Positions 1 through 64,000 of a DNA stretch of 64,000 nucleotides are shown here, in pieces (position 1 is the first letter of the stretch; each line of letters opens with the position of its first letter). The DNA comes from a virus. Taxonomy: Duplodnaviria > Caudoviricetes. Below the pieces are notes generated by a model. That model saw nothing but the letters and a program-made list of their open reading frames with translations, searched no databases and had not been told where the DNA came from. The position numbers and the translations under genes are program-made. The stretch covers positions 64,847 to 128,846 of IMG/VR virus record IMGVR_UViG_3300044842_000325, one strand, 5' to 3'.

Positions 1-344
1 ACATGGTCGGGCGGACAGATCTCGAAGATCCGTTTGATGTAAGGCGGAATACGCCGACGCAGGTCTTGAATGTCCTCGTGGGCATACGGTTCCAGGATCT
101 TACGCACTTCGGCGTAAGTGTCGAACAGGTCGTTTTGTTTTTGAAGAGGGAGTTCGGAAAAGTAATTGTTGAGATGTTCAAATGGATCGAAAGTCAAGCG
201 TTCGATTTCTTCTTCACCTTCCTTGGCGCGCGGATTCTTTTTGTTGCTACGCTCCAGAATCTTAACGTCCCACACCAGTTCCTGGCCGGCGTGAGTGATT
301 ACAACGGTTGAGGATTTGGCAGAAATGACTTTCTGAAATCGCAC
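1..344 (-). CDS. Partial (N-terminal part) non-virion RNAP promoter-specificity subunit, phiKZ gp68-like
   Basis: Absent from the ORF track because it runs off the left edge. GTG at 344 follows an AAGGAG RBS and the frame is open to the window edge (MRFQKVISAKSSTVVITHAGQELVWD...FEHLNNYFSELPLQKQNDLFDTY). Identity is inferred from its position just downstream of the ChmC-like gene. Confidence 0.6.
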   Translation of the reverse strand, partial: MRFQKVISAKSSTVVITHAGQELVWDVKILERSNKKNPRAKEGEEEIERLTFDPFEHLNNYFSELPLQKQNDLFDTYAEVRKILEPYAHEDIQDLRRRIPPYIKRIFEICPPDH

Positions 345-390
345 GTTAGGTTCTCCTTGTGTATGTGACTATCCTAGGTACTGCTCTTCT

Positions 391-417
391 TAGTGATATA
401 TGCTCGAAATAATTTAC
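391..417 (-). promoter_or_regulatory. Putative early (virion RNAP) promoter TATATCACTA
   Basis: Close to the phiKZ early consensus TATATTAC. One of six copies with the same upstream element spacing. Confidence 0.7.
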
Positions 418-437
418 CTCATTGTGGGGCTTACGAA

Positions 438-469
438 GGCATAGACCACGCGGCACGAAGCCGCGCGGT
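438..469 (-). terminator. Hairpin followed by TATGCC downstream of the ChmC-like gene
   Basis: Stem CGCGGC/GCCGCG with flanking ACC/GGT. On the minus strand it is followed by TATGCC rather than a U-run. Confidence 0.55.
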
Positions 470-497
470 ACTAATTTAATTCAGGTGAGGCGCAGGA

Positions 498-1283
498 TCA
501 ATACGGGATATCGTCGTCCAGGTCGTCTTCGCCGATCACCGCAGCGGCCGGCGGACGCTGACCGCCACTCGAACCACCGCCATTGCTGTTGCCGTAGCCG
601 CCACCATTGCCGCCCTTGTTGTAACCGCCGTTACCACCGCCTTGTTGCGGCGGGACATACGGCGGCTTGTACTGGTCAGGGACCTGGTACTGGCGGATCT
701 GCGACGCGGCCACGCGCAGTTGCAGTTCTTGCAGCAGCTTGTGGTAAGCGCGTGCATTCGATTGGCTTTCTTCGGCTTCGGAGAACTTCGAGCCGTCGGC
801 GTGAGCGAAACGGAACTCCGGACGATCCGGCAGGAAACCGAATTCGATCTTCGGGCGGTTGTACTGCACCAGGGACACGGCGATCTTGCCTTCCGAATCC
901 TTGACGAAGAACAGCTGCGCGCCGTCGCGCGGCGTGTCGACGCGTTCGCGTTGTTTGGTTTCCTTGTTGAAGCGGAAGTAGACCTGCTCGACCGCAGCGA
1001 CCTTCATCTCGCCCTTGCTGCGCACGACGTCGCCGAAGAGGTTGACGGTCTTCTCGAAGTCCCAGATGTTCATCTTCATGCGGATGACGTCGCCGTCCTT
1101 GGCTTTCTCTTTGTCAGCCGGGTCGCCCGTGCGAACCATCCACGTGACTTTGCCAGCGGCGTCCACGTCGAGTTTGAGCATCGCGCGCTTGCCGGGGGCG
1201 GTGGACGGTGCCCACAGGGTCAGAACGAACAGATCGAACGGCGCGGCCGGGCGATTGTCCTTCTCTTGGTTGTTATATGCCAT
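498..1283 (-). CDS. chmC: Phage-nucleus-associated nucleic-acid-binding protein (ChmC-like)
   Basis: 261 aa: beta-rich N-terminal domain, Gly/Asn/Gln-rich disordered tail and acidic tip DDLDDDIPY. Lies between the gp66-like and gp68-like genes, as ChmC does in chimalliviruses. Confidence 0.65.
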   Translation of the reverse strand: MAYNNQEKDNRPAAPFDLFVLTLWAPSTAPGKRAMLKLDVDAAGKVTWMVRTGDPADKEKAKDGDVIRMKMNIWDFEKTVNLFGDVVRSKGEMKVAAVEQVYFRFNKETKQRERVDTPRDGAQLFFVKDSEGKIAVSLVQYNRPKIEFGFLPDRPEFRFAHADGSKFSEAEESQSNARAYHKLLQELQLRVAASQIRQYQVPDQYKPPYVPPQQGGGNGGYNKGGNGGGYGNSNGGGSSGGQRPPAAAVIGEDDLDDDIPY

Positions 1284-1316
1284 GTTGTCATCCTAAGTGG
1301 TAGGGGTTTCGGTCTA

Positions 1317-1326
1317 CATTCAATAC
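1317..1326 (-). promoter_or_regulatory. Putative phage promoter motif GTATTGAATG
   Basis: Identical 10-mer at 14491-14500 and a one-mismatch copy at 20259-20268, each just upstream of a minus-strand transcription unit. Confidence 0.5.
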
Positions 1327-1352
1327 CGTATATGGATATTTTTCCATCACGG

Positions 1353-2222
1353 TCAAATGAGTACGTTAAACAGCCGCTTGATTTTTAACAAGTGTGCTGG
1401 GTTTTGAAGATCGTTGAGGTTGTCGATAATCCGTGCCCGGGTCGTCATTGCGCTCCAGTTACGTTTCTCGGCAATCTCTACGATCGCTTTGCGTAGCCGG
1501 TGGTCCATGGGAGAAAACGTTTCATGGTCACCGAATACTTGGAGGAGTTCCTCCGTAAAGGGGATGGCCGCCAGCTTCTTGCCTTCGTAATACTTCGACG
1601 ACCACAAGACACGTGGCTTGATGCGGCCAGTATGCGATTCGATCAGATGGAGGTCACCGAAGCGCTTCTCTGCCAGCAAATCATACACGACGTGAGTTAA
1701 AATTAACGTCTTGACAGCATTACCCGGCGGCAAATCATCGAACAACAAAAACAAATCCTTGAATTCCGCCAGCAAAATCTTGATGGCTTCACCCATGATC
1801 TTGGTAAAATGCTGCTGCTTGGACGTGCTGTCTTTCCGCAATTCGGCTTCGGGATACTTCTTCTCCAGCTGGTTCATGTTGCTGAAGTAGTACACCACTT
1901 TCACCGGCACACCGGCATAGTGCTGTAACATGTCGGGGATGATACCCATCTCTTCGTATAAGATTTGGGCAACTTCCATCGACGAGATCCGGTCTGCAAT
2001 GTCCTTTGACATCGAATTGACGATGTTGCGGTACAAGGTGCGGAGGTTAATCCATACCTCTTTGTAGTTAAGTACCGGAGGACGATTCGGACGCGGGACG
2101 ATATCCGGATGGATACCGCACATGCTTTCAACGGCCAACGACGTAGGAACCGACAGCTGGAAAAATCCCAGCGTACGCTGGTCTGCCGTGTTGGCCACAT
2201 GGGTTTGATACTCGGTCGCCAT
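1353..2222 (-). CDS. Conserved phiKZ-like protein (gp66-like), possible PIN/5'-nuclease-like fold
   Basis: 289 aa, coupled to the upstream gene by a TAATG overlap. Motifs WINLRTLYRN, LTHVVYDLL and ESHTG. Syntenic position after the SbcD-like gene. Confidence 0.6.
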   Translation of the reverse strand: MATEYQTHVANTADQRTLGFFQLSVPTSLAVESMCGIHPDIVPRPNRPPVLNYKEVWINLRTLYRNIVNSMSKDIADRISSMEVAQILYEEMGIIPDMLQHYAGVPVKVVYYFSNMNQLEKKYPEAELRKDSTSKQQHFTKIMGEAIKILLAEFKDLFLLFDDLPPGNAVKTLILTHVVYDLLAEKRFGDLHLIESHTGRIKPRVLWSSKYYEGKKLAAIPFTEELLQVFGDHETFSPMDHRLRKAIVEIAEKRNWSAMTTRARIIDNLNDLQNPAHLLKIKRLFNVLI

Positions 2223-3427
2223 TACACCCTTTCTTCAGCCACCGGCTGTTTGGATGGAAACAGATCTTCCAAGATATCGATCGAAGCATCCATGATGGCC
2301 CCTGAGGCGCCTTCGCTGGCGATCTTTTCCAAGATCAAGCTGGCAAGGTTATCAGGGGTGATCCGGATGGGGACGTATTTAGTTTCGCTTTCCGCGATCG
2401 GCGCGATTGCTTTCTCCTTATCGCGAATGGGTTCTTTCTTCCAGTTAAGCATCGGCCCCATGCGCATCAGCACTTCCATGCTGGTAAACACCGGGTGACC
2501 GGCTTCGGCCTTGATCCGCACATGCGAGCCTTCTGGCAACGACGCGATGTGATTCTGCACGAAGTCCAAGGTGTCTGCCAGCGATTTGCCGGTGACTTCT
2601 ACGGTATCAAACCGCATGGCTTGGGTATTCTCGATGAACCGGATTTGCCACGTGCCGTCCGGCATCCACTTAAAGCGCATGTGCCCTTTTGGGGTTTCGT
2701 ATCCATGCCCCAGCCGGTCGAACGAACCTTGGACATAAATGCCATGGCCGTCCTGTTCGAAGCTTTTGGCTGTATGATCGTGACCGATGCTGATGTTGTG
2801 CTTGACGAGTTTGAGGTATTCCTGTTCGTCATGGGTGATGGAACTGTCTACGTGGTCGATTTGGAAACGGAACAGACCGTGCATGATGCCGATGTCCACT
2901 TGTTCCAAACCACGGGCCCGCAATAGATCCTTCACCGTTTGCAGGGCCGGCCCTGAACCACCGGGTGGCTCGTCGGGGATATAAAGCACATGAATACCAA
3001 GGTCTTCCATGTACTCGATGTCGATCTTATCGATGTATTTCAGATCGGCACCGATCCCAGCAATCTCGTTTTCCATCGGGATGTACTTCGATTGCGACCG
3101 GTCATGCAGTGGCGTACCTTCCAACACCCGCAACTTGATGCAATGCTTTTTGCACAACTGCAAAAGATAATGGATGAAGAACTTGACTTCAAAGATGTCC
3201 TCGTCGTTGAACATCATCAAGTTGTCAAACACATCACCCGCCAAGAAGATGGCGTCTAAACTGGCAGTTTCCGGATCATCCGGCAAAGCCGCCATGAGAT
3301 TACGGGCAATCCGATAGGCGGGGTTGCGGTTGTGGCCGAAGTGGATGTCACTGAAGACCGCATAGTAAAACCCACCCGTCTTAAAGCGGGTCAATGTCAG
3401 TGCTGTCTCGGGCGATGTTGTCGGCAT
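2222..3427 (-). CDS. SbcD/Mre11-like metallophosphoesterase nuclease
   Basis: Calcineurin-like motifs SDIHFG, AGDVFD, GTPLHD, MHG, IGHDH and GSFDR. Start moved to ATG 3427 because the ORF-track extension overlaps the upstream gene. Confidence 0.88.
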   Translation of the reverse strand: MPTTSPETALTLTRFKTGGFYYAVFSDIHFGHNRNPAYRIARNLMAALPDDPETASLDAIFLAGDVFDNLMMFNDEDIFEVKFFIHYLLQLCKKHCIKLRVLEGTPLHDRSQSKYIPMENEIAGIGADLKYIDKIDIEYMEDLGIHVLYIPDEPPGGSGPALQTVKDLLRARGLEQVDIGIMHGLFRFQIDHVDSSITHDEQEYLKLVKHNISIGHDHTAKSFEQDGHGIYVQGSFDRLGHGYETPKGHMRFKWMPDGTWQIRFIENTQAMRFDTVEVTGKSLADTLDFVQNHIASLPEGSHVRIKAEAGHPVFTSMEVLMRMGPMLNWKKEPIRDKEKAIAPIAESETKYVPIRITPDNLASLILEKIASEGASGAIMDASIDILEDLFPSKQPVAEERV

Positions 3428-3959
3428 GGGTGGTTGGGGTGCTGTTGGGGGTCGCTTTGATGGGAAGCAGCGGCCGGTTATACCGTGCGAAGATGGCGTT
3501 CCACCGAGCGATGTGATCTTGGTCCATGCCTTGCACATTGAACATGAAGGCACGTTGACCCAGTTCATGAGCGATCACGTTGTGGACGGCGTTCGGGCCT
3601 TGGCTGGCGTACATGCGTGCCGATTCAACGGCGGCCGATAGCGACGGCATGCGTGACCCTTTACCCGTTCCGTCGAGGGGTTTGATGGCCGATTGGCTGT
3701 ACAGCGGCGGCACCACGAACAGCACTTCGCTCTGCGGATTGACGACGGTCACTTCATTGAACGGACCGTGCGCCAAGCGCATCCACATTTCGGGGGTAGC
3801 GGCATGTAGCGGGTTCTCGTCGCCCGCGAAAATCGGCAGGAACACTTCGACGAAGAAGTTCTCTTGAATTACTGCATGGGCGGCGGTGCTGCGGGTAAAC
3901 GACTTGTCGACGTCGTCGATCAAATCGCTCAGTCGTTGGGTGAGCAAATCGTTGGGCAT
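3381..3959 (-). CDS. Conserved hypothetical phiKZ-like protein
   Basis: 192 aa with AAGGA RBS. Motifs FFVEVFLPIF and VLFVVPPL. Part of the core operon. Confidence 0.65.
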   Translation of the reverse strand: MPNDLLTQRLSDLIDDVDKSFTRSTAAHAVIQENFFVEVFLPIFAGDENPLHAATPEMWMRLAHGPFNEVTVVNPQSEVLFVVPPLYSQSAIKPLDGTGKGSRMPSLSAAVESARMYASQGPNAVHNVIAHELGQRAFMFNVQGMDQDHIARWNAIFARYNRPLLPIKATPNSTPTTHADNIARDSTDIDPL

Positions 3960-3970
3960 GGTTTGTCCTT

Positions 3971-4393
3971 TTAGTTAAAGCTGGCTTGACCTGTATTATT
4001 AAGGTTCGTAATTTTTTCAAATTTTCCGTCGATGAGCGTCAGGATTTGTCCCACATCGTAACGCAGTCCCGCTTCGGTCACCATGATTTTGAGCGTGACA
4101 TTCACCCGATTCGAAGGGTTGGTCGATGTATCGTCCTCGACTTGTACGATGGCTTGGTCGAAATTACGACCGAGGTATTCTTCCAGCGTGGCGCGCAGCC
4201 GATCACGCAGGCGCAGCATATCGTTACCACACTCTTTCAGGATGATCGACAAGTTGGCAATCGTGCCACGGTAGTGGTGATCTTGGTTGGCGTCAGATGC
4301 AAAGAACACCGCCAGCAGTCGGTCGGTCTTCTCGGTGAGCGAAAAGATGTAGCCCTTCGAGGACAGGCTGGCGTAAGGTTTGATGGTGGACAT
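3971..4393 (-). CDS. Conserved phiKZ-like protein (gp62-region)
   Basis: 140 aa with AGGAG RBS, alpha/beta pattern, core-block synteny. Confidence 0.65.
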   Translation of the reverse strand: MSTIKPYASLSSKGYIFSLTEKTDRLLAVFFASDANQDHHYRGTIANLSIILKECGNDMLRLRDRLRATLEEYLGRNFDQAIVQVEDDTSTNPSNRVNVTLKIMVTEAGLRYDVGQILTLIDGKFEKITNLNNTGQASFN

Positions 4394-4425
4394 ACTGTCT
4401 CCTAAGACGGGAACAAAAAAGAATT

Positions 4426-4468
4426 CATACGATCACCGCCACCTGCTACCCGGAGGGGTAACAGGTGG
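4426..4468 (-). terminator. Intergenic hairpin with flanking TATG
   Basis: CCACCTGCTACCC-ggag-GGGTAACAGGTGG, followed on the minus strand by TATG and a T-run. Confidence 0.55.
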
Positions 4469-4478
4469 GGTTTATGTG

Positions 4479-5108
4479 TTACAACGAATTGCCCGACTTC
4501 GAAGTGGGATCAACCATCGACCGCGCCAGCGAGTATTTCATCGACAACCACGTATTGATGACTGCGTTTTGCTCAGGGAGGATGAGATGGCGATCGCCCT
4601 CCATCAGTTCCTCGATATACGTCACCGATTCCCAGCCGCCGTGCGGATTGTCTTCCGACGGCTCTTGGATACGAATGACACCGTCCATGACGCGGCGCCA
4701 GTTATAGTTGTCCTCACCGTACTGTCCTGGGAACGGATTGGTGAAACCATAACCTTCGCATCGCCCTTGGTCATACATCTTACCAATGGTGGGTTCGGCC
4801 ATGATGAAACGCTGCATCACCGGCTGCGCTTGTTGGATCTCGTAGATCGAGGTCATTTCCCGGATGCGATCCTCTTGGAAATAACTCTTGACCCGCGAGA
4901 TACCAACCCGCGCCCGATGCAGTGCTTCATCACTGTAGAGCGAGTGGTAAGCATCGACCACACCCTGCGCAAAGGTATTCCCCGTACGCTGAATGTAACT
5001 GCCGATCGCCACCGCTTGCTCTTGGATGTACCGCAACATCGAGGGATGGGGCTCGCCAGCGGTAAAGAGGTTGAGTTCTGCTTCACCGCCGTGAATCAAG
5101 CTTGCCAT
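4479..5108 (-). CDS. Conserved phiKZ-like protein (gp59-like)
   Basis: 209 aa with AAGGAG RBS. Motifs MQRFIMAEP, GEDNYNWRRVMDG and C-terminal DPTS. Confidence 0.65.
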   Translation of the reverse strand: MASLIHGGEAELNLFTAGEPHPSMLRYIQEQAVAIGSYIQRTGNTFAQGVVDAYHSLYSDEALHRARVGISRVKSYFQEDRIREMTSIYEIQQAQPVMQRFIMAEPTIGKMYDQGRCEGYGFTNPFPGQYGEDNYNWRRVMDGVIRIQEPSEDNPHGGWESVTYIEELMEGDRHLILPEQNAVINTWLSMKYSLARSMVDPTSKSGNSL

Positions 5109-5188
5109 GTATTACTCCTTGCGTCTGAACATTTTTTCCAACATTTCAAGAAGGAGCGGGTGGACGATGCGAGTGGGTTTACGCATGC

Positions 5189-5404
5189 TTACTCCTTGGG
5201 TTCTTCGTGAATGGCGCAGATCACGCCGTTACCGCCGAATTCGTCCGTGATCTTGAATCCCGACGGGGGTGGATCGTCCGGGTACAGATTGAGCGGAAAC
5301 TGGTTCTGACCAAACTCTACCACGCGTTTCTCGTACGTCTTGAAACCGAACTTTCCGATCTCACTCGATTGGACTATGCCATCTTCTTGCACTACTTGAC
5401 TCAT
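5189..5404 (-). CDS. Small hypothetical protein
   Basis: 71 aa with a strong AAGGAG RBS. Confidence 0.6.
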   Translation of the reverse strand: MSQVVQEDGIVQSSEIGKFGFKTYEKRVVEFGQNQFPLNLYPDDPPPSGFKITDEFGGNGVICAIHEEPKE

Positions 5405-5436
5405 GTGTTACTCCTTTCCTCTAGGTATTACACAAA

Positions 5437-6957
5437 CTACGCAGCATCGGGCAGAGCCATCATTCGTTGGTAGATCACCGGGTCCACAGGCAGAGTAGGT
5501 GCCGCCTCGATGAAGTTCGCGGAGGTGGAAATCCACGGTTTGGTTTTCGACAGATTGCCCGACAGACTGCGCGGTACCGCGGTACTCATGGTGCTGCGGT
5601 ATGGTGCCATGGCTTCAAATCGTTCAGCCATGTAATCATCCATCAACAGCGTGAGGTTCATCTCGTCGCCATCGTAGTCAGCATTGAAGCCGCGCACGAT
5701 GAGGTCAGACAGCGAGATGGTTTGGTCAGCTGCATCTGGTTTGACTTTGGTGATGTACAGCAACTGCATCGAACCCAAGCCCAGCGAGGGATTACGCTGG
5801 AAGATCGCGGGCAGACCCCGCAGGCCCGAACCGGCAATCAACTCATGGCGCGATTCCGCGATCAATTCCTTGAACAGTTCGTCCAAGAACGGATTGTACT
5901 CGGTGGCATACCGGTTGAGGAAACGCCAGACCTCGTTGGGGAGCCAACCGCGGTCTTTCAGTTTACGCGCCAAATGCAAACGCAGCAAGCCCACGCCCAC
6001 GCCCCACGGGATGTGCAGTTCGCGGTGATAGTGCTGCACCGGCAGCTTGGTGATGACCGCCCGTGCCGACCAGTCGCACCGCGTGGCAGCCAAGTGCTTA
6101 CGGGAGATGCCCTCCTTCGACGAGAACGACTTCTTGTTGAACTCTTCGTAGTACGTGGCCATGTTGGCGATTGCCCGCACCACCCGGTTCTGTTTCACCG
6201 CATCGGTGTAGCCATTGAGCGGATCATCCAGACCGATCAGGGATTCGATCGCGTCGATTGCAATCGGCACGTTCGAGTCGACATACACCGCCATGTCCGT
6301 GTCTTCCACCACCAGCAGCAGCTTGTTGGGGAAAGCCAGACGTGACGAGAAGATCTTGCCGCGGTTCATCTGCAAGAACTTCAGGATGTGGTGCACCTCG
6401 TTCGGGTTGTCTTGCTTCTTCTTACGGAAGTCACTGATGGTGAGCAGCTTGACGATGATCTCGTCGAACTTGCGGAAGAAGTTGTTGTAGCCACGTTCGC
6501 GGTCAAGGCCGAGCGCCACCAACTGCGCATAGACCTTGGGTGGTTTGTCCGGCACCGGATACTTGGTGTCACACAACCATTGGATGATGTTAAATCGCCC
6601 TTTCTTGAAGTGATTCGACAGGATCGTCCAGACACGCGGATTGATCAGCGGCGCGACGTTACGGGGTTGCTTGAGCCACACCATCGATTCCAGTTTCTGG
6701 TCACGGATGTTGAGCACAGGCTTGTTACAGTTTTCGCAAATCACCCCGAGATATTTGCGACCACGAGTTTCGTTGCAATCGCAACGCGGTGTATTGGAGA
6801 GAACGTCGTTGGGCTGGTACCGGGTGAAGATCTTTTCTTTGAAAGCTTTCAGCGCATCTTTGGAGCAGTCCTGAAATTCGTTAATAATCACAGGGTCGCG
6901 ATGCGACAGCTGATTCCACAAATCGTCATGGCTGACGAGCCGTAGGTAAGTACCGAT
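5437..6957 (-). CDS. Non-virion RNA polymerase beta' subunit, catalytic part (phiKZ gp55-like)
   Basis: Catalytic NADYDGDEMN, QRNPSL, SARAVIT and zinc motif CDC...CENC. Directly follows chmA. Start probably the non-canonical ATC at 6957 (the ORF track gives TTG 6921). Confidence 0.92.
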   Translation of the reverse strand: MGTYLRLVSHDDLWNQLSHRDPVIINEFQDCSKDALKAFKEKIFTRYQPNDVLSNTPRCDCNETRGRKYLGVICENCNKPVLNIRDQKLESMVWLKQPRNVAPLINPRVWTILSNHFKKGRFNIIQWLCDTKYPVPDKPPKVYAQLVALGLDRERGYNNFFRKFDEIIVKLLTISDFRKKKQDNPNEVHHILKFLQMNRGKIFSSRLAFPNKLLLVVEDTDMAVYVDSNVPIAIDAIESLIGLDDPLNGYTDAVKQNRVVRAIANMATYYEEFNKKSFSSKEGISRKHLAATRCDWSARAVITKLPVQHYHRELHIPWGVGVGLLRLHLARKLKDRGWLPNEVWRFLNRYATEYNPFLDELFKELIAESRHELIAGSGLRGLPAIFQRNPSLGLGSMQLLYITKVKPDAADQTISLSDLIVRGFNADYDGDEMNLTLLMDDYMAERFEAMAPYRSTMSTAVPRSLSGNLSKTKPWISTSANFIEAAPTLPVDPVIYQRMMALPDAA

Positions 6958-7019
6958 GATACACCTCTGGAAAAAGAAATAAATAACAACCGTAAGGTTG
7001 ATTTCCTTTGCTCGTAAAG

Positions 7020-7053
7020 AAAAAAAAGTGGAACCCTTGCGGGCCCCACTTTT
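7020..7053 (-). terminator. Intrinsic terminator after chmA
   Basis: Imperfect stem AAAAGTGG...CCACTTTT ending in a T8 run on the minus strand. Confidence 0.7.
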
Positions 7054-7076
7054 CCTCTTAGCGAGTTACTGCCAGA

Positions 7077-9095
7077 TCAGTACACGCGGTTGTGCGTCAT
7101 GCCGCGGTAGCCCGCGGTGCTGCCGGTGTAGGCCGGGCCGGTCGTGAACATCGTGGTGTGGAAGTTCGTGGCCAGCGCGCCGGCGGATGCCAGGCCGTAC
7201 GACGGACGGATGACCATGCGATCGTCGGCATTCGGGATGTCGACTTTCGGCTTCAGGCCGGTCTGCGAGAACGACACGTCCATGGCGTGCAGGAAGTCCG
7301 GGTGGAAGGTCTTGTGGACCGACACGCCCGTCACTTTCGGCAGGACCACCAGCTCGATCAGCTTCAGACGCTCTGCGAGTTGGTAGTCGGTGCTGCCGCC
7401 CCAGGTACCGGCCCAGCGCTTCATCAGGGTCGGATCTTCGTGGCCCTTGGCGTTCATCAGGTACAGGCCGTCGATGGTGCGCAGGTCACGCACACGGCCT
7501 TGGTCGTCCGTGTAGTAACCGTTGAGCACGCGCTCGGACTGCGGCAGCACGATCAGCTTGCTCTGCGTTTGCAGGAAGATCTGGCTGAAGCGGCCGTCGG
7601 TCAGGGCGTCCATCGCATTGATGATCGCCTGACGTGCACCTTCGACTTCGGTGGCTTCGGCGAACGCGCGCAGGAACCAGGTATCGGCACCCGCCATCGG
7701 GACGTCGATCGACAGCGCCGGCGCCGGCTGCATGATCATGCCGACCAGGCGGTAGAATTCCTCGATACCGAATTCCGGGCTGGTGGTCGGGAATTGCAGC
7801 ACTTGGTTGCCGTCCAGCTTCAGGCCGTAGTCGTAGTTCAGCGGGCCCAGGTCACGCGGACGGAAGTGCTCGCGGCGGCCGCCTTGCGATTGCAGGTGTG
7901 CCGGCATGAAGTTGCGCAGCCATTGCGGGCCGTAGGTCTGCTGGTCCAGCAGCGGCAGCATGGTCGAGATCTGGAGCAGCATGTTGCCCAGGTCCGGTTG
8001 CACGCCCATGTCGAAGCCGGACATGGTGATTTCGCCGACGTATTCCTGCGTGTCGTTGATGCCCGGGGTCGGGCCGCCGACCATGTAGCGGTTGCGGCGT
8101 GCTTGCACCGGATCGATGTTGACGGTCACGTAGGCCAGGGTGCGGCCGATTTCCATCACACCGGCGGTGTTTTCGGTGCCGTCCTTCTGGTTGCCTTGGC
8201 GGGTTTGTTCCGAACGGAAGTCCGTCACGATTTCGCCACGGATCGGCAGGCCAGCGGCGTCGAACACTTCGAGCGGCGGGTTGGCTTGGTCCTGGTTGAA
8301 GTGGATCGAGTTGACCAGCAGGGCCGAGCTGTCGGCAGCGACGTCGGCGAGCGATGCGTAGCGGAAGTTGGGGCTCTTGATTTCCAGTTCCGCGTGGCAG
8401 GCACGCAGGGCGTTCATGAACAGCGACGCGATCTTGTACGTGTCGTCGATCTTGAACTCGGCCGGCACGGTGGTCCAGTCCGCCGAGAACACCTGGGCTT
8501 GCGGCAGCAGGCTCGTGACGCGCTGACGGATGATCGTGGCCAGCGCTTCGTCAGCCAGGGCGACCGGGGTACGCGGTGCCGCGACGCGGTCTTGACCGTA
8601 GCTGCCGCCGTACAGGTCGTTGCTGCGGGTGGCCGGTGCCGGCGCCATGTCGGAAGCCAGCAGCAGGGTATGGTACGCGTAGCGGTTGTCGCCCTGGTCG
8701 GCCACGATGACGATCATCGCGATCTTGTTGCTGAGGTTCGACTGCGAGCCGCTGATCATGCCTTCACGGGGCATCGGGATGATGCGCACGTTCCAGGCCG
8801 ACAGCGCTGCTTGTTTCTCCTTGTCGTAGAAGTCTTGCAGTTTCTTGGTCAGTTCGCCCAGGTCGCGGCCGGCGCCGTCCAGACCTTGGTTCAGGCCCGC
8901 ACCACGGGAGAACAGCGCTGCTGCGCCGATCGGACGATTGCCGCCACCGCCGACCGGTGCGCCTTGCGGCTGCTGGTAGTTGGCTTGACCTTGGCCCTGT
9001 GCTGCTTGCGCTGCGCCACCGTAGATATCGTTCGGTTGTTGCTGTGCACCGCTCGGTTGGGCGTTGGTGTTGCCTTGAGCTTGAGTACCTTTCAT
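7077..9095 (-). CDS. chmA: Chimallin, major phage-nucleus shell protein
   Basis: About 670 aa with strongly biased codon usage, a Q/G/A-rich N-terminal arm and a low-complexity C-terminal tail. Lies between the gp52-like gene and the nvRNAP beta' gene and has an early promoter. Start ATG 9095 after AAAGGA. Confidence 0.82.
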   Translation of the reverse strand: MKGTQAQGNTNAQPSGAQQQPNDIYGGAAQAAQGQGQANYQQPQGAPVGGGGNRPIGAAALFSRGAGLNQGLDGAGRDLGELTKKLQDFYDKEKQAALSAWNVRIIPMPREGMISGSQSNLSNKIAMIVIVADQGDNRYAYHTLLLASDMAPAPATRSNDLYGGSYGQDRVAAPRTPVALADEALATIIRQRVTSLLPQAQVFSADWTTVPAEFKIDDTYKIASLFMNALRACHAELEIKSPNFRYASLADVAADSSALLVNSIHFNQDQANPPLEVFDAAGLPIRGEIVTDFRSEQTRQGNQKDGTENTAGVMEIGRTLAYVTVNIDPVQARRNRYMVGGPTPGINDTQEYVGEITMSGFDMGVQPDLGNMLLQISTMLPLLDQQTYGPQWLRNFMPAHLQSQGGRREHFRPRDLGPLNYDYGLKLDGNQVLQFPTTSPEFGIEEFYRLVGMIMQPAPALSIDVPMAGADTWFLRAFAEATEVEGARQAIINAMDALTDGRFSQIFLQTQSKLIVLPQSERVLNGYYTDDQGRVRDLRTIDGLYLMNAKGHEDPTLMKRWAGTWGGSTDYQLAERLKLIELVVLPKVTGVSVHKTFHPDFLHAMDVSFSQTGLKPKVDIPNADDRMVIRPSYGLASAGALATNFHTTMFTTGPAYTGSTAGYRGMTHNRVY

Positions 9096-9177
9096 GCTTT
9101 TTCCTTTTTTATACAAATGTTGTTTAATTTGTTTGCGCAAACAAACTGTTATTGATCACTAACCTGGGTGATCATTT

Positions 9178-9209
9178 TAGTGATATAGTGCTAAAATGTT
9201 TTAGCGCCA
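9178..9209 (-). promoter_or_regulatory. Putative early promoter for chmA
   Basis: TGGCGCTAAAACATTTT-AGCAC-TATATCACTA on the minus strand. Confidence 0.75.
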
Positions 9210-9465
9210 GATTGGTGGAATCGAACCAAAAACAAATTCTGAGAGCATACCACAATGAAAACCATGGGACGCCGCGCGTCTTCCACTATACAATGGGGTA
9301 CGTGGCGTATTTTTTTACTTGTACATGTTTTCCCTTTCGTGAAATCCCTGTTTGAACAACTCGCTCAAGCGATACATGAACGAGGTATTTTTCTAACACG
9401 GTTGCCGATTAGCAATCGTATGTCAACCCCTACCCTTTTTTCCTTTTCCATCATGAGTGTCGTCT

Positions 9466-10560
9466 ATGTATAGCATCGTTCATGTCGATCCCAAAAAAGA
9501 ATACGGCGTAGCACGACTGCCTGAATGGAAAGCGGTGCAAGATGGACTCAAGCGTAACCTCATCACCTTCTTGCAACATTACCGTCACGCCAGTTACAGT
9601 GTCGCCGCTGACCATTTGTTGGTCAAGTTGCTCCAGTCAATGAACGTGCCGATTACGCTTAACAGCGATCGGTACTATAGTAACATCAGTCTCAACGCTT
9701 TGAACGTGGCGAATAGTTTACAACTCACCACCCCGTTTGGCGAAGGACAACTCTTCAAAGGAGTGTTCTTTAATAAGCAGGTGCAGGAAGTCATCATTGC
9801 CTTTGATGAACTGTTCGACTACGAGAAGATCGAAACCAATTGGCAAGACGCCACGCCGGTGCGGGTGATCCAACACCCTTTTCCCCATGTCACGTTGCAA
9901 GTGCCCAATGGGAAGTTCGTCAGCCCCCATCAAGGCGTCGCCGTGGTGGCAGTGAACGTGAGTTTGCTGGCAGTACAACACCGCGCCTTTCTGTTGGCAG
10001 AGCAGCGAAAGCAAACCGCCAATCCTGATTACGTCCAGCGCAACACCATGCAGTTCATCCACATGTTCGTGTTGCCGAATATGCTGGAGAGTTATCTGGA
10101 CTACGCGGTGTTTAATCGCATCAACCATCTGTTCAACGATGAGCCGATGTTGATGATTCCGACCAAGAGTGCAGTGCACTTGCCGAACTATACCCGACCA
10201 GTTGACAATGCACTCAAACGCCTGCTGACCATTTTGGATCGTTCGGATTATTCACCACAAGCCGTACTCGCGGCCATCCCCGCTGTGTCATTTCCGGATA
10301 TGCGCCAAGTGATGCTGGTCCCAGATGTCGCACCGACACGCCAAATTCTATGGTCGGTGATTTTGGCACGCCTACCCATGTTGCTCTTCTTGGCTCGCAT
10401 CGCCAAAAAGACAGGCCGTATTCGGAACCAAGCGGGCCTGGCAGATGTATCTACGATGCTGATTCGTTTGAAGAATCAACGGGTGCTGGATTCCACATTG
10501 CCCAAGACTTTATACACCCCAGCCATGGACTCCATCAACGAGATCCTCGGCTATCTTTAA
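9466..10560 (+). CDS. Virion structural protein (phiKZ gp52-like)
   Basis: 364 aa, divergent from chmA, matching the size and orientation in the conserved DNApol-gp52-chmA arrangement. Confidence 0.65.
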   Translation: MYSIVHVDPKKEYGVARLPEWKAVQDGLKRNLITFLQHYRHASYSVAADHLLVKLLQSMNVPITLNSDRYYSNISLNALNVANSLQLTTPFGEGQLFKGVFFNKQVQEVIIAFDELFDYEKIETNWQDATPVRVIQHPFPHVTLQVPNGKFVSPHQGVAVVAVNVSLLAVQHRAFLLAEQRKQTANPDYVQRNTMQFIHMFVLPNMLESYLDYAVFNRINHLFNDEPMLMIPTKSAVHLPNYTRPVDNALKRLLTILDRSDYSPQAVLAAIPAVSFPDMRQVMLVPDVAPTRQILWSVILARLPMLLFLARIAKKTGRIRNQAGLADVSTMLIRLKNQRVLDSTLPKTLYTPAMDSINEILGYL

Positions 10561-10578
10561 TTTTTCTGAAAGACCAAC

Positions 10579-11883
10579 ATGAAACGACATCTGCAAGCGC
10601 CCGAACCGCAACCGATCCCGACGCCGGTCCTGTCGGTGGAAGAAGAAGCGATTCTGGCGGACGAGCACAACGAAGCCAGTCAGGCCCTCGACAACGCTAC
10701 GGCGGACGCTGACCGCATCACCGAAGTGGCCGATGTGGCCCAGGACGCAGTCCAGGTCGTGGACATGACGCCGGAAGTCGGTCAAGTCGAACAAGAACTC
10801 GTGGGGGCCGTGGGTGACATGGCTGTGGCGGGTACTGATGCTGACCCGACCGACATCATCAACATCCCGGCTGCGCCGACCGAAGGCGAAGAGCCGAAGC
10901 CGGAAGGGCTGAGCGTCGAAGGAATCGCCAGCACCCTGAAGTCGATCTGGGACGCCATCATCACCGCCATCAAGAACATGTGGGTCGGCTTCAAGCACTG
11001 GCTGACCACCTACTTCGCCACGCTGGAACAGAACAAGAAGCACGCTGAAAAGCTGATCGAGCGTCTGTCCGGCATGAAGGGTTACCTGGCCAACGATGGC
11101 GCCATGCTGACCAGCTCGATGACCGACATCTTCCACTACAGCGGCCGCAGCTTCATCGATCTGTTCAACACCGCTGGTCGCCAAGAACACGACTTCAACG
11201 CCTACGTGCTGGACACCACCAAGAACCAACACGGCCTGATGATCCCGATCGGCGATGGCATGGTGCAAGCCTACAACGCTTACCAGGGTGAAGACATCGC
11301 TGACATCGGCCAAGTCGTCGACGTACTGAGCACCCGCTTCGTCGACTACATGAAGCGCCTGAACCTGCAACCGGGCAAGGGCGACAAATGGGAAACCAAA
11401 CCGATCGCGCAGATGAAGGTCGTGGCCGATGGTTACAGCGACAGGATCACCGATCCCGCGCAATCGATCGAAACCAAGATCGCGATGCTGTCGAAGATCC
11501 GTTTCTCGGTCGACCAAGACACGAGCTTCGGTAGCAACAAGATCATCAGCATGAAGCTGGACGTCACCGCCGACAAGCTGCTCGAATATGTCAAGGAACG
11601 CCTGGTTTTCATCGACGAACTGCTGAAGTTCAAGGCTGACCAGTTCAAGGCACTGGAAGACAAGGCCACGGCTGTCCAAGGTGCCTGCGATGCGATGCTC
11701 AAACGCATCAAAGAAGACAACAAAGAAGGCACGGCTTTCGCTAAACGCCTGATGCCGCTCGCGACCGCGTACTCGCAGTGGGCGACCCAGCCGACCGGCA
11801 AGCTGCTGCACGTGGCTGCGCGCCACAACAAGTTCTGGCTGTCGCTGTTCGAAATGGCAACGAATAACTTCCGCGCCGCATAA
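10579..11883 (+). CDS. Internal head / ejection protein with an acidic propeptide
   Basis: Acidic ~115-aa N-terminus ending at GLSVE|G (S/A/G-X-E prohead-protease motif), followed by the amphipathic helix IASTLKSIWDAIITAIKNMW typical of phiKZ-like head paralogs. Confidence 0.7.
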   Translation: MKRHLQAPEPQPIPTPVLSVEEEAILADEHNEASQALDNATADADRITEVADVAQDAVQVVDMTPEVGQVEQELVGAVGDMAVAGTDADPTDIINIPAAPTEGEEPKPEGLSVEGIASTLKSIWDAIITAIKNMWVGFKHWLTTYFATLEQNKKHAEKLIERLSGMKGYLANDGAMLTSSMTDIFHYSGRSFIDLFNTAGRQEHDFNAYVLDTTKNQHGLMIPIGDGMVQAYNAYQGEDIADIGQVVDVLSTRFVDYMKRLNLQPGKGDKWETKPIAQMKVVADGYSDRITDPAQSIETKIAMLSKIRFSVDQDTSFGSNKIISMKLDVTADKLLEYVKERLVFIDELLKFKADQFKALEDKATAVQGACDAMLKRIKEDNKEGTAFAKRLMPLATAYSQWATQPTGKLLHVAARHNKFWLSLFEMATNNFRAA

Positions 11884-11900
11884 TCATCCAACGATGACAT

Positions 11901-11937
11901 CTCTCGTTCCCGCTTTTGCGGGAACGAGAGTATGCCG
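11901..11937. terminator. Perfect 13-bp hairpin + TATGCCG between convergent genes
   Basis: CTCTCGTTCCCGC-TTTT-GCGGGAACGAGAG-TATGCCG. Confidence 0.7.
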
Positions 11938-14082
11938 TCAATAGTAGTCCATGGCCAGTTGGCTCAAGTCATCATGATTGAAATAGAATCCAATGGTTTC
12001 CAAAATCAAGTAAAACATTGCTGTTGCTTTTTGTACGATCTTGCGCACATCCACCGCCATCATGATCTCGTCCGGAATCCCTTTGGCAGAAACGATCGGC
12101 AAAGGGAGCTGCAATGACGTGATCTTATCGCGGTTATTCGTTTCTAGCCAACGGCGCATGGCTTTGGCAATGTCTTGGTCAGGCATCTTCTCCAGCCAGT
12201 TATTGGTCTTGGTTTTGCTATCCAATTCCAAACTGACATAGATCGCCTTGTAAGGTGGCGGCGGGATCATCCCATACTTTTGACCGAATACATCGTTCCA
12301 CATGCCGTACTGTTTATACGTCGAGGTTTCTTCGCCGTTCTTGTACGCTGCCGGGTCTTTTACGGTACTGAGTTTCAGGAATTTGAATTCCCCTTTACGG
12401 ATCGACTCAACGATACTGCGTTCCAGGTCAGCCACTTCCTTGACATACTTCATGGCGCTGATACTGCCTTTGGCCATGATGGTGTTCATGATGTCGAGCA
12501 TCATGTTCTCAGCCTGCGCAACAATCGCTTTTGGTGCATTGGAAGACTTGAGGTGAACCCCTTTGATTTCCTTCTTGAGTTCTTTCTTGATGTTACCTTC
12601 TTGGCAGCTGATCTGGGCAAAGTAGTGTTTACCGAGTTGGGTCAGAACAAACACGTCGAACTTGTATTCATTCTTCATTTCAATGGTAAACGCGTGATCC
12701 CGGCCAATCCCCACGTTGGCGGACATCTTGGCTAGAATGTGGATGATCGATTGCGATGCCAAAAAGATCATTGAAGCGCACACGGCGTCGTAGGTCGCAT
12801 CGAACTTGACTTGCTTGCAATACCAGAGAATCCAGTCTTGCGTGGTGAAGATGGTCGAGTCCGTGTCCGACACCAACACCACCCGGCGCAAGCTGTGTGG
12901 GAACATCGCGATCGAAGCAGGCACATTGTCCGTGGCCCAGAACGTACGAATCAGGTCGGCATACGCCCACATGACGTTGGCGATGTTTTCGGTTTGTGCT
13001 GCCACGATCGCGTAACCGACAGGATTATTCTTGATAATCTCGTCGATCGACTTGCCCTTGGTGATCTCGGGCTGGAGTTGCTTGGCTAAGTTGAAGAAGT
13101 CTTCGGGCCACTTTTTGATGGTTTCGGCGGGAGTGGGATCAGGTACATCCACCCGTTGAATAAGGCGTCCCATAAAAGTGCGTACAAAATCATCGTTGAA
13201 TTCCTTCAGTTGGTACATGTCACCCGTGTACACAAAGGCAGCACGTTGGATTGGCGTGAGATGATCGATCAAGTCACGGATCTTGGCGTACGACGGCTTA
13301 TGATTCCAATACAGCTTGGCCGAACGGTACACAACATTGAAGGTTTCTTCAGCGGTCGGGTAATGCAGGTTGTAACGGGTCATCACGTGCTCGACTGCCG
13401 CCATGTCGGTGTGGGCAATGATCGACACGATGTTGTTGCGCGTAATGTCATACGACCAGTAGTGACGATTACTGGCCAAGAAGCGTTCGTTGTTGGCATT
13501 CCCGTATGCCGAGGTTTGTCGACAAGAAGATGTGAGGGACGAGTGGCCGGTCTTGTTGGTGATCGGGTTGTGTTCACTCACCATGGCGCCCGACACGGCG
13601 TTGTTCGCCAACTTTTCCGTGGTTTGCTTACCACTGAAGAAGCGGTAGTTAAAGCTGCTCTCGCCCTCCTCTTGACCCGCTTTAAACATCGCTTTCTTTG
13701 CTACGCCACGCGACTTCACGTTGTCGTATTGGAATTTCGACAGAGGGGACAGGCGCACCTTGGGATTGTGATACGTAGTGAACGTGGGAGCGTAGATCTG
13801 TTCTTCCCCGAGGATCGTGCCGATGTATTCCGACATCGGGATCACCCCGTCTTCCCGGTCACCGGTATCGAAATCGCGTTCGAGGAACACGGCGTTGGGG
13901 TCTTGAATCGGGAACTCGCCGGTAGGGGAGAGTTGCTGCTTGACGAAGCGCATGGCTTCTTCGTACGAAATCCCGGCCATGATTTGCAGATGAGCTGCAT
14001 GTTGATGCATGGCGTGACGAATCGGGTTGATATCCCGTTTGTAATCTTCAGCTGGAGAAATAAACGGACTGTTCTTAGACAT
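11938..14082 (-). CDS. Family B DNA polymerase, polymerase domain (phiKZ gp50-like)
   Basis: Motifs SDTDST, KLANNAVSG and KGVHLK; 714 aa. No evident proofreading domain, consistent with the split PolB of phiKZ-like phages. Confidence 0.88.
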   Translation of the reverse strand: MSKNSPFISPAEDYKRDINPIRHAMHQHAAHLQIMAGISYEEAMRFVKQQLSPTGEFPIQDPNAVFLERDFDTGDREDGVIPMSEYIGTILGEEQIYAPTFTTYHNPKVRLSPLSKFQYDNVKSRGVAKKAMFKAGQEEGESSFNYRFFSGKQTTEKLANNAVSGAMVSEHNPITNKTGHSSLTSSCRQTSAYGNANNERFLASNRHYWSYDITRNNIVSIIAHTDMAAVEHVMTRYNLHYPTAEETFNVVYRSAKLYWNHKPSYAKIRDLIDHLTPIQRAAFVYTGDMYQLKEFNDDFVRTFMGRLIQRVDVPDPTPAETIKKWPEDFFNLAKQLQPEITKGKSIDEIIKNNPVGYAIVAAQTENIANVMWAYADLIRTFWATDNVPASIAMFPHSLRRVVLVSDTDSTIFTTQDWILWYCKQVKFDATYDAVCASMIFLASQSIIHILAKMSANVGIGRDHAFTIEMKNEYKFDVFVLTQLGKHYFAQISCQEGNIKKELKKEIKGVHLKSSNAPKAIVAQAENMMLDIMNTIMAKGSISAMKYVKEVADLERSIVESIRKGEFKFLKLSTVKDPAAYKNGEETSTYKQYGMWNDVFGQKYGMIPPPPYKAIYVSLELDSKTKTNNWLEKMPDQDIAKAMRRWLETNNRDKITSLQLPLPIVSAKGIPDEIMMAVDVRKIVQKATAMFYLILETIGFYFNHDDLSQLAMDYY

Positions 14083-14144
14083 GTTGGACCTGTTGTTCTG
14101 ACTCGACTACATGATGAGACAACACGATACAAAAAAAGAACTGA

Positions 14145-14185
14145 CGGCATAAAAACCATCCAAGAGCCCGAAGGCCCTTGGATGG
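14145..14185 (-). terminator. Hairpin + TTTTTATGCCG terminator closing the putative ncRNA
   Basis: CCATCCAAG...CTTGGATGG stem followed on the minus strand by TTTTTATGCCG. Confidence 0.65.
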
Positions 14186-14189
14186 GAAA

Positions 14190-14491
14190 GGTACAGCTTA
14201 GGATATCACATGGGTAAAACCCAACTTCACGACATGAGCAACGCCGTCGCGTTTCAAAGATCCAGTCTTGGTAGCGAGCACTCCCAGCCAACGGATCAAC
14301 CATCGGGAGGAAAGGAACCGATGGGATCGACATCCGCTGGGCCAATGCCCGCTCTCAAGTCGCGCCACCTCTACGCACCGTTTCTATGGACACTACAGCG
14401 TCGCTCATCGCACATCCCCTGTCGCATACAGGGGCACAACTTCCCCGCGGGCCAGGTCCCACGAAGCGCATGGAGCGTGCGCACTCCCTGC
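14190..14491 (-). ncRNA. Putative standalone structured ncRNA (~300 nt)
   Basis: No credible ORF. Promoter motif at 14491-14500 and terminator at 14145-14185. 18-bp closing stem 14234-14251/14391-14408 with G-U pairs on the minus strand, long inner stem 14267-14359, and extra hairpins. Confidence 0.55.
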
Positions 14492-14500
14492 ATTCAATAC
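14491..14500 (-). promoter_or_regulatory. Putative promoter motif GTATTGAATG
   Basis: Identical to 1317-1326. Confidence 0.5.
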
Positions 14501-14520
14501 GTATCCCGAATAAAAAAGGA

Positions 14521-14928
14521 TTACGATGCCGATTCGAAACTAATTGACTTCACCTGGAAACCATTGGCGGCCAAACAATCGAGCAGTTTTTGCTGACGGC
14601 TGCTGGACGAGTTATCGATCACGACGGTATGGCGACCGAGATTGACTGATTCCAGCGTGGCCGGGTTGATCCACTCCATTGCGATGATCTGCGTGGCGCC
14701 CGACGGCAGACGAATGCGCAGATACTTGTACTTGCTGGGATTGTTGACCGTGCTGCCCGGCAGACTTGGATACACCAGCGCATGTTGCGCTAGGATATCA
14801 AAACCCATCATCTGCGCGGTTTCGGCGTCGAAGATCGACATCACCAACGCGTTCTTAAAGTTCGTACCCAGCACGGCGACCGGGTACACACTGAACGAGT
14901 AAATACCACCAACCTCAATATCCATCAC
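14521..14928 (-). CDS. Conserved phiKZ-like protein (gp49-like)
   Basis: 135 aa, beta-rich, GGAG RBS, upstream of the DNA polymerase as in related phages. Confidence 0.7.
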   Translation of the reverse strand: MMDIEVGGIYSFSVYPVAVLGTNFKNALVMSIFDAETAQMMGFDILAQHALVYPSLPGSTVNNPSKYKYLRIRLPSGATQIIAMEWINPATLESVNLGRHTVVIDNSSSSRQQKLLDCLAANGFQVKSISFESAS

Positions 14929-14947
14929 TTGACTCCGTTAAAAGGAA

Positions 14948-15310
14948 TTAGTCCTTATAACGGCGCACGCACAGATCCCATCCTTGCATAGAAAAAGGGA
15001 AATACATCAATGCACCGTCGATATAAAAACCGCGGTGGCGAATGTCGTCCCAGATTGCCACCATCAGGTGGTAAGCTAAACGATCGGTCGCTTCGCGGTC
15101 CACTCTCAGATGATTGGCAAAGATGAAGTTCTCGTACGTCAAAATGTTGCGGTCGTACATGTCCAGCGGGGTGTGCTGATCGAGAATGAAGAAGATCTGT
15201 TTGAAGAGTTCTAACCGATCTTCTTCTTGTAGCGTGTAACCAAAGCCCGCTTCAAAATCCATCAACATGTGCATGGTGTCGATGATGGTGACGTGGTGTA
15301 GAGTTACCAT
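14948..15310 (-). CDS. Hypothetical protein, diverged-array member
   Basis: 120 aa, GGAG RBS, tightly packed operon. Confidence 0.65.
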   Translation of the reverse strand: MVTLHHVTIIDTMHMLMDFEAGFGYTLQEEDRLELFKQIFFILDQHTPLDMYDRNILTYENFIFANHLRVDREATDRLAYHLMVAIWDDIRHRGFYIDGALMYFPFSMQGWDLCVRRYKD

Positions 15311-15312
15311 AG

Positions 15313-15951
15313 TTACTCCGAAATGAAATCGAGCCCCCTTAGTGGATCAGGAGCGTCGTCATCGAGCGCAACAATAGCACAATCATCTTGCCACCCCACG
15401 TAGTGATACGGGAAGCGGCCATGCTTGTACATGCCGTACTCGACCAAACGTTGATAGAGTTGTTTCCCGAACTGCGTAGCGAGAGTAGCGATTTTACGAC
15501 GGGTGTTGGAAATGGCCGCGGCCACATGCGGTCCTGGGATATTCGACTGCAACTGAATATCAGCCATGTGGGCGACGTCGATCCACAGCATGCCCATGGC
15601 CAGATCAAGATCTTCGTTGATTTCTTTTTTGGTCTTGATGTTTTCAATGGCGGCCGCGATGATCAGGCTGATGTCGGGATGCCAGCTCGTACTTTGTTCC
15701 GAGACGTGCTTTTTCATGAACGTCTGCTTAAAGACCGAACCGTCATCTGCGATGGTGTACACCTCCGGAAACACGATGTTGGCATCGATTGGATGATTCA
15801 TGATTTCCGTATTGATCATGTTATCCCACTGCGCGACAAAGTTACGAACAATGTCGCCAATGTTAAGGATGTAATAATCCGGGTACTTCGGGCCTAGGAC
15901 CGGGACCGGATACCGTTCATTAACGGATTCGTTGTAAGATGTAAGTTTCAT
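15313..15951 (-). CDS. Hypothetical protein, diverged-array member
   Basis: Start trimmed to ATG 15951 because the ORF-track extension overlaps the neighbour. C-terminal LYQRLVEYGMYKHGRFPY. Confidence 0.6.
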   Translation of the reverse strand: MKLTSYNESVNERYPVPVLGPKYPDYYILNIGDIVRNFVAQWDNMINTEIMNHPIDANIVFPEVYTIADDGSVFKQTFMKKHVSEQSTSWHPDISLIIAAAIENIKTKKEINEDLDLAMGMLWIDVAHMADIQLQSNIPGPHVAAAISNTRRKIATLATQFGKQLYQRLVEYGMYKHGRFPYHYVGWQDDCAIVALDDDAPDPLRGLDFISE

Positions 15952-16330
15952 AATCAATAGACTGTGAGACAACTTTGTAACGCTCATAACCGGTATTGAG
16001 CATCCCCAAACTCTTGAGATGTTGATAAGCCCGTATCCCAAAGCCATGCAGATACGAACGTAGTCGACCATCCAATTCGATCTTCTCTTGTTTGGCCCGC
16101 GCGGCGGTGGTGTAAACAAACTCCACCTTCGCGTACAAATAATCATGGGCTAACATATCACTGATGATCCGATCGAGATGGATCAGCGGCTCGACATGCT
16201 CAAACATCTCCAGCAGACGCCACTTCACTTGATCAGTATCGATCGTGGGCAGGTCGCTCTTGGTCAGTTGCCGTTGAAGGATCGCACTGGCCTCAGAGAA
16301 ATTAACGATGTATTCTTCACCTACGGCCAT
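15920..16330 (-). CDS. Hypothetical protein, diverged-array member
   Basis: 136 aa, AGGAG RBS. Confidence 0.65.
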   Translation of the reverse strand: MAVGEEYIVNFSEASAILQRQLTKSDLPTIDTDQVKWRLLEMFEHVEPLIHLDRIISDMLAHDYLYAKVEFVYTTAARAKQEKIELDGRLRSYLHGFGIRAYQHLKSLGMLNTGYERYKVVSQSIDYETYILQRIR

Positions 16331-16338
16331 TGACTCTC

Positions 16339-16731
16339 CTATTTCTTTTCGAGCAAAAGATACTCCATCTCGGTGCCAACCTCCACTGTGTCACGAGTTA
16401 ACGCGAATTCTTTCAACAGATGTCGATTCTGCTTAATGAATTCGCTGACCGTGCGACCCACCAAATAGGTAGCGGCAGTGATGGCGACTTCAACGTGATG
16501 TTGCTCAACGTCATTTACATACAGACCATGGAATTGCTGGGATTCGAAATACCGTTGAAACACCCTATCCACAAAAGCCCGATCCCCGACTTCATCGTTG
16601 GGGTGGGCTTTATGATGTTCAAAGTAGTCGGCAATCAGACCAGCAAACCCCCCTTGATAGAAATCAAACAGGTGCTCGTAGCTTTGATACTCAGCAAAAG
16701 CACCCAGTGTGTCAACGATGTATTTATGCAT
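16339..16731 (-). CDS. Hypothetical protein, diverged-array member
   Basis: 130 aa, short overlap with the upstream gene. Confidence 0.65.
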   Translation of the reverse strand: MHKYIVDTLGAFAEYQSYEHLFDFYQGGFAGLIADYFEHHKAHPNDEVGDRAFVDRVFQRYFESQQFHGLYVNDVEQHHVEVAITAATYLVGRTVSEFIKQNRHLLKEFALTRDTVEVGTEMEYLLLEKK

Positions 16732-17107
16732 ACTCAGGTTGCTTGAGGTACACCAACAGAGTGGTGTTGTCCTCGTCTAAAATGTAACGCCCCGTCGCCA
16801 ACTCTTGGAACGTCATGCGAGGAAAGAAACTGATCACGGTACTGAAGATTGCATTGAAGACGTTGTGGCAGATGTCGTACGCAGTCATCTCGTCCACCCC
16901 CACCAGCTTGAGGTAATGCATGGCCATGTTGACATGCGAGGTGGCGTCTCGGTCCCAAATCTTAACACTCAGCTCTTCGAGCAAATGCGTGATGAGATCG
17001 CGGTTGACAAGTCGGTACTGAACTTGTGGTGGCAATTCGGCCCACTTCTGTTCCAAGATTTGCATCACTGCGTCAAAGGGCAATTTGAAAAGCGCCTCAG
17101 AGGACAT
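16724..17107 (-). CDS. Hypothetical protein, diverged-array member
   Basis: 127 aa, operon packing. Confidence 0.65.
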   Translation of the reverse strand: MSSEALFKLPFDAVMQILEQKWAELPPQVQYRLVNRDLITHLLEELSVKIWDRDATSHVNMAMHYLKLVGVDEMTAYDICHNVFNAIFSTVISFFPRMTFQELATGRYILDEDNTTLLVYLKQPEYA

Positions 17108-17109
17108 GA

Positions 17110-18075
17110 TTATCGATAGATGGATTGTGGGTCATGTGCCAAATCGCGGGAGCGAGCCTCGTCTTGTTCACTGACAAAACGATCCCACGAACCGTCAGCT
17201 TTGGCTTGGAGAAAACGTTGATAAGCAGGATCGCGAGTGATGCATTCCCACTCATGGATGCGATGGTCTCCCAGTTGGTCAATGCGTAGCTCGTAACCAT
17301 CCAGGTAGTTCACCGTACACATCTGGTAACCGTTATGCCGCAGTGCATTGCGAATTGGCTGTAACACCAACAGCATGTGTTCGAAGATGCCATTGAAGGT
17401 CATGTTGAACCACGGGTCAGAACGCAGATGTTCCACCTTCGCCCGTTCAGGCAGACGCGGGTCCAGATAGGCTTCGCTGATGAATGGCGCGATGATCTCT
17501 TCGATCAAGAGCGACCGTGCTTGTTTGTTGAACTGTCGGGTCGAGGCGATCTCGTTTTCGATGATCTGGTAAGCGATCTTGATACCGGCCCAAGGCAGGG
17601 TCGGGCGCAGTGACGCCATCGCGGCCAGATGCCGCGGTAGCACGACAGAACGCGGTTGTGCGTCGGTACCTGGGAACGCATCGTTGGGGTTGTAGGGAGG
17701 TGGGTAGAAGTACATTCCCATGTCCACCACATCCCACGGTGTTGTCAAGACCTGTTCGAAATTCTCCACACGGATGTAGTTGTAGCGGTAATACTGCCAC
17801 GGTTGGTTATTCGACCTTCTTATTTTCTCCAGAATTGGATTCAGACTAGGGGACTGGTCTGTACGTTCAGGTTGTGCTTTGCTCAGGAAGACTGCTTCCT
17901 GATACCAGTAAGGATAACCCGCGCGCATCACGGGTTCCAGTTGGTTCGGCAAATACACGCCGGCCTCAGGTTCACGCAACACGTCTTGCAAACTATTCTG
18001 AATCGAGTGTGCTACGTCATGCAGATCCGAATAGTGGGAATGGCGGATGTCCAACTGATGAGAAGAATGGTGCAT
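17110..18075 (-). CDS. Conserved hypothetical protein
   Basis: 321 aa from ATG 18075, 2 nt after the upstream stop. Motif LGDHRIHEWE. Confidence 0.65.
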   Translation of the reverse strand: MHHSSHQLDIRHSHYSDLHDVAHSIQNSLQDVLREPEAGVYLPNQLEPVMRAGYPYWYQEAVFLSKAQPERTDQSPSLNPILEKIRRSNNQPWQYYRYNYIRVENFEQVLTTPWDVVDMGMYFYPPPYNPNDAFPGTDAQPRSVVLPRHLAAMASLRPTLPWAGIKIAYQIIENEIASTRQFNKQARSLLIEEIIAPFISEAYLDPRLPERAKVEHLRSDPWFNMTFNGIFEHMLLVLQPIRNALRHNGYQMCTVNYLDGYELRIDQLGDHRIHEWECITRDPAYQRFLQAKADGSWDRFVSEQDEARSRDLAHDPQSIYR

Positions 18076-18077
18076 GG

Positions 18078-18506
18078 TCAGCGTAGTTGTTCGTTGGGGT
18101 TGTATGTTAAGTCCACATACAACCAAGTCGATTGTCGGTAGATCTCGTGCGCGTGCAGATGACCTAACAAGAAAGGGAACCAAAAGTAGTACCTGGACAG
18201 ACGCGGATAATCGTGGTATTCCACCAGATGGTCCCACACTTCGTGGAACTCGGGGCTGTACTCATCCAGACCTTGATCGATGTAATGTATTTCGGCCAAG
18301 TATTTTCGAACCAACCAGTCGATCAGTTCATCCCGTTGAGTGCGCGGTTCGGTAAACCGATGAGTCGCGGTCCACGGATAATTCTGGTCGATCGAATTAT
18401 TGTCCAGAAGCCAGGGAAACTTTGGTGCCAGGTGGTAAAAAGCGGTCTCTAGGTACATCAGAAAATCACGGATGTCCAGTATCCAGACCGAGCGCTTTGA
18501 AGGCAT
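18078..18506 (-). CDS. Hypothetical protein, first gene of the array
   Basis: 142 aa, AAGGA RBS. Confidence 0.65.
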   Translation of the reverse strand: MPSKRSVWILDIRDFLMYLETAFYHLAPKFPWLLDNNSIDQNYPWTATHRFTEPRTQRDELIDWLVRKYLAEIHYIDQGLDEYSPEFHEVWDHLVEYHDYPRLSRYYFWFPFLLGHLHAHEIYRQSTWLYVDLTYNPNEQLR

Positions 18507-18575
18507 GGTGGTCCTTTAAATGGCTTCTACGTATACCATATCAGCCATGGGTAAATTAATGCCTAATCGAATTGA

Positions 18576-18637
18576 CGGCATAAAAAAATAAGTCCACTTA
18601 CCCAAACACTCTCGTCAGAGAACGCTTAGGTAAGTGG
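18576..18637 (-). terminator. Hairpin + T-run + TATGCCG
   Basis: CCACTTACC...GGTAAGTGG stem, then TTTTTTTATGCCG on the minus strand. Confidence 0.6.
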
Positions 18638-18641
18638 GAAA

Positions 18642-18870
18642 TGGAGGGGCATGGGATAACTAATGTTGACCAGTTCTCTGACTCATGAATCATAGAACTG
18701 CGTCCCTTCGTTCAATCCGCTCCCCTCCAAGTGTACTTCGTTTAACGTCCGATCATCCCGTCTTGCAAAGCCGCTTCGATCCCAAAGGGAACGCCACAGA
18801 GTGGAGCCAGTTACAGAGGACGCAGACTCAGACAGACACCGGACAGGCGTCTAATACCGCACGCAGCGGA
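18642..18870 (-). ncRNA. Putative structured RNA / long 3' UTR downstream of the phuZ unit
   Basis: Nested stems TGGAGGGG/CCCCTCCA, GGAT/ATCC, GAC/GTC and CAGTTCT/AGAACTG over 18642-18729. No credible ORF. Confidence 0.4.
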
Positions 18871-18893
18871 TGGGCCAAGTTGTGGGTGGGAAT

Positions 18894-19178
18894 CTATTCC
18901 GAAATAGACATGAGCTTACGTACCCCCTTAAGCACGTGCTCGCCATCTCGGGCTAGAATTAACATGGGCCGCACGGGGCGGGCGGCCCTCCACACACCAC
19001 CTTGCCAGATCTCACATGAGAGCGGATCATGAATATCCCACGGTAATGGATACATCTCGACCGAAGGAATCAGATCCATCAATTCAACTACGCGGCCAAG
19101 GCCGTCGTGAAGAATTCTGGCTAAGGTGGCACCCAGCCATCCACCGGAAGATGAACCTCCGAGGACGACGATGCGCAT
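18894..19178 (-). CDS. Small hypothetical protein with a Rossmann-like N-terminus
   Basis: ATG overlaps the phuZ stop (TAATG). Begins MRIVVLGGSSSGGWLGATLARIL. Confidence 0.5.
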   Translation of the reverse strand: MRIVVLGGSSSGGWLGATLARILHDGLGRVVELMDLIPSVEMYPLPWDIHDPLSCEIWQGGVWRAARPVRPMLILARDGEHVLKGVRKLMSISE

Positions 19179-20209
19179 TACGCCGCGAAGCTCACGTTGC
19201 TGACGTCAGCGTCGTTGTCCATCTCCGCATCGATTTGCTCGGGGCGGGGACGACCGGCGGCGGCGCGCAGGTCAGCGAGGATTTCCGGCAGCAGGCCGTC
19301 GGTGATCAGGTAGTTCACCGACGTGCCTTCGAACGCGCTGCTGCCGCTCAGGTTCGGCACGAAGCCGACAGCCTGGTATTCCGGCATGTAGTCTTCCGGC
19401 AGGTCGGTGTGGATACCTTGACGGGCCAACGTCGCGACCGACAACACGTTGCCGAGCCTGTCCAGCTCTTCCTCGAACAGTGCGCCGTTCGGGTCTTGCT
19501 GGCCGCCGCGCAGCAGGATGTTCAGGTTGAACAGTTCCGGCTTCAGACCCGTGGTCACGGTCGACTTGGTGAAGAACAGCCAGTTGCGCAGGTCCATCGG
19601 GTCGAGTTCGCTGTTACGGTTCGAGAACAGCAGGCCGAGGTACGAAATGGCCGACAGCATGTGTTCGTTGACCTTTTCACGCGGCAGGTTCGCCGAGTTT
19701 TGCAGGTAGTGCATCACCACCGGCGCTTGACGACCGATCGCGATCTCGCGGTAGTTCTTGATCGTTTCGCGGGTGTTGTTGATTTCACGCCGCGAAGCGG
19801 TGGCACCGATGAGCAGGACGATGGTTTGCTGGCCGGTCGCGAGCAGCTCGTTGACGAGCGACGGCGCGAGCACGGAACCGGAACCGCCGGCGCCGGTGGA
19901 GATCACGATGTTCAGGTCGAGCGGCGGATGGGCTTTCAGGATCGGCTTGGTGTGCTCGCGGGCCAGCGCCAGGTTTTCGGTACGGTCCTTACCCGAGCCT
20001 TTGGTCTTGGGCAGCAGGTAGGTTTCCACGCCGATCGTGTGGTCGCCCAGGTTGGACACGCTGGTGTCGATCTGGACCGGTTCGAAGTTGGCCATCATGT
20101 CCGGGTTGATGCGGAACTTGCCGATCTGGCTCGTGATGTTGATTGCTGCGCCACCGCAAGCGTAAATGCGGATACGACCTTTCGGGGCCGTGGTAATGGT
20201 TTCACTCAT
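19178..20209 (-). CDS. phuZ: Phage tubulin PhuZ
   Basis: Tubulin/FtsZ motifs ACGGAAINI, IDTS, GSGKDR, GAGGSGSV and T7-loop LDPMDLRNW; 343 aa. Confidence 0.92.
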   Translation of the reverse strand: MSETITTAPKGRIRIYACGGAAINITSQIGKFRINPDMMANFEPVQIDTSVSNLGDHTIGVETYLLPKTKGSGKDRTENLALAREHTKPILKAHPPLDLNIVISTGAGGSGSVLAPSLVNELLATGQQTIVLLIGATASRREINNTRETIKNYREIAIGRQAPVVMHYLQNSANLPREKVNEHMLSAISYLGLLFSNRNSELDPMDLRNWLFFTKSTVTTGLKPELFNLNILLRGGQQDPNGALFEEELDRLGNVLSVATLARQGIHTDLPEDYMPEYQAVGFVPNLSGSSAFEGTSVNYLITDGLLPEILADLRAAAGRPRPEQIDAEMDNDADVSNVSFAA

Positions 20210-20258
20210 GTTGAAGATCCTTTAATTTTTGGTTATGAAAAACTCAACGTCAATTGGA

Positions 20259-20268
20259 CATTGAATAC
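20259..20268 (-). promoter_or_regulatory. Putative promoter motif GTATTCAATG upstream of phuZ
   Basis: One mismatch to the copies at 1317 and 14491. Confidence 0.45.
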
Positions 20269-20289
20269 AAGAAACATTGTAGAAAAATA

Positions 20290-22902
20290 CTAGAAACGAG
20301 GATTGGCGCGACCAGCCAGGACATAGCCATAAAGCGGAAGAACCCGTGACACGTTGTAATGCAGATGTTCTTCCGACAGATTGGTGCCCTCAAACCACAC
20401 CGTCATGTTCGGTTGGTTGGCCTGCGTCAACGCATGGCATACCTTGGTCATGAAGATCGACGTGGTGTGAATAAGCCGGCTGTCAAGAACGATGTGGAAG
20501 ACTTGGTCAGTCTGACACTGCTGAGTTGCATCCGCCATCGCATCCTGAAGAACCAACGGGGTGGGTTTGTTACCGTACTCCGGATGGCGAGCAATGTAAA
20601 ACTTTGCGTTCGGGAACACGTTACGGAACACCCGCTCATTCTTGCTCATTACCTGATCCGTTTCCCCATCATTCACGTGCAGCATGACGATACCGTAATA
20701 GTTCTCCAGCGTGAACAGAGGTCCGCCCGCAGCCGGAGAACTAAACGAATTGAGACCGGCACGCACCTGTAACCTGGTCAAAGCGGCGTTCAGCGTCATA
20801 CTCAACTTGTCGCGATCTTCCATGGTGTCATACGTGATCGCGGCCAGATTCAAACCGTTCTTGCTGAGCACGTTCTTGATGGCGGTCACCTTTTCCAGAT
20901 CGTTGCTCTGTTCCGGTGAATGCGGTGCGGGTTTACGGCTCGGCAGCAGCAGAATGTGTTGCAGGAGTGGCGTCGGTGCGGCGCCGCGATAACATTCTGC
21001 AATCACAGCCATCGTCTTCTTGTAAACGCCGAAGAGCGCGTCGTTGTTATCAGCCCCTTCGTAGTTTACCACTTCGATCTTGGCTTGTGGATAGAGTTCG
21101 ACGACTTCGCCACGCACTAGCTCGAATGCTTTTGCCGCGTCATCATTTTCCAGGTGGAACAGGAAGACGCCGTTGAAGTTTTCGGTAGTCGGCACCGACG
21201 AAGGTGAGCGGAAACTCGAATTATTACCGCTGAACGACGATTGCGTCCGATCCCGTTTCAGCCAGTCCATCGACGCCGCAGGTGGAAACGGTCGACCATT
21301 GCGCCACTGCATCGGATGGAGGGGTGGGGCCGGCGGGATAGGGCCACGCGGGTAATCCGGGTTGTAAAACGGATTGGGGAAACCGAAATTGTCCGGCATT
21401 TTCGGGAACGAATCCAGCGGCGACTGCGGCACGGGACCGAAGGGTTGACCTGCTGACGGGCGCTGGTTCAACATCCCCAGCATGTGTTGCAAGTCCTCCT
21501 TCATTTCGTTCGACAGTCGGTCTTCAGTGGTTTGAAGGCGCTTGTGAACGTTCTCCATCAGGTTGTCGATCGCCTTGGCCATCACGCCACTGGCTTCCGA
21601 GAAATGCTCGCCGAGTTTGGCGATAGACCGTTCAAGGATCTGATGACCCTCGGCGAAGTCCGCCGACAACTGACGCAAAATCGCTTCGACGTTACTAGCT
21701 GGCGGATTGTCACTGATTGCCATACCGAACGGCGTTCCGCGTTGGTGGAGAAGATAAGCTTCCACTTTCTTCAGCCGCGAGACCGTTACCATCGGATCGG
21801 CACTGACCGCTGGTCCGCTGAGGAGCGCAGCCGCGTCGCTGACGCCGATGAGAAGTTCTTCGAAATCGATCGCTTCTCCAGCTTCGACCTTTTGCGCGTC
21901 CACGGGCATCGAATCCGCCGTTTTCGGCCAGTATTCGTCATTGTTCTGCCCGCGGGTACGCAGCAGATCAATCACCATGTCGAGTCGCATGATGAAACCA
22001 TTAGCTTCTTCTTTGTTGAGTTCCACTTCCATGCTGAAAGCAGGGATCAAGTCGTTAACGAGGGTGCTCACCTGTGGGCTGGCCATCGCCGATGGCGCGT
22101 ATTCAGAATGATCCCGCAGGTTATGCAGTTCTTTCGCGACGTGTTCCGCGCTGAAGATGGACTGCCGTTCTTTGGCAATGTGCTCTGCGCTGAAGAGCGA
22201 TTCCTTCATCCAGAGAGCGATGAGTTGACGCGCACCCACCAGCAGGTTGTGGAGGCCAGCATTGGTCATGGTTGGTTTAGTTTGCATGGTGATTTCCTTT
22301 TTTGATTGTTGGTTATTAAAGTTGCGAGAGAGGTACTTCTGGATAGCGTTATACAACGCCGCTGGTCGATTCGAGTGAGCCCGTATGTCAGAAGCATTCA
22401 AGAAAGTGTTGGTAGCGGGCGGAATGTGATTATAAATGAACGCCACGGGATTTCCTGTGATATGCGTAGCAACCTGGCGGAAACCATCGGTACTGGTGTC
22501 CAACACGATGATCCAGCGATCTTTGGTATAGCCGCGTTCTTCCCAACCGAGAATGAGGTCGCTAAAGCGAGCCCACTCACGCACATTTTCCTCCACACCC
22601 ATTTCTTTATCACCGATGTAGAAGAGATACGAGCCGGTTTCACGCAAGCGGTCGATCGTTTTGGCGATCGGTACATCGCCACAATTCCCCCACTGTGCAA
22701 CTTTCGCACCGAAGAACAAAATGTGCACTTTCGGATTGGTGTCGACACCATGAGTGATGTCCACTGATTCATACGGTTGAATTTCTTTATTACATTGTGG
22801 GCAGCGATCATTGCAGGCGCTGTCTCCGGTCTCGCTCCAGTGCTCGCCGCAGTGGCGATAGTGGTTTTCGAAAACTTTCTTTTCTTCCGTAGCAGCGTTC
22901 AT
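20290..22902 (-). CDS. Large multidomain early protein (N-terminal zinc ribbon, Pro-rich linker, duplicated C-terminal alpha/beta domain)
   Basis: 870 aa with AGGAGG RBS. Motif HCGEHW...CNDRCPQC. Internal in-frame start signal at 22287. Confidence 0.75.
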   Translation of the reverse strand: MNAATEEKKVFENHYRHCGEHWSETGDSACNDRCPQCNKEIQPYESVDITHGVDTNPKVHILFFGAKVAQWGNCGDVPIAKTIDRLRETGSYLFYIGDKEMGVEENVREWARFSDLILGWEERGYTKDRWIIVLDTSTDGFRQVATHITGNPVAFIYNHIPPATNTFLNASDIRAHSNRPAALYNAIQKYLSRNFNNQQSKKEITMQTKPTMTNAGLHNLLVGARQLIALWMKESLFSAEHIAKERQSIFSAEHVAKELHNLRDHSEYAPSAMASPQVSTLVNDLIPAFSMEVELNKEEANGFIMRLDMVIDLLRTRGQNNDEYWPKTADSMPVDAQKVEAGEAIDFEELLIGVSDAAALLSGPAVSADPMVTVSRLKKVEAYLLHQRGTPFGMAISDNPPASNVEAILRQLSADFAEGHQILERSIAKLGEHFSEASGVMAKAIDNLMENVHKRLQTTEDRLSNEMKEDLQHMLGMLNQRPSAGQPFGPVPQSPLDSFPKMPDNFGFPNPFYNPDYPRGPIPPAPPLHPMQWRNGRPFPPAASMDWLKRDRTQSSFSGNNSSFRSPSSVPTTENFNGVFLFHLENDDAAKAFELVRGEVVELYPQAKIEVVNYEGADNNDALFGVYKKTMAVIAECYRGAAPTPLLQHILLLPSRKPAPHSPEQSNDLEKVTAIKNVLSKNGLNLAAITYDTMEDRDKLSMTLNAALTRLQVRAGLNSFSSPAAGGPLFTLENYYGIVMLHVNDGETDQVMSKNERVFRNVFPNAKFYIARHPEYGNKPTPLVLQDAMADATQQCQTDQVFHIVLDSRLIHTTSIFMTKVCHALTQANQPNMTVWFEGTNLSEEHLHYNVSRVLPLYGYVLAGRANPRF

Positions 22903-22963
22903 GGTGATTCCTCCTGTTGTTGGTTATGAGAAAATGTCGAGATGCTATGTACTAACGTCAATG

Positions 22964-22990
22964 TAGTAATATAGCACTGTAAATTTCTAG
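22964..22990 (-). promoter_or_regulatory. Putative early promoter TATATTACTA
   Basis: Exact phiKZ early consensus TATATTAC with upstream CTAGAAATTT. Confidence 0.75.
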
Positions 22991-22999
22991 GAGCCTTGA

Positions 23000-23809
23000 A
23001 TGAATCCGATTACCAAAGCGCTGGATGAAGTGATGTTTCGCATCCCGCGCGAGATTCTGAAGGTGGTGTTTCTCGAACCCTATCAACAATACCGCGACCT
23101 GCCGGCCGACATCAAAGAACGTATCCGTTATCTCGTGTTACAACAACGCGTGCTGGTGGACTGCAATCTCGTCAGCGGCGTCGAAACCAAGATCGACTTG
23201 TCGGATGTGCCAAGCGAAGTGGTTGATGATGGGTACACCACCGTGTTTCGTATCCCCAAAACCAAGACCAACGGCCGTTCGATCTTGAGCGTGTTCGACG
23301 TGACATACGGGGACTTGTATAACACCCAATCAGGGTACGGGGTATATTCTTACACCCGCACGAGCCCAGCATTGCAACTGGCCAATGCCGCGATGGAAGC
23401 GCATATCCGTACGCCGTATGTCGGTACCTCCCGTGTCGAACTCATCGGCGAAAATGTGGTGATGGTGCAAGACTCGATCATCCTGCCGCAGAACCTGTAT
23501 CTGCGTTGCTCGCTGGAAAACGAAGAGAACCTGTCGAACATCCATGCCCGCAGCTATCTGGTGTTTGCCAAACTCGTCGAACTGGCGGTTAAAGCCTACA
23601 TCTACAACACCTATGTCATCAAGCTCGACATGGGTGAACTGCGCGCTGGTGTGCAGGTCGGTCGGTTCAAAGAGATCGTTGACGGCTACTCGGATGCAGA
23701 GACAATGTATCAAGAGCACCTCAACGAGAAATGGGCCAAGGTTGCATTCATGAACGACCCGGAATCCATGCGTCGTTACATGTCGCTCATGATCGGCGGT
23801 AATCGGTAA
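23000..23809 (+). CDS. Conserved phiKZ-like protein, probably virion-associated
   Basis: 269 aa with AGGAG RBS. N-terminus MNPITKALDEV..IPREIL; motif ELAVKAYIYN. Confidence 0.65.
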   Translation: MNPITKALDEVMFRIPREILKVVFLEPYQQYRDLPADIKERIRYLVLQQRVLVDCNLVSGVETKIDLSDVPSEVVDDGYTTVFRIPKTKTNGRSILSVFDVTYGDLYNTQSGYGVYSYTRTSPALQLANAAMEAHIRTPYVGTSRVELIGENVVMVQDSIILPQNLYLRCSLENEENLSNIHARSYLVFAKLVELAVKAYIYNTYVIKLDMGELRAGVQVGRFKEIVDGYSDAETMYQEHLNEKWAKVAFMNDPESMRRYMSLMIGGNR

Positions 23810-23820
23810 CAAAAAAGAAA

Positions 23821-23867
23821 GCGCATAACGCCCCTCTCTACCCGCGAGGGTAGAGAGGGGTATGCCG
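23821..23867. terminator. Perfect 13-bp hairpin with TATG motifs on both flanks between convergent genes
   Basis: GCGCATA...CCCCTCTCTACCC-GCGA-GGGTAGAGAGGGG-TATGCCG. Confidence 0.7.
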
Positions 23868-24089
23868 TTAGGCAAGCAGAAGTTCACGGGTGCGGTACAA
23901 CTGTTCCCGCTGCTGCTTCAAGCGGTCAGCGGAAACTTGGTTGACAAAAATCACGGCGCTCTCGATCGAGCAAGCACATTTCTCTTGGTAATGGCGAATG
24001 GCGTTTTCACGCTTACCTTGACCAATGAGCAGGTTAACTTCGTCACGCATGGTGTCAGTGGAAGTCATGTGTTTCTGAGAGCGGGCCAT
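23868..24089 (-). CDS. Small protein resembling the ribosomal L7/L12 C-terminal domain
   Basis: GKRENAIRHYQEKCACSIESAVIFV resembles the G-K-I-x-A-I-K-x-Y-R...L-x-E-A-K-x-x-V pattern. GAGGAG RBS. Confidence 0.5.
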   Translation of the reverse strand: MARSQKHMTSTDTMRDEVNLLIGQGKRENAIRHYQEKCACSIESAVIFVNQVSADRLKQQREQLYRTRELLLA

Positions 24090-24106
24090 GATAACTCCTC
24101 GTGAGG

Positions 24107-24784
24107 TTAAGCCGCCGGATATCCTCCAGCATGCTGACCAGGTTGACGACGCGAACCATCCACGTCGTTTTTCTTGAAGAAAGGTTTCTTGCCACCTTCC
24201 TTCTTCACATCATGGGAGGTCAACCGCGGTTGAATCGGTTTGGCGGTGGGATGCTGGGCACGACGACGCGGCGGCAGGCCATCGTCCACCACGATACCAG
24301 CGGCGCGGTCGAGTGCAGCTTGTTCACTGATGTCACGCGGGAACGATTCCGACGTGATCCAGGCCAGCAGATCGGGTTCACCGCGGAACTGCTGGCCCTT
24401 GCGTTTGAAGAAACGCATGGCCATGCGGATGAAACTGCCCGTGGTGTGCAGTTTCGGTACCGGCCCCGTGACCACACCTTTGCCGCTGACCTGATACTCC
24501 TTCTCACGACCGTGCATCACGATGACACCGTACGCTGTGCCGCGCAGCAGGATGCGATTGTTCAGATGTTGTTTCTTTTCATCCGGATGCTTGGCGTGGA
24601 TCTTGGCGAACTCGCCGGGTTTCAGGATCACACGGTTTTCCGGATGATCAACGATCGGCATGAAGTTCATCCCGTCCTGGATGCGCAGTCCCTTCGCCAT
24701 GAAATACGGCCGGAAGGCGATCACGGTCTCAGCTGCTTCGTATTGGCGAAAGAAGTATGTGGCGATTTGTGCGTCGGTATTCAT
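24107..24784 (-). CDS. Hypothetical protein with a basic C-terminal tail
   Basis: ATG 24784 follows the shared leader CATACCAACAAAGAAAGGGATCACC. Confidence 0.65.
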   Translation of the reverse strand: MNTDAQIATYFFRQYEAAETVIAFRPYFMAKGLRIQDGMNFMPIVDHPENRVILKPGEFAKIHAKHPDEKKQHLNNRILLRGTAYGVIVMHGREKEYQVSGKGVVTGPVPKLHTTGSFIRMAMRFFKRKGQQFRGEPDLLAWITSESFPRDISEQAALDRAAGIVVDDGLPPRRRAQHPTAKPIQPRLTSHDVKKEGGKKPFFKKNDVDGSRRQPGQHAGGYPAA

Positions 24785-24839
24785 GGTGATCCCTTTCTTT
24801 GTTGGTATGGAGTTATTGACAATGTTGCAGTTGGACATT

Positions 24840-25088
24840 CTATTCCTCTCCGGGAATATTTTTTAACGGTGGTAAAAACGGGGACCGATGCCGCGCTAAA
24901 CGCACGGGATCTTGAAAGGTACAACGAAGAGAAGAATGATGGGTCTTCTGCAAGGTGACCCGGGGGCGGCGCAGCGGTTGCGGAATCCGTGGGGTAGGCG
25001 ACTTCGTAGTCTTGGTCACGGGCATTACTCGCCTCGCCCGTTTGATACGGAGTAAAAGAATCAGTCCGGCAGCAATCAATGGAATCAT
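24840..25088 (-). CDS. Small basic protein with an N-terminal hydrophobic segment
   Basis: AGGAG RBS; MIPLIAAGLILLLRIKRARR. Confidence 0.5.
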   Translation of the reverse strand: MIPLIAAGLILLLRIKRARRVMPVTKTTKSPTPRIPQPLRRPRVTLQKTHHSSLRCTFQDPVRLARHRSPFLPPLKNIPGEE

Positions 25089-25144
25089 GGTACTGCTCCT
25101 AGCGTTAGAGATAAATCCCATCTATTTACCTATAACGCCAGGCG

Positions 25145-25372
25145 CTAAAGGTCAAGATCAATGTTTCTTTCAGTGGCCATCTTCTTGAGTTCTTCCATCG
25201 CTCCCAGAATCTCATCGGCTTCATGGGCATAGTTACAGCAATCGAACAACACCGTGATGGCATCAATTTCGTCTTGGTTAGTGGCTGCTTCAAATAAACG
25301 CAGCGCTATACGAGAAGCTTGGCGACGCAATCGCAGCATCTCGATTTGTTTCTGCAGGCTCTTCAAATCCAC
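25145..25372 (-). CDS. Small helical hypothetical protein
   Basis: GTG 25372 after GAGGG; coiled-coil-like sequence. Confidence 0.55.
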   Translation of the reverse strand: MDLKSLQKQIEMLRLRRQASRIALRLFEAATNQDEIDAITVLFDCCNYAHEADEILGAMEELKKMATERNIDLDL

Positions 25373-25412
25373 GGACAGATCCCTCTTGTTGTAAAGAAAA
25401 AAATGCAAAACA

Positions 25413-25445
25413 CATAGAGAGCTGGGGGCAACCCAGCTCTCTATG
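25413..25445 (-). terminator. 14-bp hairpin terminating the membrane-protein operon
   Basis: CATAGAGAGCTGGG-GGCAA-CCCAGCTCTCTATG with T-rich flanks. Confidence 0.7.
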
Positions 25446-25457
25446 GTTTTTCACGGC

Positions 25458-25595
25458 TTAATTAAAGTTGCCGGCTGCAACGTTCGCGGCGACAAACAAC
25501 GCCAGCGCGATCATGGCAGACACCAGAGCTTGGGTCGCCGTGGGATATTGAAAGCGCTTAGGCGCCCGCGGGTACAGCTTCAGCGTTTGCTTCAC
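25458..25595 (-). CDS. 45-aa single-pass membrane peptide (not in the ORF track)
   Basis: GGAGG-N6-GTG; MKQTLKLYPRAPKRFQYPTATQALVSAMIALALFVAANVAAGNFN*. The stop lies just before the terminator. Confidence 0.55.
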   Translation of the reverse strand: MKQTLKLYPRAPKRFQYPTATQALVSAMIALALFVAANVAAGNFN

Positions 25596-26277
25596 CGGTT
25601 GCCTCCGTAGCGGTAGTGGTGCGGTTGAACAGGTTCTTGACCCAGGTATAGGCCGACACGAACCAGCCTTTGACCGTCACCCCGGCGTTGACGAACCATT
25701 CGCCGATGCGGGTGAAGACCGTGCTACCTGCGTCCTCGACCGGCACTTCCGTGGCGGTGTCAGCGGCAGCGGTGTCGGTCATCCGGGACACAGAGGATAC
25801 TGCAGTGTTGATATTTTTCCCACGGAGCCAGAACCACAGGCCCGCGGCGCCGGCGAAGATGGTCAGGGCACCAGCCACGGCCTTCTTCTTGTTTTCACCG
25901 ACCCAGGCTTTGAAGCGAGCCCACAGGCTCGGCTTCTCGTTGGCGGCTGCCAGGCCGGCGGCGGCTTCACCGGTCAGCTTGGCAGCTTCGCTGTTGATCT
26001 TGGCCAAGCCGACCAGGATCTTGGCGCCGACGCCGTCGGCTGCTGCGCCGGTAGCGCTGGCTTCCGGTTCGATTTCCAGTTCGGTGGTGTCGAGGCCGAT
26101 CGAGGCGATCAGGTTTTTGATCTCGGTTTCCAGCTTGGCGCGAGCTTCGCCGGTGGCCGATGCCATTTCGATGCGCTTGGTGGTGATCTGGTCCTTGACA
26201 ACGCGGAAAGCGTGGTTCAGTTCTTTGTCGGTCGGGGCTTTCTTCAGTGCTTCGGATTGGTTGTTGATCGAGTTCAT
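25558..26277 (-). CDS. Membrane protein with a coiled-coil N-terminus, one TM helix and amphipathic helices
   Basis: ATG 26277 after AAAGGA. TM AVAGALTIFAGAAGLWFWL; amphipathic SLWARFKAWV and VKGWFVSAYTWVKNLF. Confidence 0.75.
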   Translation of the reverse strand: MNSINNQSEALKKAPTDKELNHAFRVVKDQITTKRIEMASATGEARAKLETEIKNLIASIGLDTTELEIEPEASATGAAADGVGAKILVGLAKINSEAAKLTGEAAAGLAAANEKPSLWARFKAWVGENKKKAVAGALTIFAGAAGLWFWLRGKNINTAVSSVSRMTDTAAADTATEVPVEDAGSTVFTRIGEWFVNAGVTVKGWFVSAYTWVKNLFNRTTTATEATGEANAEAVPAGA

Positions 26278-26342
26278 GATTCGTTTCCTTTTGTTAATTT
26301 GAAAGAGGTGCTTCGGGATAGGATTTAATACGGTTTCACAGG

Positions 26343-26699
26343 TCACGGTGTAGTGGGTTCAGCCCGCTTGGCAGCGAAGACGCTGAGCGTCAAACCGAAC
26401 ACCGCCAGAACGAAGAGGATCGGCAGCAACGCCACGAACGCCACTACCACCTGTTGGATCAGCCAGACGAGCAGTACGAAACCGACTGCGTTCAGCACTG
26501 CATCGCCCAGATACGCAAACGGTGACTGGTCGCGGATGACGGCGGTCTCCTTGCCGTCGACGAACACCGTCGACGGTTTAAAGTTGTCGTGCATGCGACG
26601 CATTTCAATCGCCTGTTGCTTGGCATCGGACCACGATTTCGGTTCGAGACGCAAGATGTTGGCGACGAACACCGAGAGAGTGTCGAAGAATTGCTTCAT
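26343..26699 (-). CDS. Small membrane protein (operon member)
   Basis: MKQFFDTL N-terminus, long hydrophobic hairpin, AAGGAGG RBS. Confidence 0.75.
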   Translation of the reverse strand: MKQFFDTLSVFVANILRLEPKSWSDAKQQAIEMRRMHDNFKPSTVFVDGKETAVIRDQSPFAYLGDAVLNAVGFVLLVWLIQQVVVAFVALLPILFVLAVFGLTLSVFAAKRAEPTTP

Positions 26700-26995
26700 G
26701 CAGATACCTCCTTAAGTTGAAGTACCACACCGCCGACGATTTGCACACCCACAATCGCGAGGTCCACAAGGAACAGCATCGCGATTAAAGGTGGCACGCC
26801 GATGGATGTCGTGGCACACATGACAAAGAAAAGCCACACCAGCAGCCGCCAGAACGCAAAGGCCAATTGGCCCAAACCGATCGGCTTAGCCTGCAGGGTG
26901 GTGGCCACCAACGACACCACCGGCGCCACAATGGCACCGGCGATGACTTTGGCAGCGAAGAACAATTGCTTGATGAAACCAAACAGCTTACGCAT
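26696..26995 (-). CDS. Small membrane protein (operon member)
   Basis: MRKLFGFIKQLFF N-terminus, 2-3 hydrophobic segments, ATGA overlap with the next gene. Confidence 0.75.
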   Translation of the reverse strand: MRKLFGFIKQLFFAAKVIAGAIVAPVVSLVATTLQAKPIGLGQLAFAFWRLLVWLFFVMCATTSIGVPPLIAMLFLVDLAIVGVQIVGGVVLQLKEVSA

Positions 26996-27034
26996 GATCT
27001 CTCCAAAAGGGTGGATAAAAGCCCACCCCTGAAG

Positions 27035-27307
27035 TCAGGTGTAGGCGTTAGCAGTTTGCTGATAGATGTTACTGACGATGGTGAGGATGTCACCGAAGGC
27101 CATGATGCGTAACGTCAGCAAGATCGCTGTCGCGGCTGGGAACAGCCAAGCGCAGATGAAAAATCCAGTGTGCAGTACGAGGCGTCCCACGTACCGCTTG
27201 TCTTCTTCATCCACTTGCGCAGCGCACGTATGACGGCATAACCGTACCAGGCCACCTACCGTGTGCCGGTAGATAGCGCTGGCTAAGGTTTTGATGAATT
27301 GCCACAT
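27035..27307 (-). CDS. Small membrane protein (operon member)
   Basis: MWQFIKTL N-terminus, hydrophobic hairpin. Confidence 0.7.
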   Translation of the reverse strand: MWQFIKTLASAIYRHTVGGLVRLCRHTCAAQVDEEDKRYVGRLVLHTGFFICAWLFPAATAILLTLRIMAFGDILTIVSNIYQQTANAYT

Positions 27308-27313
27308 GTCGGC

Positions 27314-27673
27314 TTAAGCCGCAACCGGAGTTGCTTCTTCAGCTTTGACGTTGTCGAGGTTGTCGCCCGTGGCCTTGATCGATGCCAGTACCAAGGCCAG
27401 ACCGAGACCACCCGTGATCAGCACGAAGCCAACGTACACGAGCGAGAGGAACAGAGACAACCAGAACCACACCCATGCCACCGTGACCAGCAGTGCCGGT
27501 ACGGCGAAGAACCATGAAGCGATGATGACCGCGCGCGAGACGGCATTGAGCATCGTCAGGATCTTCTGGCCCCAGTCCATGGAGAGGATGTCTTTCACTT
27601 CGACGATCGGGGCGACGAAGATACCGTAGACGAACTTGGCAGCGCCTACGAGAAAGTTTTTGATAAATTCCAT
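27314..27673 (-). CDS. Small membrane protein (operon member)
   Basis: MEFIKNFL N-terminus, ~50-residue hydrophobic stretch, AAGGAG RBS. Confidence 0.75.
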   Translation of the reverse strand: MEFIKNFLVGAAKFVYGIFVAPIVEVKDILSMDWGQKILTMLNAVSRAVIIASWFFAVPALLVTVAWVWFWLSLFLSLVYVGFVLITGGLGLALVLASIKATGDNLDNVKAEEATPVAA

Positions 27674-27691
27674 AATGGAATCTCCTTTGAA

Positions 27692-28063
27692 TTAATTGGG
27701 TTCGGCGACGATCTCGGCAGCCCTTTGGGTGTTGATCGCTTTGATCACGTCGTAGACCACATAACCCACGGCGCCGATCGCGACCACGTTAGCCACCAAA
27801 GGCGGCAACAGCAGGCCGAACAACAGAGTCAATCCTGCGATCGACAAAATGATGCCGGCGGTAATATAGATCATCGCCCCCAACATCAGCAGACCGCCCA
27901 GGATCACACGGCCGACCATCTTCCAGGTCCAGTCAGTATCGGCATCCTGATACACGAAAATGTTGAGCGGTTCCATGTATACGGTAGCCATGTCGAGGGC
28001 TTTTGTGATCGGTGTAGCAATCCAACCGACGACGCGGTTGAACCATTTCTTGATGAAGTTCAT
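27692..28063 (-). CDS. Small membrane protein (operon member)
   Basis: MNFIKKWF N-terminus, ~50-residue hydrophobic stretch. Confidence 0.75.
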   Translation of the reverse strand: MNFIKKWFNRVVGWIATPITKALDMATVYMEPLNIFVYQDADTDWTWKMVGRVILGGLLMLGAMIYITAGIILSIAGLTLLFGLLLPPLVANVVAIGAVGYVVYDVIKAINTQRAAEIVAEPN

Positions 28064-28107
28064 GGAAATATCCTTGAAGGGGAGGGAGCGTACGCTCCCT
28101 GTAATGA

Positions 28108-28530
28108 TTAAGCAGCAGCGGCAGCGGTGAAAGCAACGTCTTCGACTTCGACGACGGCGGCCACGTTCGAACGGAATGCGTCGACCAGACGAGCGGTGAT
28201 TTCAGCACGAGCAATAGCTGCACCGAAATCTTCACCGAACATGTAAGCGACCGGGATAGCCAGCAGACCCAGGATCGGGCCCAGCAGGAACGAGGCCACG
28301 ACGCCGATGGTGTAACCGATCGCGAAAGCGACGAAGAAGCCCGAGACAAATGCGCCAGCTTTGCACACGGCGCCATAGAGCGTCTTGGCGAAGTCGTCCT
28401 TGGCACGGCCTTCCGCCAGCAGGCGATCGCCGTAGACGTTCAGCTGAGCGATCTTGCGAGCGACGTAATCGCGAGCGAAGCAATAGCCATGTTTGATGTT
28501 GTTCCAGAGATTGTCGAAGAATTTGTTCAT
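28108..28530 (-). CDS. Small membrane protein (operon member)
   Basis: MNKFFDNLW N-terminus, Gly/Ala-rich hydrophobic hairpin. Confidence 0.75.
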   Translation of the reverse strand: MNKFFDNLWNNIKHGYCFARDYVARKIAQLNVYGDRLLAEGRAKDDFAKTLYGAVCKAGAFVSGFFVAFAIGYTIGVVASFLLGPILGLLAIPVAYMFGEDFGAAIARAEITARLVDAFRSNVAAVVEVEDVAFTAAAAA

Positions 28531-28570
28531 GATAGTTTCCTTGTTGTTGATTATGAATCAGAAAGAGGGA

Positions 28571-28987
28571 TTAAGCGAACACCGGGCCAGCCATACGGCC
28601 GAACATTTGTTCCAGTTCACGGTGAGCACGTTCGAAACGATATTGCGTGTTAACGATGTGGATACCGAAAGCGCTACCGACTGCAACACTCACGAGGTAG
28701 CCGATGACCGGACCTGCCAGCACCGTTACGATAAATGCCACCGCGACCGTGACCAGCATGGCTGGCAGCAGCACGCAGAAGAAGAAACCACCGCAGTACG
28801 ACATGAAACCCCACACGCGGTACAGGAACGTCTGGAAGGACGACGGGGCGCCAGCATCACCAGCACGACGAGCATGGTCACCCATGTTGGCCTTGGTGGC
28901 GTACTTGATGGCGTAGGAGGTGACGCGAGCAGCAGTCATTGCCAGCGTATCAACGATACGGTGGTACAGCTTTTTGATGAATTCCAT
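28571..28987 (-). CDS. Small membrane protein (operon member)
   Basis: MEFIKKLY N-terminus, hydrophobic hairpin. Confidence 0.75.
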   Translation of the reverse strand: MEFIKKLYHRIVDTLAMTAARVTSYAIKYATKANMGDHARRAGDAGAPSSFQTFLYRVWGFMSYCGGFFFCVLLPAMLVTVAVAFIVTVLAGPVIGYLVSVAVGSAFGIHIVNTQYRFERAHRELEQMFGRMAGPVFA

Positions 28988-29035
28988 GATTGATCCTTGT
29001 TGTTGGTTATGGATTGGACTACAGGGTGTTGAGGA

Positions 29036-29404
29036 TTAAGCAGCCTTGCGCTTAGCGCGGTTGTGTTTCGGAGCTTTGTAGGTCTTGTTGTTCATGGCGC
29101 GCTCGATGCGAACCAGAGCAGCTTCGTCTTGTTCACGGGCAGCTTGGAAAGCTTCCGACAGATCGTAATTACGGAAACGAGCCAGACCCATGATGCTGTT
29201 GAACAGCGCTTGGATACGCTGCTCTTTGGCGGCGTTGTCTTCAGCAGCAACTTCAGCAGCGACATTGGTTTCGACAGCGACTTCAGCGGCCGGAGCCACT
29301 TGAGCGACCGGAGCCGGAGCTTCGATCTTGGCTTCAGCTTTGCTGCTGAACAGGTTGGAGAAGAACGACTTGACTTTGTTCCACAGGGTTTTGATGAAGT
29401 TCAT
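29036..29404 (-). CDS. Ala-rich protein with an N-terminal amphipathic helix and no TM segment; first gene of the operon
   Basis: MNFIKTLWNKVKSFFSNLF; GCT/GAA-rich codons typical of highly expressed genes. Confidence 0.75.
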   Translation of the reverse strand: MNFIKTLWNKVKSFFSNLFSSKAEAKIEAPAPVAQVAPAAEVAVETNVAAEVAAEDNAAKEQRIQALFNSIMGLARFRNYDLSEAFQAAREQDEAALVRIERAMNNKTYKAPKHNRAKRKAA

Positions 29405-29471
29405 GATGAGATCCTTTTGAAATTGTTGGTTATCAAGGGTGGAAAGAGGGTATTCCTTTTCCTATTCACCA

Positions 29472-29503
29472 CTGTTATATGGTTTTGAAAAATTCTAGCG
29501 CCA
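29472..29503 (-). promoter_or_regulatory. Putative early promoter of the membrane-protein operon
   Basis: TGGCGCTAGAATTTTTC-AAAAC-CATATAACAG: variant core, same spacing as the other copies. Confidence 0.65.
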
Positions 29504-29516
29504 TATCTAAACATTC

Positions 29517-29546
29517 CTCAGGTATGGGCAAATACCCATACCTGAG
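29517..29546 (-). terminator. 12-bp hairpin
   Basis: CTCAGGTATGGG-caaata-CCCATACCTGAG directly after a gene stop. Confidence 0.6.
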
Positions 29547-29552
29547 AATCTG

Positions 29553-29876
29553 TTACAGCCTGATGCCGAAGTACATATAGAACTTAACGATCAGCGTATG
29601 TTGCTTATAGCCAGCTTGCGGATCGTAACCGATGTATTCGAACCGGCGATGAGAAGTGTGCGTGTCAACCGTACCATCGTCCCATTTGTCGATCAGCGAC
29701 ATTCCGCCAAACATTGTTTTGCCGTCCAGATGGAACAACATTTCTTTGGTGGCTTCCGTAGGGCGAAATAGCACCACTTTGAAAATCCGTTCGTCACTAC
29801 CAACGTCCTGCTCTTCGAATGTGATGATCGATTCTGCTTCCAGACGAATTGGCTCGTCGATCGTAGTTTGTTTCAT
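29553..29876 (-). CDS. Hypothetical protein
   Basis: ATG 29876 after AAGGA; 107 aa (the ORF-track extension overlaps the next gene). Confidence 0.6.
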   Translation of the reverse strand: MKQTTIDEPIRLEAESIITFEEQDVGSDERIFKVVLFRPTEATKEMLFHLDGKTMFGGMSLIDKWDDGTVDTHTSHRRFEYIGYDPQAGYKQHTLIVKFYMYFGIRL

Positions 29877-29889
29877 GCGTTGTCCTTGT

Positions 29890-30450
29890 TCAGTAAAGGT
29901 AAGGTAAGCTGATGTGAGTTTTCTTACCTTGGCATTTGTTCCAGGTGTCGAGTGTACCGCCATCAGCCGGGACATCGCCTTCACCAAACGTATACGCCAG
30001 CATTTCTTCCATCTGCGCGACTTTGGAGTTACGGGCGAACATGCCGCCAGCGCTGGGTGAACTGGGCTCTTCTTCGATGCGGATCGGGCTATTCTCCACT
30101 TCCCAGTATTGCCGCACCACTTCTCCAATCTGCCCCAGCGTATCACGTTCAATGATGCGACCGAAATTGCGGTGGTAGTAATTGGCGATGCCGCCAGCGC
30201 TCTTCCACCCGTCTTCCACAAATTGACCGTTCTTGAAAGGTGCTGGAAGATAGAGCGAAATCTCACCCGCATGACCGAACAGGAACATCGATACAGCGAG
30301 ATGGTCCGCCCACGCTGCGCCACCTGAGACCACGTGTGCTCCTCGGGGAACCCGACTGTAAGCATCCCGCAACATCCACCGCCATAATGCCACCGACATG
30401 GGTTTGCTTTTGTCACGTCCCGCTGTACCGATAATCGCGATTCGTGTCAT
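29890..30450 (-). CDS. SLOG superfamily (SMF/DprA/LOG, YspA-like) nucleotide-binding protein
   Basis: Motifs IAIIGTAGR, VVSGGAAWAD, ARN and GGTLDT. Confidence 0.75.
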   Translation of the reverse strand: MTRIAIIGTAGRDKSKPMSVALWRWMLRDAYSRVPRGAHVVSGGAAWADHLAVSMFLFGHAGEISLYLPAPFKNGQFVEDGWKSAGGIANYYHRNFGRIIERDTLGQIGEVVRQYWEVENSPIRIEEEPSSPSAGGMFARNSKVAQMEEMLAYTFGEGDVPADGGTLDTWNKCQGKKTHISLPYLY

Positions 30451-30666
30451 TTATTTCACCTTGACTTTGCTGAAGTTGTAATGTTCATCACACGACATAT
30501 TGCCGTTGTTCCAGTGCACAAGTAGCCAGTTATCGTCGTGTTGAATCTTTTTGTCGATCTTCTTAGAAATTTTTCCCGGAGTTCCTTTGGTTGATATTAA
30601 CTCCATCCCAACACGAATCTCATCGTAAGGGACGTCAGAGAGATTCTTACCGGAATGATCATTCAT
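30451..30666 (-). CDS. Small beta-rich protein, paralog 3 of a triplet
   Basis: MNDHSGKNLSDVPYDEIRVGM. Confidence 0.75.
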   Translation of the reverse strand: MNDHSGKNLSDVPYDEIRVGMELISTKGTPGKISKKIDKKIQHDDNWLLVHWNNGNMSCDEHYNFSKVKVK

Positions 30667-30878
30667 TATTTTATCCTTACATGTTTGAATGTTTTTTGTA
30701 GATCGAGTTCGATGGTGTGATTGTCGTAAACAATCTTTAACGCTTCGAGTTTATGACCATGCACCTTTTCGAATAGATCCGTGATTCTCCCATTACCCCG
30801 GTAAGAAACTACGGCCATTCCCACGAAGAGATCTGCGAAAGGAACATCGGAAAGCTTCTTACCAGAGTGCTGGTTCAT
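30666..30878 (-). CDS. Small beta-rich protein, paralog 2 of a triplet
   Basis: MNQHSGKKLSDVPFADLFVGM. Confidence 0.75.
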   Translation of the reverse strand: MNQHSGKKLSDVPFADLFVGMAVVSYRGNGRITDLFEKVHGHKLEALKIVYDNHTIELDLQKTFKHVRIK

Positions 30879-30880
30879 GG

Positions 30881-31099
30881 TTATTTGATCTTTACATGCT
30901 CGAAGATGGATTGTTGACCACTTTCGGTAACTTTGTTTTGGTACACGATTTTCACGCCGTTGATCTTTTTACCGCGTGACTCGGTTACCAGGTCAGCAAT
31001 AACACCATCGTTATTAGAACGGAAGTCTACAACCTCCATTCCTACGGCGAGATCAATAAAAGGTACTTCACTGAGTTTTTTACCAGAGTGTTGATTCAT
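30881..31099 (-). CDS. Small beta-rich protein, paralog 1 of a triplet
   Basis: MNQHSGKKLSEVPFIDLAVGM. Confidence 0.75.
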   Translation of the reverse strand: MNQHSGKKLSEVPFIDLAVGMEVVDFRSNNDGVIADLVTESRGKKINGVKIVYQNKVTESGQQSIFEHVKIK

Positions 31100-31101
31100 G
31101 A

Positions 31102-31908
31102 TTAACCTTTCTTATCAATGGCGCGCTGAGAATAAGCGCAGCCGTTGAGAAATTCACGCAGATTGATAGCGTTGTCGTCGCTTCTGTTGTTGGTAAACCA
31201 GACTGGTTTGTGACCGAACCACTCCGAGTCCGAGAAAGCATAGGACTCTTCGTTGAACTTGATGGCTTCTTCGGAGAGTTGGACATTTTCGAAGATGACC
31301 CAGCCGTCCTTGGCGTCGCCGATCATGTCGATCACGGGCTGGACGAATTCCTGTTGCCGCTTGACTTGAGCCAGCATCCTTTCCAGATCCGCTTGTGGTG
31401 TCTTCTCACCGCAATCCATGATGAAACCGCCATTCTCTTTGGCCTTGGCGATGTCGCGTTCCAGACTAGCGATGTAGTCGAACCCGTCACGGATAGTGTC
31501 TTGCACTTCCGACAGGTTGTAATCGAAATAGGGCTGTTCGAAACGTGGGGTAGCTTGATATTCCTCGTACGCTTTGAGGAAGTCTGCCGAGTTCAAGGCA
31601 GGTTTGCTCGCAGTATGCGGGAATCCGCGCAGCGACTGGAGTCGTTCACGGATCGTGTTGTTGATTTCGTCAAAGCGTTCTTGACTCAGGTCGAAGCGGA
31701 TTTTGTCAACTTCACTGAGTGGCGCCATTAACAGATCTGCCGCCATCCATTCGTTGTTGTGCTTGACGCGCCGGTCAGCGCAGGTGAGCGGTGGCGGGTC
31801 CATGTGGATGCCAGACAAATCGCTTTGTTGCAAAGGACGGACCCCGTACCACAGGCCGCCTTCAAATTTAACGATTGCGCAGTGACGTTCATCAAGTTCG
31901 TAGATCAT
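31102..31908 (-). CDS. Hypothetical early protein
   Basis: 268 aa, AAGGA RBS with the shared leader, downstream of an early promoter. Confidence 0.7.
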   Translation of the reverse strand: MIYELDERHCAIVKFEGGLWYGVRPLQQSDLSGIHMDPPPLTCADRRVKHNNEWMAADLLMAPLSEVDKIRFDLSQERFDEINNTIRERLQSLRGFPHTASKPALNSADFLKAYEEYQATPRFEQPYFDYNLSEVQDTIRDGFDYIASLERDIAKAKENGGFIMDCGEKTPQADLERMLAQVKRQQEFVQPVIDMIGDAKDGWVIFENVQLSEEAIKFNEESYAFSDSEWFGHKPVWFTNNRSDDNAINLREFLNGCAYSQRAIDKKG

Positions 31909-31973
31909 GGTGATATCCTTAAGTTAGTTGTTGGTTGTAAAGAGTTTCATGGCGAGCCCAATTGACTCTGTCT

Positions 31974-32000
31974 AGGTGATATAGACGTTCAATTTTCTAT
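31974..32000 (-). promoter_or_regulatory. Putative early promoter TATATCACCT
   Basis: ATAGAAAATT-GAACGTC-TATATCAC, same spacing as the other copies. Confidence 0.7.
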
Positions 32001-32017
32001 TACCCGATTTATTACGA

Positions 32018-32043
32018 CAGCATAAATCCCACCCGAAGGTGGG
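32018..32043 (-). terminator. Hairpin + TTTATGCTG
   Basis: CCCACC-TTCG-GGTGGG on the minus strand, then ATTTATGCTG. Confidence 0.55.
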
Positions 32044-32049
32044 GTGTGG

Positions 32050-32310
32050 TTAAGAGGTCAATGTCGAACTAAGCGCAGCGACTTGCTGCGCGGTATCGAT
32101 AGCTTTGCAGATACATTTGATCAGGCTATCGGGTTGGTGTCTAGCGACTGCCTGTGTATGTAACTCATGCAGTTGCGCCAACGTGAACTCGGTGGTGTTA
32201 ATGGGAACGAATTTCCGAACATTGAGTCCACGGTGCTGTTCTTCTCGCACTACCGCCCAGACCGGTTCCCTGTTTACACCTATTGCAAGATCAAATCTGA
32301 CGTCTTCCAT
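32050..32310 (-). CDS. Hypothetical protein
   Basis: 86 aa, GAGG RBS. Confidence 0.6.
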   Translation of the reverse strand: MEDVRFDLAIGVNREPVWAVVREEQHRGLNVRKFVPINTTEFTLAQLHELHTQAVARHQPDSLIKCICKAIDTAQQVAALSSTLTS

Positions 32311-32334
32311 GTGGCCTCTTATGACGAATTGAAA

Positions 32335-32700
32335 AGGGGGTTTTCCCCCAACGTTTTTCGCTATCTATTTAGAGGCTCGCTTCGCTCCCCTAGGAGGAAG
32401 GCCCCCTTTCCCCCAAAGCATATATCTCTTATCCTAACTTCGCTTCGCTCGTTACTATGCCGCTCGCTCTGCTCGCTAGTTCGCATAAAGATATAAATGT
32501 CCTGTATATTTTTTTATTTCAAAGAATTGAGGGGAACGCGCCTTAGGAGGCGCTTCTCTCTTTTTTTAAAAAATTCCGAGGGAAAGACAAAGCAAACCTG
32601 ACAATAGAAATGGTCTATGTCAAAACGAGCGAAGCGTAGAAGAAAATCAAAGAAGAATGTGCTTAAAGGGCGGCGTTGTCATTTTGTTAACATTAAGCAA
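32335..32700. repeat. AT-rich divergent intergenic region with CGCTTCGCTC repeats
   Basis: TCGCTTCGCTC at 32377 and 32440, degenerate copies at 32461-32477, an inverted copy at 32627-32636, and T/A tracts. Confidence 0.6.
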
Positions 32701-32802
32701 CAAACATGTCCCGATAGTGTGACTAACCATCATGTGATGGCACTGACGCTCAAACTGCGTGTGGCCTATCTCAAACTTTTGCCCATGTAAAGGAACTCAC
32801 AA

Positions 32803-33489
32803 ATGTCTCTGCGCAATCTGCTCGGCGCCCGTCGTCGTCACCAACTCGCTTTCGAAGACTACGATGCCAACGCAACCACGCCGGCCACCGAAGACACGCT
32901 GGTCGTGATGAAAGGCCCGCTGGCCGACGTCTACTCGGAAGCCCTCGCCAAAGTCTACGACAAGGACCAGCCGATCGAAGACCCGAAAGAAGGCGACCCG
33001 GCCGCTCAACCGAAACCCGAAGGCGAGACCGGCTTCACGGTCGACACCACCAACCTGCAACCGGCTGAAGGCCAGACCCAGGAAACCGTGGAAGCTGCCA
33101 TCGTATCCGAAGTCGGCAACATCGTGCTGGAATCGCAAGCCATCGATGCCGCCGTCGCCGCTTCCCTGGCCAACGCCATCGCTGACGATGTGCCGGCCGA
33201 CAACGACGGCTTCGAGACGCTGTACGCGATCGACGAAACCCAAGTCACCCCGGCCGAGACCAAGAACGTGACCGAACTGCTGGCCGAAGCCGACAAGCCG
33301 GAAAACGTCACGGTCCTGATCGACGACGTCGTCCCGGACGCCGTGCTCGACCCGACGGCCCCGACCGTCACCGACACCAAGGACCTGACCGCGGCCCTGG
33401 AATCGATGGTCATCGCCATGGGCGGTAACGTCGTGCACAGCTTCGGCGACTACATCAAGCAGCGCGCTGCTCGCCGAGCAGCGAAGTAA
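32803..33489 (+). CDS. Acidic head-associated protein with protease-processing motifs
   Basis: 228 aa, very acidic, LAFE and ALES motifs, AAGGA RBS. Confidence 0.6.
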   Translation: MSLRNLLGARRRHQLAFEDYDANATTPATEDTLVVMKGPLADVYSEALAKVYDKDQPIEDPKEGDPAAQPKPEGETGFTVDTTNLQPAEGQTQETVEAAIVSEVGNIVLESQAIDAAVAASLANAIADDVPADNDGFETLYAIDETQVTPAETKNVTELLAEADKPENVTVLIDDVVPDAVLDPTAPTVTDTKDLTAALESMVIAMGGNVVHSFGDYIKQRAARRAAK

Positions 33490-33505
33490 TCCCTACTTCC
33501 TGTCC

Positions 33506-33540
33506 GCCTCGCTGGGTTCGCCCAGCGGGGTTTTATGCCG
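33506..33540 (+). terminator. UUCG hairpin + TTTTATGCCG
   Basis: CCTCGCTGGG-TTCG-CCCAGCGGGG-TTTTATGCCG. Confidence 0.7.
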
Positions 33541-33596
33541 TTTGTATGGACACACAAGCTCTCATCTTGTGTAAACCCTTGTCCAAAGGAATTCCC

Positions 33597-34823
33597 ATGT
33601 CCTTACTAATCCGGAATGTATTCGAGCAACAATGCCCCGACGTTGTTGCCGATGCGGTCCTCGCCAAAAAGATTATCTCGTACGCGCTTGCATGGGCCAG
33701 CAAAAACGATGAGCACGTCAAGTTCTTCGGTGGCCACCTGACGGGCGTACAAATCGTTCGCTTCACCGATGCCGACCGTCTCGTCTGGTTCGATGAGATC
33801 CTGCACGCCGACGAGCATACGCTGCAAGAAGCGTTGTATAAACTCCCCACGGTTCACCGCGACCACCAAGTGGCTTCGGACGCCATGAACTTGTCGTGTG
33901 TGTGGCTGACACACTTGCTCATCAACGCGCATATCCCGCCGCAACTGCAACGGGACGCCATGATCTCGGTGATGCTCGTGATGCAGTATAAGTTCCTCAC
34001 CAGTCGCCTGTATCGTCACTTCGTGTACCCGGCCGATAAAGCCGTGGCGGAAGCGACGTATGCTTCGTTGTCGATGAAGTTCGACTTGAAACAAGAAGGT
34101 AGCTGGGGGGCCTATCTGCGTAAACGCGCTGAAGATATTCTTGACGAACACACGCCACGTTTTCAGCATTTCAAGAAAATGCAAGACGATCGCGAGATCG
34201 AGAAGATCGTCAACGATATCCAAACCCGTTTACGTAAGAGCTTACGCTTGATCGCCGGTATCCATTACCAGATCGCGGCTTCGGGTAAGCGCATCATCGC
34301 GGTCTCCCAGACGGTGGAACACGACGGTAAAGAAATCCTCAAAGACAAAACCAAGTCCTTGGCCAACTACACGCGTTATATCCAGTCTGTCATTCCCGAC
34401 AAGACCAGCTTCATGCGGGAAGAACTCTTGACCATCGTGGAAGGAATGGTGCAAACCATGCCTCCTCATCTGTTCCGGGGCTCGCTGGAATGGCTGTCGG
34501 ATAACTTCCAAGGTCCCCACGCGCATCGCTTGCAGAATCTCACCAAAGAAATCATGGTGCACTGCTTCGATTACCTGATGCACAATACCGATTCGCTCCA
34601 GAACCCGCACGATCTGCCGGGACTGTTGGCGCGCTTGCGGGGTGTGTATACTGCAGCACGCTCAACCGACCCCGTGCTGATGGAAATCCGACGCCTTACG
34701 GAAAACATGGTCAAAGAAGCCACTGGAACCCGGAACGTGAGTTTGCTACCGCCGATTCGCACTGGTGTATTGTTGTATATCGTTCTGCGCAGTTTGGCAA
34801 AACGTCATTACGCCGGAGCTTAA
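33597..34823 (+). CDS. Conserved phiKZ-like protein (helical, ~408 aa)
   Basis: ATG 33597 after AAAGGA. Motifs FFGGHLTGV and RTGVLLYIVLR. Near the terminase. Confidence 0.7.
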   Translation: MSLLIRNVFEQQCPDVVADAVLAKKIISYALAWASKNDEHVKFFGGHLTGVQIVRFTDADRLVWFDEILHADEHTLQEALYKLPTVHRDHQVASDAMNLSCVWLTHLLINAHIPPQLQRDAMISVMLVMQYKFLTSRLYRHFVYPADKAVAEATYASLSMKFDLKQEGSWGAYLRKRAEDILDEHTPRFQHFKKMQDDREIEKIVNDIQTRLRKSLRLIAGIHYQIAASGKRIIAVSQTVEHDGKEILKDKTKSLANYTRYIQSVIPDKTSFMREELLTIVEGMVQTMPPHLFRGSLEWLSDNFQGPHAHRLQNLTKEIMVHCFDYLMHNTDSLQNPHDLPGLLARLRGVYTAARSTDPVLMEIRRLTENMVKEATGTRNVSLLPPIRTGVLLYIVLRSLAKRHYAGA

Positions 34824-34849
34824 CGCGCCATGGGGTGGGGAGAAGCGAT

Positions 34850-35263
34850 ATGAGAAGCGCTTGGGGATTCTTCGTCAGCGTCGTGCTTCTACTCTTTGAG
34901 CGCGTACGGGGTCCAAGGTACATCAACGAGATCAAACAGCCCGATCAAGCATTGGGGTGTCTGAAGGGATTTTCCGTGCGAGGATACGAGATCGCGATTT
35001 ACTGCCATCGTAAATCGTATCGTGTTCATTACAAACACTGGTATGTGCCTGACCGCAGCTTTTTCACTTACAACGTGTTTTCGGTCATCAGTAACGACGC
35101 ACCGATCGCGCTACGTAAAGCGTGTGAACTGGATGTGGAACTGCCGGCCTTGATTCCTCGGAATAACTTCGATGAAGAGATCCGGCGTCGTCAAGTGCTG
35201 GCTTATCTCGATTTGTTGGAACAGCGTCTGTTGGATTTCGATCCTGTACCTGCGTGGACATAA
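34850..35263 (+). CDS. Hypothetical protein with a hydrophobic N-terminus
   Basis: GGAG RBS; 137 aa. Confidence 0.55.
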   Translation: MRSAWGFFVSVVLLLFERVRGPRYINEIKQPDQALGCLKGFSVRGYEIAIYCHRKSYRVHYKHWYVPDRSFFTYNVFSVISNDAPIALRKACELDVELPALIPRNNFDEEIRRRQVLAYLDLLEQRLLDFDPVPAWT

Positions 35264-35300
35264 CTCCCTCTACCCCACCGGGTAGAGGGAGCGTATGCCG
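35264..35300. terminator. 12-bp hairpin + TATGCCG between convergent genes
   Basis: CTCCCTCTACCC-CACC-GGGTAGAGGGAG-CG-TATGCCG. Confidence 0.7.
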
Positions 35301-37499
35301 TCACCGGTAGGAGTTTCTTTGGTAACCCATCATTTTCAGGTAGAAGTCGTTGTCGTTAATGGCCGGCGCTTCGTAATTCACGGCGGCGGTTTGACTGCGT
35401 TTCTTCTTCCGTTCTTTGATGTCAGCCAGCAATTGATCAACGCTGGTCAAATCACCTTGCTGGTACACGATGCCTTGGGCGGTTACCCGCAGCTGATGTT
35501 CCAGTTTGGAGGCCAGATACGGATCAGCCGTTTCTTCCAACTGACGGCCGATTTCTTCGATCTGCGCACGAAGTGCTTTCTGCTTTTCCAACGCCATGTA
35601 TTCTTCGTACGTCATCGATTTGTTATCATCGATTTGGGTCATGACGTTTTGGATACCGTACACACCCATGTGTTTACCGTACGAGAGGAACCAATGGCAC
35701 AAGAGCCATGCCACCACCATATCGTCATGCTTACCGGCTTGGTGATCGACACGGTCGTTCTTCTTCACGAGTCCAGCGATCTGTTGGATCAGGCGTTTGT
35801 CGTACACCTTATCCGCACTGCGCTTCGCGGCATTTTGCAGCGTGTTACCGTACAGGTCACTCCGCGCAAAGCGACCACTTGCGGCTGTGCAGAAACCAAA
35901 TGCCGATTTGTTCAGCGTGTACATGCTGTCGTCACGCCGCGACACTGGCAACCGCACGATTTCATAGCGCTCCGGATAGTCATCTTTGTCTTGCACGATC
36001 GTGTTGAAAATCCGTTTGAAAGGATCTTCCCCGAACGATGGCAAGATGCTAAGGAGCATATCGCGCAGTGCTTCACCCGTGGACTTGGTTTCCAATACCA
36101 GCGTCACATTCTTGTTCTCGACCAGATACACCGCGAGCCAGTTACCGAACATGAGGATATTGGTTTCATTGATCGCAGCGGTTGCGACGACATCCAGCGT
36201 ATCGGCATCGAGCCAAACCAGCGCGATATCGTCGTTGTTGTTAGCGGACGAGGGGTCCACCCCCAACACGAGTTTAGCCCGTGACAAATAGTTGGCTAGA
36301 TTCTTCTCATCCACGTTCCACCGGATCATGTACTTCTGATGCGGGAAGACCTGATCGTAGACGAAATCGTTCGCCGAGGCCACGATCCGTTTCAAAAGTT
36401 GCGGCGAAAGCGGATGCGATTCCGTACCCGAAGTCCAGACGTTGAAGTAGTCGCGGTCAGCTGCATCACCCGAGGAGTTCGATTCACGCATCTTCTCCCA
36501 CAGCCACTTGTCGGTAAAGCCGAGTTGACGGTGGCTCATGATGATCGCGATACGGAAGTTACCGCCCGCATTGCGTTCCACAAATTCTTTCAACGCTGCT
36601 TCATTGGGCATGTCAAAGACGTGTTCGCTCCACGGCATCGAACCGAGAATGTAGTTGTCGTAGACGAACTTGCCTTCCGGCGTATCGAGTTTACCGGCCG
36701 TTGTGGTCAGGATGTTGCAGTACGGGGCGCCGACGGATGCAGCCACGTCACGTTTGGCGTTACCTGCGGACAGCAGTGCCGGGATCGAGATGTGCGCATT
36801 ACCGCAGAACGCTGCTTCGTCAATCCAGTTGATCGGGCTACCGAAACCACGACCCACGAGGTTGGCGTCTTTTTCCGAAGCACGTGGCACCCAGGTCTTG
36901 AGTTTGTTGCTGAGCAGGTTAACCGTGATTTCTTCGGTATTGTTGGCGTCGGTGCGTTTGTTGCGCAAGTCCATGTAATCGGGCAACGCATCGAACACCT
37001 TTTTGATGATGTCGATACTTTCCTTACGCAGCTTTTCACCTGCCGTGTACAGGTTAATCAGCGAACCTTCCGACATCACGCACATCAAACACACGATTAA
37101 CTCGTAGATCGTGTACGACTTACCAGTCTGTCGAGGCTGGATCAGGGTGATGGTGATGTGATTGAAGAAACACCACAGCACCGCGATATTACCACGGTTG
37201 GCTTTCATGGGCAGTGGCTGTGAACCACTACCAGCCGGAATGCGTGCCACTTCACGGAAGTAGTACCAAGGATTGATCTTGCACTCGGCAACGATCATGT
37301 CTTTTTCTTCTTGCGTGAGATTGGGCGAATGCGGATCGACGTGTTCCAACAATGGATTGATTAACGCCAACAGAAACATGTGGTTCTTCACCCCCATGCT
37401 TTTGTAGAGTTTGGCCATATACAACCACGACTCGTTCCGCGTCGACAGGTGCGGGATCGCGGTCGGGTAGTAGGCCCAATCTTGTTCGTAGAGGATCAT
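35301..37499 (-). CDS. terL: Terminase large subunit
   Basis: Walker A PRQTGKS, Walker B WIDEAAF, motif III TTTAG, nuclease motifs GVDPS and HDD. Confidence 0.95.
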   Translation of the reverse strand: MILYEQDWAYYPTAIPHLSTRNESWLYMAKLYKSMGVKNHMFLLALINPLLEHVDPHSPNLTQEEKDMIVAECKINPWYYFREVARIPAGSGSQPLPMKANRGNIAVLWCFFNHITITLIQPRQTGKSYTIYELIVCLMCVMSEGSLINLYTAGEKLRKESIDIIKKVFDALPDYMDLRNKRTDANNTEEITVNLLSNKLKTWVPRASEKDANLVGRGFGSPINWIDEAAFCGNAHISIPALLSAGNAKRDVAASVGAPYCNILTTTAGKLDTPEGKFVYDNYILGSMPWSEHVFDMPNEAALKEFVERNAGGNFRIAIIMSHRQLGFTDKWLWEKMRESNSSGDAADRDYFNVWTSGTESHPLSPQLLKRIVASANDFVYDQVFPHQKYMIRWNVDEKNLANYLSRAKLVLGVDPSSANNNDDIALVWLDADTLDVVATAAINETNILMFGNWLAVYLVENKNVTLVLETKSTGEALRDMLLSILPSFGEDPFKRIFNTIVQDKDDYPERYEIVRLPVSRRDDSMYTLNKSAFGFCTAASGRFARSDLYGNTLQNAAKRSADKVYDKRLIQQIAGLVKKNDRVDHQAGKHDDMVVAWLLCHWFLSYGKHMGVYGIQNVMTQIDDNKSMTYEEYMALEKQKALRAQIEEIGRQLEETADPYLASKLEHQLRVTAQGIVYQQGDLTSVDQLLADIKERKKKRSQTAAVNYEAPAINDNDFYLKMMGYQRNSYR

Positions 37500-37535
37500 G
37501 CTGCACCTCTTTATCTAAAGATCATAGATGGAAAC

Positions 37536-37563
37536 CCCTCTGCCACCTTGCGGTAGCAGAGGG
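37536..37563 (-). terminator. Intergenic hairpin
   Basis: CCCTCTGCCACC-ttgc-GGTAGCAGAGGG. Confidence 0.55.
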
Positions 37564-37569
37564 TAAGGA

Positions 37570-39255
37570 TTACTGCTGGTACATCGGCATGGCCGCGATG
37601 GCAAGTTGGATGTCCGTGTCCACCGTACGGATGAAGAACTTCACGAAGATCGTGTCGTTGTTGGCGAGCAGGTGACCCAGCGTCAGCAGTTTGTTCCACT
37701 GGTTGATCGGGTACGCTGTCTCCCAACCCGTGGTGCAGATCGAGAAGTGCGTCGGGGTGGGCGGCGCGACTTCTTGACCTTGGTCGGTGAGCGGGTACAC
37801 CAGGCCGTACAGACGAGCCAGCCACGCATTCACGTCGGTCTCGCCACAGCTGATATCCAGCGTGCACTGATTCTGGTTGATCACGATCAGCTTGGCGTAG
37901 TTGTTCTCGCCAAACAGGATCTCTTGGTTTGGTGTGAAACCGATCGCCCAGTTGGTGGTGCGCGCCGTACCCGGTTGACGCAGCACGATGTCGATGGTCT
38001 GTACATGGATCAGCGCCAGTCCTGCCGGATTGACATCCTTCAGATTGATCGACACCCCGAGCGTCTGCTTGAAGCCATACCCGAGTGGGTCGAACGGACG
38101 CGAGTTGTTGTTGATCTTGACATACGGTGTGACGAGTTGCGCCATGCGGCGTTCCATGTCGTACAGCCACCATTCCAGACGGTAACCCAATACGGAGTTA
38201 ATCCAGACCGGGAAACCATACAGCTTCGGCGAATACATGCCCTCGTAGTTGGTGGTGATGCCCTTGTAGTCACGCGTCACCGAGCCCGCCACACTTGTTT
38301 GCAGACCCATGACCACTTCGCCCGGCGAGAGCTTGTAATCGAGCACCAGATCGAACTCTTGACCCGCGTAGGTCGAGATGAAGTTGTCCAGACCGCGCAG
38401 CGAGAACTTGGTGTTGTTCACCGGCAGACGGATTTTGCTGCCGTCGCTGTATTCCACCACACCAATCAACGACAGGCCATTCATCGTGATGTTGACGGGG
38501 AACGACAACACGTTCGGATCGGACGACGAAATGAACGGCGATTCCAGGCTGATGTTGGTGATGTACTTGACCGAGTTGTTGGCCGCCGGCACGAACTGGG
38601 TGTTTTCCACCAGCACTTCCACCTTCGACACTTGATGGCCGGCATCCGAATACACGATCACTGCCAGCTTGGTGTTGTCGGCCAGGTCTTCGGTGGTGTA
38701 GCAGGTCGGGAACGACTTGATGCTGCGGTTGTTACCGTCGATTGCCGCGAGCACCATCGGTACAGCGGTACCGAGCAACTGGTTGGTCGGACTGTAGACT
38801 TGGCTGATCGGTTTGGCTTCGCCGACCACATCGGTCCCGAGGAAGATCGTAAAGCTTTCGGCTTCTTCGGTATAGCAATGCAGACGTGCGTCCAGCGTGA
38901 TCGTGTGCGGCATCACGTTCTTGTTGACGTAAGCGCGGAACGTGTCCGAGATCGAACCCGGACCGACGCCGAGAATCACGTCGATGTTGTCGAACTGTTG
39001 GTTCTGCGCCAGCGGCTTGAAGGTTTCCAAGCGCGGGATCAAAGTCGTCACATCGATCGCCGTCACCCGGTAATACTGGCCGGTTTCGTAATCGATCACC
39101 CAGTCCTTGACTTTCGGGACGTAACGGTTACTACCGACACCGCCCGTGTAAATTTCACTCAGCGCCCACTGGGTCCACCGAGCATCGGGTTCATAGACCG
39201 GCACTTCGCCGTCAGTACCGGTAATCCCCACGGTACTCAAAGTAACGTCTGTCAT
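37570..39255 (-). CDS. Virion structural protein (phiKZ gp26-like, tail/baseplate region)
   Basis: 561 aa, beta-rich; synteny terminase-gp26-gp27-gp28<>sheath-tube. Confidence 0.75.
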   Translation of the reverse strand: MTDVTLSTVGITGTDGEVPVYEPDARWTQWALSEIYTGGVGSNRYVPKVKDWVIDYETGQYYRVTAIDVTTLIPRLETFKPLAQNQQFDNIDVILGVGPGSISDTFRAYVNKNVMPHTITLDARLHCYTEEAESFTIFLGTDVVGEAKPISQVYSPTNQLLGTAVPMVLAAIDGNNRSIKSFPTCYTTEDLADNTKLAVIVYSDAGHQVSKVEVLVENTQFVPAANNSVKYITNISLESPFISSSDPNVLSFPVNITMNGLSLIGVVEYSDGSKIRLPVNNTKFSLRGLDNFISTYAGQEFDLVLDYKLSPGEVVMGLQTSVAGSVTRDYKGITTNYEGMYSPKLYGFPVWINSVLGYRLEWWLYDMERRMAQLVTPYVKINNNSRPFDPLGYGFKQTLGVSINLKDVNPAGLALIHVQTIDIVLRQPGTARTTNWAIGFTPNQEILFGENNYAKLIVINQNQCTLDISCGETDVNAWLARLYGLVYPLTDQGQEVAPPTPTHFSICTTGWETAYPINQWNKLLTLGHLLANNDTIFVKFFIRTVDTDIQLAIAAMPMYQQ

Positions 39256-39265
39256 GTTTTCTCCA

Positions 39266-41833
39266 TTACGCAGTGACGGTGACGTATTCCGACAAGCTCA
39301 CTGCATTGTTTAAGTAAAGCGATACAGCGCGCGACAGGAAGCGGTATTCGAACAGACCGAGGTTCGTCACGGTGTCCTTGTAATACGCTTGGACACTGAC
39401 GTAATTCTCATCGGCTTTGTTGGGATCACGCGTCGGGTCGAACGGTAACAGCTGTTCGTAGAATTGGCACATGTCGCGCACATCGTTGTCATTGTAGTGA
39501 TCGTACATGCGTGGGTCGGTGAAGACCTTGTGTGCCAGATCGTCAATCAGGGCGGACACGAACGGGCTGTACACCGCGTACCGCTCGTTAATCGGGCTGG
39601 GTTCTGTGTAGCTCGGTGGCGGCAACTTCATCGTCAGGTAATCCGACACATGTTTGTCCGTCACCAACGCTTTTGCGCGCAGGTCATACGTTTTCGCGTT
39701 GGTGGTTCCTCGCATCGGTACCACGATGTCGCGGATAACGTAAGGCGAACCATTCGGCACACCCGGCACGTTCACGCCACTGTGTTCTTCAGCGAAAGTC
39801 AGCTCCGTCGCGTCGTACACGCCGCCCCCCACTGCGATGTGCAACACCTTGTCACTGCGGATGTCGTAGCGGTTGTTGTTGGAAAGCACGCCATGACTTA
39901 CGAAACCCCGGTCCCCCAACACCGCCCGTTCCAGATTCTCGTCGCAGTGACCGCAGAATCGCACCGTAATGGCTTGCATGGGTTGGTTGGGTTGGATGTG
40001 TTTCTTGCTAATGATCACTACCCGCGGGAAGTTCACGATGTAATCGATGCCTTCCACCAACGCTTTACCATTCAACCACAGATCGAGTTCACCCATCTGT
40101 ACTTGCATGACCGTATTCGACGGTCCGTGGCCGCGGTCTTGGTCCGAAGTCAACGAGAACTGGAGCACCCCGCTTTGGATCGGCAGACTCAGGTTGTAGC
40201 ACAGGAAATCCCGGTTGCTGCGCACCATCGTGTACGTGGTCACCGGCGACGTGAGCCAATTCAGTCCGGTACCGCTAACGGTGTAGAGCGCGCTGTCGGT
40301 CACATCACGCCACAGGTTGTCCGGCAGACCGTTGACGATCGTGCAGGTGTACATGCGGTAATCGAGATTGTTGTCGATGGTGCCTGTCTGCTGACCGTAC
40401 TTCTCATCGAGCTGCCGTACGCCGTAGCCGGAGATGATTTGCACCAACACCGTTTTCGCGTTGCGGGTGGTCCAGCTGGCCCCGAGGGTATGTACATACC
40501 AACCCAACAGATGGCCGTCGCTATCGAATTCGAACACTGTGCTGCGGTATTGCAAATTCGGCGGAATGCTCACTTGCCCGATTCCCGACACGTTCTTGAC
40601 GAACTGCGGCGTAGGGGCGAGTTGTTGACTCATCGAGTTGTAGCCGAAAGCATCTTGCACCAGTGGGGCCGTGATCTCGAACGTCGTGGCGCGCATGATC
40701 TTGGTATAGCTCGATGCTTCCAAGTGAGCGGGCTGCCATTCCGGCACAGTCGCATCCACGCCGATCATCGCTTTCACGATTTGTTCATCGGTCAAACTGT
40801 AGAGTTCACGCAGTCGGTTGGCTTCGTTGACCAGCGGTCGACGGTAACCGGACTTGCGCAGATGCAGACGCATCGTGACCGTGTTCAGATCTCCCCATTC
40901 GGGCTTGGAGGCCAGATACGATTCCAGGTACGGTACACACACTGCGTAATCCGCATGAGTGACTTGTCGCACTGCATCCACTTGGTTACGGTGAAAGTAC
41001 AAACCTTGAGCCCGGCCGAGGTCATCGAGCTTGTAAATGAAGATGTCGATGTCGTCTTGGTACGTGATGTTGGTCTTGAGCGCCTTGGTCGGATGCACCA
41101 GATACTTGCGTTTGGTGTCCAAGGTGCTGTCGAACACGCTTAGGGTCGAAATCACGATGTCTTCGACGGCGTAGATAGACCCGTCGTACACGTATTCGAT
41201 CACGTCGCCGGGTTGCACGGTCGTGAGGTCGATCGAATCCACCAGATAGCCGTTGACAAACCCGTATGCATGTCCTAGCTGGTTGGCCGCAATGAAATCG
41301 TTTTGGATGCGCACGATGTCGTTGGTGTCTCGCGTCACGCTACCGCGCACTTGAATGAAGTCAGTGCTCACGTCACGGCGGGTCGATCCGAAGTACGCAT
41401 TGTGGTACACACGCAGGTATAGCGAGTCGGTGTTGTAATTGATATCGACCTTTTTGTTTTCTTGGACCGCGATGATCAAATCGTTGTCAGCCGTGACCAT
41501 GTACCATGCCAGAATGCGCGGCGATTGACGACCGTTGTCGGTATAGAGATCGATGATGGTTTCTTCGGTCTCACACACGCTGGGCATGTGCATCCAGACA
41601 CCACGGCTGGGTGGAATGGTAAGGCCGAGTTGCGACGGATTGATACCGCCGACTTGATAGCAGTGAAACAACGCCCCAGCGACAGGCAATTTGTATTGGC
41701 GCCACATCACATCCACGGATGTGTAGACACCGCCATAACGGGTGATCTTGGCCAGCTTGATGACGGACTGTTGGTCTTGACTGGGCGTGCACCACACGTT
41801 TTGGATGGCTTGCTTGATCAGATAGTCAGCCAT
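39266..41833 (-). CDS. Virion structural protein (phiKZ gp27-like)
   Basis: 855 aa, N-terminal NVWCTPSQD, synteny. Confidence 0.75.
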   Translation of the reverse strand: MADYLIKQAIQNVWCTPSQDQQSVIKLAKITRYGGVYTSVDVMWRQYKLPVAGALFHCYQVGGINPSQLGLTIPPSRGVWMHMPSVCETEETIIDLYTDNGRQSPRILAWYMVTADNDLIIAVQENKKVDINYNTDSLYLRVYHNAYFGSTRRDVSTDFIQVRGSVTRDTNDIVRIQNDFIAANQLGHAYGFVNGYLVDSIDLTTVQPGDVIEYVYDGSIYAVEDIVISTLSVFDSTLDTKRKYLVHPTKALKTNITYQDDIDIFIYKLDDLGRAQGLYFHRNQVDAVRQVTHADYAVCVPYLESYLASKPEWGDLNTVTMRLHLRKSGYRRPLVNEANRLRELYSLTDEQIVKAMIGVDATVPEWQPAHLEASSYTKIMRATTFEITAPLVQDAFGYNSMSQQLAPTPQFVKNVSGIGQVSIPPNLQYRSTVFEFDSDGHLLGWYVHTLGASWTTRNAKTVLVQIISGYGVRQLDEKYGQQTGTIDNNLDYRMYTCTIVNGLPDNLWRDVTDSALYTVSGTGLNWLTSPVTTYTMVRSNRDFLCYNLSLPIQSGVLQFSLTSDQDRGHGPSNTVMQVQMGELDLWLNGKALVEGIDYIVNFPRVVIISKKHIQPNQPMQAITVRFCGHCDENLERAVLGDRGFVSHGVLSNNNRYDIRSDKVLHIAVGGGVYDATELTFAEEHSGVNVPGVPNGSPYVIRDIVVPMRGTTNAKTYDLRAKALVTDKHVSDYLTMKLPPPSYTEPSPINERYAVYSPFVSALIDDLAHKVFTDPRMYDHYNDNDVRDMCQFYEQLLPFDPTRDPNKADENYVSVQAYYKDTVTNLGLFEYRFLSRAVSLYLNNAVSLSEYVTVTA

Positions 41834-41911
41834 GGTGGTCCTTCAAAGAAAAAACACATAAACGAAACCACCATCCAGACCGCTTGGGCGATCCAGATGG
41901 TGGGTGCGGTA

Positions 41912-42886
41912 TTAGAAACGGCTCGTCGCTTCGCTGTCGACCTTGGCGGTCGATTCCGGCAGGATGCTGCGCAGCGTCTGGACCAAACGTTCCATCCCGT
42001 CAGCGAAGCGTGGACGCTCCACGATGCGCGACAGGCCGACCTTCTTCAGCGCCAGATTGGTGTAGGCTTCGTAGATGAGCGAGATCCAGGTCGGCGGATG
42101 TTCCATCGCCACCGCGCACAGCTCGATCGCGTTGTCGCCAGCCCAGGTGCCACCCATCAGGGTCACCAGCACACCATGGTTGAGGTTTTCCAGTCGCACG
42201 TTGCCGAGCACCGTCTTGGCTTTGGTGCAGAAGTCTTCGATGGAGACGATGACTTGGCTCTGCGTGTAGATACGCTTGACGTCAGTGACGCTCACTTTCA
42301 ACGCATTGGCCACGGCCGACAGATAACGGTCTTCGTTACCCTTGTCGAACTCAATGCCTTCGACATGGTTGGACTGATAGAACAGACCAGCGAGGATCAT
42401 CAGCTCGATCTTCGACTTGGGGTCGAGTTGATACTTGAACCCGATGGCCTCCGACAGCCACGAAGCGAAGATGGCGGTGGCGGTGGGGGTGATGGCGCGG
42501 AAGGCGTTGGCGCCACTGGTGAGCCAGACCGAGGACAGGCCGCCGCGATAGACCAGGTTTTTGTACATGGTCGAGTTGGTCACTTTGAAGCGACCGAGTT
42601 GGGCGTCGAAGCGACCGCAGGCACGCAGGTCCATGGCGAGGATCGCTTCATCGTAGTGGGTGCGGGCCCCACGGTGGTCTTGTGGGTTAGTGGACTTGTG
42701 GATGTACACTGCGTGTTTGAAAGCCTTGATTTGACCCGAGGCACCGTTGGACGCATCCACATAAGCCACGCCGTCGGCACGGTCCAGGTGGTCACGCAAT
42801 TGGGCTTCGAGGATCGCGTCCACGATCGGCGCCATGCGGAAACCCGCGCATGCTGTCGTGTCGTAGGCCGTATGGTGAATTGTCAT
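41912..42886 (-). CDS. Virion structural protein (phiKZ gp28-like)
   Basis: 324 aa, AMEHPPTW motif, divergent from the sheath gene. Confidence 0.7.
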   Translation of the reverse strand: MTIHHTAYDTTACAGFRMAPIVDAILEAQLRDHLDRADGVAYVDASNGASGQIKAFKHAVYIHKSTNPQDHRGARTHYDEAILAMDLRACGRFDAQLGRFKVTNSTMYKNLVYRGGLSSVWLTSGANAFRAITPTATAIFASWLSEAIGFKYQLDPKSKIELMILAGLFYQSNHVEGIEFDKGNEDRYLSAVANALKVSVTDVKRIYTQSQVIVSIEDFCTKAKTVLGNVRLENLNHGVLVTLMGGTWAGDNAIELCAVAMEHPPTWISLIYEAYTNLALKKVGLSRIVERPRFADGMERLVQTLRSILPESTAKVDSEATSRF

Positions 42887-43080
42887 GATGACTCATCCTT
42901 AATGCTGCGGGCTGAATGATATGTTAAATCAATGTCGAGTCCGCTCAGGTTGTTTTAACATCACTGGAGTGTTTGCGCTCAGAACTCCAGTATTTTTTTA
43001 CGATTCTATGATGCTGGGCATCGACTTCGAAACAATACCGAAACCATACCATTCATTATTAGCGACAGGAACCTGACATA

Positions 43081-45168
43081 ATGAACATCATTAACGCAAC
43101 ACCGATGTCGTATAACAACGGCATCCACGATGTGTCTGGTCGGACGCTGGCTCCTCAACCCCTCGACCAGCCATCCCACCTGCCGAAATCGTTTATCTTT
43201 GCTCGCAAAGGTAAGCCCGGCAAAAGCTACCTCGTCGTGGGCGACAGCCGCACGTCGATCTTCGGCGCGGAAACGTTCGACGAACTGGGTAAGTATTTCA
43301 ACCACGCCACCGCGTTCAACAACATCTTCAACAAGGCCGGCAACGCGTCGATGGTCGAGCGCGTGCTCCCGCAAGATGCCAACCCGCCGGCCGCGTTCCG
43401 TCTGTCGCTCGACCTGCTGGCGACCGATGTGCAGGATTTCCAGCGCAATCCGGACGGCACCTACCTGATCGACGGCAGCGGTAACAAAGTGCCGACCAAC
43501 AGCAAGATCGCCGGTTACCTGGGTAAGTGGGTCGTCGAAGCAATTTCGGCTACCGACGGCATCCGTGACTTCGGCAATGGTCAAATCGTCAAGGGCGACC
43601 AAGTCGACGGCACCAACGCCACCCAGTCCGACCGCTATCCGATCATGGACTTCATGGTCAGCTCGGAAGGCGAGTGGGGTAACAACAAGGGCATTTCGAT
43701 CTGGGCTCTGACCCAACTGACGAACGTGCAAGTCGACAGCCGCCTGATCACCGATCAGAAAGCCTACCCGTTCCAGCTGGCTGTCAAATCGCGTCCGGAC
43801 GCTCTGACCACCCCGACCGCAGTGTCGACCCTGACCGGCTCGACCTCGATCACGTTCTCGCTGAAACCCGGCCTGCGCGACCGCAACACGTCGGCGCAAC
43901 TGTACCTGGGCGACATCTTCGTGCGCAACTGGCAAGACACGACGACCCCGGGCATGTCCCCGACCATCGGCGACTTCGACCGCATCAAGGTGTACGACAA
44001 CCATGTCGCCACCGTGCTGGGCAAGATCTACACGGCCGAACTGCCGGCCCTGGACGCGTTCTCGGATTTCACCGGCGAAGACGACGAGATCTACCGCGTC
44101 AACCTGTTCACTGCGCTGACCTCCTACGGTACGCCGTACCACGCCTACCAGCTGGTAACCGGTGCACAGAACTCGGTGCGCCTGTCCGAAGGCAACACCA
44201 TGTTCGCCCAAGGCGGCTCGGACGGTACGATGGACGATACCACGTTCGCGGCACTGGTCAAGACCAAGCTGCTGGAATACGCTGATAAGAACAGCCAACG
44301 CCAGGACTCGGTCAATCACCCGGAAAACATCTTCTGGGATTCGGGCTTCCCGCTCGATGTCAAGAAAACCATGGGCAGCTTCATCGCTGTGCGCAAGGAC
44401 ACTTACGTGGTGGGTTCGACCCACGTCGTCGGTGGTCCGGACCTCACGGATGACCAAGAGCGCTCGGTGGCGATCACCCTCGCTTCGGCATTCCAGAACT
44501 ACCCGGAATCGACGACCTACGCTACCCCGACGGTGCGTGCTTCGATCATCGGTGGTTCGGGCTACCTGCTCAACAGCAACTACAGCAAGTCGGTGCCGGC
44601 ATCGATCGACCGTGCCTGGGCCTGGTCGCTGTACATGGGTGCTTCGAACGGCAAGTGGGTCTCCAGCCGCAAGCCGGACGTCAGCCCGAACAACCAAGTC
44701 ACGCTGCTGCGCGATCTGAACGTGGCATTCCGCCCGGCCAACGCGCGCTACAAAGACTGGGACGCCGGTCTGGTATGGCCGGAGCCGTACTCGATGGACA
44801 TGATGTACTTCCCGCAGTTCCAGACGGTCTACCCGGACGACACCTCGGTGCTCAACGCTGGTCTGACCGCGTTTGCCTGCGCGCAGCTGGTGCGTATCGG
44901 CGAGAAAGTTCACCGTGACTTCACCGGCCGCAGCGATCTGACCAAAGAGCAGCTGGTCGAGCGTATCAACAACGCTTACCTGGATGCCGTCAAGGACAAG
45001 TTCGACAACCGCTTCACGATCCTGGTCGACACCCAGTTCACCGCAGACGACAACCTGCGTGGCTACAGCTGGACGACCATCGTCAAGATCGGCGCGAACT
45101 CGATGACCACGGTCCAGTCGCTGACCATCGAATCGTATCGCAACGAAGACCTGGCCACCGCGGCTTAA
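43081..45168 (+). CDS. Contractile tail sheath protein (phiKZ gp29-like)
   Basis: 695 aa, FWDSGFPLDVK motif, highly biased codons, followed by the tube gene. Confidence 0.88.
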   Translation: MNIINATPMSYNNGIHDVSGRTLAPQPLDQPSHLPKSFIFARKGKPGKSYLVVGDSRTSIFGAETFDELGKYFNHATAFNNIFNKAGNASMVERVLPQDANPPAAFRLSLDLLATDVQDFQRNPDGTYLIDGSGNKVPTNSKIAGYLGKWVVEAISATDGIRDFGNGQIVKGDQVDGTNATQSDRYPIMDFMVSSEGEWGNNKGISIWALTQLTNVQVDSRLITDQKAYPFQLAVKSRPDALTTPTAVSTLTGSTSITFSLKPGLRDRNTSAQLYLGDIFVRNWQDTTTPGMSPTIGDFDRIKVYDNHVATVLGKIYTAELPALDAFSDFTGEDDEIYRVNLFTALTSYGTPYHAYQLVTGAQNSVRLSEGNTMFAQGGSDGTMDDTTFAALVKTKLLEYADKNSQRQDSVNHPENIFWDSGFPLDVKKTMGSFIAVRKDTYVVGSTHVVGGPDLTDDQERSVAITLASAFQNYPESTTYATPTVRASIIGGSGYLLNSNYSKSVPASIDRAWAWSLYMGASNGKWVSSRKPDVSPNNQVTLLRDLNVAFRPANARYKDWDAGLVWPEPYSMDMMYFPQFQTVYPDDTSVLNAGLTAFACAQLVRIGEKVHRDFTGRSDLTKEQLVERINNAYLDAVKDKFDNRFTILVDTQFTADDNLRGYSWTTIVKIGANSMTTVQSLTIESYRNEDLATAA

Positions 45169-45234
45169 GCGCTTCCCGTGATAACCTAGGCAGCCTGGCT
45201 TGTGCCGGGCTGCTTTACTTAAAAAGGTATTAAC

Positions 45235-46122
45235 ATGACTCGTCCTAATGGTGCCATTCTGCAAGCCGGCACAGCGTACGGTCTGGGTGCACAAGCCCCC
45301 ATGATCGACCTGACCTACGGTGGTCAGATGGGTTGGGCGCCCGACAACGCGGCTTGGGTCAACAACCAAGCATACGTCCGTCGCCACCTCATCCCGATCC
45401 TGCTGGAAGCGCCGAAGCTGTTCCAGTTCTTCCCCAATCCGGACAAATACGTCGCCGCTCTGCGCGCTCTGATCGAGACGCAGTGGTTGAACGTCGAAGG
45501 TCTGAACCGCGGCCTGACCGCCGAGTTCGCCCAGAACCCGTACGGTGGTTCGGGTCAAACCCAGCAAGACCTGGTCAACGTCAAGCGTGCCGAGTCCAAG
45601 CCGAAGCACACCTTCCTGGAACGTGCTGGTCGCCCGATCCAACGTTTCCTGGAAACCTGGATCACCTACGCTGGTCTCGACCCGGACACCAAGTTCCCGC
45701 AAGTCACGACCCTGCCGGCTTTCCAAGCTGCTTACCAAGCCGGTACGGTGACCGACAACCTGGGCGACATGACCACGGCGACGGTGCTGTACATCGAACC
45801 CGATCCGTACGGCCGCAAAGTCGAGCAGGCATTCCTGTGCTTCAACATGTTCCCGGAAGGTACGGGCGACATCGTCGGCTCGGCTGACAAGACCCAGGAC
45901 ATGCAGACGCTCAACGTGGACGTCCAGTTCACGGCCCTGCAACAAGTCGGTTACGGCGTCGATGCGTTCGCGCAGCAGATCCTCAACACCGTCAACTACG
46001 TCGGTGCCAACCCGATGATGAAGCAAGCCATGATCGACCAGATCAGCGCCGACATCCGCGCCGCCAACACCGGCTACGATGCCAGCGTCAAGGCTGTTTC
46101 CGAGCGTCAAATCAGCGTGTAA
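45235..46122 (+). CDS. Tail tube protein (phiKZ gp30-like)
   Basis: 295 aa directly after the sheath; YIEPDP and NMFP motifs. Confidence 0.82.
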   Translation: MTRPNGAILQAGTAYGLGAQAPMIDLTYGGQMGWAPDNAAWVNNQAYVRRHLIPILLEAPKLFQFFPNPDKYVAALRALIETQWLNVEGLNRGLTAEFAQNPYGGSGQTQQDLVNVKRAESKPKHTFLERAGRPIQRFLETWITYAGLDPDTKFPQVTTLPAFQAAYQAGTVTDNLGDMTTATVLYIEPDPYGRKVEQAFLCFNMFPEGTGDIVGSADKTQDMQTLNVDVQFTALQQVGYGVDAFAQQILNTVNYVGANPMMKQAMIDQISADIRAANTGYDASVKAVSERQISV

Positions 46123-46139
46123 TTCAACGCAACATACCG

Positions 46140-46178
46140 CCTCTCCTTCCCGCTTGGGAAGGAGAGGTAGTTATGCCG
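46140..46178 (+). terminator. 12-bp hairpin + TATGCCG
   Basis: CCTCTCCTTCCC-GCTT-GGGAAGGAGAGG-TAGT-TATGCCG. Confidence 0.7.
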
Positions 46179-46294
46179 TCAAAAACATCATAGAACGCGT
46201 TATACGGGGTTTTCTATTGCAGCTGGTAACTTCTGTCGTCCTTAGGAAACAAAGCGCTTAAAACGCTTCTAAAAAGAAACAAAAAAAGAAAGAG

Positions 46295-46331
46295 GGCATA
46301 CTGCCCGCCCCGACCCGAAGGCCGAGGCGGG
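46295..46331 (-). terminator. Hairpin + TATGCC + T-rich tract closing the structured RNA region
   Basis: CCCGCCTCGGCC-TTCG-GGTCGGGGCGGG-CAG-TATGCC on the minus strand. Confidence 0.65.
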
Positions 46332-46334
46332 AGC

Positions 46335-54400: not shown

Positions 54401-55892
54401 TCTCCGGCGGGATCGTGATGAATTGCTCCACCGTCGATTGACCGTCCGGGGCCTTCATGGTCTTGTACGCTGTCGCCACTTTCTCGTAGTTGCGATACTG
54501 CGCTGCACTGATCGAACCACTGGCCAAATTGGCTTTGGCGATCTTGATCAACGCCTCGTCATGGGGCAAACGCTTGAGCGGCGGAATCTCGGCTTCGACC
54601 GGTTGCGGAGTGTCGATGGCGAGTTTACGCTTTTCCAGCGTGCTCTGGACCACACCGGCATCGTCTGACGGCGCCGGTGTCAGCACCTTTTCCATCTCAG
54701 CGATTTCCGCATTGATGGCTTCGTCGAGTTTTTCGTCGACCTTGACGGTATCGGCGGTGTCGTCGGGCTTGTCATCGATGGGACTACCCAGTTCCGCTTT
54801 GAGCGTGCTGGTTGGCACCTTAGCCATGCCCGTGGTCGGATCGATCACAGCGGGTCCCGAGCCGACCTTGGTCACGGTTGCCAGTTCCTTCTTGAGATCT
54901 TCCCGATCATCAGCATCGAACACCTGTTTCTCAGCAGCGTCAATGCTGACCGTCGGGGCAGCCGAACGCAGCTGCGTGATCATCATGAAGAAATGCAGGA
55001 TGCGATTCTGGAAACGCGGCGGGTCGATTAGGTTGGCTTTGACTTCTTCGTTCTCGAACAGTTCGTCTTGGGTGGGTTTGCGCCACGAGTCGAGCATGCC
55101 GAGGTTGATCGTGGTCCATTGACCCGATTCGAAGAACACGAGGTTCACACGGGACAAATCCTTACGCGCCACTTTACCCAGCATCGAGTTGCGGCGGTTA
55201 GCGCCGAACCACTTCCACACCTCTCCCAAAAACAGATGCTCGTTCGAGTAGAAGGTATGCATCAGGCGCTGGACGGGTTTACGCGGGTCCATCGCCTCGT
55301 ATTGCAACAGCATCGAGCGGGCCGGCAGAACTTGTGGCATGCGCATGACGATGAACTGCTGACGATCGCTTACCGCAGCCAGACGCGCGACTTCCGTCCA
55401 CAGTGTTTCTTCGATGTTGTACCATTCGAGGTACTGGTTCATCGGACCACGTGGATAGCGCACCAGATGTGGCAGCAGCCCGTAGTTGACCACCAGCAGG
55501 CTGTTTTCGTCCGCGAGGACTTTATCGTCAGTCGCGTTGCGGAAACGACGATAGTGTTGGTGATATTGGCGAATCACCGTAGCGGCTTGCACCGCTTGTT
55601 TGATGGGCGCACCCAAGATACCCGGAGCCATCTGGGTGATATGGTGTACCCAGATGTTGCGCGCTTGGGCTTTCTGCAAGACCTTGTCATCTTTCATGAT
55701 GGCAGCGGAAAAGCCTTGCAACACCACATCACTGTCCGAAGGACCATACGCCGTCGGGCTCAGGTGCGCCATGTGCACAATCGAACGGCGCGGCAACTGG
55801 AACCGCTCCAGATGACCGAAGTGCGGCGTCTGAAGCTGATCGACGCGGCGCAGGCCGTATGTGCGGTAGAAGACATTAAAATCGAGTAGCAT
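51453..55892 (-). CDS. Virion RNA polymerase beta subunit (phiKZ gp178-like)
   Basis: 1479 aa; motifs DDPKRANF, RTGYE, EDSS and GDKGVFANQMKTV. Confidence 0.92.
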   Translation of the reverse strand: MLLDFNVFYRTYGLRRVDQLQTPHFGHLERFQLPRRSIVHMAHLSPTAYGPSDSDVVLQGFSAAIMKDDKVLQKAQARNIWVHHITQMAPGILGAPIKQAVQAATVIRQYHQHYRRFRNATDDKVLADENSLLVVNYGLLPHLVRYPRGPMNQYLEWYNIEETLWTEVARLAAVSDRQQFIVMRMPQVLPARSMLLQYEAMDPRKPVQRLMHTFYSNEHLFLGEVWKWFGANRRNSMLGKVARKDLSRVNLVFFESGQWTTINLGMLDSWRKPTQDELFENEEVKANLIDPPRFQNRILHFFMMITQLRSAAPTVSIDAAEKQVFDADDREDLKKELATVTKVGSGPAVIDPTTGMAKVPTSTLKAELGSPIDDKPDDTADTVKVDEKLDEAINAEIAEMEKVLTPAPSDDAGVVQSTLEKRKLAIDTPQPVEAEIPPLKRLPHDEALIKIAKANLASGSISAAQYRNYEKVATAYKTMKAPDGQSTVEQFITIPPETLKITESKAIPDIPTVPDKSMLKSSLLDFDRRYIEEVMQRDVASMVMSFAQAGYGVTEYHVEAVHDLMGSYNIYTVRLLPTDGTASTVRFKLPVIDEDGTYTANGVKYSLRKQRIDIPIRKTAPDTVALTSYYGKAFVRRSEKKVNNYAMWMTNGLMAKMLDDADPTITNGHTGDMSDNTVKVPRLYSVIASAFSSFTMTPQAYPRDLGQLTFNMSFDHTKREELFGKEAMAKYEQNGAIIAGKSTMGTHYVLIGKSSTVAIVGPSRMGEPAVYQFNSLEELIGMDRRKAPVDIAVMKLGGAAIPVGVILAYEMGLEPMLALLKSKVRRVPAGTRVDLGLNEEPVVFNDETIVFDKNDRLTGLFLGGFNEYHRHIRRYNVHLFNSKEVYLNVLEADGLGVRYIREMDLFYQMFIDPITHDILVEMNEPTDMRALLVRAGTMLLLDEHGDELDGAYQRLRGYERMAGAVYSEMVQSIRRHNGSAGKSRSPLNMDPYAVFTAVQTDASKAQVNEINPIQNLKEQEAVTYNGTGGRNSRTMTKETRTYHKNDMGLISTDTVDSSDVAINTYTSADPQFTSLRGVTRRYNKEEMGTAPLLSTAVLLAPGSDRDDPKRANFVGIQHSHSVACNGYHQLPVRTGYEQVIAHRTGDMFAVSAKQDGKVVSVSPTGVVVQYADGKKKGYEIGRRFGNAAGLTIPHMVLANVKPGQDFKAGHILTYNDGFFEPDLLNPDNVVWKAGLLVKTVLMEVPETLEDSSMISTRLAEKLVTKVAKYSDIVVTFDQSISQLVKTGQAVGSEDILCIIEDAVTSQANLFNADSLNTLKLLSNYAPQAKVKGIVERVEVYYHGDKEDMSDSLRKIADAADKELAARLASTNKRVLTGSVDEAFRVDGEPLQFEHMCIRVYITSDVGMGEGDKGVFANQMKTVVGKKSTAEYKTESGEMIDAVFGSTSIDNRIVISPYVIGMYSVLSYLTTQEAIAAYES

Positions 55893-55897
55893 TCTTG

Positions 55898-57517
55898 TTA
55901 ATCCCCGGTGAGGTTATGGAGCACCAGGTCCACAGTGTGAACAGCTGTACTGGAAATGAAACGACCGTCGGTGCCGACGTAGGCGCGACGTTTGGTGAAA
56001 TACTCTTGGATCTCCTGAAGCGCTTCATCCGAATACAGGATGTTGCAGTTCATCATGTCGCCGTCGAAGTCACCGCCCAGTTTCGCCAGACGGGTGGGGT
56101 GCGGGGACATCGACTTCATATAAGGTCCGGGAATCGGGAACTCCAGCGCGATATGTTTATCGTCCATCGGTTCCCAGTTACGGTCCAGTTCACGCCGCCG
56201 TTCCGCAACCGTAGTGGTACGTACGTACAAGTGCGTCGGGTAGATCGACCCCACACCCGTTACTGGGTAACGGGTCACTGTCGCTGGATAATTATTCCAC
56301 ACACGGTAGCCCGACAAATAAATCAGTTCGCAGAACGTGAGCGGATAGACGTCTTCACGCTTACGGTCTGCGGGCAATTCATCGATGTCGTTGAAAATCT
56401 TGAACGTACCGTCCGGACCTTTGTACACCAGACCCAGATAGTGACCATCGATCTCCAGCGGTTGGTCACGCAGTGACTCTTCCCGGAACGAGTTAATGAC
56501 TTTCTCCAACCCCTCGTTGGTCTGGAAGCGATCGTAGTATTCCGGCTTCATCGGCATTTCAACGCGCTTGAACGACTTCTTGTCGACAAGCTGCATGGGT
56601 TGGCTGACATCTGCAAACACTTGCTTGAGCCAGCCGTGTTTGAGCTGGTACAGCGCAACCGGCAACAACCCCTTAATGAGCTGGAACAGGCCGACCGCGG
56701 TATCGTTAAATCCGACCGAACCCGGTTCACCCAGATATTGGGTATCCACCGGCAGCGCTGTAATCACGTTACCAGTGCCGTTCATGACGCGTCGGCTCGC
56801 CCACTTACCTTGAATCAGTTTGCTCTTGCCGTAGATCAGCCGCTCGAACAGTTCGTAGATTTGAACGAACGTGGTTTGCAGCTTGAAGCGAGCCCGGTCA
56901 ATGAGTTCCGGATTGGAGCGAATGGCGATGTCCGACAACGTATTGGCCACCGCCAGCAGTTGTCGGTACATGGGGTTGATTTCGTCTTCCCGTGGCCGAC
57001 CATCAGCGCCGATTTCCACATCGCGCAGACCCGCGGGCAACACCAGCACTTTACTGGTCATTGCCACGGCTTTGTACTTCTCGATCAAACGGATGGTCAG
57101 GTCGCGTTTGTCGGAGTTGGTGCGACTGAAATCGATCTTATCCCAATACTGGGTAAAGTAATGGTAACCCGTTTCACCGTTGATGGCGTCCGAGCGTTCG
57201 AAGTCTTTCTTCTCGGGATTCCAGATGGCGTACTCGTTACCGGACATAATGCCGCCGTACAGGCGCTTGAGCTGCACGAGCGCCCCGTAGATGATCGGGT
57301 GGAAGATCCCAACTTTGACGTCGATGTAAGCATAGCGCCGCAGTCGCACATCGTCCCCGACACGGCCGAAGATACGTGTGGAAAACAAGCCTTCCGGATG
57401 GAAGTTATTGGTGATGCCGTCATACATCGCCAGCGAGGTGATCGGGAACAATCCCGCCAGTTTCGCCGGGGTTAAAGCGAGAATGCTTACGTTGAATGGA
57501 ACGAGTGACCGTTGCAT
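55898..57517 (-). CDS. Virion RNA polymerase beta' subunit, catalytic (phiKZ gp180-like)
   Basis: Catalytic GGDFDGD; GLFSTRIFG; TRYPV. Confidence 0.92.
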   Translation of the reverse strand: MQRSLVPFNVSILALTPAKLAGLFPITSLAMYDGITNNFHPEGLFSTRIFGRVGDDVRLRRYAYIDVKVGIFHPIIYGALVQLKRLYGGIMSGNEYAIWNPEKKDFERSDAINGETGYHYFTQYWDKIDFSRTNSDKRDLTIRLIEKYKAVAMTSKVLVLPAGLRDVEIGADGRPREDEINPMYRQLLAVANTLSDIAIRSNPELIDRARFKLQTTFVQIYELFERLIYGKSKLIQGKWASRRVMNGTGNVITALPVDTQYLGEPGSVGFNDTAVGLFQLIKGLLPVALYQLKHGWLKQVFADVSQPMQLVDKKSFKRVEMPMKPEYYDRFQTNEGLEKVINSFREESLRDQPLEIDGHYLGLVYKGPDGTFKIFNDIDELPADRKREDVYPLTFCELIYLSGYRVWNNYPATVTRYPVTGVGSIYPTHLYVRTTTVAERRRELDRNWEPMDDKHIALEFPIPGPYMKSMSPHPTRLAKLGGDFDGDMMNCNILYSDEALQEIQEYFTKRRAYVGTDGRFISSTAVHTVDLVLHNLTGD

Positions 57518-57587
57518 GATGGTCCTTTGGAAACTAAAACTATGACGCCTCGGGTAGAGGATAGACTATATACAGGAGTAAGACGGA

Positions 57588-60500
57588 ATGGCCAAGCAAT
57601 CGAAAAACGAACCGCTGAACCTTGACGCCTATGACTTCGGGGATGAATTTGATTTTGACGAATTCAGTTTGGAACCGAAGCCAGTCAAAACCAAGCGAGA
57701 AGCCATTGAACGTATCGGAGAAGGAGCATGGGAAGGCGCCAAGGACGCCGTGAAAAGCCCCTCGTTCTTCCGCGAATTTATCAAGCGGGCGCTGCCGCGT
57801 GGCTATGGCGACATGGTGGATTTTGCCGACCAAGGAGCGTCGTCCGTCCGTGAGCTATACAATGAAGGCTTGAAGGAAACCAAGCCTTTGATGAAAGATG
57901 TCGGTCGCGTGATCGACAAAATGATGCCGGCGGCCAGTAAGTATCTGCCGGGTCCGGCTGAGAAACTGCTGAAGAATTTCGCTGACGATGTACGTGATAA
58001 GCCCCAAGTCGGGATTGGCGCTAATGCTGCCACCGATCTGGCGGTCACCGCCATGTTGGCCGACACGTTCCGTTATAACGTCAAAGAAGACACCCGGCGT
58101 GAAGCCAAGAACGATGCGCGCGAGACGTTGCGTGACGCCGTGCAGAACGATCGTTTCAATGCCAACCATGAACAACTGGACGGTATTCGTCGTTCTGTAG
58201 TATCGATGGCGGCATACCAACGTCGTGTTCAGTTCGGTTACCACAAGAAGTCGCTGGAGCTGCAAGCCCGTCAATACTTCGTGGCGGTGGATTCGCTTAA
58301 CGAGATGAAGCGTGCGAATCTGCGCACCAGTGAGATGCTCTCGGGCATTCTGCACAACACCTCGCTGCCGGATCTCATCAAGATGAAGACCAGCGAGAAG
58401 TTCAAAGACATGCTGCGCAACAAGCTGATGGCTGGCTTGCAAGACGGTATCTTTGGACAACGCAACAACTTCGTGCAAAACCTCGGTCGGGCATTCCGGG
58501 AGCAAGCACTGGGTAGCCTGCGTGAATTTGCCGGTGGTCTGCAAGACGGGATCACGGGTGCCGAGATGGCACATGACTCCGCCCAGATGGCCCAAGAAAT
58601 GGGCATGGACAAGTTCCGCATGGGTGGTAATGTGCTCGGTGGTGAAATCACCAAGTGGGCTGGTAAACTGGCCGCGACCAAGGTCGGTAAGCGGATCGTG
58701 GGTTCCACCAGCCGCCACGCGCAAAGCATCCGCCGGTTCGGCAATCGCTTACAGTACGGTGTGGAAAACGCTCCGCAGATCGCTACGGACTTTTCTAATA
58801 GTGCCACTGATGCTACCACCGCTGCCGAGCAATTCTTGGAAGAGCGTTTTGGTGAGCGTCTATCGGACGGCAAGCGTCGCTTCCTCTCCAGCATCTTTGG
58901 CGCCATTGGTGACCCGTTGATGGATCTGGCCAAAGGTACGATCCGTCGCGCTAACTCGACCACCACCCAAGTGAAGGAAACTGGCATCGGTGATCTGTAC
59001 CAACCGACTGCGTTCAGCAACCAAGCGCATAAATCGATCGTTGAAGTGATTCCTGGCCTGCTGGCGCGACAGCTTCAAGAACTACAAATTGCACGCACCG
59101 GTAATACCAACATCGATCTGATTCAATACGACTATACTCGCGGTACCTTCTCTAACACCAAAGCCGTGCGCCAATCGGCCTTCAATCGCTTGTTCGACGA
59201 ACAATCGCGTAGTGGTGTCAAGAACGAGCGCGAGCGTCTGCTCGAACTGGTTGACCCGCGTGGCGAACTCAGTGCAGAACAACGCAATGAGTTGGCCGAC
59301 ATCTTGATGAAAGACAATTTGCGTGGTCGTGCTGGGTATGAGGCTGGGCGGATCAGTAACTACACCCACGCTTACAACTTCGGTGAGTCGCGTCACGCTG
59401 AAATATTCGCGAAGCAGTTCCAAGCGCTGGCCGAGAAAGACAAGACCACGGAAGGCAATACCAATATCGAGTTTGCCGCTCGGTTCCGTAATGTCGGCCG
59501 GTCGGCTGCGGATCGCCGCGAAGAGATTCAGCGTCTGCTGGATGTGTACCCGCGCGATATGCTGGAAGACATGGGGTTGATTAAGCCGGGTTCGAGTGAA
59601 ATCGACATGGCCAAAGTCAATGCGTATTTCTCCGGCGCCCAGTACCAAGCCAAAGGTGTGATGGGTATGCCGGGCGGCAGCCGCCGTCGGATTCGCCAAG
59701 GTGCCGGGATGCCGCCGCCCACGTTACCTTCGACTTCGGATGTTCTCCCGACCAACAGTCTCATCGATGAAATCAAGCGTCTGATCGAAATCACCGAACT
59801 GCAAAACAGCAAACCGCTGGTGTCCGATATCAAAGACATTTTGCTGACCATGCAAACGCAGCTGCGTGAGCAGGGTGGAGAGGCAGGTCCGTCCGCCTTT
59901 GATCGTGCAATCGATGGAGCTTCCAGTGCAGCGCAGGCTACGGTTCGTGGTGCCCGTCGGATGCGTCGTCGGGCTTCGACTGCGGGTCGTCGGTTCTTGA
60001 ATGAGAATCAGGCACGCATCGACGCCGCACGTCAACGGGCTGAAGAACTTCGCCAATCGGCGATGCAACAAGCCCGCCGCGCTCAACGCCGCGCAGCTGT
60101 GCAAGCCGGTCGTCTGCGTCAACGTTTCCAACCCCAGATCGATGCTGCACAAAACCGTCTGAATAACACCCAGACGAAACTGCGTGACATGTGGGAGCAC
60201 CGTGACGAAGGTGTAGCAATGCTGGGCGGTATGCTGCGTCAGCGTTGGGATCAATTGCGGGGGCGTGCAAGTGAGGCGTACGACCATTTGCATAGCGATG
60301 AATTCCGTGATCAAGTCCGTAATGCCCGCGAGCGCATGCGTGGCGGTGTGAATGATGCTGCCGCACGTGCCCGTGGTGTGGGTGAACAGATGTATCGTAA
60401 CATTCAGTCGGGTACGGCCGCACTCGGCCGTTCGGCTGAACGTGCTCAAAACCGCGACGTGTTCACCGAGATCAAGGATATTCTCACCGCGATTCGTGAT

Positions 60501-63500
60501 CGGTTGGAAGATGGCATTATCACTACAGGCGGTGTGCCGCCGGAAGGCATGTTGCGCCGGATGACGGGTGGTGCGCGGCGCGGGATCTCGCGTCTGAACA
60601 TGCGCATCTCGGATCTGGTCAAAGGTGGTTTCGGGTTGGTCTCGGGAACCGCTCGTTTGGGTGGGCGGGTAGTCAACGGTCTGGTGGGCGGTAGCGCCCG
60701 ACTGGGTTGGAACATCTTTAAAGGTTCGGCTGGTTTGGCAGGGGATGCGGTGGGTTACGCAGTCTCGACCCAGTACCGCCGCGCCCGCGGCTTTGTCGAT
60801 ATCTACGTCGGTAACGAACGCAAACCGCGTCTGTACGGCCGGATGTTGCAAGAAGGGAATGTCTACTTTGATAAAGAGTCGGGCAAACCCATCCGTCGCC
60901 TGAAAGACATTACGGGTGATGTAGTCCGTAAAACCGAAGCAGGCGAAGAACTTGTCTTGTCAGCGGATGAGATCGAACACGCATGGCAGAAAGTTGGTCC
61001 GGTCAAGAAGACTCTGAAAGCCCTCGGCGTCACCGTCAAAGGTGCCTATGGGATTGGTAAGAAGATCTTCGGTGCTGTGGCCGGCGGTATTCCGCCAGTG
61101 TTTCGGGCGGCATGGTGGGCGGCCAAGAAAGCATGGAGCTTGCTCGACATGGCGCAAGACATCTTTGTTAAAGACCGGCTGGATGAACCCGCCATGACTG
61201 CTAAACTCATGCGCGCTGGTTCGTACTACTCGGCCAGCTCTGGCAAAGTCATCAAGCGTCCTTCCCACATCGACGGCGTGGTGTTGATTGATGGGGCGAG
61301 CGGTCCGGAAACGGTACTCACCCATGACGATATCCGTAAAGGGTTGGTGGATAAAAACAACAAACCGATTCGTACTGGTTTGTCGAAATTGTTGCATTTT
61401 GCGTTCGGCAATGTGAAGAAGATCACCAGTCTGGCCATCAAAGCAGGTAAGGTGGCTAACAAAGCGGCAGTGGGTCTGGTTAAGGGTGGTGTCAAGCTCG
61501 GTAACGCCGTTCTGAAAGCCGGGGTGAAAGGCGTCGGCGGCGCATTCGATTTGCTGCGCGGCCGTAACCCATTCGCACAAGGCGTCAGTGCGGAAGCTCT
61601 CGCTAAGACCACGGCGATTCAAGTGGAGCAGAATTCGTACTTGAAAGAGATCCGAGATCTGCTGCGCGATCGCTTGCCGAAACCCAAGGGTCATAGTGAC
61701 CAAGACGTGGATGGAGATGGTATCCGTGACGGCAGTTACGAAGACCAGATGAAACGCAAGGAAGCTGAAGCGAAAGCCAAAGCGGAACAAGCGAATCAAG
61801 ACCCGTCCGCCAAAGGGCCAGGCATTGGTACCCGTATTAAAAATGGTGCCAAGTCGCTGTGGGATCGTCTGCGTGGCAAAAAGGAGGAGGATGACGGTGA
61901 TACGGACATCAACGTTAGTACGGGAAATGCGGGCGATGGCAAGGGTTCGCGTGATGCGCGGCGGGCGCGTCGGATGGCTCGACGCCCTGGAGGCTCCTGG
62001 GCTACGTCCAAAGGTGTCCTCGGCAAAGCCAAGTTCTTGGCGGGTAAAGGCTGGGGCTTCCTTAAAGGCGCTGGCAAAGTCGGTATGGGGTTGCTGGGTC
62101 TGGGTGGACTGGGGTTGGGCGGCGTTGTGGCAGGCGCCGGAAGTGCCATCGCCAGTGGCGCTACCGCAGTCGGCGGAGCCATCGCCGCGGGCGCTTCCGC
62201 CATCGCAGGAGTAATCTCGGCACCGGTCGTCATCGGCGCACTGGCAGTGGCTGCGGTGGGCGCCGGGTTATATTTCGGGTATAAGTATTTGACCCGTAAG
62301 AAGCTCGGTCTGCTCTCGCGCATTCGTTATACCCAGTACGGTTTCTCACCAGCTGACAACGATCACGTGGCCGCGGTGTTTGGGCTGGAAGACAAGCTCA
62401 AAGACGCGATCATCTTCACCAAAGATGGGGCGAAGCTCGACGCTAAGCGCGTGGACCCCATGTCGTTGCCGAAAGACTTCGGAATCGATAAAGATGATCA
62501 AGATGGCATGCAGAACTGGCTCCAGTGGTTTGGGATGCGTTTCAAACCGGTGTTCTTGCTGCACGTGGCCGCGCTCAAGCAAATCGCCAGCGATAAGTGG
62601 CTGAGTGATGTCGACAGTTTGGAACCTGCGACTGCGTTGCAATACATCAATGCGGTGCGTTTCCCTGACGGTCCTTACAACGACGGTACCTCGCCGTTCA
62701 AGGATTTGTCATCGCTCAAGATGGGGCCGGGTGACGTGCGAGCCATCATCGAGTTGGCGGAACGCGAGCTGAAGAAGAAAGCGCCGGGTGCACAGCAAGC
62801 GGGTGTGACCGCGGCAGCAGCCGTGGGAGCAGCGAAAGCAACCGCCACCCCCGTAGCAGGCCCACAGGCGGCAGCAGGTGTCAGCGCGAAAGCCTTGACG
62901 TTGGGGGGCGCAGCATCGTCGGTCCAACCCGCGAAAGGGGCACAAGTCATGGCCAGCGGTTCGGCTGTGGTATTGGAGAGCCTTGGAGTGGATAAACTGG
63001 ACGGTGTCGATGTGGTACGTTTGAAGGCGTACGGTTTGGTGAAGATGGAAATCGATAAGGTGCGCGCGCTGCAAGCCTTGGAGAAGAACTTGGCACCCAA
63101 GCTGTCGTTTGCCAAGAACGTAGCGACCTGGTCGGGTTCGGTGGAACAAGTCGTGCTCGATAGCGGTGCAGCGTTCGGGGTCGATGTCTCGAATGATGCA
63201 ATGGTGGCGAACTGGATCAGCTGGTTCAACCAACGCTTCCTGCCCGTGTTCTTGAACTACGCAAGCCTCATCAAAGCCCAAACGGGTAAAGATGATCCAA
63301 GCGTCGGTAAACCTCTTCTCAAACCACAACAGGCGGTAGACGTAGCGACTGCGTTGTACACCACCAACACCGGTAGTGGCAGTGTCTGGAACGTGAGTGT
63401 ATCGCCCTGGGAAGGGTACGAGCTGAACACCGACGTGCGTTCGACTGATGGCAACATGCAAGGCTTGAAGGATATGGCCAAAGCTGTGGTGTTGGCAGAG

Positions 63501-64000
63501 CCGGGTGGTAAAGGCGCTAACCAACCCACCGCAGGTAAGAGTGCGGCAAACAGCCAAACGCCGACCGTGGCCAAACCGACAGGCTTCTTCGCCGGGATCA
63601 AAAATTGGTGGACGTCGACCAAGGAAACCATCCAAGGTTCACCGAACGCCAAGACTGCGATTCCGACAGCGCAGGTAGGTACCACACCCTACAGCAGCAT
63701 GCCCAGTTCCATGTCGGGTGGTCGTGAGATGGATCACCCGGGCCGCGGCACAGGTGGCGATATCAACGCGATCCCGAAACCGCAAGGTAACAAATCGTGG
63801 AACGCGTTGAAGGATACCATTCTGGCGGCTGCCAAGATGGTGGGCGTAGACGGTAAGCTGTTGGCTGCCATGGCCTCGCTGGAGTCGGGGTTTGACTACA
63901 CCGTGCGTGCAGGTACGTCGTCCGCCACGGGCCTGTTCCAGTTCATTTCCTCGACCTGGGATTGGATGCTCAAGAAGTACGGAGCGAAGTACGGGATTGC
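57588..64000 (+). CDS. Giant tail-associated protein with a lytic transglycosylase domain (phiKZ gp181-like), partial
   Basis: Absent from the ORF track because it has no stop in the window. ATG 57588 after AGGAG (MAKQSKNEPLNLDAYDF). The same frame reads LLAAMASLESGF...SATGLFQFISSTW near the end, with the catalytic Glu at 63882-63884. Divergent from the vRNAP genes. Confidence 0.88.
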   Translation, partial: MAKQSKNEPLNLDAYDFGDEFDFDEFSLEPKPVKTKREAIERIGEGAWEGAKDAVKSPSFFREFIKRALPRGYGDMVDFADQGASSVRELYNEGLKETKPLMKDVGRVIDKMMPAASKYLPGPAEKLLKNFADDVRDKPQVGIGANAATDLAVTAMLADTFRYNVKEDTRREAKNDARETLRDAVQNDRFNANHEQLDGIRRSVVSMAAYQRRVQFGYHKKSLELQARQYFVAVDSLNEMKRANLRTSEMLSGILHNTSLPDLIKMKTSEKFKDMLRNKLMAGLQDGIFGQRNNFVQNLGRAFREQALGSLREFAGGLQDGITGAEMAHDSAQMAQEMGMDKFRMGGNVLGGEITKWAGKLAATKVGKRIVGSTSRHAQSIRRFGNRLQYGVENAPQIATDFSNSATDATTAAEQFLEERFGERLSDGKRRFLSSIFGAIGDPLMDLAKGTIRRANSTTTQVKETGIGDLYQPTAFSNQAHKSIVEVIPGLLARQLQELQIARTGNTNIDLIQYDYTRGTFSNTKAVRQSAFNRLFDEQSRSGVKNERERLLELVDPRGELSAEQRNELADILMKDNLRGRAGYEAGRISNYTHAYNFGESRHAEIFAKQFQALAEKDKTTEGNTNIEFAARFRNVGRSAADRREEIQRLLDVYPRDMLEDMGLIKPGSSEIDMAKVNAYFSGAQYQAKGVMGMPGGSRRRIRQGAGMPPPTLPSTSDVLPTNSLIDEIKRLIEITELQNSKPLVSDIKDILLTMQTQLREQGGEAGPSAFDRAIDGASSAAQATVRGARRMRRRASTAGRRFLNENQARIDAARQRAEELRQSAMQQARRAQRRAAVQAGRLRQRFQPQIDAAQNRLNNTQTKLRDMWEHRDEGVAMLGGMLRQRWDQLRGRASEAYDHLHSDEFRDQVRNARERMRGGVNDAAARARGVGEQMYRNIQSGTAALGRSAERAQNRDVFTEIKDILTAIRDRLEDGIITTGGVPPEGMLRRMTGGARRGISRLNMRISDLVKGGFGLVSGTARLGGRVVNGLVGGSARLGWNIFKGSAGLAGDAVGYAVSTQYRRARGFVDIYVGNERKPRLYGRMLQEGNVYFDKESGKPIRRLKDITGDVVRKTEAGEELVLSADEIEHAWQKVGPVKKTLKALGVTVKGAYGIGKKIFGAVAGGIPPVFRAAWWAAKKAWSLLDMAQDIFVKDRLDEPAMTAKLMRAGSYYSASSGKVIKRPSHIDGVVLIDGASGPETVLTHDDIRKGLVDKNNKPIRTGLSKLLHFAFGNVKKITSLAIKAGKVANKAAVGLVKGGVKLGNAVLKAGVKGVGGAFDLLRGRNPFAQGVSAEALAKTTAIQVEQNSYLKEIRDLLRDRLPKPKGHSDQDVDGDGIRDGSYEDQMKRKEAEAKAKAEQANQDPSAKGPGIGTRIKNGAKSLWDRLRGKKEEDDGDTDINVSTGNAGDGKGSRDARRARRMARRPGGSWATSKGVLGKAKFLAGKGWGFLKGAGKVGMGLLGLGGLGLGGVVAGAGSAIASGATAVGGAIAAGASAIAGVISAPVVIGALAVAAVGAGLYFGYKYLTRKKLGLLSRIRYTQYGFSPADNDHVAAVFGLEDKLKDAIIFTKDGAKLDAKRVDPMSLPKDFGIDKDDQDGMQNWLQWFGMRFKPVFLLHVAALKQIASDKWLSDVDSLEPATALQYINAVRFPDGPYNDGTSPFKDLSSLKMGPGDVRAIIELAERELKKKAPGAQQAGVTAAAAVGAAKATATPVAGPQAAAGVSAKALTLGGAASSVQPAKGAQVMASGSAVVLESLGVDKLDGVDVVRLKAYGLVKMEIDKVRALQALEKNLAPKLSFAKNVATWSGSVEQVVLDSGAAFGVDVSNDAMVANWISWFNQRFLPVFLNYASLIKAQTGKDDPSVGKPLLKPQQAVDVATALYTTNTGSGSVWNVSVSPWEGYELNTDVRSTDGNMQGLKDMAKAVVLAEPGGKGANQPTAGKSAANSQTPTVAKPTGFFAGIKNWWTSTKETIQGSPNAKTAIPTAQVGTTPYSSMPSSMSGGREMDHPGRGTGGDINAIPKPQGNKSWNALKDTILAAAKMVGVDGKLLAAMASLESGFDYTVRAGTSSATGLFQFISSTWDWMLKKYGAKYGI

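Follow-up and report, generated by a model that had tools for sequence, protein, structure and literature searches.

A conserved structured RNA gene next to the DNA polymerase gene of a nucleus-forming jumbo phage: a candidate trans-acting antisense RNA

The locus considered here raises the question of what is kept in the 438-nt spacer that separates two neighbouring genes of an uncultured phiKZ-like (nucleus-forming) jumbo phage. The window, which is the whole 64,000-nt stretch of DNA that was analysed, belongs to a contig of 128.8 kb, and the genes of the region lie on the minus strand. Downstream of the spacer, ORF 11938-14082, with its start codon at 14082, encodes a divergent family-B DNA polymerase (PF20286, E 2e-234), and upstream of it ORF 14521-14928 encodes PF20287, an SH3-fold protein (SH3DP) that accompanies such polymerases. 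The gap is occupied by a conserved gene for a structured non-coding RNA of the minus strand, which is single-copy in the 128.8-kb contig and represents a family found neither in Rfam nor in the literature searched, where no RNA of the SH3DP-polymerase spacer was found described.

In nucleus-forming jumbo phages, mRNAs leave a protein shell and are translated in the cytoplasm. To our knowledge, the post-transcriptional timing of gene classes in these phages is an open question; we know of very few trans-acting regulatory RNAs in virulent phages, and of none characterised in the nucleus-forming jumbo phages. The reading favoured here, to which we give roughly even chances, is that the RNA would act in trans as an antisense RNA and block the translation of a set of phage mRNAs.

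A folded and conserved minus-strand RNA

Using the polymerase protein as a query, five IMG/VR contigs (L003-L007) were retrieved whose polymerases are 82-91% identical. Their spacers are just 65-70% identical to that of the window, a level of divergence that is ideal for testing a fold, and the window together with L003-L007 formed the six-sequence set used for covariation. Searches beyond this set were negative: the spacer DNA had no blastn match among 50,697 phage records, a pattern scan of IMG/VR with two conserved boxes returned the same five relatives and chance matches, and a metagenome scan found no relative beyond those already known. Likewise, Rfam covariance models, run on positions 13000-16000 at E<=10 and on the whole window at gathering scores, matched no family, and ARAGORN found neither a tRNA nor a tmRNA.

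The predicted minus-strand fold has an energy of -167 kcal/mol, compared with -134.7 +/- 5.5 in dinucleotide shuffles (z -5.9), and the plus strand reaches a z of -3.2 only. RNAalifold analysis of the six sequences produced 79 pairs, 41 of them changed on both sides. Pair statistics were computed on a 73-pair structure from which long-range pairs had been removed. In this structure 94% of the cells are able to pair, against 79.7% in column shuffles, none of which (0/500) reached the observed value, and 36-43% when partners were slid. Changes on both sides affect 40 of the 73 pairs, and 5-10 after sliding. Since G-U cells are far more numerous than A-C cells (61 vs 7 in the six sequences), the folded molecule is the minus-strand transcript, as an earlier sequence-only reading of the window had concluded from the G-U pairs. 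That reading had also proposed several ways of examining such an RNA. Two of them, folding against shuffled sequence and covariation in relatives, came out in its favour; another, an Infernal/Rfam scan, identified no family, 6S included, even at the permissive threshold given above.

In the body of the RNA, three 5' hairpins precede a 16-bp closing stem that encloses a three-way junction (Table 1). The closing stem, terminal arm, extra hairpins, promoter motif and terminator named by the sequence-only reading are all present where it had placed them, with a correction for the hairpins: the one at 14416-14434 was right, the second, put at about 14466-14482, actually lies at 14472-14487, and a third (14443-14466) had been missed. 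The loop region of H2, GGACCUGGC, is invariant, and its loop (14452-14457) has an unpaired probability of 0.98. That of P6, AGAGGUG (14366-14372), is purine-rich and similarly exposed (0.96). The long arm P7 ends in an apical stem CCATCGG/CCGATGG (14300-14306 / 14318-14324) and contains an invariant GAUC:GAUC helix, with the boxes GUCGAUCC (14323-14330) and UUGAUCCG (14292-14299); its lower part was excluded from the pair counts because the alignment is not good enough there. The loops of P6 (AGAGGUG/AAGGUG) and P7 could form a kissing contact in 6/6 sequences (4-7 bp), the loop alignment being too loose for counts of covariation. Many nucleotides of H2, H3, P6 and the GAUC helix do not vary at all, and a pure base-pairing role leaves them unexplained.

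Table 1. Features of the RNA gene and its candidate targets, in coordinates of the window.
Feature	Position	Strand	Remarks
Predicted RNA, about 340 nt	14150-14490	minus	promoter to terminator U-tract; predicted ends
T-run upstream of promoter core	14512-14517	minus	invariant in six sequences
Promoter core TATTGAATGCAG	14488-14499	minus	conserved in A1
Hairpin H1	14472-14487	minus	helix 1; 3/5 pairs change on both sides
Hairpin H2	14443-14466	minus	helix 2; 4/9 pairs change on both sides
Hairpin H3, CUGU(A/U)UGCG(A/G)C(A/G)G	14416-14434	minus	helix 4; sequence mostly invariant
Closing stem P4	14391-14408 (5') with 14234-14251 (3')	minus	helix 5; 12/16 pairs change on both sides
Helix P5	14380-14389 with 14254-14263	minus	helix 6; 6/9 pairs change on both sides
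Hairpin P6, one branch of three-way junction	14362-14376	minus	helix 7
Long arm P7	14264-14360	minus	helix 8; long arm folds in every homologue
P7 apical loop UUCCUUUCCUC, 11 nt, pyrimidine-rich, anti-Shine-Dalgarno-like	14307-14317	minus	unpaired probability 1.0
3' tail, single-stranded, with anti-leader box GUGAUAUCC(U) at 14200-14209	14190-14213	minus	flanks CAUG, AAGCUGUAC
Intrinsic terminator and ATGCC box	14146-14185	minus	hairpin 14156-14185: 13-bp stem, UUCG loop, U5
Second promoter-like motif, T-run ... CATCATGTAG	14107-14137	minus	conserved in six sequences
Candidate target, RBS GAGGAAAGGAG of 71-codon gene 5189-5404	5411-5421	minus	loop complementarity
Candidate target, leader and start region CAACUAACUUAAGGAUAUCACCAUG of 268-codon gene 31102-31908	31906-31931	minus	tail complementarity

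The architecture does not resemble that of 6S RNA, to which the core had been likened on account of a seemingly asymmetric central region. No 6S model matched at E<=10, and the centre proved to be no open bubble but the P5 helix, which runs into a three-way junction from which the covariation-supported P6 branches. An unbranched 6S-type rod with a central bubble is thus ruled out, P6 and P7 both being kept in the six sequences. What is shared with 6S RNA (RF00013) and Ms1 is a similar core size and a long closing stem around a non-helical centre. In contrast to these RNAs, the phage RNA has a three-way junction instead of an open-promoter-like bubble, carries extra 5' hairpins and a functional-looking tail, and has no link to RNA polymerase, nothing having been found that points to RNA polymerase binding.

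Both ends of the RNA gene display recognizable signals. The promoter core is credible: a near-identical motif, TATTGAATGTAG, is found at 1314-1325, 38 nt before the start codon of gene 498-1283, which we take to be chmC (a name accepted as given), and tATTGTATGyAG-like motifs open the equivalent spacers in many other clades. The core presumably also resembles the TATG-type promoters of the phiKZ non-virion RNA polymerase, and transcription would probably start at or just past it. At the other end, 9 of the 12 pairs of the terminator (helix 9) change on both sides, and a hairpin followed by TTATGCC(G) recurs within the genome as well as in other clades. Covariation is free in the terminator stems, and the loops upstream stay invariant. 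The second promoter-like motif sits between this terminator and the polymerase start codon. For the polymerase gene, a leader of the riboswitch or attenuator kind appears improbable: no terminator-competing structure was found, and a search of the RNA for a further copy of the terminator 3' arm (<=3 mismatches in 12) gave none. Based on the promoter core shared with chmC, the covarying terminator, the second promoter-like motif and the missing antiterminator copy, we infer that the RNA forms its own transcription unit. The proposal of a standalone, probably regulatory structured RNA is supported by covariation, the chmC-type promoter and the conserved terminator, as well as by complementarity to phage ribosome-binding regions.

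Complementarity to ribosome-binding regions of phage genes

The 3' tail has the form CAUG-GUGAUAUCC-(N3)-G(C/U)UGUA and mirrors a leader of the type ACAAC-(N3-6)-GGAUAUCAC-(C)-AUG. The window, L006 and L007 share the same 9-mer between variable flanks; in the single-sequence ensemble the tail of the window is unpaired at 0.29 only. Over all its 10 nt, the box GUGAUAUCCU (14209-14200) forms a perfect Watson-Crick match to AGGAUAUCAC, which lies in the start region of gene 31102-31908, and 0/500 shuffles of this box reach 10 nt at any of ~130 start regions, a figure that is optimistic, like the other shuffle p-values, because boxes were picked after inspection of the data. The predicted duplex between the tail and this gene comprises 13 pairs with one bulge (-15.7 kcal/mol), making it the best among 129 predicted start regions, followed by one at -12.6. 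A start-region complement of the tail box occurs at one gene in the window's partial contig. Other leaders of the window, ...GGAAAUCACC-AUG, ...GGAGGAAUCACC-AUG and ...GGGAUCACC-AUG, form duplexes of -10 to -14 kcal/mol with the tail, and the L006 counterpart closest to gene 31102-31908 has GGAUACAC, an imperfect site with 8 bp and a bulge.

The two sister genomes sharing the 9-mer extend this observation to a gene set. The L006 genome (272 kb) contains the motif GGATATCAC 11 times and the L007 genome (226 kb) 10 times, compared with ~2 expected and none for the reversed control, and the occurrences of the motif share the strand bias of the genes. In the form GGAUAUCAC(C/A)AUG, it is found at start codons behind A/C-rich leaders at 7 sites in L006 and 5 sites in L007; the rest of the 21 occurrences are located near leader 5' ends (2), in the RNA genes (2) or elsewhere (5). 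All of the leaders (12/12) pair with the tail of their own phage in three blocks, at -19 to -23 kcal/mol. These blocks join CAUG with C+AUG, GUGAUAUCC with GGAUAUCAC, and GUUGU with ACAAC/AUAAC, so that the start codon, the Shine-Dalgarno sequence and spacer, and the A/C-rich leader are each covered. In the L004 genome (subclade B), where the box of the RNA differs (GUGAAUCCCC), the leader motif is present at a single place, which is no start codon, and no enrichment was seen for the complement of the L004 box. The candidate target genes match no family in Pfam or PHROGs. Because the tail mirrors the leader, a leader-like sequence with an ATG can be recognized on the plus strand of the RNA gene in the window and in L006, and not in L007; the tail box could thus also be the relic of an inverted (antisense) gene start, instead of a selected antisense element.

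The second element is the apical loop of P7, and its signal is weaker than that of the tail. Its candidate target is the ribosome-binding site of gene 5189-5404 ("mini-beta"), presumably a fragment of the RNA polymerase beta subunit, just downstream of ORF 5437-6921, which we take to be a phage RNA polymerase subunit gene. When the 128.8-kb contig was searched by k-mers, the loop complement gave a single 10-mer outside the RNA gene, at GAGGAAAGGAG, 6 nt before the mini-beta start codon. Complementarity extends to 11/11 positions (10 Watson-Crick, 1 G-U), the best loop match in the contig, and among composition-matched shuffles of the loop, 2.5% achieve an 11-nt match to one or another start region (p about 0.025-0.03). 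Related apical loops are found in 6/6 sequences of the window's clade; those of L006, L007 and L004 read UUACUUUCCUCU, UUCAUUUCCUUA and UUUUACCUUUUUG, and the orthologous mini-beta sites AAGGAAAGGAG (L006, L007) and CAAAAAGGAG (L004). Loop and site differ together between the subclades (UUUCCUC with GGAAAGG vs CCUUUUUG with CAAAAAGG), and pairs within a subclade have energies of -8.6 to -16.6 kcal/mol, compared with -4.7 to -7.8 for crossed pairs. This co-variation, which is a single evolutionary split, is suggestive of mini-beta being a target. CU-rich loops fit any strong Shine-Dalgarno sequence.

In the mechanism that these complementarities bring to mind, the RNA would be transcribed from the chmC-type phage promoter and end at the conserved intrinsic terminator, and its folded body would present two unpaired antisense elements, the 3' tail and the 11-nt CU-rich apical loop. 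The tail would pair in trans with the leader ACAAC..GGAUAUCACC-AUG of a set of putatively early genes, and the loop with a small gene of the RNA polymerase cluster, at its purine-rich ribosome-binding site. Pairing would cover the Shine-Dalgarno sequence and the start codon, translation of the paired mRNAs would fall, and the RNA would be a phage-made repressor of this gene set; the pairing and its repressive effect are what we infer from the shape of the molecule and its matches. Such an RNA would also explain why a set of genes has a stereotyped leader, and an RNA mirroring a shared leader is a concrete and testable candidate for translational class switching. A bolder version of this proposal is tentative and, in our opinion, rather doubtful: a master antisense RNA of a nucleus-forming jumbo phage, made by the phage's own polymerase, would silence at the level of translation both the leader-bearing (probably early) genes and the ribosome site in the RNA polymerase cluster, with fast-evolving equivalents at the SH3DP-polymerase site throughout a broad clade of chimalliviruses, the cultured phages FLC9 and RP12/RP31 among them.

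Likeness to known regulatory RNAs and proteins

In its logic, the putative regulator comes closest to RNAs of the RNAIII and P1 c4 types and to T4 RegA. As in Staphylococcus aureus RNAIII (RF00503) and sRNAs of the RsaE/RoxS type, pyrimidine-rich loops are exposed that would face the Shine-Dalgarno regions of several mRNAs, and with RNAIII it would also share the format of a long multi-hairpin regulatory RNA bearing several antisense elements on one scaffold. In contrast to the RNAIII/RsaE type, it is phage-encoded and devoid of a coding part, shows no sequence or covariance-model similarity (Rfam), and its main antisense element would be the single-stranded 3' tail, in which a leader is mirrored in full, from the A/C-rich tract through the Shine-Dalgarno sequence and spacer to the start codon.

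Phage-made RNAs pairing with the ribosome-binding region of phage mRNAs are exemplified by the c4 RNA of P1/P7 and the sar RNA of P22. The c4 RNA pairs through two short blocks and translation is blocked. Both c4 and sar are RNAs of 70-80 nt that act on one operon each, in the immunity circuits of temperate phages. The present RNA likewise has a segment that is the complement of the Shine-Dalgarno sequence and start region in its candidate targets, but it is ~340 nt long, highly structured and encoded by a virulent nucleus-forming phage, and the leader it mirrors belongs to 5-7 or more genes.

T4 RegA is a protein repressor and RegB a GGAG-specific endonuclease. The proposal made here has in common with them that a later-made phage factor would shut off the translation of earlier mRNAs through their ribosome-binding regions; in contrast to these proteins, the agent would be a base-pairing RNA. 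If true, the master antisense RNA would be the RNA counterpart of RegA/RegB.

Among chimalliviruses, sRNA candidates of phiKZ and 201phi2-1 were reported in which a phage promoter is closely followed by a phage-type terminator, one of them being kept by position across genera; they are shorter than 250 nt, lie at other loci, e.g. before the tail gene gp182/gp277, and neither covariation nor targets were reported for them (PMC10914365, PMC11512511, PMC8244752). The RNA described here is likewise bounded by a phage promoter and a terminator, but it differs in its locus (PMC11512511), and the phiKZ spacer before polymerase gp50 measures ~200 nt and has no match to R1, a covariance model built from the core of the present RNA.

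Spacers of other jumbo phages and competing readings

The SH3DP-polymerase spacer is 400-860 nt long in a broad clade comprising Burkholderia phage FLC9, ~30 IMG/VR lineages and Ralstonia RP12/RP31, where an RNA-like gap is located one gene further upstream. It measures 100-210 nt in phiKZ, Xoo-sp14, pEa_SNUABM_54 and FLC6. Among 36 loci searched with an nhmmer profile of the six sequences and with R1, the matches are confined to the six close relatives; FLC9, RP31 and phiKZ (locus L071) were found by neither. Long spacers nonetheless fold well (z -4.3 in FLC9, -4.7 in RP31), six sequences of the FLC9 clade have 25 covarying pairs, and the long spacers of other clades have the same promoter type at the start and a hairpin with TTATGCCG at the end. 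A CU-rich hairpin loop (UCCU, CCUU or CCUC) is present in 19 of 25 independent lineages, compared with 3.25 expected from dinucleotide shuffles. The complement of the invariant FLC9-clade box UUGUAACGACCUG is not recurrent in the FLC9 or L080 genomes. As R1 and the nhmmer profile give no match beyond the six sequences, homology across clades would be read from position, promoter, terminator and CU-rich loop only, the picture being that of a fast-evolving RNA gene kept at one site. Analogous RNAs in the cultured phages FLC9 and RP12/RP31 open the idea to experiment.

The strongest competitor of the trans-acting antisense reading, somewhat improbable in our view, is a protein-binding scaffold or decoy, with the phage RNA polymerase (6S-like), SH3DP, the DNA polymerase, ChmC or some factor of the host as its partner; the matches to ribosome sites would then be incidental. 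It draws on the invariant unpaired or junction nucleotides (GGACCUGGC, CUGUAUGCGAC, GUAGAGGUGGCGCGA and UGAnA) and on the GAUC:GAUC helix, which remains invariant amid covarying helices; such invariance is typically seen in RNAs that adopt a tertiary structure or bind proteins. The invariant nucleotides beyond the two antisense elements suggest either of these, a tertiary fold or a protein partner, and the SH3DP-RNA-polymerase synteny is strict across the broad clade. However, Rfam yields no match to 6S or another ribonucleoprotein RNA, and the core is branched and without a bubble. SH3DP and the polymerase are also encoded by phages with spacers of 100-210 nt (phiKZ, Xoo-sp14, FLC6), so these proteins do not need the RNA. 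A scaffold would, moreover, leave unexplained a tail that mirrors a leader recurring 12-fold.

Less probable still is a function in cis, either as a structured 3' UTR of the SH3DP operon or as an attenuating polymerase leader with terminator read-through. The RNA gene directly adjoins both neighbours on the same strand, and in the leader form the polymerase ribosome site would be the target of the anti-Shine-Dalgarno loop. In 9 of 17 other clades the polymerase start region is indeed the best local partner of the CU-rich loop, e.g. UUCCCCCCUUU with AAAGGGGA in L109 and AGUUUCCUU with AAGGAAACU in L121, and in the FLC9 clade RNAalifold pairs this loop with the polymerase AGGAG. In the window's clade, by contrast, the polymerase start region is a poor partner in most members and ranks 5th-11th of 7-14 in the four where it fits least, one conserved promoter motif stands at the start of the RNA and a second separates its terminator from the polymerase gene, and the terminator is strong, conserved and without a competing antiterminator. 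Duplex predictions between the whole RNA and the polymerase leader were uninformative.

A replication-origin transcript, that is, a structured pre-primer like ColE1 RNA II or those of T4 R-loop origins, appears very improbable: the RNA gene does adjoin the DNA polymerase gene, but it ends at a conserved and efficient-looking terminator, no GC-skew turn was found at the site, and no RNA segment was found to co-vary with the downstream DNA. Membership in the ColE1 RNA II type was rejected on the first two of these grounds.

Coding potential was compared in six frames over the six spacers, with short, frame-shifting similarities as the only outcome and no shared ORF. The sequence-only reading had excluded any ORF led by a ribosome-binding site, which overlooks ORF 14210-14596 of the plus strand. 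That this ORF is a protein gene, or the spacer a DNA-level element, instead of an RNA gene, is scarcely credible, given that its 128 codons and phage-typical start region AGGATATCAC-ATG are set against ~16 codons in L006, the loss of the ATG in L007, indels that are not multiples of three, similar stretches that shift frame, and a strand-specific covariation that fits a minus-strand RNA.

Spacers between the SH3DP and DNA polymerase genes

Among chimalliviruses, the spacer separating the SH3DP and polymerase genes ranges in length from 3 to 860 nt. Long spacers are structured, with a promoter motif at the start and a terminator at the end, and most of them also carry a hairpin with a CU-rich loop. 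In RP12/RP31, the RNA-like gap is displaced one gene further upstream. Two complementarities to the polymerase leader were identified in the FLC9 clade: an invariant box, UUGUAACGACCUG, located upstream of the terminator, complements UAGGUCGACA in this leader, and the first CU-rich loop complements the polymerase AGGAG. Because the boxes, the loop and AGGAG are all invariant within the clade, covariation is unreadable for these pairings.

Promoter and terminator motifs

The promoter core of the RNA gene is identical in type to that of gene 498-1283, where the motif TATTGAATGTAG lies 38 nt upstream of the start codon. This common core suggests that both genes belong to one temporal class. Terminator hairpins are followed by a conserved T-run and ATGCC(G) box, which is kept across distant chimallivirus clades, including those that are AT-rich, and takes the form TTTTATGTTG in phiKZ. 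This arrangement probably corresponds to the conserved motif that has been reported at terminators of phiKZ and 201phi2-1.

Location of the sequence features (window coordinates unless a locus of another phage, L, or the FLC9-clade spacer alignment, A2, is named)
Feature	Location	Strand	Remarks
RNA-like spacer or gap	FLC9 L001:2456-2991; RP31 L002:2016-2452; L075-L133 spacers
Complementary elements, FLC9 clade	A2 columns 466-477 and 569-578; L001 ~2895-2910 and ~2965-2975
Motif TATTGAATGTAG, gene 498-1283	1314-1325	-
Terminator hairpin, T-run and ATGCC(G) box	14146-14185, ~18588, ~33531
Same, other phages	Spacers of L071-L133
Stereotyped start region	31906-31931	-	One gene of the window
Same, L006 genome	L149, L159, L166-L170		At least 7 genes of unknown function
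Same, L007 genome	L150, L152, L172-L174		At least 5 such genes
Antisense ORF	14210-14596	+	128 codons, led by AGGATATCAC-ATG
(A/G)GUGUG linker	14410-14415; equivalent H3-P4 linkers of L003-L007

Start regions, antisense ORF and mini-beta gene

In the window and in two sister genomes (L006 and L007), a stereotyped translation start region was recognized, in which an A/C-rich tract (AACCAACAAC or AAUAAC) leads to (A)AGGAUAUCAC(C)AUG. Its 9-mer, part of the sequence to which the 3' tail of the RNA gene is antisense, shows a ~5-fold excess and a strand bias.

An antisense ORF covers the RNA in full, as well as the end of SH3DP, but is not conserved in relatives.

By eye, the conserved linker between hairpin H3 and closing stem P4 of the RNA complements CACAC/AACAC just upstream of the start codon of mini-beta, a 71-codon RNA-polymerase-beta-like gene, in several phages. 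In other clades (the FLC9, L080, L104 and L095 genomes; L141-L144), the 494-aa RNA polymerase subunit is followed, instead of mini-beta, by a ~200-aa gene, which starts 13-24 nt past the stop codon with a strong GAGGAGG or AAAGGAGG site ahead.

Follow-up and report, generated by a model that had tools for sequence, protein, structure and literature searches.

The window (64,000 nt of DNA from an uncultured jumbo phage found in soil and belonging to the nucleus-forming, or chimallivirus, type) was found to carry ten minus-strand ORFs, here designated g1 to g10, which were verified at 25458-29404. As the first-pass annotation had proposed, they belong to a single promoter-to-terminator unit on the minus strand, which starts from a promoter-like element (29474-29505) and stops at an intrinsic terminator (25413-25445) made of a 14-bp stem and a T-run. 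The terminator stem co-varies among relatives (alignment A2), and another 14-pair stem on the minus strand (29516-29548), the hairpin at the close of the early operon that precedes this unit (31908 to 29553), shows compensatory changes in the related lineage L007 (alignment A1). An AAGGA/GGAG-type ribosome-binding site is located 6-10 nt upstream of nine of the ten genes, and the pairs g5/g6, g7/g8 and g9/g10 are coupled or overlapping, with 6 nt separating the g5 stop from g6. The leftward region around the operon, 23868-31908, consists of ORFans throughout.

The products of g1 to g8 all begin with a related cationic amphipathic helix, F-[ILF]-K-x-[LFW]-[WFY]-N-[KR]-[VI]-K, as first described, and this helix is referred to below as the tag. 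In g1 (29036-29404, 122 aa) it is followed by an acidic linker rich in Ala, Glu, Val and Pro and then by a small helical domain, and the protein closes with a basic tail whose last residues are KAA; neither a transmembrane (TM) segment nor a charge-free hydrophobic stretch was detected. The AF2 model of g1 has a helix at residues 3-24, a disordered part at 21-52 and a domain at 57-105 (pLDDT ~88), and no match to the model was found among PDB folds. Five products combine the tag with a long charge-free hydrophobic stretch: g2 (28571-28987, 138 aa) with 59 residues; g3 (28108-28530, 140 aa, C-terminus AAAAA) with 42; g4 (27692-28063, 123 aa) with 52; g5 (27314-27673, 119 aa, C-terminus VAA), where the tag continues into a hydrophobic segment ahead of a 52-residue stretch; and g8 (26343-26699, 118 aa), where an FFD-variant tag and a 60-aa soluble part precede 44 residues, and 4 nt are shared by the start of the gene and the g7 stop. 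The product of g6 (27035-27307, 90 aa), a gene translationally coupled to g5, has the tag, one 24-residue TM, a weaker hydrophobic stretch and a conserved C-terminal segment, and that of g7 (26696-26995, 99 aa) has the tag and three hydrophobic segments (20 and 27 residues, and a third). Seven members had been credited with hydrophobic stretches of 30-55 residues, which is roughly right; five of these are clear hairpins, whereas g6 and g7 are multi-segment instead. The 42-59-residue stretches have KR-rich flanks and could cross the bilayer twice, so that a wedge-shaped monotopic hairpin is not needed.

The ninth gene (25558-26277, 239 aa) starts with ATG, with GTG at 26346 as an alternative start. 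Its product consists of a helical N-terminal half, a tag-like helix (SLWARFKAWV..KKK), a 19-residue TM and then another helix of the tag type (W..SAYTWVKNLFNR; alignment A4), and ends in AGA; the single TM is thus flanked by internal amphipathic helices, as had been noted, and hhalign maps the tags of g1, g2 and g4 to residues 208-220 with weak scores. The product of g10 (25458-25595, 45 aa), correctly recognized at first reading as a TM peptide, has a basic N-terminus and one TM. This gene and the 3' end of g9 share 38 nt, read in different frames, and the open frame and peptide of g10 are conserved in lineages L004, L007 and L008, with GTG or TTG as the start. Ala is the C-terminal residue of 6 of the 10 operon proteins against 11 of 107 others in the contig (Fisher p = 6e-4), and these Ala-rich C-termini suggest rapid proteolytic turnover.

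A regular expression for the tag matches 9 of the 7633 possible starts in the 128.8-kb contig, g1 to g8 being eight of the nine, though the expression was composed after viewing the list in the first-pass annotation and is biased to that extent. The helical-moment analysis bore out the amphipathic character, with a hydrophobic moment of 0.46-0.58 compared with a genome background of 0.33 +/- 0.12; the net charge is +1 to +4, and AF2 predicts a helix for the tag of g1 and for that of g1b, a soluble protein of ~155 aa found in relatives, which is headed by the tag and has been gained or lost between the closely related L018 and L019. Across paralogues and across lineages, particular positions are conserved (F, K, W/Y, N and K/R); among 36 tags, F is kept in 33 and K in 28. 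Since non-synonymous change is below synonymous (pN < pS), and usually below the gene average too, it is the peptide that is constrained, not the RNA. The tag heads TM proteins and soluble proteins alike, and its modular use in front of soluble g1b and of the g1 domain fits the earlier idea of a shared address. That the tag is a shared membrane address is a supported reading, in which binding to a membrane is predicted. Beyond the tag, HMM-HMM comparison among the members, which had been suggested as a check, disclosed a clear relationship of g2 with g3 as full-length paralogues (hhalign 93% over 107 columns), weaker ones for g3-g4 and g5-g7, and none for the others; in the comparison for g3, the tag is retained in the distant relatives P0009 and P0011. 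Sequence-specific conservation such as that of the tag would be unnecessary for a generic membrane anchor, and a protein partner is hinted at.

Gene order is kept in five or more related chimallivirus lineages from metagenomes (same-order orthologues in L004, L007/L009, L008, L014 and L018/L019), and for eight of the ten genes it is retained down to 58% ChmA identity. These lineages keep the operon alongside a ChmA that is 58-74% identical. The chimallivirus setting assumed at the outset is supported. As the orthologues stand in the same order and dN/dS is 0.04-0.5, denoting purifying selection, the operon genes are real; the upper values, 0.4-0.5, are reached in g3, g4, g5 and g9. The best-conserved member is g7 (58-92% identity, 43 invariant columns; alignment A7), while g6 is 82-97% identical in L004 and L008 and g4 orthologues are 53-61% identical. 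The set is not completely fixed, because g2 (absent from L007 and L014) and g1b come and go and a mosaic breakpoint lies between g5 and g6, g1-g5 having a different history from g6-g10. None of the ten proteins had a Pfam match at E <= 1 or a PHROG family below E 0.001, where the best matches were at chance level, and no homologues were found in the PDB or in isolate phages. A scan of the whole phiKZ genome gave no comparable array, and by every test used the module is absent from phiKZ as well as from FLC9 and LucasX. The operon appears specific to one clade of soil chimalliviruses, and a role for the module as a family-wide vesicle component is ruled out by its absence from these three phages.

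The promoter-like element is composed of a GGCGCTAGAA box, an AT-rich spacer and CCATATAAC (GGCGCTAGAA-N10-CCATATAAC). The region is ~100% conserved in L004 and L007, and in L014 the element reads GGCGCTAGAA..CTATATACC. The motif C[CT]ATAT[CA]AC, preceded by a part that is either AT-rich or GGCGCTA, is likewise present upstream of ChmA (9188) and upstream of the gene at 31102-31908 (31984), and further sites are at 48145 and at genome position -4899, on the coding strand every time. In complete relatives, 11-14 copies are present on one strand compared with 1 on the other, and a reversed control pattern gives 0-2 copies. The operon element differs from the CTATATCAC consensus at two positions and represents a variant of what is presumably the clade's virion-RNAP early promoter. 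Such promoters are AT-rich motifs of ~10 nt upstream of early operons (PMC7598289, review), and ChmA is an early gene (PMC12908238, review); what the operon has in common with the ChmA promoter region is a variant motif that includes the GGCGCTA box. The unit had been called an early operon. The early-type motif agrees with this, and early timing itself is plausible because the operon element is similar to CTATATCAC, a motif that lies upstream of ChmA and is strand-specific.

Several known proteins resemble parts of the operon products. The C-termini of FtsA and MinD and the N-terminus of MreB are terminal membrane-targeting amphipathic helices and, like the tag, are short, cationic, placed at a chain end and able to tether soluble domains; a terminal cationic amphipathic helix of this type is indicated for the tag by moment, charge and AF2. 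Tag fragments of g1 and L019 g1b match the last 14 positions of FtsA_C (PF11983), its membrane-targeting end, at a sub-threshold level (E 0.03-0.06; 14.8 and 15.9 bits against a gathering cut-off of 27.4). The tag nevertheless differs from these helices in that it is phage-encoded, not homologous to them and sequence-specific across eight paralogues; it is also N-terminal, and TM hairpins come after it in most cases. In its g1-type form, W-x-x-[VI]-K-x-F-F-x-x-[LI]-F, the tag resembles both TMP repeats and an amphipathic segment, conserved in the clade's internal head proteins, that comes after their acidic propeptide. For the TMP repeat (PF05017; cut-off 15), a 25-aa g1 fragment scored 17.4 bits and whole g1 12.0, and g2-g8 gave nothing; these repeats are tandem copies in a long tape-measure protein, whereas the tag is a single copy at Met1 of 90-140-aa proteins. 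For phiKZ_IP (PF12699; cut-off 27), the g1-type tag aligned at positions 106-127 (E 0.006 and 0.024) with 16.2 and 14.3 bits, the match being limited to 106-128 of ~390 positions, while the true members in the genome score 35-134 bits. Comparison of the tag with the internal head protein helix of the clade by hhalign gave 74% (E 2.7e-5; reversed control 3%), yet the tag HMM recovers the clade's internal head proteins only at E 0.45-1.2, and the motif was not found in the phiKZ internal head proteins. Internal head proteins and tape measure exit the virion with the DNA; the likeness of the operon proteins to them is sub-threshold and confined to the tag, the remainder being unrelated, and the operon proteins differ in being small, in having TM hairpins and in being encoded behind an early-type promoter and not among virion genes.

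An in-plane amphipathic helix combined with a tight hydrophobic hairpin is the layout of the membrane shapers reticulon/REEP/Yop1, flavivirus NS4A, HCV NS4B/NS5A and magnetosome MamI and MamL, and is shared by the operon proteins. Both ends of such proteins are cytoplasmic, and viruses build replication membranes with them. The operon proteins are not homologous to these shapers, and no profile match to reticulon (PF02453) or REEP-Yop1 was obtained for any of the ten; reticulons and REEP-Yop1 have two hairpins, a hydrophilic loop and a later amphipathic helix, whereas the operon proteins have one stretch and an N-terminal helix. T4 Imm and Sp and HK97 gp15 are small early or prophage inner-membrane superinfection-exclusion proteins with one or two TMs. 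Like the operon products, for which this is a prediction, they are phage-encoded, small, located in the inner membrane and active at the start of infection; unlike them, they are single genes with neither a shared tag nor an array, and the operon proteins gave no sequence or PHROG match to exclusion families of the Imm/Sp type.

Taken together, a clade-specific and probably early operon would supply the cytoplasmic side of a lipid bilayer with about ten small proteins, which would work there as one membrane assembly, a reading to which we give an about even chance. Virion RNA polymerase probably transcribes the operon early. The tag, one and the same cationic amphipathic helix formed by the N-terminal 13-20 residues in eight members, leaves the ribosome first and for this reason most likely catches the nascent chain at the membrane surface, and would then remain as an in-plane anchor or a common recognition element. 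For six or seven members, insertion of a helical hairpin free of charges is predicted, both ends lying in the cytoplasm, g1 (and g1b in relatives) would suspend a soluble domain from the tag helix, and g9 would hold internal copies of that helix on either side of its single TM. The ten-protein set probably acts jointly during the opening minutes of infection, with the inner membrane or a membrane derived from it as its site. The same genes could instead be a toolkit of separately acting inner-membrane effectors, with the tag as a generic insertion aid, serving superinfection exclusion, host take-over (division or transport blocks) or the inhibition of abortive-infection or defence systems bound to the membrane. 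This is a tentative possibility: the small, early, inner-membrane profile is that of T4 Imm/Sp and HK97 gp15, an all-ORFan region is typical of early accessory regions, and the variable g2 and g1b, the two histories within the operon and the dN/dS of up to 0.4-0.5 in g3, g4, g5 and g9 point the same way, but gene order kept to 58% ChmA identity is unusual for arms-race cargo, the coupled or overlapping genes suggest a fixed stoichiometry, PHROG gives no exclusion family, and exclusion systems comprise, to our knowledge, one or two genes and never ten. A lysis-timing or holin/antiholin-like cassette is highly improbable, as small proteins with two TMs and charged cytoplasmic ends are offset by the early-type promoter, by ten genes of which two are counted as soluble, by the lack of a PHROG holin match and by an operon adjoined by neither endolysin nor spanin.

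Two further readings concern what the tag recognizes. It might be an address for the early-phage-infection (EPI) vesicle, to which the first-pass annotation had related the module: products of vesicle-attached polysomes would be caught by the membrane of the vesicle, or by injected proteins located there, and would then remodel, mature or open the vesicle, for example in passing the genome to the nascent ChmA shell. We consider this rather unlikely, and neither vesicle targeting nor membrane remodelling, the specific functions proposed in the first-pass annotation, gained support. Polysomes extend from EPI vesicles (10.1101/2023.09.20.558163) and localized translation there has been proposed (10.1101/2024.03.24.586471), and therefore a membrane-binding helix, when it is the first part to emerge, would tend towards the closest membrane; the promoter is early-type, the vesicle channels and hand-over mechanism await identification (PMC12908238), and the g1-type tag resembles the strongly conserved helix of the clade's phiKZ_IP-family protein, the phiKZ PF12699 members gp93, gp95 and gp97 being injected and gp93 marking the vesicle (10.1101/2024.03.24.586471). 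Against it, the vesicle reportedly forms at injection, from injected proteins and host lipids and ahead of phage gene expression, when phage proteins have yet to be made (10.1101/2024.03.24.586471); it is considered family-wide, whereas the module is absent from phiKZ, FLC9 and LucasX; and the internal-head-protein similarity falls below the Pfam cut-off, with tag HMM E-values as given above and the motif absent from phiKZ's own proteins. The stricter version, that the tag copies the injected helix as a true organelle address and that the ten proteins mature or open the vesicle and pass the genome to the chimallin shell, is decidedly improbable; if true, a bacterial virus organelle would for the first time have a known targeting signal and known membrane machinery made by the phage. 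The tag may otherwise be mainly a protein-recognition peptide: as a docking or assembly motif it would bundle the members or be recognized by a single shared partner (for example an injected internal head protein, a chaperone, a protease adaptor, an insertase or SRP). Position-specific conservation beyond what amphipathicity alone requires, the internal copies in g9, the similarity to the invariant internal-head-protein helix and alanine tails pointing to regulated proteolysis speak for this, but composition, charge and terminal position match known lipid-binding helices, and as the main role it seems unlikely; protein-recognition and lipid-binding roles can coexist. Last, the spacer between g3 and g4 contains a perfect 16-nt palindrome, GGGAGCGTACGCTCCC (28084-28099), read off the sequence.

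Ten minus-strand genes (g1-g10) occupy positions 25458-29404 of the window, in agreement with the operon of ten small genes proposed in the first-pass annotation, and from their sequences appear to encode a conserved set of membrane proteins, probably early, of one chimallivirus clade. An AAGGA or GGAG ribosome-binding site precedes 9 of the 10 genes; g5 and g6 are separated by 6 nt, while g7 and g8 overlap by 4 nt and g9 and g10 by 38 nt. An A/C-rich leader (..AACCAACAAC..AAGGA..), common to early genes, is situated just 5' of start codons, including in the operon spacers at 28064-28107, 28531-28570 and 28988-29035, and was also seen far off on the contig (genome position -61796).

The source contig (IMG/VR, viral, 128,846 bp, about 48% complete according to CheckV), whose right half is the window, is a divergent chimallivirus. 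The window carries genes for a chimallin-like shell protein (ChmA; 7077-9140, minus strand, phrog_4795, E 6e-47), a DNA polymerase (11938-14082), a large terminase (35301-37499) and an RNAP beta-like subunit (55898-57517), and the nearest ChmA of an isolate, that of Burkholderia phage FLC9, shares only 26.6% identity. The only sequencing runs found to contain the locus are two DNA runs from soil or rhizosphere metagenomes, from which the contig may itself derive; no RNA run is listed. The probable start codon of ChmA is the ATG near 9095, which has a AAAAAGGAAAAAGC ribosome-binding site in front, rather than the TTG at 9140 chosen by the ORF finder.

All of g1-g8 begin with the common N-terminal motif that had been described for them, here called the tag. 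Anchored on Phe, the consensus of 36 copies from six lineages is F(33/36)-[ILF]-K(28/36)/D-x-[LFWI]-[WFY]-[NV]-[RK]-[VI]-[KA]. Of the 7633 candidate starts that the contig offers, 9 matched a regular expression for the tag, composed after the list of g1-g8 starts had been seen; eight of the 9 were g1-g8. The predicted amphipathic character was borne out by hydrophobic moments of 0.46-0.58, where the background is 0.33 +/- 0.12; the net charge of the helices is positive. Over codons 1-16, synonymous change outweighs non-synonymous change, which in most cases also falls short of the gene average; this indicates that the peptide is what is conserved. An RNA element or translational signal was rejected as the basis of the common start, as synonymous exceeds non-synonymous change within the tag. 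A Sec signal peptide was rejected because charges occur throughout and there is no h-region in g1-g4, g6 and g8, and a capsid-targeting propeptide was rejected on account of the TM hairpins and the early-type promoter.

Seven genes had been credited with hydrophobic stretches of roughly 30-55 residues, which is about right. In g2, g3, g4, g5 and g8 the hydrophobic stretch runs unbroken for 42-59 residues without a charge and has Gly or Pro about its centre, as is characteristic of a tight helical hairpin; both ends of the hairpin would face the same side of the membrane, the KR-rich one. g6 and g7 have two or three shorter segments. g1 lacks TM segments, g9 has a single TM flanked by two internal tag-like helices, and g10 likewise has a single TM, the last two as anticipated.

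Beyond the tag the members had been regarded as divergent. Comparison of orthologue alignments with hhalign, including reversed-sequence controls, disclosed full-length homology between g2 and g3 (93%, 107 columns) and in no other pair. Homology confined to the N-terminus was found between g1 and g1b, an additional tagged gene of relatives (93%, 23 columns), and between g2 and g4 (81%, 21 columns), with weaker hints between other members. The intergenic leaders of g1-g3 also resemble one another, and, together with the homology pattern, this makes the array look like the result of ancient tandem duplication, with the tag either the best-preserved part or exchanged between genes.

The order of the operon is kept in the related contigs L004/L005/L006/L010 (272-kb genome with terminal repeats; ChmA 73%), L007/L009 (ChmA 74%), L008, L014 (271-kb genome, ChmA 58%) and the short contigs L018/L019, through which a distant g3 relative, P0009, could also be placed. 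g2 is absent from L007 and L014. The g1b gene, consisting of a tag and a soluble part of about 155 aa, occurs in L004, L014 and L019 and is absent from the window, L007 and L018; its AF2 model was poor (pLDDT 57). A word-based search for longer tag-bearing proteins found none. All operon genes are under purifying selection (dN/dS 0.04-0.5). Relative to L008, g6-g10 are 80-97% identical (g6-g9, 84-97%) and g3-g5 only 56-59%, with dS values of 0.33-0.50 for g6-g9 and 0.8-1.4 for g3-g5. These shifts point to a recombination breakpoint inside the operon at 26996-27313, in the g5/g6 to g6/g7 area, and, judged by these divergences, the operon is a mosaic.

Pfam and PHROGs gave no family for the ten operon proteins or for ten neighbours, and no match was obtained in 50,697 phage records by megablast and tblastn. 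Leads from the ESM Atlas with g4 as query were all below 0.9, and a Foldseek search of the PDB with the g1 model returned nothing below E 5. A g2+g3 profile run against 1.84 billion proteins recovered only relatives from the clade and two repeat proteins, which look like chance matches. Neither the tag motif nor the g9 profile turned up in FLC9, LucasX or phiKZ. When the complete phiKZ genome was scanned for small proteins having charge-free hydrophobic stretches of at least 36 residues, and for adjacent genes with similar N-termini, gp76 alone was picked up and no array. Thus, either the module is specific to the clade or its analogues elsewhere are unrecognisable; with no homologue in cultured phages, the protein family is currently invisible to annotation.

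Upstream of g1, a hairpin closing the preceding operon (29516-29548) is followed by a promoter-like element, GGCGCTAGAA-N10-CCATATAAC (29474-29505). This intergenic stretch is near-invariant in L004 and L007, against coding identities of 50-90%, and in L014 the element takes the form GGCGCTAGAA...CTATATACC. A 9-mer, C[CT]ATAT[CA]AC, recurs on the contig behind an AT-rich stretch and, often, behind GGCGCTA. Copies of this presumed early promoter motif (CTATATCAC, with an AT-rich upstream part and, in some cases, GGCGCTA) are located at 9188 (upstream of ChmA), 31984 (upstream of gene 31102-31908), 48145 and genome position -4899, on the coding strand in every case; the copy at 48145 coincides in part with a hairpin+TATGGCG element, and no gene is obvious downstream of it. 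In the complete relative genomes G001 and G003 one strand carries 11-14 copies of the motif and the opposite strand a single copy, the reversed control pattern giving 0-2, and one copy stands about 95 nt ahead of ChmA. The copy of the operon itself is a two-mismatch variant. ChmA is classed as an early gene (PMC12908238), and since it has the motif in common with the operon, it is reasonable to infer from these sequences that the operon is transcribed early.

TATG is the core of phiKZ late promoters. The TATGGCG at 29499-29505 was nevertheless ruled out as a late promoter of this type, as it belongs to the GGCGCTA box common to the ChmA promoter region, and this reading is also opposed by the behaviour of the hairpin+TATGCCGT element at other sites. 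In this element a GC-rich stem-loop of 10-14 bp is followed directly by TATGCCGT; it has at least 12 occurrences, among them 11900-11937, 14151-14185, 23830-23867, 33505-33540, 35264-35300 and 46140-46178, with more in the left half of the contig. In most convergent gene pairs TATGCCGT lies directly against the stop codon of the gene on the other strand, where the sequence reads TGA/TAA-CGGCATA-hairpin, and the element thus behaves as terminator-associated.

Six of the ten operon proteins end in Ala (KAA, VFA, AAAAA, VAA, VSA, AGA), compared with 11 of 107 elsewhere in the contig (p = 6e-4), and the tails are retained in orthologues. Tails that are non-polar and finish in -AA are similar to the ssrA degron, a target of ClpXP and FtsH, and this likeness suggests that the proteins may be short-lived, with cytoplasmic C-termini.

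As a 25-aa fragment, the g1 tag scored 17.4 bits against the tape-measure repeat PF05017 (cut-off 15; whole g1, 12.0 bits). It also gave sub-threshold matches to profile positions 106-127 of the phiKZ-like internal head proteins (PF12699; E 0.006) and to the end of FtsA_C that targets the membrane (PF11983; E 0.06). The L019 g1b tag reached similar levels with PF12699 (E 0.024) and FtsA_C (E 0.026). The contig has three PF12699 genes. The protein of one, outside the window (G000:C1:31438-32889(-); L029-L032), contains the helix AAEIWQRIRQFCLEIWKTIKEFFARIFHAAP (...EIWKTIKEFFARIF...), identical in G003 and different at two positions in G001; it lies behind an acidic N-terminal region, about 30 residues after an S-L-E site that we take to resemble the S/A/G-x-E prohead-protease sites of phiKZ. 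Another family member, encoded at 10579-11883 on the plus strand, has a similar helix after an S-V-E site. With hhalign, g1-type tags matched the G000:31438-32889 protein at 74% (E 2.7e-5; reversed control 3%). Internal head proteins were the top non-operon frames for the tag HMM, but at E 0.45-1.2, and the motif was not found in phiKZ's own internal head proteins. This sequence likeness is a lead, short of demonstration; it matters because in phiKZ three PF12699 members, gp93, gp95 and gp97, enter the cell by injection, gp93 being a marker of the early vesicle (10.1101/2024.03.24.586471).

In the best-supported mechanism, the common N-terminal helix would capture the membrane and direct the members to the cytoplasmic leaflet early in infection. 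Delivered in this way, hairpin proteins and one or two peripheral ones would form a fixed set, probably acting as one assembly. Nucleus-forming phages begin infection enclosed in a lipid vesicle, and the operon is of interest as a possible way to the proteins, channels and genome hand-over of that structure. It is attractive to assign the operon to this early-phage-infection vesicle, to which the tag's similarity to internal head proteins offers a weak lead; however, the vesicle is reported to form before gene expression (10.1101/2024.03.24.586471), and the module is confined to a single clade.

A set of effectors acting independently of one another, in exclusion or anti-defence, would suit the ORFan surroundings of the early region and the members that vary, yet sits poorly with the deep conservation of eight ordered genes. 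The sequence-specific conservation of the tag hints, in addition, that it may be read by a protein partner. Being short, transplantable, sequence-specific and also present on soluble cargo, the tag could show in a fusion where the address leads: to the infection vesicle, giving a handle on that organelle, or to the whole inner membrane, in which case the operon would be a new multi-protein early membrane module and the tag a compact bacterial membrane tag.

Last, the early operon upstream of g1 contains three abutting paralogues of about 70 aa (30451-31099; start MNxHSGKKLSDVPF...), present in one to three copies in relatives, one of which has its copy fused to a longer protein (L009 3464-4003).
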